The notes under the pieces: generated by a model | What the model was told of the DNA's origin: nothing | Database searches by the model: none | Seen by the model: the letters and a program-made list of their open reading frames with translations, nothing else | IMG/VR virus record: IMGVR_UViG_3300045988_176666 | Length of the DNA stretch: 38,953 bases | Reading direction: 5' to 3' (one strand) | Source: a virus | Translations under genes and position numbers: made by a program | Part shown: one piece after another, positions 1 to 38,953 of the stretch | How the letters are laid out: the number at the start of each line of letters is the position of its first letter | Position numbering within the stretch: the first letter of the stretch is position 1

Positions 1-681
1 ATAACCGGGTTTATCTCATCCGTGCTGAGTAGTATTTTCAGCACAATCTCTTCCATCTGGAACAGCATTGTCTCCACCATCAGCGGCTTCATGAACTCGA
101 TATGGAACACCATATCGAACATCTGGAACAGCATTGTCATGACCGTAGGAGAGGCAACGTATAACGTGCTCTCCAAAGTCTCCCAAATGGGAACTGACAT
201 CATCAACAAGGTTGGTTCGTGGGTAGGCGATATGGTCAATGCGGGACGCAACCTGATTCAGGGCATGATCGACGGTGTGGGCCAAATGGCTAGTAACCTC
301 ATCAACGCTGTGGCAGGACCCGTCAATGATGCAATTGGTAAGGCAAAGTCACTCCTTGGTATCCATTCCCCCTCACGTGTATTCCGTCAAATCGGTATCT
401 ACACAGGTGAAGGCTTCGTGGACGGCCTGGAGCAAATGGAATCCAGCGTGCAGCGAGGAATGACAAAACTTATGGCCATACCAGCTGCCCCAATCGTACC
501 TGTAGGCTCCGCGCTCGCTGGCACAGGAGGTATTTATCAGCCTGCACGTGCAGCGCTCGCTACCTCAGGGGGAGTAACAGTCAACGTGAAGGGGCAGGAA
601 GAAATGTCGCCGGATCGTTTCGGCCGTCGTGTTGGTGAGGCTGTGGCACACACTCTAGCCGTGGGAGGTATAAACATCTAA
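1..681 (+). CDS. Tape measure protein, C-terminal 226 codons (5' part is 35884..38953; the gene spans the circular junction)
   Basis: Frame 1 is open from nt 1 (ITGFISSVLSSIFSTISSIWNSIV...) and continues the W-N-x-I-V repeats seen at the window end. It then contains IHSPSRVFRQIGIYTGEGFVDG, a motif common near TMP C-termini. Stop at 679-681. The Met at 22 in the ORF track is internal. Confidence 0.85.
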   Translation: MTGFISSVLSSIFSTISSIWNSIVSTISGFMNSIWNTISNIWNSIVMTVGEATYNVLSKVSQMGTDIINKVGSWVGDMVNAGRNLIQGMIDGVGQMASNLINAVAGPVNDAIGKAKSLLGIHSPSRVFRQIGIYTGEGFVDGLEQMESSVQRGMTKLMAIPAAPIVPVGSALAGTGGIYQPARAALATSGGVTVNVKGQEEMSPDRFGRRVGEAVAHTLAVGGINI

Positions 682-1559
682 TGGCAACAGAGGAAAAGGT
701 ATACATTCCACGGTTTGCCCGCCTAGAAGGTGCACACGGTGAGCTCGTTCTCAGCACGGATGAGCTAGGAGAAGCCGCCGAGTTCTGGCTAACAGACCTC
801 GACGGCTTCTTCGGCGGCGTGGGAGTGCAGGCGCATGACGTGCAACGGAAAATCGGGCACGGCATGCTCTCAAACCCCGCGCTGCGCACCGGCCGCACCC
901 TCACCCTCAAAGGGTATTTTGAGTTCGACTCCGACAGGACACGCTCAATCGCAGACCGGTTCGTATCAGGAGTGCTCTTTGATGGGAACCTGGGAACTCT
1001 AACAGTTTCCGTGAACGGTCTGGAGCTATCCTGCCAGGTGCGACTCGACGGGGAAATAAAGCACGTCTACGACGGCATGAGAGCATTCAACCTTGAAATC
1101 CCTCTCGTAGCACCCGAACCGTGGCTCTACGGAAAACCGACCGTCTACCAGATATTCCCCACCGGCGCAGGAACCGGCATCAAATATCCCCTGTTCGGTG
1201 TGCAACCAAAGGGTGTGCTCTCCTACGGCGACCAACCGCCACAAGGGGCCGCCATATCCCATGAAGGGAACGCAACCGCCTACCCAACATATATCGTGCG
1301 CGGTGAATGGGCATCAGGGTTCCGTCTAACCGCAGACGGGAAAACACTCGAATACCCCTACCCCGTGCACCCGAACGCACCCGTCACCATCAACTGCGCA
1401 AAAGGTCAAGTACTCATTAGCGGCCAAGACTTCACCTATGAGCTCTCACGCCGCGAATGGCACACCGCACCACCCCGCGCAGGATTCATCACGCAGATAG
1501 AAGCGCTCGCGCCCTCGACTGGGTGGTGCGACGTGATCTTCTCTGACACCTACATCTAA
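681..1559 (+). CDS. Minor tail protein, probable distal tail protein (Dit-like) by position
   Basis: 292 aa. The ATG overlaps the TMP stop (TAATG). It is the first gene after TMP, as for Dit in siphoviruses. No motif verified. Confidence 0.5.
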   Translation: MATEEKVYIPRFARLEGAHGELVLSTDELGEAAEFWLTDLDGFFGGVGVQAHDVQRKIGHGMLSNPALRTGRTLTLKGYFEFDSDRTRSIADRFVSGVLFDGNLGTLTVSVNGLELSCQVRLDGEIKHVYDGMRAFNLEIPLVAPEPWLYGKPTVYQIFPTGAGTGIKYPLFGVQPKGVLSYGDQPPQGAAISHEGNATAYPTYIVRGEWASGFRLTADGKTLEYPYPVHPNAPVTINCAKGQVLISGQDFTYELSRREWHTAPPRAGFITQIEALAPSTGWCDVIFSDTYI

Positions 1560-1573
1560 GAAGGAAGAAAGCT

Positions 1574-2443
1574 ATGGCTACTGGATTCGGCATCCCGAAC
1601 GACGATAAGGGCAACGGAACAACGCCGGATGATATTCAGGCAATCACGGCCGCAGAATACCCGGAGGCCGGAATCATTTCAGGGTGCGAGGTCACGGGAA
1701 CGTCAACAATGGCGTGGAAGGTATCAGCAGGCGCAGCTGTAGTGCACCTAGCCGCAGGCCGCGCCGTGCGTGTCCCCGTGCCTGCACAGACCATTACCAC
1801 CGCGCCTGCTCCGCCCACAGGAACCCGCTCTGAATACATCTATGTTAAGCAGAACACGGTTGCAACGGACGGGAACATCAACGCCACCGTAGGGGTAGGT
1901 GCATCCGTCCCAGCGAACGCCGTCATGCTCTCCCAGCGAAACATCACGGCCGGAATGCGCGCCACAGCCTCCGCTCCAGAGGCAGGAAACCCCGTTTATT
2001 CCCGTCCCGTGGGCGGCTCCCTCGGCGTCTTACACCGCCACTACCACGAAGACGACCAGGTGCGCGATAGAGGGTCGTTCAAGCGCGGCGCGGGAACCTT
2101 CTACGTCCCCACAGATCGCAACATTGACATCCGCATTTCCTCAACTGTTGCTAACGGCCGCCCCGGTCAATGGGAATCCGCAACCACAGCAGACCAAGGC
2201 GTCGTAAGGTACGACGTCTACCTGGACGACCAATTGATTTTCTGCAGGGAACGCGAGTTCAACAATGTTTTTGACACCCGCGACGTCTCCCGCGTCTGGA
2301 CCGTCAAACCAGGCTTACACAAAATCCACTACGTCGTATCACACATATGGGGATTCCAGTACTGGCGTGTGCGCGGCGGAACAGAGCGACGCTACGCAGG
2401 TGATCAATTCACCATCGTAGATATGGGCGTTGCCAAGGAATAA
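1574..2443 (+). CDS. Minor tail protein (unknown role)
   Basis: 289 aa ORF with RBS-like gaaggaag upstream, inside the tail-tip block. Function assigned by position only. Confidence 0.45.
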   Translation: MATGFGIPNDDKGNGTTPDDIQAITAAEYPEAGIISGCEVTGTSTMAWKVSAGAAVVHLAAGRAVRVPVPAQTITTAPAPPTGTRSEYIYVKQNTVATDGNINATVGVGASVPANAVMLSQRNITAGMRATASAPEAGNPVYSRPVGGSLGVLHRHYHEDDQVRDRGSFKRGAGTFYVPTDRNIDIRISSTVANGRPGQWESATTADQGVVRYDVYLDDQLIFCREREFNNVFDTRDVSRVWTVKPGLHKIHYVVSHIWGFQYWRVRGGTERRYAGDQFTIVDMGVAKE

Positions 2444-2466
2444 CTAAACAGGAAGGGAAGCTAGGT

Positions 2467-3558
2467 ATGGGGTACAAGCTCTACTGGCTCGACACGCGCA
2501 CCGGCCGCATCGGCGCACCCATCGAAGCCACCACGGCGTCATGGTCAATCGAACTCAACAAAACCGAAGATTTGAGTTTCACAGTCCACAAACCCCACCT
2601 AGCCACCATCCAGCCCTACCTCTACACGCCACCCACAGGAGGCGCACTCCTCACCCACACCGGGCAAGACGGCATCGAATACCCACTCATCGCAGGCCCT
2701 ATAGCCGATTGGGGAAACGAAACCAGAACCACCCTCGAAATCAAAGCCCACGGCGTCAGATACTTCTTCGAGCACCGCACCATCTGGGAAACCCTCAACT
2801 TCCAGAACACCACCCTCGGAGAGATCGCCTGGGCGCTCGCCGTGCACGGCATGAACCGCCCCGGCGGCTCATTCCCGCTCGTGCATGGCACCATATCCGA
2901 CCAGGGAGGCAGACAACGCACCTATGAGCACTGGAATGTAGCCAACAACATTATTAGCAAACGCTGGAGCGAGCTATCGAAAGTAGCTAACGGCCCAGAC
3001 ATCATGATTCGCCCACGCTGGGCAAACCCTGAACACACCGCCATCGAATGGGCATTCGTGCACGGCAACGAACACTACCCGTACATAAGCCAAGACTGGC
3101 AACCAGATTTCGACACCACCGCCCCCAGCGGAGAAATCGGCGAAGTAACCGTAACCTCATCCGCCAAAGGACTTGTGAACCGCATCTGGTACACCGGCGC
3201 AGGAGAGGGTGCAGGCACGGCCATAGCTTACGCAGAAAACCTCGATAACGTCCAGGCCGGGGCACCATTCCTAGAGGCTGTACTCTCCGACGCAGACCAA
3301 GACAACGTCGAAGTGCTGCGACAAAAAGCAGCAGGTGCGCTCGCTGTGCGACAGGCTATGACTGACCAGGTGACGCTTAAATTTCCTGCGAACTCGATAA
3401 AGACTCCGCTCGGCGCGTTTTTCGTGGGTGATATAGCGTCTGTAACTCTAACTGGCTGGCTATCCATCCCAGCAGGCACCCGCGATATGCGAATCATCAA
3501 AATGGACGGGAATTTAGAACCGACCGTCACGATAGATTTTCAGGAGGCGCAATGGTAG
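2467..3558 (+). CDS. Minor tail protein, possible Tal-like tail-tip hub
   Basis: 363 aa with RBS ggaagggaag upstream. Size and position fit the N-terminal hub domain of tail-associated (Tal) proteins. Not verified. Confidence 0.4.
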   Translation: MGYKLYWLDTRTGRIGAPIEATTASWSIELNKTEDLSFTVHKPHLATIQPYLYTPPTGGALLTHTGQDGIEYPLIAGPIADWGNETRTTLEIKAHGVRYFFEHRTIWETLNFQNTTLGEIAWALAVHGMNRPGGSFPLVHGTISDQGGRQRTYEHWNVANNIISKRWSELSKVANGPDIMIRPRWANPEHTAIEWAFVHGNEHYPYISQDWQPDFDTTAPSGEIGEVTVTSSAKGLVNRIWYTGAGEGAGTAIAYAENLDNVQAGAPFLEAVLSDADQDNVEVLRQKAAGALAVRQAMTDQVTLKFPANSIKTPLGAFFVGDIASVTLTGWLSIPAGTRDMRIIKMDGNLEPTVTIDFQEAQW

Positions 3559-4988
3559 ATTACAACGACCAACGCCCAACCCGGCCAGTGGATACTCTCA
3601 AAGAGATTCTGACCGGGCTTCGCGTGCCAGCATCAACACCTCACGGCATCAAAATAGCTAAGCCGACTGAGTACGCCGTGTACTATGACCGCACAGGCAC
3701 CCCGCGCACCTGGTCTGGTGACACTATCGCAGACATAAACAAGGATATGGCCGCCCTAAAAACTAGTCTGCAAGAGCTGGATAAGAAGCTGGAAGAGGGC
3801 GGCGGGAGGATACAAGACGGCGGAAAGATCGTAGGCGACGTCAAAACGAAGCTAGACCAGCTTGAAAAGGACATCCAGGCTGCCCAGACCTCCGCAACCA
3901 CCGCAACCCAAACCGCTAAAGACGCTAAAGCAGCTGCAGAAGACCCAAACCTGCTCGCACGCTCACTCAACGGCTCTAAAGCTCTGAATGGGACAGCGCT
4001 CGGCAACAATAGTGTAGGGGCTGGGCAGCTGCGCATCACCTCAGACCTCGCAGCAGGTGTCGTGAACGCAATGGATGTGAACGCTAAGCGCCTGGTCGTG
4101 ACAGATGACGCTATTCTACAGCGCGCAACTGTCATCGGCGGTATCGTAACCTCGGAGCTCACCGCAAACACTGCGTTCACGGAAAAGCTCGTATCAAGGC
4201 ACATCGACGCCGAGAAAATCGTGACCGAAGACCTCGTAGCCCGGCGGCTCAAAGTCTCTGAGCTCGCAGCGCAGATGATCACGTCCGGCCACCTGCAAAC
4301 CGATAGTGCAGATAATAGGGGCGTCAAACTCAACTCGGCCGGTATCACCGCGTTTGACGATTCGGGAAAGCAAACCGTCAAAATCAACGCCAACGGCGAA
4401 GGGAATTATTTCACAGGAACCCTAGCGACGTCATCTAACAACGAACCCGGCGTAACCATCTACACAGACATCGCACGCGGCCCCGCAGGCTCCCGATCCT
4501 CCATTATCGAGATGCGCCCGCAGGAAGCCTCCATGCAAGCCCCTAAGGGAATTATCCGCATGGACCCGCAGGGCTATTTCACGTTCGGGATGAAACATCA
4601 CGACGACCCGCAAAACGTTTACCGTGGCCTCTCCGTGGACTGGAACGGCGGCGTGAACATCTCTGAATCATTGCGCGTCAAAGCGAACGTGCGCGTGGAG
4701 GGATTTTTCTCTCAAACCAAAACATTCTTCCACGTCCCACTTGGGCCGTACACCCTCAACGGCGGCGGCTGGCAAGAAATCCGCGTCGGATGGGGCGATG
4801 TAGGTCAGCTGCCCTACATCGCCACCCAAGTTATTAGCGGAAATCCTATCGTTGCCACCATTCAGAACCTACGCAGCGACGGATGCAGCGTATGGCTCAA
4901 CCATCTAGGAAGAAACCGCGAAGAGAACTTTTGGGTAGAACTCTACGTGCTACCCCTAAACCGCAGTAAAGGAAACGACACCGTATGA
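3552..4988 (+). CDS. Tail fibre-like protein with N-proximal coiled coil and separate C-terminal domain
   Basis: 478 aa; the ATG overlaps the upstream stop. There is a heptad-rich segment (LKTSLQELDKKLEEGG...KLDQLEKDIQAAQTSATTATQTAKDAKAAAED) followed by repetitive beta-type segments. Confidence 0.55.
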   Translation: MVDYNDQRPTRPVDTLKEILTGLRVPASTPHGIKIAKPTEYAVYYDRTGTPRTWSGDTIADINKDMAALKTSLQELDKKLEEGGGRIQDGGKIVGDVKTKLDQLEKDIQAAQTSATTATQTAKDAKAAAEDPNLLARSLNGSKALNGTALGNNSVGAGQLRITSDLAAGVVNAMDVNAKRLVVTDDAILQRATVIGGIVTSELTANTAFTEKLVSRHIDAEKIVTEDLVARRLKVSELAAQMITSGHLQTDSADNRGVKLNSAGITAFDDSGKQTVKINANGEGNYFTGTLATSSNNEPGVTIYTDIARGPAGSRSSIIEMRPQEASMQAPKGIIRMDPQGYFTFGMKHHDDPQNVYRGLSVDWNGGVNISESLRVKANVRVEGFFSQTKTFFHVPLGPYTLNGGGWQEIRVGWGDVGQLPYIATQVISGNPIVATIQNLRSDGCSVWLNHLGRNREENFWVELYVLPLNRSKGNDTV

Positions 4989-5146
4989 CCTATGAACAGC
5001 TCAAAACCAAAGTAATCTACCTGACTCAGGAAAATGACAGGCTCCGAGATTCCCTCCTCGACGCACACATCAAGCTCGGCATCATCACCCTAGACACGCC
5101 CGCAGAGAACACACAGACAGCAGAAAGTGAAGTAGTCAAAAATTGA
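4985..5146 (+). CDS. Small coiled-coil protein (53 aa), possible fibre assembly factor
   Basis: Below the ORF-track size cutoff. ATGA overlap with the upstream stop, and its TGA overlaps the TTG start of the next gene. Sequence MTYEQLKTKVIYLTQENDRLRDSLLDAHIKLGII... Confidence 0.4.
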   Translation: MTYEQLKTKVIYLTQENDRLRDSLLDAHIKLGIITLDTPAENTQTAESEVVKN

Positions 5147-6288
5147 TTACCAACCCCCTACCCCAAAACCAGCCAGCCCCCCAAATCATTAACACAGCCC
5201 TGTACACACAGCTCGAAGCCGCCGGGGCACTACCAAACCCCACCGGCAACATCGGGAACGCCACAGGAACCCTCACCGAGCAGCAGCTCATAGCCCTCAT
5301 CGAACAAAAAGCAAAAGAAATCCTCGGCTCCGTCGTCGACGCCCAACGATCCTTCGGATTCCAAGCAGGCGAAAACTACTACAGCCCAATATCCTACTGG
5401 TGGGCGGACTACTACAACCGCCAAAACAGCAAATGGGCAAAAACCCTCAAATTCGGTGAAACTCTCGGCATTGTCATTCTCAACAAATCCTCCGGCGACT
5501 GGGGAACAGGAGTCGACCAGGATTTCCTCACGCAGGGCAAACTAGCCGAAGCCGCCGGTGCGAAGCTAGTCGCGTTCTACATCAAGACACGCTTCGGCGC
5601 GAACTCAAAATACGCCACAGAACAGTACCGCGCTCGCATCCAGAAATCCCTCAACGTACCAATGGAGCAGGTAACAAAATTCACGCAAGATTATGTCATC
5701 CAGACTGCGAAGAATGTTATCGCCTGGTACAAGGGGCAGTCGAAGATCGCAAACGTCGCAATCTTCCTGGATGAAGTGGTGAACGGGTGGGATGCTGAAC
5801 AGCAGGCCGTCATGCCCTACTACATTGAGCTGTATAAGCTCCTGCGTGCTGAGCTCGGCGCAGACGTGCCTATCATCATCAATCCTGGCTCCAATACCCG
5901 CCTAGAGATGATGAGCGCCTGTGATATTGCCGTCACCTACGAATCCGACGCAACCAAATACCTTTCCCGCACCCGCCAAGAAATCCATCCAGACCAATAT
6001 CAGGGTTTGCCCTCATGGCGTTTCTGGCATATCGTGCACGGAATCACGAAAGAAAACGTCGACAAAGTGTGTGAAAAAGCAGACGAAATCGACGTGGGGC
6101 ACCTCTATCTGACCGACCAGACATTCGCAGTCGGAACAGGCTCGGAAGACACACCGCAGGAAGACCCCTACGACGACCCGCCGTCGCCGTGGGTGGTGCC
6201 AAAGATTCGTTCATGGATTAAAGGCGTCCTGCCTCTAGAGCAGCGACTCTCAGCTGTAGAAGCTAAAGTCGCCGCCAAAGAAAACTAA
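5143..6288 (+). CDS. Putative glycoside hydrolase, spherulin-4 / GH135-like (beta/alpha)8 barrel; candidate exopolysaccharide depolymerase
   Basis: 381 aa, TTG start. Motif series resembling Spherulation-specific family 4: GIVILNKSSGDWG, LVAFYIKTRFG, NVAIFLDEVVNGW, PIIINPGSN, DIAVTYES. Located between two fibre genes. Confidence 0.5.
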   Translation: MITNPLPQNQPAPQIINTALYTQLEAAGALPNPTGNIGNATGTLTEQQLIALIEQKAKEILGSVVDAQRSFGFQAGENYYSPISYWWADYYNRQNSKWAKTLKFGETLGIVILNKSSGDWGTGVDQDFLTQGKLAEAAGAKLVAFYIKTRFGANSKYATEQYRARIQKSLNVPMEQVTKFTQDYVIQTAKNVIAWYKGQSKIANVAIFLDEVVNGWDAEQQAVMPYYIELYKLLRAELGADVPIIINPGSNTRLEMMSACDIAVTYESDATKYLSRTRQEIHPDQYQGLPSWRFWHIVHGITKENVDKVCEKADEIDVGHLYLTDQTFAVGTGSEDTPQEDPYDDPPSPWVVPKIRSWIKGVLPLEQRLSAVEAKVAAKEN

Positions 6289-6303
6289 ATATAGGAGCAA
6301 AAA

Positions 6304-8865
6304 TTGAGTAATTACGGCAAGGTAACCGCCCGCGTGCAAACCCACACAGAGCACGCGGGCGTACCTGTGCCAGCACACGGCACAATAAATTTCACGCCAC
6401 AATGGCGCGTCATCAACGACACCGTATACGCACCCCTCAAGCTCACCGGATACCTCGTAGACGGTGTGCTCATGGACGCCCGCACCGGCGGCGAAGAAGG
6501 CGTATCCCTCCTCGAAGGCGAATACATCATATCGGGAGAATTCTCCACCAAAACAGGCGAACAAGTCCACCTCAAAGACGGCATCAACATCACCGTGCGC
6601 GCAGACGAAACCGTCAGCATCGCCAAATGGATAACCAACGCCACCACTGCGGCCCCCTCACCCATGCCTGCCCGTCCTGCAGCACCACCCGCAACACTGG
6701 ATAACGCATCCCTTGCAGCTCAAATTCAAGATGTTATCGCACGAATGAACCTCAGGGGCGAACGTGGGGAACGCGGAGAACCAGGCCCCCAAGGCGACCC
6801 CGGCCGAGACGGCCGTGACGGCATCCAAGGCCCCCAAGGCGACCCCGGACAGCCCGGCCCACAAGGCACACCTGGTAAAGACGGAGCAAACGGCGAACGT
6901 GGGGAACGCGGAGAACCAGGCCCACCCGGCCCCCAAGGAGCACCAGGCGAACCAGCCAACACCACAGCCCTAGAAAGCCGAATCACCGCACTAGAACAAC
7001 GCCCAAACACCGCACTCCCCGCGCTCGCGTCATCCCCGCGTAGCGTCAACGTTGTGCACGCCCCGTATTCTGCTGATCCAACTGGTGCTAAAGACTCGAC
7101 AGCTGAGATTCAAAAAGCTATCGACGATGTGGCAGCCCTTGGCGGCGGCGCGGTCTTCATCCCCGCCGGAACGTACAAAGTCAAGTTCCCATTCCTGGAG
7201 CTCAAAGGCTTTGTGCAGATCTACGGCGAAGGTGTGGCCACACAGATTATTGCAACTTTAGATGTCGAAATCACAGAGAAAACCGGTGTCTTCCATACGG
7301 GAACCTGGGCAACCCGCAAACAGGATAGAAACCTACTCCGTTTCGGCGTCTCCAACCTTATGATCCGTGCGCACAAGAGCGGAATTCAGCACCAGACCCC
7401 AATCGCAAACCTGGTTGGAGTGCTTTACAACACCGATTTAGGTTCTGGACCAGCAGACCCAGACGCCGTGCCCACCCTAAACTTCGTCGAGATTTGGGAC
7501 ATGGAGAACGGGGCAGCAATCATCGGCATTGACGACCAAGCTATGAAGGTCTTCTCGCTCAAGGTCCGTAACACCCTACAAGCAGGACTCATTGTCGGAA
7601 AGCCGCCGGGGCACCCCGAAGGTAGCGGCGGCGCGGCCGATAATAAATTCTTCGGCGCAGACATCGGCGGCTGCAACCAATCCCGCACGGGATATGCAGG
7701 TGCCGAAATATACACGTCGCAAACAAAATTCATCGGCTCCACTGTCTGGTACACGCACCGAGGCTCCACCTTCGCGCAGCTCTACGCCCTCCCCGCAGGC
7801 TCCACCGCCGGGGCAGACATCACCGCAGGAGCACCACGGAGCGAAAACCGCACCATGCAGAAAGACGGCGCAGGATTCTACATCCGAGCCACAAAATGCG
7901 TACTAACCAACTGTGAAGCCCAGGAGAACGGCGGCCACGGATTCATCATCGCATACGGAGATAACACCCTCATCGGCTGTCGCGGCGAATCCTCATCGTA
8001 CAAAGGAACGGTTCATGCCCCCGCGCAGGTCAATGAGGCTGCAGACTTCTACATCCTCAACGAAGGAACAGACGGAACCATTCTCGACGGCTGCACCTCA
8101 CGCAGCGCCCGCAAAACCGACGGCGGCGCACGCTGGAGCTTCTACGTTGAGACCTGGTTTAAAAACCTTGAAATCGCCAACAGCGTGTCGAAGGACGTCG
8201 AAACCCCCGCTGGCTCTGAGACTGGCCCGATCCGGTATCGGAGCGCCCAGGGGGACAACGTGCATATTCAGGTGGGAAACCATACCTACAGCACCCGCCC
8301 TACCCCTACGAGTAGCGCCCAGGCTGTAGACATGTCGCATCTCGAAGGACGTTTAGCAGCGCTGGAGAGGGCGCGGCCTGCCACTCCTGCGGTGGCAGCT
8401 GCCCAGACACCGGCCGCTTCGGTTCCTTCGACCGGGTGGCGACTGATGACCGAGCACTGGAAGATACCAGGCGGATATATCTATATGCGCCGCGACGGGA
8501 ACCAAGTAACCATTCTCGCTGCCAATCATTTCACAGGCGGCTCGACCATCCCCAAGGGAAAGTACCTGCAGCTGGCTTTCCCCTCAGGATTCCGGCCAGA
8601 CGTCCCTAAAGGCCCGTACACTGCGGGGACTCGAATTCGCGCTACCTTTGCCCAGACTGTCCTCACAGGAAACAGTGGGGAGATAATCGGCGGCCGAAAC
8701 CGCATGTGGATTACCTGGGATACCGATGAGACCGCCCGCAACCGCAAAACGGACGTTAACTTCAATATTCAAGTTGACGCCCAAGCAATTCTCGAAGGCG
8801 GCCAGATCACCTATCTAACCGCCGAGCCGTTCCCACAAGAGCTGCCCGGTTCACCCATCCAATAA
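6304..8865 (+). CDS. Tail fibre/tailspike: collagen-like triple-helix region, pectate-lyase-type right-handed beta-helix domain and C-terminal receptor-binding-like domain
   Basis: 853 aa, TTG start 7 nt after aggag. It has 22 Gly-X-Y triplets. The beta-helix N-cap motif [46 protein letters not shown] is typical of Pectate_lyase_3/tailspike depolymerases. A second short coiled coil ([13 protein letters not shown]) precedes the last ~170 aa. Confidence 0.75.
6757..6954 (+). repeat. Collagen-like (Gly-X-Y)x22 coding repeat, containing an exact 32-nt direct repeat (6757-6788 and 6892-6923)
   Basis: [66 protein letters not shown]; ggcgaacgtggggaacgcggagaaccaggccc occurs twice, 135 nt apart and in frame. 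Confidence 0.95.
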
Positions 8866-8876
8866 GAGGAGAAAAA

Positions 8877-9233
8877 ATGTCAACTATTGAACAGGAACTC
8901 ATCGCCGCATCAGATACCCGCCTGCTCGCTCGTGCTGTGCAGACAGCTAAACGCCTGCGCATCCCAAACGCCCAGGCGCTCATTGAATCGCGTTTCGGCG
9001 AACTGGTGTCTCTGAACACCACATCAGAGGGAACGAAAACCATTGCGGAAGAGCACGACTTCGCGGTTCAGCAGTGGAAGACGAAAAAAGCTGAGCTGGA
9101 CCAGAAACAGGCAGCCCTCAACGCCGAATATGACGCGCTGCGAGAACCAGGTGCAGACCCCGCCCGCGTCACTGACGAATATTTGGTTTATGCGGTCAAG
9201 CAGCTTACCGCCTCCGAGGTACACAGTGCCTAA
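8877..9233 (+). CDS. Hypothetical protein (118 aa)
   Basis: Strong RBS aagaggag upstream of the ATG. Lies between the fibre gene and the lysis cassette. Confidence 0.5.
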   Translation: MSTIEQELIAASDTRLLARAVQTAKRLRIPNAQALIESRFGELVSLNTTSEGTKTIAEEHDFAVQQWKTKKAELDQKQAALNAEYDALREPGADPARVTDEYLVYAVKQLTASEVHSA

Positions 9234-9675
9234 CCAACAGCTGCAGCCCCAGGTGTTTGATGCTCTGGTCGCTGTACTATCCGCCGGTCTGATCGCGTTT
9301 TTGACGTGGGCAGCCGCAAAATTCCGCACGCTCACAGAGTCTCTGCGGCGGGTCGAGCACCAGGTGAAAAATCACCACCAGACGAATCTTCGTGATGATA
9401 TTGACCGCAATCAGGAAGAGACAAAAGCCCACCTAAAGCAGGTGACAGAGACCGCGCAAAGCGGCCTCATTGGTGTAGCAGCTCAAATTGAGCAGCTAAA
9501 CAGTACTGTCGAACAACAGGGAATACTCCTGAAACAGGGGCTAGCTGAACACTCCAACATGCAGAAGGACATCGGAGGTCTGCGTGAGGAAATGCGACAG
9601 GAACGCAAGACGCACGGTACAACTCAGGAGCGTGTCTACGCTCTAGAGCAGTCCGTGCGAGAGCAAGAAAAGTAA
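9226..9675 (+). CDS. Membrane-anchored coiled-coil protein (149 aa), lysis-cassette associated
   Basis: The track ORF 9043..9675 was trimmed to the in-frame GTG at 9226 (GAGG 6 nt upstream; GTGCCTAA overlap with the upstream stop). N-terminal TM helix VFDALVAVLSAGLIAFLTWAAA, then a long heptad region. Confidence 0.5.
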   Translation: MPNQQLQPQVFDALVAVLSAGLIAFLTWAAAKFRTLTESLRRVEHQVKNHHQTNLRDDIDRNQEETKAHLKQVTETAQSGLIGVAAQIEQLNSTVEQQGILLKQGLAEHSNMQKDIGGLREEMRQERKTHGTTQERVYALEQSVREQEK

Positions 9676-9691
9676 CAGAAAGGAGGCCGCA

Positions 9692-10561
9692 TTGGGTTAT
9701 CAACTTGTGACTGACCGCGACGCAAAGAATTTCACTCTGGGCTCGCAGGTGCCAGCAGTCTTTGGCTACCCCCGCGTGATTACAAACATCACGCTCCACT
9801 GGTGGGGTAAGCCGGAGTGGAAGCAAACCTGGGAGCAAGTCATGAACTTTTTCTGCGACTCGCCCAGCGTGAGCACAAGCGCCCACGAAGTTATCTCAGA
9901 CGGCATCGTCGGTTTGATCGTTGACCATTCCGCCGCCGCCTGGGCTAACGGGAATAGCCAAGGGAACGCCCAGAGCATCACCTTAGAATGCAACCCGCGC
10001 ATGAGCGCGGGAGATATGGGGACGGTCGCAGCCAGAATCGCCGATATATGGCGAGAGCAGGGAAAAATCCTGCCCCTGACCGAGCATCGAGACTGGTTCG
10101 CTACCGAATGCCCAGGAACATATTCCAAAGCGGAAATGACTAGGCAGGCGATGCTCGCCTACAAGGGTGTCGCAGCAGAAATCCAAACAGCAATCAATGA
10201 AGGGGGTCTATCGGTGGCAGACATCGAGACCATTAACAAGAAACTGGATTCCATCGCCCAAGGTATCCAGTACATCATTTCGTACTCGCAGCCTGGACGC
10301 GACGGCATCAACGTTGACTCCACAACCGCAAACTGGCTCCGCAATAGCGCCCGCGCCGCCGAGAGCTGGGCATACGGTGTCAATGGCGTCTCGCATCAGG
10401 GACAGCTAAACAAAGAGTTCCAAGACCTGCGCGCTAAGGTTGATGCTCTCGTAGCCCGCCCAGTCGCCCAGCCTACGCAGGTGAACATCCAGGCAGACGA
10501 TCTTCGAGGCATCATCCGCGAGGAACTATCCAACATCCGTTTGAAGGGAGAGACTGCATAA
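9692..10561 (+). CDS. Endolysin, N-acetylmuramoyl-L-alanine amidase (Amidase_2/PGRP type) with C-terminal putative wall-binding region
   Basis: 289 aa, TTG start 5 nt after aaggagg. Amidase_2 landmarks: ITLHWWG, SAHEVISDG, ITLECN, HRDWFATECPG. Confidence 0.85.
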   Translation: MGYQLVTDRDAKNFTLGSQVPAVFGYPRVITNITLHWWGKPEWKQTWEQVMNFFCDSPSVSTSAHEVISDGIVGLIVDHSAAAWANGNSQGNAQSITLECNPRMSAGDMGTVAARIADIWREQGKILPLTEHRDWFATECPGTYSKAEMTRQAMLAYKGVAAEIQTAINEGGLSVADIETINKKLDSIAQGIQYIISYSQPGRDGINVDSTTANWLRNSARAAESWAYGVNGVSHQGQLNKEFQDLRAKVDALVARPVAQPTQVNIQADDLRGIIREELSNIRLKGETA

Positions 10562-10562
10562 A

Positions 10563-11099
10563 ATGGCAGAGAACACTACTAATGAGACCCGATTCGTGGG
10601 TAATGTAACCAAATCGACCACCGGCGCAACACTGTTCGCCGGGTCGATCCTAACAATCGTAAATTATGGGCTCGCCCAGGCAGGAATCACCATCCCTGCT
10701 GAGGTGCAGACCGCCGCCGTTACGGTAATTCTCGGCCTGGTCGTGCTCATCACCGGCCGCAACACACGCGGCGAAAAAGCACACCTAGAAGGCGCTATCC
10801 AAGGCGAAACCGCCGCAGCCCTAGCAAACCTCGACCTGTACGAAGTCCTGGAGGCTATCGCCGATGGTGTGGCCGCCGATGCGCGAAACGCAGCCCCGCA
10901 TGAGGCAGACGGCCGCGCCGCCTTCGAGGAATACCGCAACACCGGAGCAGTACAGCCCACGCAGCCCGTGGAGGAACCAGAGGCCCCGTATGATATGACC
11001 GGCGGCCACGTATACCATTTCGGAGACCCCGGCGCACCTGAGGGCGGCTCCGAAGGCCAGGTATACGACCCCGCCCAGGGATGGGTAACCGCATCCTAA
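10563..11099 (+). CDS. Putative holin (two TM helices, long acidic C-terminal tail)
   Basis: 178 aa, starting 1 nt after the endolysin stop. TM segments LFAGSILTIVNYGLAQAGI and TAAVTVILGLVVLITG. Confidence 0.55.
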   Translation: MAENTTNETRFVGNVTKSTTGATLFAGSILTIVNYGLAQAGITIPAEVQTAAVTVILGLVVLITGRNTRGEKAHLEGAIQGETAAALANLDLYEVLEAIADGVAADARNAAPHEADGRAAFEEYRNTGAVQPTQPVEEPEAPYDMTGGHVYHFGDPGAPEGGSEGQVYDPAQGWVTAS

Positions 11100-11115
11100 A
11101 ATTTTGGGCATAAAA

Positions 11116-11162
11116 AATGCTCCCGATCCGCTAAAGCTGACAGGCAGCGGATCGGGAGCATT
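11116..11162. terminator. 17-bp perfect stem-loop; the T-run lies on the minus-strand side (terminates leftward int/xis transcripts and may also stop rightward lysis transcripts)
   Basis: aatgctcccgatccgct / agcggatcgggagcatt with a 13-nt loop. aaaaaa at 11112-11117 becomes TTTTTT after the stem on the minus strand. Confidence 0.6.
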
Positions 11163-11219
11163 GAGCGCCACTGAATTACCAGAGTTATATACTTTGTTGA
11201 TAATTACCCAACAAGAATA

Positions 11220-11262
11220 CCCCCGCATCCTTGAATGTCAAGGACGCGGGGGACTTTTTCTT
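11220..11262 (+). terminator. Stem-loop plus T-run terminating rightward (late/lysis) transcription
   Basis: cccccgcatccttga-atg-tcaaggacgcggggg (15-bp stem, 1 mismatch) followed by actttttctt. Confidence 0.55.
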
Positions 11263-11488
11263 ATACCTCTTGACTCTCTTTAAATTTCTTTGATTTGCGG
11301 GCACCACCATGTTTTGGCCGCGCCTCATACCATTCCAGAATTTGCCCTTGAGTCCAGGCCGGGCGATTATCAACGATGATCGTAGCCTTGGGTAGTGGGT
11401 GTTTTTCTGCGATGCGGCGAATTGTGTACGGGGCTATGTCTAGAAAATTTTCTGCCCCTCGTGTCGTATAGAACGGCCCTAGCGTCAT
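11261..11488 (-). CDS. Excisionase-like DNA-binding protein (MerR/HTH_17 type), candidate recombination directionality factor
   Basis: 75 aa: FYTTRGAENFLDIAPYTIRRIAEKHPLPKATIIVDNRPAWTQGQILEWYE. Same transcription unit as int; ATGA overlap with the upstream gene. Confidence 0.55.
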   Translation of the reverse strand: MTLGPFYTTRGAENFLDIAPYTIRRIAEKHPLPKATIIVDNRPAWTQGQILEWYEARPKHGGARKSKKFKESQEV

Positions 11489-11775
11489 TTCCCCTCCAAA
11501 CTTTTATTTTCATCCAGAACAACGAAGACTGCCCGCGCACCCTGGACGTGCGCCTGTTGCTCTATCCTGCTATCATCCTGAGATGCTGCGTAATGCTTGA
11601 GGCAGTCGTAAATTGACCGGCCGACCGCCATAGTCTCCCCCTCATTATTGCGGGCGATCCATCGCCGCGTCCGCGAGAAAAAACTGCCCTGCCCCTGCAT
11701 TATTGCCACATGCTCGCCGTCTTTATGGATTTCTATTGCGGAGAGGCCCCGTGAATGAAGTGTATATTTAGTCAT
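11485..11775 (-). CDS. Hypothetical protein (96 aa) between int and the xis-like gene
   Basis: ORF with aaggacaagaaag upstream. No recognisable motif. Confidence 0.5.
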   Translation of the reverse strand: MTKYTLHSRGLSAIEIHKDGEHVAIMQGQGSFFSRTRRWIARNNEGETMAVGRSIYDCLKHYAASQDDSRIEQQAHVQGARAVFVVLDENKSLEGK

Positions 11776-11895
11776 CGTACTACTTTCTTGTCCTTTTTTG
11801 TCCTGTCAGTGCTGTGTCGCCCTGACATAATCAAGTGTAAGACTATCTTACACATGAAAACAAGCTAGAAAACAGTGAAATAAAACACACAAAAA

Positions 11896-12996
11896 CTAGC
11901 CCGCAGCCTCCGCCGCGCTCGCGTCATCCTCACTCTGCAAATGCCCATACGTATCAATCGTAGTTTTAATACTCGAATGCCCCAGCCGCCGAGACACCAC
12001 ATGCATAGGAACACCAGACGTCAGCAACGCCGAAGCATGCGAATGTCTCAAATCATGAATACGCGGCGACTGCACAATCTGAGCATCCTTGAGCGCTCGC
12101 GCCCAGTATTGGTCACGAAATATCCAGTGTGTGACAGGTTCGCCGTTTGGGAGTGTGAAGAGCCAATCGCCAGGTTTGCCAGGTTGTATTTCACTGCGTA
12201 GGAGCGTGGACTGTTTGACGGATAGTGTGACGATCCGCCGTGATTGTTTGGTCTTGGGAACGCCGAGGTACATTGACTCTTTTTTGCCTGTGTTCTTCCA
12301 GGCGCGCCGCACGTGCAGCTGTATACGGCCGCTTTCATCGACGCTGATGTCACTGAATCGCAGAGCCGTAGCTTCACCGAACCGCAGACCACCATAGGCG
12401 AGTACGCGCATGAGGCCGCGCAGTCTCTCAGGTGTGCAGGCAATGAGTCTATCCACTTCCACACGGGGGATAAAGACAGGTTCGATTCCGTTGTTTTCGT
12501 CTCGTGCTTTGGGTGGCGTGACTCCGTATGCGACGTTACGCATGATGACACCATCGCGCACGGCCGTGTTGAGTGAGGATGAGAGCACGGCATGGATATT
12601 TTTTGCTGTTTTAGGTGCAACAGGGAGCGAGTTTATCCAGGTGACGACATCGGCGCGGGTGAGCTCTCGTGCAGTAATTTTGCCTAGAGCGGGGATGATA
12701 TGGCGATCTGCCATAGCCCTGTTCTTAGCGAGGGTGGTTGCCTCTACACCGTCGAGTTGGATAAGGTGCGCGGTGATAAGGTCAGCTATGGTGGCTTCTG
12801 CAGATATAAGAGCTTCGCGTTCCATGACGACAGCAGCCAAGTTGTGGTTGTGCCTTTCCAGGTCTGCCATGAGCTCTCGTGCGGCCGCCTCTGTATCAAC
12901 AGTGTGGGATTTCTGACATCGTGTTTTTGGGTCCCTCCATTTGACGCAGAAACGCTTCTGGCCACCTTTTGTATACCTAATTTGTAACGACGCCAT
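11896..12996 (-). CDS. int: Tyrosine integrase
   Basis: 366 aa. Catalytic landmarks GLRFGEATALR, HDLRHSHAS and LGHSSIKTTIDTYGH, plus an N-terminal SAM-like core-binding domain. attP-like architecture lies immediately upstream. Confidence 0.95.
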   Translation of the reverse strand: MASLQIRYTKGGQKRFCVKWRDPKTRCQKSHTVDTEAAARELMADLERHNHNLAAVVMEREALISAEATIADLITAHLIQLDGVEATTLAKNRAMADRHIIPALGKITARELTRADVVTWINSLPVAPKTAKNIHAVLSSSLNTAVRDGVIMRNVAYGVTPPKARDENNGIEPVFIPRVEVDRLIACTPERLRGLMRVLAYGGLRFGEATALRFSDISVDESGRIQLHVRRAWKNTGKKESMYLGVPKTKQSRRIVTLSVKQSTLLRSEIQPGKPGDWLFTLPNGEPVTHWIFRDQYWARALKDAQIVQSPRIHDLRHSHASALLTSGVPMHVVSRRLGHSSIKTTIDTYGHLQSEDDASAAEAAG

Positions 12997-13023
12997 GCTA
13001 AAAATCCCCCTAGACCCTGCCCC

Positions 13024-13043
13024 GTATCAACACCGTATCAACA
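13024..13043. promoter_or_regulatory. Two direct copies of GTATCAACA (13024-13032, 13035-13043): candidate integrase arm-type (or repressor half-) sites
   Basis: ccgtatcaaca-ccgtatcaaca tandem, 28-47 nt upstream of the int start codon. Confidence 0.45.
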
Positions 13044-13045
13044 CG

Positions 13046-13078
13046 CATAAGAAAAACCCTTGAAATATCAAGGGTTTT
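13046..13078 (-). terminator. Intrinsic terminator placed directly after the tRNA 3'-end mimic (minus-strand sense)
   Basis: On the minus strand: AAAACCCTTGA-TATT-TCAAGGGTTTT followed by TCTT. Perfect 11-bp stem (13053-13063 / 13068-13078). Confidence 0.55.
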
Positions 13079-13080
13079 AG

Positions 13081-13102
13081 AGTGGAGATAAGGGGACTCG
13101 AA
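13081..13102 (-). other. attP core candidate: tRNA 3'-end mimic (T-loop, T-stem 3' strand, acceptor 3' strand)
   Basis: The minus strand reads TTCGAGT-CCCCT-TATCTCC-A, i.e. T-loop, 5-nt T-stem strand, 7-nt acceptor strand and discriminator. The upstream sequence does not pair as a T-stem, so it is only a fragment. Confidence 0.5.
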
Positions 13103-13186
13103 AACTTGAGTTACCCTTTCTCTTGCCCAAAAACCCTGATAAATAAGGGAACACGACTTCACAATCAGCCGCGCTCACGCTTGATG

Positions 13187-13203
13187 TGTTGATACCATCA
13201 ACA
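13187..13203. promoter_or_regulatory. Inverted pair TGTTGATAC-C-ATCAACA: third and fourth copies of the GTATCAACA-type site on the other side of the core
   Basis: TGTTGATAC (13187-13195) is the reverse complement of GTATCAACA; it is followed by catcaaca. Confidence 0.4.
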
Positions 13204-13379
13204 GGCCATTTTTCTACCACTGTAACAAACTGTAACGTACTCAAATTTACTCCAATTTCTTAAAAATGTCAGGGGATGCAAAAAATCCGCCCCGGAAATC
13301 TCCGTGCGGACAGCGGGTGCGGGCTCGGCGGTGAGCCTGATATTTAGTTATGGGGTGAGTGATAGATACCCGCGCTAGG

Positions 13380-13682
13380 CTATATCTCGTTTTCGATGAT
13401 CGCGTTAGCCTGCACCTCAGCTATGGCGGCATTAGTCTTAGCCTCTGCCACTCTGATAATGGTTGTTGGGTCCACCTCTATAGCTTTGCAGATGAGGTCG
13501 AGCTCCAGCACTGTGATTGGCTTCTGGCCCCTGTAGATAGCTCGGCTTATCTTATCCTTGTTGATTCCGGTAATCTCCTCCAGCTCCCGCGTGGTGTACC
13601 CACACTCGTGAATCCAATTCTTTAACTCTTCGTGAAGAAAAACTGTAAAAAGTTTTGCCTGGTCAGCTATATTTTCTAACAT
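13380..13682 (-). CDS. CI-like repressor, XRE-family HTH, no peptidase S24 domain
   Basis: The track ORF was trimmed to the Met at 13682 (MLENIADQ..., 100 aa). HTH is YTTRELEEITGINKDKISRAIYRGQ. It is divergent from a second HTH gene, with palindromic operators in between. Confidence 0.7.
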   Translation of the reverse strand: MLENIADQAKLFTVFLHEELKNWIHECGYTTRELEEITGINKDKISRAIYRGQKPITVLELDLICKAIEVDPTTIIRVAEAKTNAAIAEVQANAIIENEI

Positions 13683-13690
13683 GGTACATA

Positions 13691-13710
13691 CCGTATCAGA
13701 GATGATACGG
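13691..13710. promoter_or_regulatory. Operator O1: ccGTATCA-gaga-TGATACgg
   Basis: Perfect 8+8 inverted repeat with a 4-nt spacer in the cI/cro intergenic region. Confidence 0.65.
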
Positions 13711-13722
13711 AGATGCAACGAC

Positions 13723-13752
13723 TTGACATGTATCATTTTTGATACATAGAAT
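13723..13752 (+). promoter_or_regulatory. Rightward early promoter candidate: TTGACA-N18-TAGAAT
   Basis: TTGACA at 13723-13728 and TAGAAT at 13747-13752. Operator O2 fills the spacer. RBS aagagg and the ATG at 13782 lie downstream. Confidence 0.5.
13728..13747. promoter_or_regulatory. Operator O2: atGTATCA-tttt-TGATACat
   Basis: Perfect 8+8 inverted repeat with a 4-nt spacer, overlapping the -35/-10 spacer of the rightward promoter. Confidence 0.65.
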
Positions 13753-13781
13753 TGTTTCATCACGAAAGAAAAGAGGTGAAA

Positions 13782-14060
13782 ATGGACCAAAACTTGCGCA
13801 TCGCAGAAAACATTAAATTAGCGATGATCCGCTCACGTCTCACAATGGGAGAGCTTGAGTCATTTATGCGACTAGAGCTAGGAATTAACCGCAATCGCAC
13901 TAGTGGCATAGCAAATGCGAGGGTATCCGCAACGTCAGAGGAAATCTACGCAATTGCAAAGTTTTTTGAAACTACTGTGGAATGGATGCAGGCAGAGCAC
14001 CTAGCAGAAATCCCCGCCCAAAGAGATACACTGTCTCGCGGAAATCTACAAGCAGTATAA
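13782..14060 (+). CDS. Cro-like XRE-family HTH regulator
   Basis: The track ORF was trimmed to the ATG at 13782 (RBS aagaggtg). 92 aa: IKLAMIRSRLTMGELESFMRLELGINRNRTSGIANAR. First gene of the rightward operon. Confidence 0.65.
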   Translation: MDQNLRIAENIKLAMIRSRLTMGELESFMRLELGINRNRTSGIANARVSATSEEIYAIAKFFETTVEWMQAEHLAEIPAQRDTLSRGNLQAV

Positions 14061-14077
14061 AAATATCAAACCTTAAA

Positions 14078-14097
14078 CTGTAGCTAGAATGATACAG
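14078..14097. promoter_or_regulatory. Degenerate operator-like site O4: ctGTAgCt-agaa-TGATACag
   Basis: Same 20-nt geometry and the same ct..ag flanks as the remote site at 22349. Two mismatches in the left half-site. Lies between the cro-like stop and the next gene. Confidence 0.35.
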
Positions 14098-14123
14098 ACT
14101 AAGAATCAGGAAAGAAAAGAGTA

Positions 14124-14336
14124 ATGAAGAACACGCGCATTGAGAATATTCTCGAAGCCGTCGACGAAGCCGCCAAGGAAGCAAAACAAGTTCTCGCTGT
14201 ACATCACGCAGTACACACCATCAAGGATTCGCCGCTCGCCGCCGAAACGAAAGAGAACATCCTGGATATGTTGCTAATCGACATGCACGAAACCAGTAAG
14301 CGTGCAGCCGCAGCAACCGCAAACCAAATAAAGTAA
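14124..14336 (+). CDS. Hypothetical early protein (70 aa)
   Basis: ORF with aggaaagaaaagag upstream. Confidence 0.5.
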   Translation: MKNTRIENILEAVDEAAKEAKQVLAVHHAVHTIKDSPLAAETKENILDMLLIDMHETSKRAAAATANQIK

Positions 14337-14363
14337 CCATCCACGAAAGATTAGGACAAGACG

Positions 14364-14603
14364 ATGGAAAACCGCTCAAAAGCAGCAATCACCCTCAACG
14401 GCAACCTGCCCAGCCGCATCAACAATCTACACCAAACCGTCAGATTCCACGATAAACAAATCGAAGACCTTCTCTTCGCCCTAGACGCAACACCAAACAA
14501 GGACACACGAGACCTCCTCACACGAGACATCATCCAAAAGGCAAAACTCCTCACCGAAGAACTTCAACGCCAAATCGACGTGCTGGAGGGAGACAACCAG
14601 TGA
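14364..14603 (+). CDS. Hypothetical early protein (79 aa)
   Basis: ORF whose stop overlaps the next start (GTGA). Confidence 0.5.
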   Translation: MENRSKAAITLNGNLPSRINNLHQTVRFHDKQIEDLLFALDATPNKDTRDLLTRDIIQKAKLLTEELQRQIDVLEGDNQ

Positions 14604-14998
14604 GCACTCCAGCAGTCGAAGAATTCCTCAAAGAACAAGCCGTGATCATGTTTCGACTAGAACACGAGCGGCTAAAAAAAGAAGGATTCGCCGTCGCCTA
14701 CACATTCATCGAGCTAAGCAGCGACGAAACCCTGGGACTAGAGGAAGTAACACCGCTCGCAGAAGGCACAGGAAAAAGTTTCTCAACATCAACCATCCTC
14801 GAAAAGAGAGACTACAAAATAACCCTATCCGCCCTCAAAAAAATAGGTGCAAACTACAGCATCGAAAAAGCTAGTGACTACTCCGAAGAATACCTCCAGA
14901 AAATCTACCTGGAAGCATCACTCAAAAACGCCGCCGCCACAGCAGCCGTCGACGAAGCCCTAGACAAGGTACTAGGCGGCAAAAAGGACAAGAAATGA
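14600..14998 (+). CDS. Hypothetical early protein (132 aa)
   Basis: GTG start overlapping the upstream stop; its own stop overlaps the next ATG (ATGA). Confidence 0.5.
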   Translation: MSTPAVEEFLKEQAVIMFRLEHERLKKEGFAVAYTFIELSSDETLGLEEVTPLAEGTGKSFSTSTILEKRDYKITLSALKKIGANYSIEKASDYSEEYLQKIYLEASLKNAAATAAVDEALDKVLGGKKDKK

Positions 14999-15192
14999 AA
15001 AACACGCACCTCGCGCTCGCAGCATTCGCAATATCCATCATCTGCGCCGCAGGAGCCGCCTACTCAGCAATCATCAACGGCATCTATTACCCAAACGGCG
15101 CAACACTCGGATGCGTCACCGCAGCCCTCACAGGCGGGTATCTCTGGTATCACAACGACCAACCAGAACAGGAAGACACCACCAATGAATGA
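14995..15192 (+). CDS. Small membrane protein (65 aa, two TM helices)
   Basis: LALAAFAISIICAAGAAYSAII and TLGCVTAALTGGYLWY. Confidence 0.5.
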   Translation: MKNTHLALAAFAISIICAAGAAYSAIINGIYYPNGATLGCVTAALTGGYLWYHNDQPEQEDTTNE

Positions 15193-15280
15193 CCCCGCAG
15201 AACTTGCCTCATACTGGGCAACTATATTCGCCGCCCTAATCTTCATCGTCGCAATAATCATACTAGGACAAAACAAATGA
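15185..15280 (+). CDS. Possible 31-aa single-TM peptide
   Basis: MNDPAELASYWATIFAALIFIVAIIILGQNK. Not in the ORF track (too short). It overlaps the upstream stop, and its TGA overlaps the next ATG. Confidence 0.3.
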   Translation: MNDPAELASYWATIFAALIFIVAIIILGQNK

Positions 15281-15504
15281 GCACCGTAGACACACTCCAA
15301 TTCATCCTCATAGGCATCTGCATAGGCTGCATCGCAGTACTAGGCACAATCGCAATCGTGACCACAGGAGCAAGAGAACCCCAAGACGAACACCTAAACG
15401 CCGTAAAACTCGGATACTACGCCGCATACCCAGCCCCCACACCCGCACCAAGCCAAGAGGAAACCGAAGCCCTCCTCGACAAACTCTTCAAGGACAAGAA
15501 ATGA
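15277..15504 (+). CDS. Small membrane protein (75 aa, one TM helix)
   Basis: LQFILIGICIGCIAVLGTIAIVTTG. Confidence 0.5.
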   Translation: MSTVDTLQFILIGICIGCIAVLGTIAIVTTGAREPQDEHLNAVKLGYYAAYPAPTPAPSQEETEALLDKLFKDKK

Positions 15505-15827
15505 GCAACTACAAACACCGGTGGAAACACATGTACAGCCACCTCCCCCACCCCTCAACGCTCAAACAAAAAACCCTCACGCCACAAGAAGTCGCTGCGC
15601 TCGCTGGAGTCCAAGCCACAACAGTAACGGGTGGGTATATGAACCGCCCCGTCTCAGCCCTCAAACCAGATGCTTACAGTGAAGACGCAGATCGGACGCA
15701 GAACCAGGTGTACTTCACCGAAGCCACAGTGCAGCAATTCCTAGCGAAAAAGAAAGTTCGAGAAACCAACGCACGAAAAGCATTCCAGAACGACGAAGGA
15801 TACCGTAAACACGGCATCTACGCTTAG
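15501..15827 (+). CDS. Putative HTH DNA-binding protein (108 aa)
   Basis: LTPQEVAALAGVQATTVTGGYM resembles excisionase/HTH_17-type helices. ATGA coupling. Confidence 0.4.
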   Translation: MSNYKHRWKHMYSHLPHPSTLKQKTLTPQEVAALAGVQATTVTGGYMNRPVSALKPDAYSEDADRTQNQVYFTEATVQQFLAKKKVRETNARKAFQNDEGYRKHGIYA

Positions 15828-15843
15828 CAGAAAGATAGGGATC

Positions 15844-16269
15844 ATGACAGACGAAAACAAGAATGAGGAAAAGAACGGCTTCGAGCAACTAGCCGCCTTC
15901 TTCGGCGAAGCAGTCACCGCAATTGTAGATAATATCTCAGAGAATTTCCGAGAAATCTACGAAGAGGTCAGCAAAGAATATTCGCTCCAGCGCAAAGTAA
16001 GAAACAAGGAGAAAGCCGAAGAAAACGGCGAAACCCTAGAGAAGATCGCCCTCTACAACGAAGAGGAAAACCTACACCTCAAGCTCTCCATATACCGCAA
16101 CAAAACAACCGGAGAAATCCGAGACATATACACCGTACTCCAGGCCAAAGAAGACTACGACATCGACAACGAACTAGATTTCAGAGCCGGATTCCCCATC
16201 ACCACAACAGAAATCCAAACACGCTGCCCAGAATGCGGCGAACACAACACGAAAGGCCACCAACAATGA
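15844..16269 (+). CDS. Acidic hypothetical protein (141 aa) with C-terminal CPECG knuckle
   Basis: Glu/Asp-rich throughout; ends ...TRCPECGEHNTKGHQQ. Confidence 0.5.
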   Translation: MTDENKNEEKNGFEQLAAFFGEAVTAIVDNISENFREIYEEVSKEYSLQRKVRNKEKAEENGETLEKIALYNEEENLHLKLSIYRNKTTGEIRDIYTVLQAKEDYDIDNELDFRAGFPITTTEIQTRCPECGEHNTKGHQQ

Positions 16270-16541
16270 AACTCGGAGAACGCATCTACACCCCTGAGGA
16301 AGCATCACAAGCCCTCGGCGGAATGTACGCAGCCTCCACACTGAAAAACATGGCCACACGCGGCGAAATCGCCCATCTAGGCGGAATCAACGGCAAAACA
16401 CGCCAAAAAATCCGATTCGCACAATCCCACCTAGAACAATTCCTCGAAACCATCGAACAACCAGCCCAAACCCACGCCGCCCGCACAACCGCCAAAATCA
16501 CCGAAAAAACCCTCAAAGAAAAACTGAGACAACACTACTAG
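16266..16541 (+). CDS. Excisionase-family (HTH_17-like) DNA-binding protein
   Basis: The track ORF was trimmed to the ATG at 16266 (ATGA overlap). MKLGERIYTPEEASQALGGMYAASTLKNMATRGEIAHLGG...IRFAQSHLEQFLE. Confidence 0.5.
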   Translation: MKLGERIYTPEEASQALGGMYAASTLKNMATRGEIAHLGGINGKTRQKIRFAQSHLEQFLETIEQPAQTHAARTTAKITEKTLKEKLRQHY

Positions 16542-16552
16542 GAGCCGCCACT

Positions 16553-16813
16553 ATGGCAACCACACTAGAAAAAGTAACCATCGAAAAACTAAACCCCGAA
16601 ACAGGAGCCACCCAAGAAACCCTAGAAACCTACTTCGCCTACGACAAAGGCAACCACACCCAACGAGAACGCCGCCTCTGCTACTGCGTCATCGAAGCCA
16701 TAAGCACCATAACACCACTAGAAGTACACCCCGTCGCAGGCACCGTCGAAAGGATCAACGCATCAACCAAAAACACCCTCATAGCAACCTTCACATCCCA
16801 AACATGGGGATAA
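16553..16813 (+). CDS. Hypothetical early protein (86 aa)
   Basis: ORF with aggag upstream. Confidence 0.5.
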   Translation: MATTLEKVTIEKLNPETGATQETLETYFAYDKGNHTQRERRLCYCVIEAISTITPLEVHPVAGTVERINASTKNTLIATFTSQTWG

Positions 16814-16965
16814 CACAGCACCACGACGACCACATATGGATAAAAACCGAATACGCAATACAACCAACACCAGAGGAAATAACAACCATCCTCAAACACA
16901 TAAAAAAATACTATCCAGAAGCAACAAAACCTAACCAAACCCCAAGAACAGGACAAGAAAAATGA
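16804..16965 (+). CDS. Possible small protein (53 aa)
   Basis: MGITQHHDDHIWIKTEYAIQPTPEEITTILKHIKKYYPEATKPNQ... It fills an otherwise empty 150-nt gap, and its TGA overlaps the ATG at 16962. Confidence 0.35.
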   Translation: MGITQHHDDHIWIKTEYAIQPTPEEITTILKHIKKYYPEATKPNQTPRTGQEK

Positions 16966-17543
16966 CCACCACAGAAGCCCCATTCGTAAACGTACTCATG
17001 CTCCCAAACTGGGGACAATACCACCCCCTAGACCCGATCCGCGCAGTATTCTACGAAGGCACCCTCTACATCCTCACACAAGACATCGACAACGCCCTAC
17101 AAAAACCAGGACACGGCCACACCCTCACAGGCATACCAAAAGAACACCGCCGCCGATTCACCATCCACAGAACCGCCAAACGCAACGGAGAACGCTCCAA
17201 CAAATTCACCGCAGTAACCACCACCGCCCTACAAACACGCTTCGAGAGCATGCGAGGACTACACCCACAACTAAAAGCAAACATGCTCTCATGGATAAAA
17301 ACCATAGCCTCCGGCGGCCTCCTAAAAATAGCAACATGGCACCAACCCACCGCCACCGGATGGGAAAACCACAAAGTCGAAGTCAAAAAAACAGGCATCG
17401 AATCCACCCACCCCGGCGAATGGGCCGTAGACTGCACCACATGCGACTACTACCTAGAATTCCCAAACCACCCCGGAGCGCTCGCGTTCGCAACTCAGCA
17501 CGCCGCCAATCATGCGTACCACGTAGGAGTAGAAAATGAATAG
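16962..17543 (+). CDS. Hypothetical protein, possible BRO-N/antirepressor-like N-terminal domain
   Basis: 193 aa. PIRAVFYEGTLYILTQDIDNALQ ... LKANMLSWIKTI loosely follows the BRO-N pattern. Weak call. Confidence 0.3.
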   Translation: MTTTEAPFVNVLMLPNWGQYHPLDPIRAVFYEGTLYILTQDIDNALQKPGHGHTLTGIPKEHRRRFTIHRTAKRNGERSNKFTAVTTTALQTRFESMRGLHPQLKANMLSWIKTIASGGLLKIATWHQPTATGWENHKVEVKKTGIESTHPGEWAVDCTTCDYYLEFPNHPGALAFATQHAANHAYHVGVENE

Positions 17544-17859
17544 TCTGGAGAACATGTTCGCTCGCAGGGCCGAGAAGACATCGGAGGCTATTTGCGAGAC
17601 AGTGCGTGATAGTTGGCCTGCACGCCGCTGTAATTTACATGATGGACTGGAAAATTTCGACAATCTCATGGAGAGCGTCTACTCAGTGACGAGCAATGTA
17701 GATAGAATTTGGGAATCCATCGACAGGATGAATTTTCCAGAGCATCTGAAAGAAACAGCGCTGGATTTGGTAGGCACTTCACATGCTTTGCAGAGCAAAC
17801 TGTATCCCCGCTGGATGAGCGCAAAAGGCCAGCGCGAGGAGGGGTGGGAGAAAGAGTGA
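17536..17859 (+). CDS. Hypothetical protein (107 aa)
   Basis: ORF overlapping the upstream stop; marks the start of the lower-GC segment. Confidence 0.5.
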   Translation: MNSLENMFARRAEKTSEAICETVRDSWPARRCNLHDGLENFDNLMESVYSVTSNVDRIWESIDRMNFPEHLKETALDLVGTSHALQSKLYPRWMSAKGQREEGWEKE

Positions 17860-18236
17860 TCGTAGAACCAAAAATGGTGCTTAGAGTAGTCGTTCGTGGA
17901 AATGAGATAACTCACGAAGGAACGTTCACAGACTATACAGCATACCTGGTCGGCAAGGACGATAACGCAGTACTGGCAGAGGCAACATGGCGAACAGCGC
18001 TTTTGCTCAAAGGATTCTTAGTGAAGGAACTGAGCGTACACCTGCCTAGCATGACAGTTTTACCGCAAGAAGTCCTACATGGCCGGGTCTGGGAATTCTC
18101 ATGCAGGGGCCTACGGTCAATGTCTCGCAAGGTAGCTGAGGAAATAGCCAGAACATGGAATCGCACCTATTGGGGATTGGCCAGGATCGACCAAGACGCA
18201 ATAGAAATACACCAACCACTAGTACCCATAAGGTAG
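17856..18236 (+). CDS. Hypothetical protein (126 aa)
   Basis: The track ORF 17709..18236 was trimmed to the in-frame GTG at 17856 (GTGA overlap; ggagg/gggag upstream). Confidence 0.45.
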   Translation: MIVEPKMVLRVVVRGNEITHEGTFTDYTAYLVGKDDNAVLAEATWRTALLLKGFLVKELSVHLPSMTVLPQEVLHGRVWEFSCRGLRSMSRKVAEEIARTWNRTYWGLARIDQDAIEIHQPLVPIR

Positions 18237-18245
18237 GAGACGACG

Positions 18246-18647
18246 ATGAAAAAATACTATGCACCTATCGAAGGCGCAAAACTGGAGCACATAGTACGCG
18301 ATCTGCCCTTCACTCTCGGCAACGTCCTGAAATACGTTTGGCGGGCACCCTATAAAGGTGGGGCAGAAGATTGTATAAAGGCGTTGGATTACCTGCTGAT
18401 ATTCCAAAAGGCACCCCGTAAGTACAACCTGACTAAAACCGCGCAGGACGCAATTCACAATATTCTAGTAACTTTCCCAGACGGTGATTCAGAAGAGACT
18501 GAAGACATTCACCGCTGTGCAGCACGACAGACATTAGCTTTCATCAATAACAGCGAAGACAAAGTAGACAACGAAGAGTTGGGGGAAGCTAAAGACAGAA
18601 TTATTAGGTTACTTATCGGTATGCACGATGTAGAAAGCAGTAGATAA
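18246..18647 (+). CDS. DUF3310-like phage protein
   Basis: GNVLKYVWRAPYKGGAEDCIKALDYL matches the conserved G-N-x-x-K-Y-x-x-R...K...ED..KA..Y core of DUF3310. Confidence 0.55.
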   Translation: MKKYYAPIEGAKLEHIVRDLPFTLGNVLKYVWRAPYKGGAEDCIKALDYLLIFQKAPRKYNLTKTAQDAIHNILVTFPDGDSEETEDIHRCAARQTLAFINNSEDKVDNEELGEAKDRIIRLLIGMHDVESSR

Positions 18648-18823
18648 TGTTGGCCGCAATAATTATTGTCACAGCAATTATGATCATCCTGTGTTTTTCT
18701 GCAGCAGTAGGTATCGCCTGCTACGCGATATTCAAATACACCCTGTACAGAACCCGCCTACAAATCGGAAAAGACCCCCGCACAGGAAAATGGATAAACC
18801 TACCAACCGAAAGGACAAAATAG
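18647..18823 (+). CDS. Small membrane protein (58 aa)
   Basis: MLAAIIIVTAIMIILCFSAAVGIACYAIFKY... Not in the ORF track. TAATG overlap upstream. Confidence 0.4.
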   Translation: MLAAIIIVTAIMIILCFSAAVGIACYAIFKYTLYRTRLQIGKDPRTGKWINLPTERTK

Positions 18824-19362
18824 TGGAAAACGTAAATAACCGCCTCCAAGACATGCGAGACGCGCTGGAAGAGATACAGGAAGTTGAGAAAAGGCTAAAT
18901 CTGAACGGCGAAATCTCAAATGCAGTGCAGGGAATCATAATTGACGCAACGAATATGTTCAACAAAGAGATAGATAAGATAGTCTCCGAAGCAGAAGATA
19001 TTCAAGAAGAGCTGCACCGAGCCAAAGAGTATCTAGAAAATAATCCCGAAACAGCCCTAGTCTCAATCTCCCGCGCATACAAAAAAGTAACGAATATAGC
19101 CCTCACCGAAAAAATCAGGGACGACGGCGCTCGCTACATCTTCACCCCTGAACAAGAAGAAGAATCTGAAAAATCTCAGATTGATCAGATACTAGACGAC
19201 CTCGCCAAAAACCTTGAGACCATCGGAGCTATAGCATCCCACGCACCCGAAGACAAGAAGAAATTCTTAACCGATGTACACCAAGACGCTAGTGACTGCA
19301 TCGCAGCACTGCCAGGCTGGATAGAGGCGGAAATTAAAAAGGCAAAGGGGACAGGGAAATAA
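18790..19362 (+). CDS. Acidic coiled-coil protein
   Basis: The track ORF was trimmed to the ATG at 18790; the GTG at 18823 is an alternative start. Glu/Asp-rich helical sequence. Confidence 0.5.
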   Translation: MDKPTNRKDKIVENVNNRLQDMRDALEEIQEVEKRLNLNGEISNAVQGIIIDATNMFNKEIDKIVSEAEDIQEELHRAKEYLENNPETALVSISRAYKKVTNIALTEKIRDDGARYIFTPEQEEESEKSQIDQILDDLAKNLETIGAIASHAPEDKKKFLTDVHQDASDCIAALPGWIEAEIKKAKGTGK

Positions 19363-19610
19363 TGACACATGGGCAAAAAGTAAGGAACTGGATACTAAAA
19401 GCATTTGAAAAAGAGTATCCAGACATGGAGCTAATTAGCTATACAGCTGAAAAACATAAAATATTCAGCAGCTACAACGTTGTTATCAAAGCCGAAGGTG
19501 CGACGGAAAATACGGTAGTACACATGAGCATATATCCTGATAACCCTAGAGGCGTTGAATATCAAATTGATAAAGAATTTCACTGTATGAAAGGAAGGGA
19601 GAGCAAATAA
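19362..19610 (+). CDS. Hypothetical protein (82 aa)
   Basis: TAATG coupling at both ends. Confidence 0.5.
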   Translation: MTHGQKVRNWILKAFEKEYPDMELISYTAEKHKIFSSYNVVIKAEGATENTVVHMSIYPDNPRGVEYQIDKEFHCMKGRESK

Positions 19611-19888
19611 TGCTTTCAGAAATATATCTTGCAAAAGAAATCCAGAAAAAAGCTGACATGCTCGAAGAAGCAGCTGAGGATAAAAACACTGAGGAAATGG
19701 AAATTGAGCTAATAGCACACGACATTTCCATTAGCGGAGAACTTCTATCTGCGAAGTTGGAATTAATATCTGAACAGCTTGGTTTAGCAGCACTCCTGCT
19801 GGAATCCGCAGAAAAACTAGAAGACCCTGATCTGCTGAAAAGAATTATTGTCGCAGTCTCAAGAATCTTTGGAAGGATTAATAAGTAG
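19610..19888 (+). CDS. Small acidic helical protein (92 aa)
   Basis: About 19 Asp/Glu versus about 11 Lys/Arg; lies immediately upstream of the methylase. Confidence 0.5.
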   Translation: MLSEIYLAKEIQKKADMLEEAAEDKNTEEMEIELIAHDISISGELLSAKLELISEQLGLAALLLESAEKLEDPDLLKRIIVAVSRIFGRINK

Positions 19889-19889
19889 C

Positions 19890-20393
19890 ATGTTTCCACA
19901 GCGAGGTAACAGCGGTGACGTGTGGCTTACCCCCCCCCATATCACTAAACAGCTAGGGCCATTTGATTTAGACCCATGCGCACCATTACAAAACCCACAC
20001 TGGATAGGTGCAGACAAACACTTCACCGAGCAGCACGACGGGCTGTTGCAGCCGTGGGAGGGGCGCGTATGGCTAAACCCGCCATATGGTCGAGGGATAG
20101 AGAAGTGGCTAGAGAAAATGGCACTCCATGTCGAGGCGGGCGGTTCAGGAATAGCTTTGATCTTCGCCCGCACGGACACAGCAGCATGGCAAGAACATAT
20201 CTTCCCTGTTGCAGATAGCATCTACTGGATTCGTGGTCGCCTCAAATTCTACAGACCAGACGGAACCCCCGGCGATCATCCAGCTGGGGCACCATCCGCT
20301 CTCATCGCCTACACATACAAAGACACTGATTATTTGCACGGCATACGAGGCAAAATCCCAGGAGCAATGACCATCAACGCATATGAAAACTGA
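19890..20393 (+). CDS. Phage-type DNA N6-adenine methyltransferase (Dam family)
   Basis: The track ORF was trimmed to the ATG at 19890. DVWLTPPHI...FDLDPCA...WLNPPYGRGIEKWLEKM...ALIFARTDTAAWQ...IRGRLKF follows the phage Dam (PF05869-type) layout with the NPPY catalytic motif. Confidence 0.8.
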   Translation: MFPQRGNSGDVWLTPPHITKQLGPFDLDPCAPLQNPHWIGADKHFTEQHDGLLQPWEGRVWLNPPYGRGIEKWLEKMALHVEAGGSGIALIFARTDTAAWQEHIFPVADSIYWIRGRLKFYRPDGTPGDHPAGAPSALIAYTYKDTDYLHGIRGKIPGAMTINAYEN

Positions 20394-20838
20394 AACAGTA
20401 CATGACACTATCCGCAGCACCGCAGAGATAGCAGCATGTATGACCATAATATTCAGCTACCTAGCATTTCTCACAGTCGAGCATGAGCAGCTGAGCAGAA
20501 ATTTAGTCAATGCAGCTATTGGCTCTGCGGGGACAGCAGTAGTTTTTACCGCAACAGTATTCATCATTGCAATCACGAAACGGAGGAAGCGAAAAAGAAT
20601 GAAAGAAACTTTAGCAAGTCCTTTTAGCAATGAAACAAAAATCATCGTAAGACTAAGGAACGTTCACAAAGTCAGTGAGACAGAGACCTTGGAGGAGGCG
20701 TGGTCGTTACCAGATTTGAAAGTTTTCAGGGCAACGATCATAGAATACGCGGACGGAGAGAAAAAATACCTCCTAGAAGCACTTGAGCTAGACAAATTTA
20801 ACGAAAGGATCATAGATGAAATCGGTAAACCCGCATAG
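20383..20838 (+). CDS. Membrane protein (151 aa, two TM helices plus soluble C-terminal domain)
   Basis: IAACMTIIFSYLAFLTV and AIGSAGTAVVFTATVFIIAI, followed by KRRKRKR. Confidence 0.5.
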   Translation: MKTETVHDTIRSTAEIAACMTIIFSYLAFLTVEHEQLSRNLVNAAIGSAGTAVVFTATVFIIAITKRRKRKRMKETLASPFSNETKIIVRLRNVHKVSETETLEEAWSLPDLKVFRATIIEYADGEKKYLLEALELDKFNERIIDEIGKPA

Positions 20839-20887
20839 GCCCCGCGTATTCGGTGACCCTACGGTTTTCGAGGGGAGGATAGAGTAA

Positions 20888-21397
20888 ATGCCTCAGCTCT
20901 GCGGCGGCTGCCTGCATGAGAAGCCGTGTAACACTCCAAAATGCGGTGCCTGTTATGCACGAAACCGCTACTACAAGATACATGGTAAGCCATATATCGA
21001 ACGCGGTGTGGAGAAGAAAGAAGGCGAGCCAAAACCAGCTAAAGCGCCGGTAGTATGCAAGGGCTGCGGGACCCCTATGGAGAAGCCAAACGCCGAATGC
21101 AAAACATGCAGAGACCGAGAAAAACATCGGGGAAACAGCATTGTAAAACCGCGCAAATGCTCGGCCTGCGGCTGCCCCATAGAAAACCTAAAACCCGGCT
21201 GTAAAACCTGCTCTAACAGGAACAAAAACCGCAAATTCTCAGGGCGGCCGCTCCTAACGCCTCTGCCCATTCCAGAACCACCTCCAGCCAAGCCTCGCCC
21301 AGCATCACCTCTAGTTGTCAAAGACCCAGGACTTATGAGTTACCTAGCTGCCAGAAGGGAGCGACTAGGTAAAAGGAAAGGAAAACAAGAAAAATGA
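20888..21397 (+). CDS. Triple zinc-ribbon protein with basic, proline-rich tail
   Basis: Three tandem C-x2-C-x8-13-C-x2-C modules, each followed by a basic patch: CGGC..C..KCGACYARNRYYK; CKGCGTPMEKPNAECKTCRDREKHR; CSACGCPIENLKPGCKTCSNRNKNRK. Confidence 0.6.
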   Translation: MPQLCGGCLHEKPCNTPKCGACYARNRYYKIHGKPYIERGVEKKEGEPKPAKAPVVCKGCGTPMEKPNAECKTCRDREKHRGNSIVKPRKCSACGCPIENLKPGCKTCSNRNKNRKFSGRPLLTPLPIPEPPPAKPRPASPLVVKDPGLMSYLAARRERLGKRKGKQEK

Positions 21398-22320
21398 CTG
21401 AATTCATCATCGAAGCAGCCGAGCTAACACCGGCTCTACGCGCCCTAGCACCGCTCACCCGCAACCTCCAGAAGGGCGAACCTGTAGAGGGCAAAGCATG
21501 TGAGATGATCTATTGCCGTTTCACACATGAGGGAGAGCTCCTACTGGTCACAGCAGACCACCTCTTCCAGACAGCAGCAGCTATCAAATTGCCTATCAGT
21601 GGGTTTGACGGCGACATGTGCGAATTTGCTATAGGCCGTGAAAAAATCAAGCAAATCACGAACGTTTTCAAGCCGTACAAGGATGATCCGCTACCTGTGC
21701 GTGTCACCGTTGACCGCCTCCACACATCGCTCGGAAAAATGGAAGATGTTATCACGTTCACCGAGTTAGACACGCTGCACTCCCCCGCTTCACTCTCATT
21801 CGCCGGTGAGGAATACCAGGAAATCCCATACCGTCAAATCCTCAAGAGCTTAGGTAAAATTCGCCGTGCTCACGCTACACCTCTCGGCGGGGTCCTCAAC
21901 CCAGAAACATATGGAAAGCTCGCGTATGCAGCAAGGACGTATAGCGTTGATGCAACAGTGGCAGCAGGGAATGCGATATACACGCTTCTAGGAGACCGGA
22001 TGATAGCGGTAACAGGGCTGCACGAAATCGCAGGGGAAAAGTCGCAGATGCACATGCATACGCAGCTGGCTATACTCTCGGAGCAAATGGAAATCATCGC
22101 AGACCAGATTGAAGGCACCGATCCGTTAGAAATGGACGACGAAGAGCGAACGCCCGCCACCAACGATGACGCAGGGGAATCTCTCAGAGAGAGCGCGAAA
22201 CAATTTTCGGCTTGGCTCCACGAAGAGAAAAAAGAATTAGCCGAATCTGTATCAAATTCAATACAGGAAATAAGGACTCCAACACAGGACGAATTCGGTC
22301 TAGCACCGGATAGAGAGTAG
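21394..22320 (+). CDS. Hypothetical protein, possibly sliding-clamp (DnaN)-like fold with acidic C-terminal tail
   Basis: 308 aa. The N-terminus FIIEAAELTPALRALAPLTRN...GELLLVTADHLFQTAAAIKLP resembles the DnaN domain-1 pattern, and EEYQEIPYRQILKS resembles the F-P-D-Y-x-x-V-L-P linker motif. Weak call. Confidence 0.3.
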   Translation: MTEFIIEAAELTPALRALAPLTRNLQKGEPVEGKACEMIYCRFTHEGELLLVTADHLFQTAAAIKLPISGFDGDMCEFAIGREKIKQITNVFKPYKDDPLPVRVTVDRLHTSLGKMEDVITFTELDTLHSPASLSFAGEEYQEIPYRQILKSLGKIRRAHATPLGGVLNPETYGKLAYAARTYSVDATVAAGNAIYTLLGDRMIAVTGLHEIAGEKSQMHMHTQLAILSEQMEIIADQIEGTDPLEMDDEERTPATNDDAGESLRESAKQFSAWLHEEKKELAESVSNSIQEIRTPTQDEFGLAPDRE

Positions 22321-22340
22321 CAAAAATGCTATAACGACTT

Positions 22341-22376
22341 GCACAAGACTGTATCATATGTGATACAGTCTTGTGC
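22341..22376. promoter_or_regulatory. 36-bp palindrome (16-bp perfect arms, 4-nt centre) containing operator-like O3 ctGTATCA-tatg-TGATACag at 22349-22368
   Basis: gcacaagactgtatca-tatg-tgatacagtcttgtgc. The core is identical in geometry and half-site sequence to O1/O2 of the immunity region. Confidence 0.6.
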
Positions 22377-22409
22377 AGGACATAGAAAATTTAGAAAGAA
22401 AGCAAATTT

Positions 22410-24014
22410 ATGCCGTGGCTTAAAGTCTCAGATACCGCGATGCAGAACAGCATCGTGCGCCGCGCATTAGACCTCCCACACGCTAATGCCGAGTACGTAT
22501 ACACGCTATTCGGCGTCATGCTCGGATGTGCTGTCGAAGCCGCAGCCCTAAAAGCCGATTACGTGATCGAGCGGAACTCCATTGCAGCGAAAGTTGGATT
22601 AGACCGCTGCGACCAAATCATCCAAGACGCCATTACATGCGGGTACATCACCCATGAAGTGCAACTAAAAAACGGAATTCGCGCATACAAACTCGTCGAG
22701 GATGAAGACCTCTTCCACATGCGCCTCAAGAGCGAGATTGACTGGGAAAATCGCCGCCGCAACGATACCCGCAGTAAATCCCTTATTGTTCCTATCCGTG
22801 TGCGCGACGGCGACGCCTGCCGATGGTGCGGCCGCGTCGTGTATTGGGGAGACCAAAAATCAGCACGCGGCGGAACATATGACCACCTGCACCCTACGCA
22901 GCCTGCAGAGAAAGCTAGTGACATGGTTGTCGCTTGCCGCTCCTGCAACTCAGCGCGTAAGGATAATACCGAATGGGGCGGAAAGCTGTTGCCGCCTCCG
23001 TCTAAGCCCTACTACGGGCGAAAGACCGTCGAGTTTCTGGCAGAGAACGACGTAATTGTCGCTCTATCTCCAGAAAGTGAAAAACCCACTGTGCCCGCTG
23101 CGCAATTTCTGCAGTCAGGGTTGGCAGCTGGAGAACCTGAGGGGTCGAAGAACCCGCAGGGGGAAGACGGTGTGGTGTGTGCGATCACTGAGGAGGCATC
23201 CTCGGTTCGATCCCGCCAAACTGAAAATTCCCTTGTGTTGAGTGCTCCCCCGAACGGCGAATCAGCTGTGAATCGCACTCAGAGAGAGCCTGCGGAAAGT
23301 GGGAACGCCACCACCGATTCAGAAAAACAAATTATTTCTGAATGGTTAGCCGATTTGGACCAGCAGAAACGGGACGCCGAAGAAGCAACCGCCAAGGAAG
23401 CGCCGCCGAGAGCTCAGGATGAGGGGGACGCCCCACACCCCGAACAATCGGACCGGGATAGTTGGCACCCCGCATATCGGATACCTGATGAAACAGTACC
23501 AGATGCGACCCCGCAGGGGGAAGACGGTGTGGTGTGTGCGATCACTGAGGAGGCATCCTCGGTTCGATCCCGCCAAACTGAAAATTCCACTACGGTTGAT
23601 GTCCCTGAATCTGTTTCATCAGGTGCCCGATGTAAACGTCGCCGGAAACGGCGGCGTATAAGACAGAAAGACCCCGCCGCGCCTGTCTCACCTATTGGAA
23701 TGAGTCAGCACTCCGAATTACTCCGAATTCCTCCCAATCCGCAGGGTGACGGATACGGATGTGCCGGGTCGGGTCGGGACGGTACCGAAACCAAAACCCA
23801 AGGTGACATATCGTTACCTCCTGTTGCTGCGCCTGAAAATCCTCCCAATTCCTCCGAATTACTCCGAATTCCTCCCAATCCGCAGGGTGACGGATACGGA
23901 TGTGCCGGGTCGGGTCGGGACGGTACCGCAACCAAAAACATAACTAGCTCTTCTCGAAAACGCAGGAGAGGTAAGAGGAAAGGAAAAGTAAGTAATGCGT
24001 GCAGCACAGTTTAG
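22410..24014 (+). CDS. HNH-motif protein with N-terminal putative DNA-binding domain and long repetitive, disordered C-terminal half; candidate replication initiator/organiser
   Basis: 534 aa. HNH/zinc motif CRWCGRVVYWGD...YDHLHP...VVACRSCNSARKDN. The C-terminal half is acidic with two poly-basic patches (CKRRRKRRRIRQK, RKRRRGKRKGK) and two pairs of exact repeats. Confidence 0.6.
   Translation: MPWLKVSDTAMQNSIVRRALDLPHANAEYVYTLFGVMLGCAVEAAALKADYVIERNSIAAKVGLDRCDQIIQDAITCGYITHEVQLKNGIRAYKLVEDEDLFHMRLKSEIDWENRRRNDTRSKSLIVPIRVRDGDACRWCGRVVYWGDQKSARGGTYDHLHPTQPAEKASDMVVACRSCNSARKDNTEWGGKLLPPPSKPYYGRKTVEFLAENDVIVALSPESEKPTVPAAQFLQSGLAAGEPEGSKNPQGEDGVVCAITEEASSVRSRQTENSLVLSAPPNGESAVNRTQREPAESGNATTDSEKQIISEWLADLDQQKRDAEEATAKEAPPRAQDEGDAPHPEQSDRDSWHPAYRIPDETVPDATPQGEDGVVCAITEEASSVRSRQTENSTTVDVPESVSSGARCKRRRKRRRIRQKDPAAPVSPIGMSQHSELLRIPPNPQGDGYGCAGSGRDGTETKTQGDISLPPVAAPENPPNSSELLRIPPNPQGDGYGCAGSGRDGTATKNITSSSRKRRRGKRKGKVSNACSTV
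23153..23231 (+). repeat. Repeat R1 copy a (79 nt)
   Basis: Identical at 79/79 positions to 23510-23588; encodes PQGEDGVVCAITEEASSVRSRQTENS. Confidence 0.95.
23510..23588 (+). repeat. Repeat R1 copy b (79 nt)
   Basis: Exact copy of 23153-23231, offset by 357 nt (in frame). Confidence 0.95.
23711..23787 (+). repeat. Repeat R2 copy a (77 nt)
   Basis: Identical at 77/77 positions to 23852-23928; encodes SELLRIPPNPQGDGYGCAGSGRDGT. Contains internal ctccgaatt x2 and gggtc x2 sub-repeats. Confidence 0.95.
23852..23928 (+). repeat. Repeat R2 copy b (77 nt)
   Basis: Exact copy of 23711-23787, offset by 141 nt (in frame). Confidence 0.95.
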
Positions 24015-24033
24015 GAAGACTCAAGCACGAGAT

Positions 24034-24351
24034 ATGTCTGAGTCAGTCTTCCAATCAAAAGTTATCAGTATGGCTAAGTCTTTGGGTTGGGAGCATTACC
24101 ACACTCATGACTCCCGCCGGTCTGTCGCCGGATTTCCTGATCTTGTGCTCGTGCATCCGCAAAAGGGGTGGATTATCTATCGAGAGCTCAAGACTGAAAC
24201 GGGCAGGGTATCTCAAGCGCAATGGCACTGGGTAGGCATGTTGCGAGCATGCAGACAGGACGTTGACGTGTGGAGGCCGTCAGGTTTATTGGATGGTTCC
24301 ATCTTGCGTGACTTGAGCGCCGGACTTGGAGCCAAAGGAAAGAGTGAATAG
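24034..24351 (+). CDS. VRR-NUC domain nuclease
   Basis: The track ORF was trimmed to the ATG at 24034 (no overlap with the upstream gene). SESVFQSKVISMAKSLGW...GFPDLVLVHP...IYRELKTETGRVSQAQWHW follows the VRR-NUC (PD-(D/E)xK) pattern. Confidence 0.7.
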   Translation: MSESVFQSKVISMAKSLGWEHYHTHDSRRSVAGFPDLVLVHPQKGWIIYRELKTETGRVSQAQWHWVGMLRACRQDVDVWRPSGLLDGSILRDLSAGLGAKGKSE

Positions 24352-24354
24352 GAA

Positions 24355-25026
24355 ATGAACTTTAATCAGATTGCATCTGTTGAGCTGAGGCAGAGGGCAC
24401 AGCATTCTTTGAACCGTTTGTGTGTTGAGAATGTGCGGTTTGACTTAGATGAGGGAGACACCCCCGCGCCCGTGGAGCCTTGCTTGATTGCACAGCTGAC
24501 CGATGCGGTTATTCCATCAGGTGAGGTTGGAGGTGGCGGCCGCTCAGGTTCACGTTCTCCTGCCTCAGATGCAGCTATTGACCTGCTGGCCAGCATAGAG
24601 CATGAGGCATCAACTATCTTAGCCGCAATAACACATCACCCCGCGCTGCGTTCCCGATCCCCTCAGCTCATGGGAACCCTGCGCTGGATGAAGTCTAATC
24701 TGAATAAATGTGATGAAGACCAAGTACAACTTATCGGCGGGTATGCCTCCAAATGGTGCGAGGAGATTGTGGACTTTCTCAACCCTCGAAAGCGAACACC
24801 ATTATCCCGTGCCTGCCCCGCCTGCAAATATGAGACACACTGGACTATCAACCTTGACTTAGAGATGGTCAAAACCCCATGCCTACACGCTGTCTGGGAA
24901 GCGGATAGGGTGGCATTCATAGAATGCGGCTATTGTGGCACGACGTGGGGACGTCACTGTCTCTGGGAGGTTTTGACACCCCATGAATCTGTTGAGGCTG
25001 TACAGAAGCTACTAGGGGTTGCATAG
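24355..25026 (+). CDS. Hypothetical protein with C-terminal zinc ribbon (CPAC...CGYC), last gene before the packaging module
   Basis: 223 aa with a Gly/Ser-rich linker; ACPACKYETHW...IECGYCGTTW. Confidence 0.5.
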   Translation: MNFNQIASVELRQRAQHSLNRLCVENVRFDLDEGDTPAPVEPCLIAQLTDAVIPSGEVGGGGRSGSRSPASDAAIDLLASIEHEASTILAAITHHPALRSRSPQLMGTLRWMKSNLNKCDEDQVQLIGGYASKWCEEIVDFLNPRKRTPLSRACPACKYETHWTINLDLEMVKTPCLHAVWEADRVAFIECGYCGTTWGRHCLWEVLTPHESVEAVQKLLGVA

Positions 25027-25149
25027 CGCAAAACGTTCATGTATAGTCGCATTGCTCACCTGAGGTATGCCCACAGGCGAGCATCGTTGAAACTCTTTCT
25101 AAAATCTTGTCCTAATCTTTCAACGATGATTCTTATGAAGGCGGCTCTT

Positions 25150-25461
25150 ATGTCCTGGTCAACCAGCACACGCAAGAGCCGCCTTCCTGAGAATTGGGAA
25201 GCCCTTCGACTTGAAGTCAGAGACCGCGCCGGTGGGCGATGCGAATACGCAGACGCGAACGGACGTTGCACAAACGTTGGAAACCAATGTGATCACATCA
25301 TCCGTGGCGATGACCACTCTAAGGCTAACCTGCAATGGCTATGCACGAAGCATCACGCAATCAAATCATCACGTGAAGGCGGAAGCGCGAAACGCCGCCG
25401 ATTCAAAAGAAAAAGCAAGCTCTCATCCTGGAACCAAGAAGGGCATCCAGGATATGCATAA
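25150..25461 (+). CDS. HNH endonuclease (terminase-associated type)
   Basis: The track ORF was trimmed to the Met at 25150; 25126 and 25135 are alternative starts. LPENWEALRLEVRDRAGGRCE...CDHII...NLQWLCTKHHAIKS. Lies directly upstream of terS/terL. Confidence 0.8.
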   Translation: MSWSTSTRKSRLPENWEALRLEVRDRAGGRCEYADANGRCTNVGNQCDHIIRGDDHSKANLQWLCTKHHAIKSSREGGSAKRRRFKRKSKLSSWNQEGHPGYA

Positions 25462-25640
25462 GGAGGGGAAACAGTGAATAAAAATGCAAACACTGTTTCA
25501 GGATACCCAGGGGCAACCCCTCCCCCCACCCCACCTAGCCCGCTTCGCGTATAGGCGCTCGGAAAATGTACGGGTTTTAGGTTTTTTTAGACCACAGAAA
25601 CGATAATTTATTCATACTCATGCATGGAATGGGAGTGATG
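25462..25640. other. Candidate cos/packaging-initiation region
   Basis: 179-nt non-coding gap between HNH and terS. It contains ggggcaacccc, a C-rich tract (25517-25535) and an AT-rich stretch. Assignment rests on position only. Confidence 0.3.
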
Positions 25641-26066
25641 ATGGGCACACGTGGACCCGTACCGAAGCGCTCCGAATCTCGTGTGAGGCGCAATAAGTCA
25701 GAGACCGAAACCATCACCGCTGCAGGCGGCCGCAAGGTAACCATTCCCCGCATGAACGGGCAGTGGCACCCCGTCGCTAAGATGATGTGGCGCTCTGCCA
25801 AAGAATCCGGCCAGGCACAATTCTATGAATCGACTGACTGGGCTACCCTCTATTCCCTGTGCGACAACATGACATACGCGCTCGCACAAAAGAAGCGCCC
25901 GGCGCAGCTCATACAGACTATATACTCCGAACTTAGTAACCTCCTCTTTACTGAGGGTGCCCGCCGCCGCGTGCAAGTAGAACTGAACCGCCCGCAACAA
26001 GACGATCAGGGCACGAGTCAAGAGGCGGCGATGGAAGCATGGGGACAGAAATTCAAGGTCATCTAG
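25641..26066 (+). CDS. terS: Terminase small subunit (P27-family-like)
   Basis: MGTRGPVPKRSESRVRRNK...W...L...D...L..C layout. The start was chosen 6 nt after gggag; in-frame ATGs at 25620/25629/25638 are alternatives. Confidence 0.65.
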   Translation: MGTRGPVPKRSESRVRRNKSETETITAAGGRKVTIPRMNGQWHPVAKMMWRSAKESGQAQFYESTDWATLYSLCDNMTYALAQKKRPAQLIQTIYSELSNLLFTEGARRRVQVELNRPQQDDQGTSQEAAMEAWGQKFKVI

Positions 26067-27718
26067 ACCAAACCAAACTGCCACCCCGTGAACGAACCCA
26101 CCTCTTACCTCCAAACATCCCGAAGCTGTCCTTAGGATGGGGCGTAGCAGCATGGATGATGGAAAACCTCATACAGCCCAATGGCCCAAAGGCGGGTCAG
26201 CCGTTCACACCGACAGATGGGCAGGTAGAGTTCCTACTCCACTTCTACGCCGTCAATGAGAATGGGGAATGGCTCTACTCGCATGCTGCCCGCCGTCTCG
26301 CTAAAGGCTCTGGCAAATCCCCCTTCGCTGCAGCTGTGGCGCTCGCCGAGCTCTGCGGGCCGGTGCGCGTGGATAAGATAAACAAAGACCACCCCAAGCC
26401 TTGGATGCGTGTTATTGGAAAGCCAATGAGCATGCCACTTGTGCAGATCGCCGCAACCTCAGAGGCACAGACACTAAACACTATGCGTATGGTTCGCGCA
26501 TTCGCCGGAAAACGTAGCAAGCTCGCAAAAAAATACGGGCTTGAGACAGGCAAAACACAGGTTGAGACACCCGAGGGCGGCTTGCTCATGCAGATTACCG
26601 CCTCAAGCTCATCAGCAGAAGGTGCGGAAGCATCTTTCGTTGTAGCCGATGAGACCGAGCACTGGCTGCCCGGCGGCGGCGGCCCCGCAATGGCCGAAAC
26701 ACTACGTCAGAACCTTGTGAAAACCGGCGGCCGTATGATGGAGACATCCAACGCATGGGTGCCCGGCGTAGGCTCCGTAGCAGAAGCGACCTTCAACGAC
26801 TGGTGCGACCAGGAAGAGGGCAAGCTCATTAAAGAGACCAAAATTCTTTATGATGCTCGCATTGCCCCGCATAACACATCTCTAACTGACAAGCCTGATG
26901 AGGGCCAAATAAGCCTCACCGAAGCACTAGAGTATGTCTATGCGGATTGCCCTTGGGCGGTACTGCGATCCATCAAAGAGCAAATCTGGACGCCGAGCTA
27001 CCCGGTATCACGCTCCAGAAGATTTTTCCTCAACCAGCCGAACGCTGTAGATACCGCATGGGTAACCGTGCAGCAGTGGTCACAGCTTGCAGACCCAGAA
27101 CGTGAGCTGATTGACGGTGAGGAAGTCGTGCTGTTCTTCGACGGCTCTAAATCAAACGACCACACCGCACTCGTGGGATGCTGCATGCAAGACGGACATG
27201 TTTTCACAATTGGCGTGTGGGCACCGGATGAAAAAACCGGTGTGATTGACGCAGACGCCGTTGACGCGGCCGTCGCAAGAACCTTTGACCGCTTCGAGGT
27301 GATCGCCTTCTTCGCAGACGTCCGAGAGTGGGAATCCTACGTGAAGAAATCATGGCCAGACACCTATAAAGAAAAGCTGTTGCTCTGGGCCGTACCGAGC
27401 GGAAAAGCGAAATCCCCCATCGCATGGGATATGCGCTCGCACGGGTACGAATTTGCAGAAGCAGCGGAAATGTGCCATGCAGAAATCATCGACAAGGGAT
27501 TCACACATGACGGAAACTGGGAAACCTCAAAACATATTGGAAACGCCCGCGCAACGGAATCACGCGGCCGCATCACCATTAAAAAAGAGTCTCCCAAATC
27601 GCCCAATAAGATTGACGCGGCCGTCTGCGTCATTGGCGCTCGCATGGTCTACCGCGCCGTTCTAGCGTCCAAGCAATGGGAAGAACGAAACAACACAGCA
27701 GAATTTATCGTCTGGTAG
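26039..27718 (+). CDS. terL: Terminase large subunit
   Basis: 559 aa. Walker A-like RRLAKGSGKSPFAAA, Walker B/catalytic FVVADETEHW, and a C-terminal RNase H-like nuclease half (VLFFDGSKSNDHTAL...IDAAV). Confidence 0.9.
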   Translation: MGTEIQGHLDQTKLPPRERTHLLPPNIPKLSLGWGVAAWMMENLIQPNGPKAGQPFTPTDGQVEFLLHFYAVNENGEWLYSHAARRLAKGSGKSPFAAAVALAELCGPVRVDKINKDHPKPWMRVIGKPMSMPLVQIAATSEAQTLNTMRMVRAFAGKRSKLAKKYGLETGKTQVETPEGGLLMQITASSSSAEGAEASFVVADETEHWLPGGGGPAMAETLRQNLVKTGGRMMETSNAWVPGVGSVAEATFNDWCDQEEGKLIKETKILYDARIAPHNTSLTDKPDEGQISLTEALEYVYADCPWAVLRSIKEQIWTPSYPVSRSRRFFLNQPNAVDTAWVTVQQWSQLADPERELIDGEEVVLFFDGSKSNDHTALVGCCMQDGHVFTIGVWAPDEKTGVIDADAVDAAVARTFDRFEVIAFFADVREWESYVKKSWPDTYKEKLLLWAVPSGKAKSPIAWDMRSHGYEFAEAAEMCHAEIIDKGFTHDGNWETSKHIGNARATESRGRITIKKESPKSPNKIDAAVCVIGARMVYRAVLASKQWEERNNTAEFIVW

Positions 27719-27726
27719 GAGGTGCA

Positions 27727-28992
27727 ATGTCCTTAGAAAAACTGGCTAAAAAGCTGACCCCATCCGCAGAATATGCCAAATGGGAAGCATACTACGCCGA
27801 TAAACACCGCCTCGACGCAATCGGCATATCACTACCCCCAGAAACGCGAGTACTCGAACTCATAGTATCCTGGCCCGCGCTCGCTGTTGATGTGCTCGAC
27901 GAAGTTCTGAATATTGAGGGATTTTCACTCTCTTCTGACGCCGAAGTGCCAAAGACACTGTGGAATTGGTGGCAGCGCAATAATTTAGACACGCTCAGCT
28001 CCCAGATTCACACTGAGGCGCTTATTCAAGGTATATCCTACATTGTGATAGGCGGCCGTGACGATAAAACCCCTCGATTCACCGGGCATACCGCCAAGGA
28101 AATAGTTGTCGATACCAACAGCAACGGTGAAATTAGCGAAGCGCTGCAAAAGTACCGTGTCAATGGCAAAGATTATTTGGCACACTACGTTCCCGGCTTT
28201 GTGAATTTCTATGAGGGCACGCGATACGGGATGACTCTCATATCCTCTGGAGAGACCAACACGAACTATATTCCAGTGGTGCCAGTCGTCAATCGCGGCG
28301 CACTGAAAACCAGGAATACCGTAGGTGTCTCTGAAATGAAAGGCGTCGTAGGGTACACCGATGCAGCGTCCCGCTCCATCACAAACCTGCAGGTCGCCCA
28401 GGAAATTCTCGCCATGCCGCAACGCTACCTATTCGGTAACGGGCTTGAAACCCTCAAAGGTCCAGACGGGCAGCCAAAGACCAAGCTAGAGGCATACATG
28501 GGTCTACTCTGGACTGGCCCCGCAGGCTCAACCGCAGGGCAGCTACCCGGCGCGGACCTATCGCAGATCATTAACTCTGTGAAAATGTACGCGCAAATGG
28601 TCAGCTCAGTTGCAGGAATCCCGCCGTCATTCCTCGGCATCTCAACAGACAACCCAGCGTCCGCCGAAGCAATGCGCGCCGCAAAAGAACGCCTCATCAC
28701 GAAGGCAGAAAGAAAGCAAGCAGCCTTCGGCGACGCCTGGGAACAAGCAATGCGCATCGCCCTAGACATGTTCGGCCACCACATCGACGAAGCAGACACC
28801 CTAGAGGTGCTGTGGCGCGACCCCGCCACCCCCTCACAGTCTGCCAAAGCAGCAAACATGCTCCAGGCGCACGCCCAAGGCGTCATCAGTGCAAAAACAG
28901 CCCGCGAAGGACTGCCTCTCACCCCCGAACAACGCGCCTACGAAGACGCCAACCAAGGCGCAGGAGGTGAACTCTTCAAGGAGGTCTTCTAA
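27727..28992 (+). CDS. Portal protein (SPP1 gp6-like)
   Basis: The track ORF was trimmed to the ATG at 27727 (aggagg upstream). 421 aa, immediately after terL. Typical portal size and acidic/helical C-terminus. Confidence 0.8.
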   Translation: MSLEKLAKKLTPSAEYAKWEAYYADKHRLDAIGISLPPETRVLELIVSWPALAVDVLDEVLNIEGFSLSSDAEVPKTLWNWWQRNNLDTLSSQIHTEALIQGISYIVIGGRDDKTPRFTGHTAKEIVVDTNSNGEISEALQKYRVNGKDYLAHYVPGFVNFYEGTRYGMTLISSGETNTNYIPVVPVVNRGALKTRNTVGVSEMKGVVGYTDAASRSITNLQVAQEILAMPQRYLFGNGLETLKGPDGQPKTKLEAYMGLLWTGPAGSTAGQLPGADLSQIINSVKMYAQMVSSVAGIPPSFLGISTDNPASAEAMRAAKERLITKAERKQAAFGDAWEQAMRIALDMFGHHIDEADTLEVLWRDPATPSQSAKAANMLQAHAQGVISAKTAREGLPLTPEQRAYEDANQGAGGELFKEVF

Positions 28993-30644
28993 TGCCAGAC
29001 ATTCAGGACCCCCTCGAAGAATCATTCCAGGCATACCTCGCCGCGCTCGCCAAAATGCAGAAGGGATTTCTGCGCGAGCTGTTCCGCATCATCCAGGCGG
29101 GATACCAGGAAGCAGACAAAGAGGGCACAATCGAGTCACTAGTGTCTCCCCTGGTATCCCTCGTGCGCGATTACCGCAAACGTGCACACGGGTACACCGC
29201 AAACTTCTTGATGGAGCAAGCGGAGATAAACGGTGCAGGACAGCCTGTGATTGCTCCCGATGCTGTAGGGTACTCCGAAACAGCAGTACGTACTGTGCTG
29301 CACAGCAAAATGCGTGTGAATGCGATGGAAACATGGGTGGCGACCGCTGGCACTTTTGCCCGTGCAGTCAATAATGTCACCCGTGAGACCGTTATCGCCT
29401 CATCTGAGATGACGGCCGCGCAACACCCGGCCGCCTTCAAAGAGATTCAGATAGAAGACCTCGATACACTCGCAGATGAGCTCGGCGAGGAGAACTTTTC
29501 GGCATCCGACGCCTGGGATGATCTGGTACTCCAAGCAGACGAAGCTGAGGCGCGTAAAAAACTGGATGAGCTGCGCCCCGATGATGCAGATAGCCGCACC
29601 GAATGGGACGGCATCGAATCCCGCGAAGGTGTCTATAAGAAGATTCTGACCGGTGATTACGACGACCAGGGGAACCCTCGGAAGCCCTTCGCCTGGGCAC
29701 GTGTCCTGGTGGGCGCACAAAACTGTCACTTCTGTATAATGCTGGCAGCCCGTGGACCCGCATACGCCACCAAGGACTCAGCACTATTCCGCAAAAGCAA
29801 GGGTAAGAAGAACGCAAATTCGCCTATCTCACGCCTGCGGAACGAAATTGACCGGGCACGATCCGCCAAGGGAAAACAGCGTTTTCACGACTTCTGCGAC
29901 TGCGAAGTCGTGCCCGTGTTCAACCGTGAGAGCTGGCCTGGCAAACAACAGTATGAAGCTGCCCGCCAAATGTGGGAGGCAGCCCAAGACGAAGCAGACA
30001 GGCACAACACGGAGGCTATCGCCACCGCAAGGCTCAAATCGGAACTAACAGGCAAAAAAGTTAAACCAGACACCACGGACACGGTAACAGTCCTGAAACG
30101 CTACGCTGGGACGTTCAAGCATCGTGGATGGTCACTGGATTTCGACCCGCTCAAACCTGAGAATCCACAGGATGACGGGTGGGAGATGAAAAATTGGCAG
30201 TGGCGGCCGCCCGCAACTGGAGACCCTATCACCCGGTCGAACTTGATTAGGCATCGTCTAACAGATAGCGATAAAAAACATATCTGGAATGGAGAAGCTG
30301 ATAAGCGCAAGGGCGGGCACCACCCCGGCGCAAATCGCCCTAACAAAACCGAATTCCCCGCCAACTGGAGTAAAAATGAAGCGCTCCATAATGTGCAGCG
30401 TACCATCGATTCACCAGATATTGTGCACACCAGCGGAGACGCCGTAGAACACTACAAACTAATCGACGGCGTAGTCCTAAAGGCGAAATTCAGAGAGACC
30501 TCAGAAGGTAGCGAATTTATTACAGCCTTTCCAGACCGTGGACGTGGGGTTTATGCTAATCTGCTTGATACAGGGATAAAGCTCAGAGCGCCACTCGTGA
30601 CGCCTGGAGAGTACAAGAACGGGACATGGCATGAAATTGTCTAA
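28992..30644 (+). CDS. MuF/SPP1 gp7-like minor head protein fused to a C-terminal EndoU-like nuclease (toxin) domain
   Basis: 550 aa. MuF core ends with NCHFCIMLAARGP...RFHDFCDCEVVP (about aa 240-310). After a ~110-aa linker, the C-terminus has KKHIWNGEADKRKGGHHPGANRPNKTEFPANWSKNEALHNV...FITAFP, resembling the EndoU H-x-x-x-G-E / G-G-H-H / K-x-x-F-P-x-x-W signature. Confidence 0.65.
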   Translation: MPDIQDPLEESFQAYLAALAKMQKGFLRELFRIIQAGYQEADKEGTIESLVSPLVSLVRDYRKRAHGYTANFLMEQAEINGAGQPVIAPDAVGYSETAVRTVLHSKMRVNAMETWVATAGTFARAVNNVTRETVIASSEMTAAQHPAAFKEIQIEDLDTLADELGEENFSASDAWDDLVLQADEAEARKKLDELRPDDADSRTEWDGIESREGVYKKILTGDYDDQGNPRKPFAWARVLVGAQNCHFCIMLAARGPAYATKDSALFRKSKGKKNANSPISRLRNEIDRARSAKGKQRFHDFCDCEVVPVFNRESWPGKQQYEAARQMWEAAQDEADRHNTEAIATARLKSELTGKKVKPDTTDTVTVLKRYAGTFKHRGWSLDFDPLKPENPQDDGWEMKNWQWRPPATGDPITRSNLIRHRLTDSDKKHIWNGEADKRKGGHHPGANRPNKTEFPANWSKNEALHNVQRTIDSPDIVHTSGDAVEHYKLIDGVVLKAKFRETSEGSEFITAFPDRGRGVYANLLDTGIKLRAPLVTPGEYKNGTWHEIV

Positions 30645-31011
30645 GACAGACCTAAAATATGGTCTATCCGCCGCCACCAGCTTCAACCAAGCGCTGCAAG
30701 AGATACCACAAAACAGCGCAATGCTAGGAGGTTCAGGTGCAGGTGAGGAAGAGGACGCAATATTTCATCTCGACCAGCTGCGGACACACCCAAATATCAA
30801 AGTGCCAGCAGAAGAGTACGTAAATTTTGCGCACCTATTCCGTTTAGATTGGTCTAATAAAGCTGACGCATACGACCGCATGGCGACACAGGCGATCAGA
30901 GACATAAACAGCCGCCCGTACATCCAAGCAGAGTATGAGCGTCAGGGATTGCCGCCCGTAGACGGCCCAGAATCATACATCCTACTCGACAGACTAAACA
31001 AAGCAGCATAA
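30631..31011 (+). CDS. Hypothetical protein (126 aa), candidate immunity/neutralising partner of the EndoU-like domain
   Basis: Overlaps the MuF-toxin stop by 14 nt and is followed by an intrinsic terminator. It is an extra gene relative to the usual portal-MuF-scaffold-capsid order. No recognisable motif. Confidence 0.4.
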   Translation: MKLSKTDLKYGLSAATSFNQALQEIPQNSAMLGGSGAGEEEDAIFHLDQLRTHPNIKVPAEEYVNFAHLFRLDWSNKADAYDRMATQAIRDINSRPYIQAEYERQGLPPVDGPESYILLDRLNKAA

Positions 31012-31026
31012 CAATAAACGAAAAAA

Positions 31027-31055
31027 GGGAGCACCTGCCAGGTGCTCCCTTTTCT
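31027..31055 (+). terminator. Intrinsic terminator
   Basis: gggagcacct-gcc-aggtgctccc followed by ttttct; an A-run precedes it. Confidence 0.7.
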
Positions 31056-31078
31056 CATGCCCAAATTCAGGAGGAAAC

Positions 31079-31687
31079 GTGCCGAAGCCAGACGAACAGA
31101 AAAGTCTCGACGAAAAGATTAGCGACCAGGAAGAAAACGTCGAAGAGAACGCCGAAGCCACCGACCAGCAGTCACCGTGGGAGAAGAACGGCGAAGAATT
31201 CGATGCTGAACGCGCCGCAAAACTGATCCAGAACCTACGCGCCGAGCTCTCCGCCGCCAAAGCCAAGAACAAGGAAGCCGCACCAAGCGACGAACAAGAG
31301 GCAGAAGGCACAGAACCACAGGAAGCGGAAGAAACCCCCGCAGAAGAGCCAGCAGCAGCCAAGGAAGAGGAACCAGAGCTGCCGCAGCCCACACCGGAAC
31401 AACCCACGGAAGACATGGCAGCCCTCAAAGCCCAGCTAGTCGAAACAGAGCTCAAGCTCACCAAGACCCTAGCGCTCGCAGAGGCCGGGCTGTCCCTAGA
31501 TTTGCTCCCATACGTGCCAGGTAGCACGGAAGAAGAGATAAAGACCTCGATAGAGTTTCTGCTTAGCAAGTTCAACGAGGCGCGCTCCAGCTCACGCAGG
31601 CCGCCCTCTGTGAATCCTGCCCAGGTTAGCAGGGACCCCGCCGAGGACCCGAAAGAAAGCGCCGCCCGCGCCTTCTTCGGAATGTAA
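31079..31687 (+). CDS. Scaffolding protein
   Basis: 202 aa, GTG start after caggagga. Very acidic, Ala/Glu/Pro-rich and helical. Lies directly upstream of the major capsid gene. Confidence 0.6.
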   Translation: MPKPDEQKSLDEKISDQEENVEENAEATDQQSPWEKNGEEFDAERAAKLIQNLRAELSAAKAKNKEAAPSDEQEAEGTEPQEAEETPAEEPAAAKEEEPELPQPTPEQPTEDMAALKAQLVETELKLTKTLALAEAGLSLDLLPYVPGSTEEEIKTSIEFLLSKFNEARSSSRRPPSVNPAQVSRDPAEDPKESAARAFFGM

Positions 31688-31707
31688 TTACATATTTTCA
31701 GACCATC

Positions 31708-31734
31708 AAGCCCCGCCGATGCGGGGCTTTTTCT
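31708..31734 (+). terminator. Stem-loop with T-run between the scaffold and capsid genes
   Basis: aagccccgc-cgat-gcggggctt followed by tttct. Confidence 0.55.
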
Positions 31735-31758
31735 ATAACCAAAGAAAGTGAGTGAGCA

Positions 31759-32694
31759 ATGGCAGCAAACGCTACTACGTTTGAATCGCTCGTGCAGAAT
31801 GGCCTCATGCCTAAGCCTATAGCGCAGGAGATCATTCAGAAAGTTACTCAGGACTCCGTTGTGCGAAAGCTCGCGGGCACTACCCCCATGCCCATCACCG
31901 GCTCGACTATCGCGGTGCAGACCGGGCAGCCGCAGGCAGGCATTGTTGGTGCTGGCCAGCAGAAGCCGGTATCGAATATGACTGTCGCAACCAAGACTGT
32001 TAAGCCCATCAAGGCAGCCGTGATTGTCTACTGGGATAAAGAGTCTCGTATGGCGAACCCGGCCGGATACATTGACGTGCTCCAGGAGCAGGCAGCAGGG
32101 GCTCTTACCCGTGCCTTCGACCTGGCAATTCTGCACGGTAAGGACGCTCTGAGCGGTCAGGAAATCGCAGGTGTGGATTTCGTCAATAAGACCACCAAGC
32201 GCGTTGAGCTTGGCACCGCGAAGAAAGACGCAGGCGGTGTGGGTGCAGACCTGCTCGCCGGTTACGACCTAGTTGTGAACGACGCAGACCACCTGTGGAA
32301 CTTTGACGGCTTCGCAGCAGACGATACCCTGCGTACTCGCCTCATGATGCAGACCGATACCCTCGGCCGCCCCCTCTACACTAACAACCTGACTGACGCT
32401 ATGGGCACCATTCACGGCCTGCCCACCGCATACGGCCGCTCCGTAGGCGGAAAGATCGGCGCTGCACCTGATTCTAAAGTTCGCGCATTCGGCGGCGACT
32501 GGAGCCAGCTCAAGTACGGCTTCGCCGAAGACATCACCTTCCGCACCACCGATACCGCAACCATTGTTGACGGCTCCGAGACTGTGAACCTGTGGCAGCG
32601 CAACATGGAAGCATTCCTCGTAGAAGCAATTTTTGGATGGGTCATCACCGACACATCCGCATTCGTAGCATACGACGATAAGGTGGCGGGTTAA
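31759..32694 (+). CDS. Major capsid protein (HK97-fold)
   Basis: 311 aa. Position after the scaffold, plus typical size and composition. No prohead protease gene is present (SPP1-like head module). Confidence 0.8.
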   Translation: MAANATTFESLVQNGLMPKPIAQEIIQKVTQDSVVRKLAGTTPMPITGSTIAVQTGQPQAGIVGAGQQKPVSNMTVATKTVKPIKAAVIVYWDKESRMANPAGYIDVLQEQAAGALTRAFDLAILHGKDALSGQEIAGVDFVNKTTKRVELGTAKKDAGGVGADLLAGYDLVVNDADHLWNFDGFAADDTLRTRLMMQTDTLGRPLYTNNLTDAMGTIHGLPTAYGRSVGGKIGAAPDSKVRAFGGDWSQLKYGFAEDITFRTTDTATIVDGSETVNLWQRNMEAFLVEAIFGWVITDTSAFVAYDDKVAG

Positions 32695-32696
32695 TC

Positions 32697-32879
32697 ATGG
32701 CTGTATATCGCAACATTGTGACCGGCTCGATTGTCTCCGTAGCAGACGATTACAAGCTCGACGCAAACTGGGAACCCTTCGTAGATGAGGTAGAAGTTAC
32801 CCCCGCCGCGCCGGAGGAACCCGAAGACCCCGCCAAGGACCCCGCCGAGGAAACCTCCAAGAAGGCAACGGGTAAGTAA
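32697..32879 (+). CDS. Small acidic Pro-rich protein (60 aa)
   Basis: ORF starting 2 nt after the capsid stop. Confidence 0.4.
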   Translation: MAVYRNIVTGSIVSVADDYKLDANWEPFVDEVEVTPAAPEEPEDPAKDPAEETSKKATGK

Positions 32880-32894
32880 CACAGGAGGCGCGCA

Positions 32895-33338
32895 ATGGCT
32901 GTAGCATCCGAGAACGATGTGCTGGTTAGCCTCCGCCGTGAGTTGAGGGGCGATGAAGGTAAGTACTTACAATCGCTCCTCAACCGCTCCGAAGCGCTCC
33001 TGCGCGCTCGCATTCCGCACTTTGACCAGCGGCTAGGAGAACCAAACTTCTACGACGTCGTTGTGATGATCGAAGCTGAGTCAGTCGCCCGTGTCCTGCG
33101 CGCAGATAACGCGGGCGTCTACTCATCAGAAACAGAAGAGGGCTACTCTTACCAGCTGAATTTCAAGGTAGCGTCCGGCCTGCTCGACATCCTCCCTGAG
33201 GAATGGGAAAAGCTCGGCGTCGGAGGAATCCGAGCCGTAACGCTGGAATATGACGCCTACGCCGCCCGCCGCTACCACGGAATGCGCCCAGACCTCAACT
33301 TCCAATACGGCAACCCAAATAGCCAGTACTGGCCCTAA
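32895..33338 (+). CDS. Head-tail connector protein (gp6-like)
   Basis: 147 aa, first of the connector block. Assigned by position and size. Confidence 0.5.
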   Translation: MAVASENDVLVSLRRELRGDEGKYLQSLLNRSEALLRARIPHFDQRLGEPNFYDVVVMIEAESVARVLRADNAGVYSSETEEGYSYQLNFKVASGLLDILPEEWEKLGVGGIRAVTLEYDAYAARRYHGMRPDLNFQYGNPNSQYWP

Positions 33339-33352
33339 GGTGGTGACCCCTC

Positions 33353-33715
33353 ATGAGTGAGATACGACGCGGCCGCCATACCGTCACCGTGCACCCACGC
33401 ACCAAAACAATAGACCGGTACGGCGACACTATAAGCACCCTCAGCACTGAGGGACACACCATCCAATGCAACGTGCAACCCCTGAGCGCCGAAGAGACTT
33501 TAGCGCTCGGAGGTGGCGTCGTCCAGACCGGATACCGCATAAAATACTGGCCTCAAGAACATAAACATGTCCCCTGGCCAGGCGGTCCCTACTCCCAAAT
33601 CACCATCGACGGCGAAAAATACGAGCAGCGCGGCGAACCGCTCCAATCCCGAATGTCAGGAACAACCGGGCACACAAAAATAATCGCCGTCAAATACCAC
33701 ACGGAACCCAAATAA
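33353..33715 (+). CDS. Head-tail adaptor / head closure protein
   Basis: 120 aa. RHTVTVHPRTKTIDRYGDT...IQCNVQPLSAEE follows the head-tail joining family pattern. Confidence 0.6.
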   Translation: MSEIRRGRHTVTVHPRTKTIDRYGDTISTLSTEGHTIQCNVQPLSAEETLALGGGVVQTGYRIKYWPQEHKHVPWPGGPYSQITIDGEKYEQRGEPLQSRMSGTTGHTKIIAVKYHTEPK

Positions 33716-34020
33716 TGGCCCAAGTCTACCGACGTATCGAACTAGAAGCCGCCATTATCGCATCCACCCGCGAAGAATTCGACCGCGCCGCCGCACGAGT
33801 CGAAAAGACCGCAAAGGCGCTCGCCCCCAAAGACACAACCGCCTTTGCCCGGTCTATCAAACGAAAGACCACCACAACCCCCCAAGGCGTACACGACCAG
33901 ACGATCTACAGCGACGACCCCGCCGCCCTCAGCATCGAATATGGCCACATCACGCCCGCAGGAAACTACGTGCCAGGTCACCACACCTTCGCCCAAACAA
34001 AGAGGAAATTAGATGTCTAG
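33715..34020 (+). CDS. HK97 gp10-like neck/tail-component protein
   Basis: 101 aa. KTAKALAPKDTTAFARSIK resembles the A-P-x-D-T-G-x-L-x-x-S-I motif. Confidence 0.55.
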   Translation: MAQVYRRIELEAAIIASTREEFDRAAARVEKTAKALAPKDTTAFARSIKRKTTTTPQGVHDQTIYSDDPAALSIEYGHITPAGNYVPGHHTFAQTKRKLDV

Positions 34021-34444
34021 CAGGACTATTGACATAGCAGCCCTCACATACCAGACGCTCGCTAACAGGCTTAGCAACATCAAAATATCCCAGGCTGCCC
34101 TCACCGACACCCTCACCCCGCAGAACCTCCCCGCCGTCCTATACGAGGTAGCCACCCCAACCTCAGTACCGAACGCCCCCCGCGTCGGAGTAGGCACCAC
34201 AGCCCAAATAGTCATAACCGCGCTCGCGACCTCCAGGGTGCAGGCGCGGGATGTGTGCGACAAGGCTGTCTCTGTGCTTATGGATGCGGTCGGGGATGAG
34301 GAAACAGAGCACGGCTGGTTTTCGCGGGTGGCTCTCACGCAGGAACCGGTGGCAGTCACCGCAGCCCCCACCGCAGGGGCACGCATTTTCCAATATTCAG
34401 CAGCAGCGGACGTTATCGCCCGCAGAAACACCAATCAGGAGTAA
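34013..34444 (+). CDS. Tail terminator / tail completion protein
   Basis: 143 aa, immediately upstream of the major tail gene. Position-based. Confidence 0.5.
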   Translation: MSSRTIDIAALTYQTLANRLSNIKISQAALTDTLTPQNLPAVLYEVATPTSVPNAPRVGVGTTAQIVITALATSRVQARDVCDKAVSVLMDAVGDEETEHGWFSRVALTQEPVAVTAAPTAGARIFQYSAAADVIARRNTNQE

Positions 34445-34449
34445 ACCCA

Positions 34450-35055
34450 ATGGCAGCAATTCAGGATGACAAACTGTTCATCGCCGATTTCGGCCACGTA
34501 TTCATCAATAAGGACTTGAACGCGAAATGGATTGACCTTGACAAGTTCAAGTTCGGCGACCAGTCCACCTATGGAGGCTGGACCTGGCTCGGAGACACAT
34601 CCGGCGAAAACGTTGTGGAATTCGAGTCAGAAGGCGGCGAGGTCGAATTCAAACGCACCTGGGACCGTAAGAAGGCAAAGTCCAAGCGATCCGACCGCGA
34701 AATCACCGGAACCATCAACAGCGTGCGAATCACCAAAGAAACCTTTGAAACCGCGTTCCCCGCTGGAAAATGGAACGAAGCCAGCAAGTCGTACACCGCA
34801 CAGGACAAGGTGGTGGAAACCACCGCAAAGCTCATGCTCATTATGGAAGACGGCAACGTCCTAGACGCCTTCGGATTCTACAAGAGCACCCTAGCAGGCG
34901 ACATGCCCAAATTCGACGTGGAAAACTTCACCGAAATTCCGCTCAAAATGGCCGCGCTCGCTAACGACAATCTGGAACTATTCGAGATTTGGGAGCCTCG
35001 CAAGGTAACCCCCGCAGCTGCCCCCGCCGCAGTAGTACCCGGCGTAGCAGCCTAA
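34450..35055 (+). CDS. Major tail protein
   Basis: 201 aa. Position before the chaperone pair and TMP; followed by a strong stem-loop. Confidence 0.7.
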   Translation: MAAIQDDKLFIADFGHVFINKDLNAKWIDLDKFKFGDQSTYGGWTWLGDTSGENVVEFESEGGEVEFKRTWDRKKAKSKRSDREITGTINSVRITKETFETAFPAGKWNEASKSYTAQDKVVETTAKLMLIMEDGNVLDAFGFYKSTLAGDMPKFDVENFTEIPLKMAALANDNLELFEIWEPRKVTPAAAPAAVVPGVAA

Positions 35056-35068
35056 ATCATACCCCACC

Positions 35069-35102
35069 TAGCCCGCCCAGCATATCCCCGCTGGGCGGGC
35101 TA
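35069..35102 (+). terminator. 13-bp GC-rich stem-loop after the major tail gene (no T-run)
   Basis: tagcccgcccagc-atatcccc-gctgggcgggcta. Confidence 0.45.
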
Positions 35103-35134
35103 ACCACATCATCAGAAAGGCAAGAACAAGAATC

Positions 35135-35500
35135 ATGGGTAAGAAACAGAACAACGCAGCTTTGACCGTCGAAGATGTAAAGAACCTCAAATTTGAGGAT
35201 ATGGACGGCCACGAACTTTTGCGCCCGCTATCCACCGTCAAGGGCTCCGACCAGGCACGCGCCCTGAACCAGCTCTCAAAAATCCGAGGCTCCCTGCAAG
35301 GGCTCGAAGCGGTAGACCTTGAAAACCCTGAAAAGGCCCTCGAAGCGGTAGACCTCGACAAAGTGGCAGACCTGATCGACTACGTAGCAGAACACTTTGC
35401 CCTCGATGTCGAAGAATTCGAGAAATTCACCTCAGGAGAAGGTGGCATGTCCCGCGCATTCCTACTAACTCTCACATACCTATCCCTCATGGGGGAATAG
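35135..35500 (+). CDS. Tail assembly chaperone (G-like)
   Basis: 121 aa, acidic, directly upstream of TMP, with an overlapping -1 frame that stays open downstream. Confidence 0.65.
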   Translation: MGKKQNNAALTVEDVKNLKFEDMDGHELLRPLSTVKGSDQARALNQLSKIRGSLQGLEAVDLENPEKALEAVDLDKVADLIDYVAEHFALDVEEFEKFTSGEGGMSRAFLLTLTYLSLMGE

Positions 35501-35868
35501 AAGCGCTCCGCAAGACCTGCAACGAATACCCAATGCTTGACGCCGAGCTTTTCATGCTCGGCGTCAAGGTTGAAGACCTCAACACGCAGCAGGAAGTCAA
35601 CCGCACCTACGCACTTGTGGAGCGCCTAAAACACGACCACACGTCACTCTGGAGAGCCGAAATCCTCGGAAACAAGAGCCTCTACGGATGGGGACCAGGC
35701 GAATATATCGCCGCCGCGCAGCTCAACGCCCAAAACACCGAACTAAAAGGCAAAAAGCTGTCAAAGAACGAAATGGTCAACATCCCACAACCAGAGCGAC
35801 AGAAGAAACACATCGAAAAAGCTACCGCATCAGACATGCACAACTTTTTCAGCTCCCTAACACACTAA
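35135..35868 (+). CDS. Tail assembly chaperone, predicted -1 frameshift fusion product (G-T-like)
   Basis: The -1 frame is open from 35323 to 35868. The G frame ends ...ctc atg ggg gaa tag, giving a G5 run (35490-35494) just before the stop as a candidate slip site. Confidence 0.45.
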
Positions 35869-35883
35869 GGAAGGCACGCGGCT

Positions 35884-38800
35884 ATGGCACTCGGACGTAT
35901 TAGCATCAAGGTATTTCCTGACACCTCAAAATTCAGGACAGACCTAAAAACCGCGCTAAACCGCATCGAACGCAACACACGCGGTACCGTGCAAATAATC
36001 CCCGTCATAGACCGCGAAGCCCTCGCCCGCCTCAAAAATAACCTAAGCCGTCTCAACGCAACCGCAAAAGTGCGTGTAGACGCAGACACCGCCGCAGCAT
36101 CCCGCCGCCTCTCCGACATCGCACGCGGCCGCAAAGCAACCGTAGAAGCAGACCTCGACACCAAAGCCGCAACCGAACAGCTCAAAACGCTTTTCAACCA
36201 CAAAAACCTTGTAGTCAACGTCGAACCCGAAACCACCGGTGCCCGCCGCGCTCTCACCGCCCTAACCCGCGCTCTCACCGCACCCATAACCGCCGAAGTC
36301 GAAACAGCGAAAGCAGCAGCACGCCTCGCCGAGCTATCCGCCCGCCGATCCACCCCCATCAACGCCAACGCAGACACCGCCAAGGCAAAGCACGACCTAG
36401 ACGACCTCGCAAAAGAACGCGAGGCAACCATCAACGCAGATGCAGACACAGGAAAAGCAGCCGTCGCGCTCGCTATCCTGCAACGCACCCGCACCGTCGA
36501 CATCGTGCCAAAGGTAAACGCTTCTGCTCTGGCCGCTGCCCAAACAGCGCTAGGTAGTCTCTCCGGCGGCCGCACCCTGAATAATCTCAAGACTGGGATT
36601 ATTGACGTCACTAAAAACATTGACACCCTAACTCCCAGGGTATCGGGACTCGCAATAGCCGGTGCTGGGCTATCAGCAGCCATGATCACCCTAACGGGCA
36701 ACGTCCTATCCCTCGGCGCAGGACTTATCGCTGTAGCCCCCGCCGCCCTCGCGCTCCCTGGCCTCTTCCTCGGAGCCGCCGCCGGTGCTGGAACTCTCAT
36801 CACTGTGCTGGCCGATACGGGCAAATACCTTGGCGACCTGAAACCAGCATTTGAAGACCTCAAAAACACGATGTCTGGCAATTTCTGGTCACAGGCAGAG
36901 GCCCCGCTGCGGCATATGGTCGAAACCCTGCTGCCTACCCTCAGTAAGGGGCTAGGCGAAATCGCGCTGCAATTCACGGACTGGGCACGCGCCGCAGATA
37001 ACGCCGTATCCGGCTCCATCGGCTCCTTCGACGTCATCTTCCAGAACGTAGCAGACGCCGTGAACATCGCCGGAGAAGGTGTAGCCAGCTTCATCTCTGG
37101 AATGATAAAGCTCTCTGAAATCGGCGCATCGGCTCTCCCGTCCATCGCCGAGAAATTCAACCAGATAGCCGAATCGTTCAACGAATGGGCGCAATCTGAC
37201 GCCGCCGTGCAAGCATTCAACGCAGCAATAGAGACAGCCAAAGACCTGTTCCGAATAATTCAACAGGTCATTGGCATTTTTGCTGCGCTAGGCTCTGCAG
37301 CCCAAGAAGCCGGAGGCTCTACCCTCTCCGGCCTCGCCGATGGGCTCGCAGCAGTGAACCGGGCCATGTCAACCGTCGAAGGCCACCAGGCGCTCGTGGA
37401 TTTATTCAAATCTGCAGGCCAGGCCGTCGACAACATGAAGCCCGGCCTGACAGAACTAGCAACCTCCCTGCCTTCCCTCGGCTCTTCCCTCGGCTCCGCC
37501 ATGCAGTCCGCAGGATCGGCCATTAGCTCCCTAGCCTCCGGCCTCGCTAAGCTCCTGGCAGACCCCGCCGTCTCCAACGGCATCAAAAGCCTTTTTGACG
37601 GCATCCGCCAAGGCGCAGATGCACTCGGACAGTCACTCCCAGCGCTCGCGCCTGCGATTGGCTCGCTAACCTCCACGTTTGGGCAAATGGCGGCGACGCT
37701 AGGGCCTGTGGTGGGTGAGGCTATCAAGCAGCTTGCCCCGCTTTTTGCGCAGATTCTCCAGGCAGTCCAGCCGCTTATTCCGGTGCTGGGAAACCTGCTG
37801 ATTTCGGTACTGCAGGCGATTGTGCCTGTGATTACGCCGATTATTTCTGCTGTGGCGGATTGGGTGAAGCAAAATCCTGAGCTCGCGGCCACGATTATTA
37901 CTGTGGTAGCCGTGCTCGCGGGAATTATCGCAATACTGATCCAAGTTGTCGTAGCTATCGCCCCGGTTGTGGAGGCTATCGCAGCCCTAGTTGGCGTGTT
38001 CGGTGGTATGGCCGTCGCTATTGGCGGCGGTATAGCAGCCGTTGTCGCTATTGTGGTGGCCCTCCTGGCCGGGCTTGTAGTCCTAATCGTGATGAACTGG
38101 GACAACATAGTCAGTTTCACAACAGATGCATGGAACAACATTGTCTCGTTCCTGACTGACGTGTGGAACAACATTGTCTCCATCGCAACAACAGTGTGGA
38201 ACGGCATTGTCGAATTTTTTACGGGCCTGTGGAACGGCATTGTTGACCTCTTCAACGCCTATATGACGGCGCTCACAACAAACTGGACGAATGCCTGGAA
38301 CGCGGTATCACAATTTGTTACCGAAATCTGGAACAGCATTGTCGAGGGAGTAACAAACTTCCTAACGCCAATCGTCGACGCCTTCATGAACGCCTGGAAC
38401 GGGCTCGTGCAGTTCCTAACGGAGGTTGGGCAAAACTTCCTCATCGCCATTGTTGCGATAGGAATTCTGCTCTATGAGGGAATAGTTGCACTAATGCAAC
38501 CGGTCATCGCATTCTTCACGACAGCTTGGAACAGCCTCGTGCAGATCGTAACCGATGTCTGGAATCAGATAGTCGCCTCAGTAACCGCATTCCTAGCCCC
38601 CATCATTCAAACACTGAATGATATATGGAACCAGATTGTGCAAGGCGTAACTGCATTCCTGACGCCCATCATCCAATTTGTCACGAACACCTGGAACCAG
38701 ATAGTCAGCGCCATATCAACGGCAATGAACACAGCCTGGAGCGTCATTTCCTCCATTTGGAACCAGATAACCGGGTTTATCTCATCCGTGCTGAGTAGTA

Positions 38801-38953
38801 TTTTCAGCACAATCTCTTCCAGCTGGAACAGCATTGTCTCCACAGTCAGGAGCGCACTCAGCGCCATTTGGTCTGTTGTCTCCTCCATTTGGAACCAGAT
38901 AACCGGGTTTATCTCATCCGTGCTGAGTAGTATTTTCAGCACAATCTCTTCCA
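35884..38953 (+). CDS. Tape measure protein, N-terminal 1,023 codons (runs off the window end and continues at 1..681)
   Basis: Not in the ORF track because there is no stop before the window end. I read frame 1 from the ATG at 35884 (RBS aaggaagg) to 38953 and found no stop. It has N-terminal A-D-x-D-T-x-x-A repeats, two long hydrophobic segments and then W-N-x-I-V repeats. Confidence 0.9.
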   Translation, partial: MALGRISIKVFPDTSKFRTDLKTALNRIERNTRGTVQIIPVIDREALARLKNNLSRLNATAKVRVDADTAAASRRLSDIARGRKATVEADLDTKAATEQLKTLFNHKNLVVNVEPETTGARRALTALTRALTAPITAEVETAKAAARLAELSARRSTPINANADTAKAKHDLDDLAKEREATINADADTGKAAVALAILQRTRTVDIVPKVNASALAAAQTALGSLSGGRTLNNLKTGIIDVTKNIDTLTPRVSGLAIAGAGLSAAMITLTGNVLSLGAGLIAVAPAALALPGLFLGAAAGAGTLITVLADTGKYLGDLKPAFEDLKNTMSGNFWSQAEAPLRHMVETLLPTLSKGLGEIALQFTDWARAADNAVSGSIGSFDVIFQNVADAVNIAGEGVASFISGMIKLSEIGASALPSIAEKFNQIAESFNEWAQSDAAVQAFNAAIETAKDLFRIIQQVIGIFAALGSAAQEAGGSTLSGLADGLAAVNRAMSTVEGHQALVDLFKSAGQAVDNMKPGLTELATSLPSLGSSLGSAMQSAGSAISSLASGLAKLLADPAVSNGIKSLFDGIRQGADALGQSLPALAPAIGSLTSTFGQMAATLGPVVGEAIKQLAPLFAQILQAVQPLIPVLGNLLISVLQAIVPVITPIISAVADWVKQNPELAATIITVVAVLAGIIAILIQVVVAIAPVVEAIAALVGVFGGMAVAIGGGIAAVVAIVVALLAGLVVLIVMNWDNIVSFTTDAWNNIVSFLTDVWNNIVSIATTVWNGIVEFFTGLWNGIVDLFNAYMTALTTNWTNAWNAVSQFVTEIWNSIVEGVTNFLTPIVDAFMNAWNGLVQFLTEVGQNFLIAIVAIGILLYEGIVALMQPVIAFFTTAWNSLVQIVTDVWNQIVASVTAFLAPIIQTLNDIWNQIVQGVTAFLTPIIQFVTNTWNQIVSAISTAMNTAWSVISSIWNQITGFISSVLSSIFSTISSSWNSIVSTVRSALSAIWSVVSSIWNQITGFISSVLSSIFSTISS
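38749..38953 (+). repeat. 132-nt-period tandem repeat inside TMP (38749-38843 versus 38881-38953 continuing at 56-77)
   Basis: 73 nt are identical within the window (38749-38821 = 38881-38953). The match continues across the junction with one mismatch (g38822 vs t56). Confidence 0.9.

Follow-up and report, generated by a model that had tools for sequence, protein, structure and literature searches.

Organization of the locus

The window, i.e. the whole stretch of DNA analysed here, comprises 38,953 nucleotides of the virus record IMGVR_UViG_3300045988_176666 and represents a complete phage genome with circular assembly. The following features were found in its head and packaging region.

27676..28992, plus strand: portal gene (Pfam SPP1_portal, PF05133, E 1.8e-31)
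28992..30644, plus strand: MuF4/VG15-EndoU fusion gene, 550 aa, a single unbroken reading frame (ORF list; Pfam VG15 and EndoU_bacteria)
30631..31011, plus strand: candidate cognate immunity gene, 126 aa (reading frame, conservation, position)
30631..30644, plus strand: 14-nt overlap of these two genes, ATGAAATTGTCTAA, with the start codon of the small gene inside the fusion gene
31020..31056 (about), plus strand: GC-rich terminator-like hairpin (scan, sequence, folding)
31079..31687, plus strand: scaffold gene (DUF4355, E 1.2e-4, below cut-off)
31759..32694, plus strand: major capsid gene (Phage_capsid, PF05065, E 6e-15)

The terminase lies upstream of the portal and fusion genes, scaffold and capsid downstream, and the ATG of the fusion gene overlaps the portal stop codon by 1 nt. 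The initial annotation placed a 550-aa reading frame directly after the portal and postulated a dedicated downstream gene followed by a terminator. Its coordinates are exact, the upstream gene is an SPP1-type portal, and the small downstream gene is real and conserved. The postulated terminator corresponds to a terminator-like hairpin, which is strong (dG -25.4 kcal/mol, z -4.5; none of 200 shuffled sequences was as stable), stands between an A-run and the U-rich UUUUCUCAU, and separates the fusion gene and the small ORF from the scaffold gene. A positionally equivalent hairpin of different sequence occurs in the relative L011, and equivalent hairpins are also present in Juicebox, Ewald, Dogfish and Rhodococcus rhodnii. 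Rfam search of the whole window returned no family.

The phage and its host

Two further genes bear on the lifestyle of the phage.

11896..12996, minus strand: tyrosine integrase, marking a temperate phage
13380..13790, minus strand: HTH_26 repressor-like gene

On the basis of this integrase and HTH repressor, the phage is predicted to be temperate, which fits the report that carriers of MuF toxins are temperate (PMC5576092). Megablast with 6 kb against GenBank phages gave zero matches, the nearest portal elsewhere is only 40% identical, and the phage has not been sequenced as an isolate. When the genome collection was scanned with the full-length 550-aa protein, no relative was found; an alignment of the EndoU subfamily used as query did find relatives, Rothia chromosomes included. 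The actinobacterial origin that had been suggested for the phage is thus upheld by the subfamily scan, and its host is probably Rothia, an oral actinobacterium.

The N-terminal head-protein region

The fusion protein begins with a head-protein region, whose elements are as follows.

28992..29981, plus strand: N-terminal head-protein region, aa 1-330 (VG15, phrog_193)
29682..29981, plus strand: VG15/MuF4 core, aa 231-330 (Pfam VG15, PF25310)
29724..29735, plus strand: C245-x-x-C248, within the core
29886..29903, plus strand: H299-x-x-C302-x-C304, within the core
29982..30266, plus strand: linker, aa 331-425, poorly conserved, no family match

The VG15 profile matches the fusion protein with 72 bits (cut-off 26, E 1e-19), the phrog_193 match spans aa 11-347, and the Cys/His columns of the core are invariant in all five relatives. 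Gp4 of mycobacteriophage Angel, the seed of the "MuF4" family of Jamet, is itself a VG15 protein (E 5e-32), and we therefore equate VG15 with MuF4. BLASTP aligns the fusion protein with aa 1-250 of Angel gp4 at E 6e-5, covering the CxxC...HxxCxC core.

The initial annotation spoke of a MuF core of SPP1 gp7 type and proposed Pfam searches for Phage_Mu_F and EndoU_bacteria. A MuF core is present, of the MuF4/VG15 type, and EndoU_bacteria scores above its cut-off (see below), but Phage_Mu_F (PF04233, equal to MuF1) did not match the fusion protein even at E<=1. In hhalign, a profile of five N-terminal sequences reached a probability of only 0.5% against SPP1 gp7, with nothing but the terminal H/N-x-C-x-C motif aligned. 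Direct membership in MuF1 is ruled out by these two results. Homology between MuF4 and MuF1 is a published HMM-HMM result (PMC5576092), and because our direct profile comparison was negative, the tie to SPP1 gp7 rests on it. The label "capsid maturation protease", carried by PHROG 193 and by many relatives in GenBank, was not adopted, as no protease domain was detected.

About 220 aa follow the VG15 core; MuF toxins are recognized by a C-terminal extension with a toxin domain, for which 100 aa is the minimum length. Identity to the relative at 62% falls to 42% in linker residues 331-410, against 66-71% in the flanking domains. Residues 400-420 are predicted to be disordered (pLDDT about 45-51 in the AlphaFold model).

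The C-terminal EndoU domain

The C-terminal part of the protein holds the domain and the predicted catalytic residues listed here, the latter conserved in homologues.

30267..30596, plus strand: compact EndoU_bacteria RNase domain, aa ~426-535 (PF14436)
30279..30281, plus strand: H430, predicted catalytic
30318..30320, plus strand: H443, predicted catalytic
30345..30350, plus strand: K452-T453, predicted catalytic
30522..30533, plus strand: T511-A-F-P514 motif, conserved in homologues

An EndoU-like C-terminus had been proposed from motifs alone. The similarity is beyond chance: PF14436 matches with 29.0 bits in the whole protein and with 34.2 bits (E 3.7e-8) in the C-terminal 141 aa, the gathering cut-off being 25.3. 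Since the match is limited to profile positions 48-128 of 129, so that the N-terminal part of the model is missing, we regard the domain as a reduced version of the family. All motifs quoted in the initial annotation are present, but the spacers in them are x5 (ADKRK) and x7 (PGANRPN), not x6 and x8, and the conserved domain begins near 30279 (H430) and not at about 30230.

Further residues of these motifs are G441-G442-H443-H444, F455-P456, W459 and I510. The family signature kept in the domain consists of H430, G442-H443, K452-T453-x-F455-P456 and T511-A-F-P514, and in alignments of 4 and of 63 homologues H430, H443, K452-T453 and the T511-A-F-P514 motif are invariant or nearly so. The conserved pattern described for Tox-EndoU, i.e. 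H, H, [ST], FP and [STD] (PMC3482391), is matched in order by H430, H443, (K452)T453, F455-P456 and T511. When this domain and three homologues from phages were combined into a profile, 442 proteins were retrieved at E<=1e-3, and of the 120 matches listed nearly all carry PF14436, RHS- and HINT-linked toxins among them. Between the domain and its counterpart in L011, pN is 0.25 and pS 0.69; we give only pN < pS here and no dN/dS, since the synonymous sites of the two lineages are saturated. Taken together, the C-terminal domain is a supported prediction of an EndoU-type ribonuclease.

A structural check of the C-terminus, also suggested earlier, did not confirm an EndoU fold. The AlphaFold2 model is confident (pLDDT 82, core blocks above 90) and shows a helix and an antiparallel meander of 4-5 strands, as a BECR core would have, but Foldseek against PDB and BFVD returned no significant match and did not recover solved EndoU, Nsp15 or CdiA-CT structures; its best match (E 0.02, TM about 0.2) was to NTF2-like curved sheets. 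Neither the sequence nor a profile of 63 sequences retrieved anything relevant from the PDB, and no PF14436 member surfaced in these searches. For this reason, and because the sequence-based family assignment is solid, we do not read the Foldseek result as a negative.

A bacterial EndoU toxin of solved structure is CdiA-CT(STECO31), paired with CdiI (PDB 5HKQ), a metal-independent tRNase neutralized by an adjacent immunity gene (Michalska 2018, summarised in PMC9086364). [quoted passage not shown] Its H187, H204 and K261-T262 may be compared with the predicted H430, H443 and K452-T453; His and Lys are 57 residues apart in CdiA-CT and 9 in the phage protein, which indicates that the latter has a much reduced N-terminal subdomain. 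Neither sequence comparison nor Foldseek detected similarity between the two domains.

The small downstream gene

The 126-aa protein is acidic (pI 5.1) and the EndoU domain basic (pI 8.9). Compared with L011, the small ORF has pN 0.39 < pS 0.64, and the overlap with the fusion gene is identical in sequence in the relative at 62%. Between the two phage lineages, identity is 63% for the toxin and 44% for the small ORF, against 83-87% for portal, terminase and capsid. Homologues are very rare, with only about 5 representatives among 1.84 billion proteins. In 4 of 5 contexts, all within one related lineage and thus not independent cases, the homologue directly follows the same EndoU subfamily; one of the four is a stand-alone pair in a Rothia chromosome remnant.

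Pfam, PHROGs, NCBIfam and PADLOC gave no match to the protein. It is modelled by AlphaFold2 as an all-alpha fold of six helices (pLDDT 78.5), for which Foldseek found no match in the PDB (best E 2.1). Imm-Barstar (PMC3482391) and CdiI of STECO31 are described immunity proteins of EndoU toxins, and in these searches the 126-aa protein resembled no described immunity family. Against the small ORFs behind other MuF-EndoU genes, BLASTP found nothing and the hhalign probability was 3%; on these grounds, a "...G..IPAEV..." stretch that they share was rejected as a sign of common ancestry. The gene is therefore a candidate that is immunity-like by position, yet outside any known immunity family. It sits in the late operon and the scan found no recognised promoter of its own, which leaves protection of lysogens unaccounted for.

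Recurrence of the module

The full-length VG15-EndoU architecture is also present in relatives at 99% and 62% identity. More distantly, the module of portal, MuF-EndoU gene, small acidic ORF, hairpin and scaffold recurs in Corynebacterium phage Juicebox (gp5/gp6), in Gordonia phages Ewald (gp7/gp8) and Dogfish (gp6/gp7) and in prophages of Rhodococcus rhodnii and R. zopfii, with identical gene order through capsid. These proteins have the EndoU signature residues in common with the fusion protein, although identity amounts to only 25-28% over the whole length and to 23-32% within the EndoU domain. In Juicebox, toxin gene and small ORF likewise overlap by 14 nt. The small ORFs of this group encode 85-104 aa and have no detectable homology to the 126-aa protein. 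H430, H443, K452/T453, FP and TAFP are kept in the relative at 62%, in a Rothia remnant and also in four further lineages of phages.

Related prophage remnants are integrated in Rothia chromosomes. Degraded pieces keep only the toxin tail, the small ORF and the start of the scaffold gene, and two of them lie in tandem beside rpsT. In the first Rothia remnant, the toxin tail (HILKRHGDNGTGH...SMFP) had no Pfam match and was not detectable as EndoU. A natural control is Rothia phage Spartoi, whose MuF protein is short (256 aa) and lacks a toxin domain, and whose scaffold gene has no small ORF in front of it. In a set of 50,697 phage genomes, the EndoU tail was found in 4 records and the VG15 core in 1,074.

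Discussion

The locus described here is not the first of its kind, and the novelty claimed for it in the initial annotation was overstated. MuF was counted among the delivery modes of Tox-EndoU in 2012 (Zhang 2012, PMC3482391), an actinobacterial MuF4-EndoU toxin, that of Bifidobacterium bifidum, was described in 2017 (Jamet 2017, PMC5576092), and RefSeq already names gp5 of Juicebox "EndoU domain-containing protein". Like the published toxins of the MuF4 branch (PMC5576092, PMC3482391), the fusion gene is adjacent to the portal gene and combines MuF4/VG15 with an EndoU_bacteria extension of more than 100 aa, followed by an ORF of less than 150 aa; an ORF under 150 aa follows 89% of MuF toxins (PMC5576092). 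Of the features named in Jamet 2017, our locus shows a portal-adjacent gene, a MuF4 N-terminus, a toxin extension, a small ORF and a temperate carrier. As with the B. bifidum toxin, compared by its description, the carrier is temperate and its host an actinobacterium; the fusion protein differs from that toxin in host genus (probably Rothia, from the human mouth), in its longer linker of about 95 aa and in its 126-aa neighbour, which belongs to a tiny unannotated family.

We suggest that the fusion protein is, with good probability, a polymorphic toxin of the MuF family, carried by a temperate siphophage whose host is most likely Rothia. In the late phase of expression, the small protein would bind the basic RNase domain and neutralize it, which would keep virion production from being poisoned. 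The MuF part might dock on the portal, and a few copies of the fusion protein would be built into the procapsid. Upon infection, it would leave the capsid together with the DNA, and the RNase would cut host RNA with no need of a metal. Characterised bacterial EndoU toxins target tRNA or rRNA. The newly infected cell would be slowed or arrested in growth, and the possible gain of the phage could be a bias of the lysis/lysogeny decision, blunted host responses or handicapped non-lysogenic competitors.

The steps of delivery and neutralization are inferred by analogy with SPP1 gp7 and other MuF toxins. SPP1 gp7, a Phage_Mu_F protein encoded next to the portal but with no toxin domain, binds the portal and is present in 1-2 copies per capsid (PMC5576092). 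For the MuF-Apk2 toxins, found with IapK/Aph1 in prophages of Streptococcus pneumoniae, Mannheimia and Pasteurella, toxicity was shown, and adjacent immunity proteins neutralise it (PMC12226406); in the literature cited here, they are the one class of MuF toxins for which both effects have been demonstrated. Like our locus, they combine MuF, a toxic enzyme and immunity gene(s) in temperate phages; they synthesize (p)ppApp instead of cleaving RNA, and their hosts are Firmicutes and Proteobacteria. Packaging in the virion and ejection of MuF toxins are still a hypothesis in both PMC5576092 and PMC12226406.

A second explanation shares the delivery mechanism with the first and differs in purpose alone. 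The RNase may be an enzyme of phage takeover or counter-defence, packaged and injected to cut specific host RNAs early, with the small protein as a mere safety catch in the producer cell. The immunity candidate lies in the late structural operon, overlaps the toxin gene and has no recognisable separate promoter, an arrangement that would suit a safeguard for virion production more than one for lysogens. Influence on the lysis/lysogeny decision is one of the options offered by Jamet 2017 (PMC5576092), and the same module occurs in lytically grown Gordonia and Corynebacterium isolates. The rarity of the EndoU tail relative to the VG15 core argues against such a role, as does its lack in Spartoi, which implies that infection does not need it; the fast divergence of toxin and small ORF is more typical of conflict systems. 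We thus consider takeover a possible but rather unlikely purpose.

It is still less probable that the C-terminal domain stays undelivered, either cleaved off at head maturation or acting in the producer cell only (for example in late RNA turnover), with the fusion as a device for co-expression. The poorly conserved linker with its predicted disorder could be a processing site, and the protease label of many relatives points the same way, though no protease domain matched here. However, the region from portal to capsid yielded neither a protease gene nor a protease domain, and the fusion to MuF is kept in phages of Rothia, Corynebacterium, Gordonia and Rhodococcus although their proteins are only about 25% identical, which argues that the physical link matters. 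A dead tail, or one repurposed as a structural or RNA/DNA-binding extension beside a small ORF that is an assembly chaperone or an unrelated head accessory, would agree with the missing fold match to solved EndoU enzymes, the absent N-terminal half of the Pfam model and a small ORF unlike any immunity family, but is very improbable in the face of non-synonymous change well below synonymous change and of all family-defining residues retained in the window and the lineages named above. Loss of activity usually erodes exactly such positions.

Returning to the MuF toxin as the preferred explanation, the fusion locus leaves the general picture of what MuF-toxin modules are unchanged. These toxins are a computationally defined class whose central claim is the ride in the capsid and the injection, and the members tested biochemically in the literature cited here are only a (p)ppApp synthetase (Apk2) and an ADP-ribosyltransferase (EFV). 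With a complete phage genome, an abundant human oral genus, a clean module of toxin, small ORF and hairpin, and close natural variants, the locus would lend itself to tests of an RNase member. The 126-aa protein is in addition a candidate new immunity protein.

A more far-reaching and rather doubtful proposal joins three elements: the all-helical 126-aa protein would found a hitherto undescribed family of immunity proteins against compact EndoU toxins, the head of a Rothia phage would carry and inject an active tRNase or rRNase, and the chromosomal remnants would be cassettes that are kept or exchanged. If this is true, the remnant cassettes could represent protection retained by the host against incoming MuF toxins. 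Alternatively, the tails of MuF toxins could be swapped as cassettes, like the orphan modules of CDI and Rhs systems.

The fusion gene and its head domain

The MuF-EndoU gene is a single ORF of 550 aa directly 3' of the portal gene, as the initial annotation proposed; the start codon (ATG) overlaps the portal stop codon. Its surroundings are as follows:

upstream of the portal gene: large and small terminase genes
directly upstream of the MuF-EndoU gene: portal gene, SPP1-type (PF05133, E 1.8e-31)
28992..30644 (+): MuF-EndoU gene
30631..31011 (+): small ORF
31020..31062: hairpin region
downstream of the MuF-EndoU gene: scaffold gene (DUF4355-like) and HK97-type capsid gene

All residues quoted in that annotation are in place: C245/C248, H299/C302/C304, H430, G441-G442-H443-H444, K452-T453, F455-P456, W459 and I510-T-A-F-P514. 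The spacers of the HIWNGE/GGHH/KTEFP motif had to be corrected, from x6 and x8 to x5 and x7.

The proposed MuF/SPP1-gp7-type core can be placed in one branch of these proteins. Residues 231-330 match VG15 (PF25310; E 1e-19, 72 bits), while the search with Phage_Mu_F (PF04233) finds no match in the protein even at E<=1. Of the four MuF families defined by Jamet et al. 2017 (PMC5576092), MuF4 has mycobacteriophage Angel gp4 as its seed, and HMM-HMM comparison connects this family with MuF1. Angel gp4 in turn matches VG15 strongly (E 5e-32), and its first 250 residues align with the CxxC...HxxCxC core of the window protein (BLASTP E 6e-5). The sequence thus places the N-terminal part in the MuF4/VG15 branch. 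Comparison of SPP1 gp7 with our N-terminal profile was negative apart from the terminal CxC motif, so kinship with gp7 rests on the literature. Hundreds of mycobacteriophage VG15/MuF4 proteins are labelled "capsid maturation protease" (PHROG 193, GenBank). Neither the window protein nor Angel gp4 has a detectable protease domain, and the label seems to reflect gene position more than evidence.

The EndoU domain

The presence of an EndoU-like C-terminal domain is borne out by Pfam. EndoU_bacteria (PF14436) scores 29 bits against the whole protein and 34.2 bits (E 3.7e-8) against its last 141 aa, the curated cut-off being 25.3 bits. With a profile built from this domain and three homologues from phages, 442 proteins were recovered at E<=1e-3; PF14436 is present in almost all of the 120 matches listed, RHS- and HINT-associated toxins among them. 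In an alignment of 63 EndoU sequences, G442, H443, P456 and W459 are invariant and H430, K452, E454, F455, P475 and P514 nearly so. The residues follow the order H, H, [ST], FP, [STD] given as the Tox-EndoU signature by Zhang et al. 2012 (PMC3482391). CdiA-CT(STECO31), a solved EndoU toxin, has the catalytic set H187, H204, K261, T262 and H321 (PMC9086364). The K452-T453 pair mirrors its K261-T262, but the distance from the second histidine to the lysine is 57 residues there and 9 here. The PF14436 match spans model positions 48-128 only, and the domain reads as a reduced, compact version of EndoU_bacteria.

The AlphaFold2 model of aa 400-550, computed from the 63-sequence alignment, is confident (mean pLDDT 82; above 90 in core blocks) and comprises a helix with H430, the GGHH loop, a second helix and an antiparallel meander of 4-5 strands, a predicted layout that matches the description of the BECR core. 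Foldseek with this model returned nothing significant from BFVD or from PDB (best E 0.02, NTF2-like, TM ~0.2), and querying PDB with the domain by sequence and by profile gave no matches.

The downstream ORF and hairpin

The dedicated downstream gene suggested earlier is present as a 126-aa ORF, and the suggested terminator corresponds to a strong hairpin. The first 14 nt of the ORF lie within the toxin gene (ATGAAATTGTCTAA), an overlap unchanged in a relative with only 62% protein identity. Its product is acidic, with pI 5.1 versus 8.9 for the EndoU domain, and is predicted to form a six-helix bundle (pLDDT 78.5). The protein has no match in Pfam, PHROGs, NCBIfam or PADLOC, and its model no fold match; among 1.84 billion representative proteins, searched exhaustively with HMMER, the protein has only about five true relatives.

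Right after the stop of the small ORF lies the hairpin (dG -25.4 kcal/mol, z -4.5), with an A-run on its 5' side and UUUUCUCAU on its 3' side. Corresponding regions in the compared loci are L001 4570..4612, L017 7740..7782 and L011 (second lineage) 7737..7767. The position of the hairpin between small ORF and scaffold gene is kept in six lineages, with stems that differ in sequence. The 12-mer TTTCT(C/T)ATGCCC comes after the hairpin in the window lineage, Juicebox and Rhodococcus rhodnii and is present in each locus exactly once, at this position (0.3 expected by chance in the window with <=1 mismatch). Such a conserved tail is unexpected because the proteins of these lineages are only ~25% identical. 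No Rfam family matches the hairpin/tail element.

The module in other phages

The order portal, VG15-EndoU, small acidic ORF, hairpin, scaffold, capsid recurs in actinobacterial phages. We find it in Corynebacterium phage Juicebox, whose gp5 is labelled "EndoU domain-containing protein" in RefSeq, in Gordonia phages Ewald and Dogfish, and in prophages of Rhodococcus rhodnii and R. zopfii. Their small ORFs encode 85-104 aa with pI 4.0-4.5 and have no detectable homology to that of the window. Lack of detectable homology is common among immunity proteins, yet it leaves the immunity role here without support from homology.

Rothia phage Spartoi (L033, 2872..4225), the only sequenced Rothia phage matched, differs from these. 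It has a short MuF of 256 aa without toxin tail, and the scaffold gene is next, without a small ORF. Spartoi is a natural control for the association of toxin and small ORF. In a Streptococcus suis phage record (YS34-rum, L034, 1403..4527), an EndoU tail 35% identical to the window's forms the end of a 954-aa "cell wall protein", and the next ORF, of 86 aa, overlaps the gene of this protein by 1 nt. This carrier is not a MuF protein, so the tail is common to different delivery proteins. Among phage records the VG15-EndoU fusion is rare: the VG15 core is matched in 1,074 of them and this EndoU tail was found in four only.

The phage, its relatives and its host

A 55-bp terminal direct repeat (1..55 and 38899..38953) and a tape-measure gene of ~1,230 aa that crosses the junction (35884..38953 plus 1..681) indicate that the assembly is circular and that the window covers a complete phage genome (~38.9 kb). 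Long minus-strand ORFs inside the tape-measure gene (35865..38255) are probably spurious. Since a tyrosine integrase, a Cro/C1-type HTH gene and an amidase endolysin are encoded, the phage is temperate. Further features are:

11896..13790 (-): lysogeny module with tyrosine integrase and HTH_26 repressor-like gene
19848..20393: Dam-type N6-adenine methyltransferase
23995..24351: VRR-NUC nuclease

No tRNA genes were found in the whole window. Two proteins encoded in the tail region (5143..8865), one Spherulin4-like (PF12138, E 5e-15) and one of 853 aa that combines collagen triple-helix repeats with a pectate-lyase-like domain, probably form a glycan-degrading tail fibre or a receptor-binding apparatus. 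G+C falls to 0.43-0.46 at 13000..14000 and 18000..20000, against ~0.55 elsewhere; most ORFs there have no family match, and these stretches may be recently acquired early-region genes.

Copies 98-100% identical to the window are present in IMG/VR and ENA/Logan, as is a second lineage, in which MuF-EndoU has 548 aa and the ORF downstream of it 129 aa. The contig naming in IMG/VR (7000000xxx and 33000xxxxx series) suggests human microbiome samples.

Protein identity between the two lineages
Large terminase: 83%
Portal: 84%
Capsid: 87%
MuF-EndoU, whole: 63%
MuF-EndoU, linker: 42%
EndoU domain: 66%
Small ORF: 44%
Scaffold: 52%

With synonymous sites saturated, non-synonymous differences are clearly fewer than synonymous ones, at 0.25 versus 0.69 in the EndoU domain and 0.39 versus 0.64 in the small ORF.

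Degraded prophage pieces adjoin rpsT in the Rothia sp. MAG JAUNVZ010000005.1 (L014, 3121..6665, the same as L016), and on account of them the host is probably Rothia. In the first remnant, a 5'-truncated VG15 is fused to a tail of another kind (HILKRH...GTGH...SMFP), which has no Pfam match and is not detectably EndoU; an acidic ORF of 95 aa comes next, then part of a scaffold gene. In the second, a stand-alone EndoU domain (38-41% identity to the window's) has a homologue of the small ORF (BLASTP E 6e-18) immediately behind it, and then another scaffold fragment. The two tandem remnants each keep only toxin tail, small acidic ORF and 5' fragment of the scaffold gene. Two more metagenome contigs (L029/L030) are more decayed at the same rpsT site, with only the last 30 aa of EndoU and a frameshifted small ORF. 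Selective retention of immunity cassettes could account for the tandem remnants, as could simply patterned decay. The small-ORF family directly follows this EndoU subfamily in four of five contexts, all from one phage lineage and hence not independent cases.

Possible mechanism and significance

The sequence itself shows the domain composition, the retained catalytic-type residues, the small gene coupled to the toxin gene, the hairpin and the temperate lifestyle, and comparison shows that the module recurs among actinobacterial phages. We suggest that the MuF part would dock on the portal and carry a few copies of the fusion into the procapsid; SPP1 gp7 is present in the capsid in 1-2 copies (Jamet et al. 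2017, PMC5576092). In the producer cell the small acidic protein would neutralise the basic RNase. The fusion would then exit the capsid with the DNA and cut host RNA. Characterised bacterial EndoU toxins cleave tRNA or rRNA independently of metal. Such activity could serve competition of lysogens with non-lysogens, bias the lysis/lysogeny decision or assist host takeover. No promoter of its own is recognisable for the immunity candidate, which lies in the late operon; this fits protection of the producer cell better than lysogen immunity.

MuF is among the Tox-EndoU delivery modes of Zhang et al. 2012 (PMC3482391). Jamet et al. 2017 (PMC5576092) list EndoU_bacteria among MuF toxin domains, cite a MuF4-EndoU toxin of Bifidobacterium bifidum and report an ORF of <150 aa after 89% of MuF toxin genes. 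Apk2-type MuF toxins are toxic and are neutralised by adjacent immunity proteins (PMC12226406). By its sequence, the window gene agrees with MuF4 polymorphic toxins and Pfam EndoU_bacteria on every testable point and departs only in direct MuF1 membership.

Taken together, the window MuF-EndoU is of a kind already described and will not surprise the specialist. The module is well formed, a reasonable experimental model, and brings with it a candidate immunity family so far unannotated.
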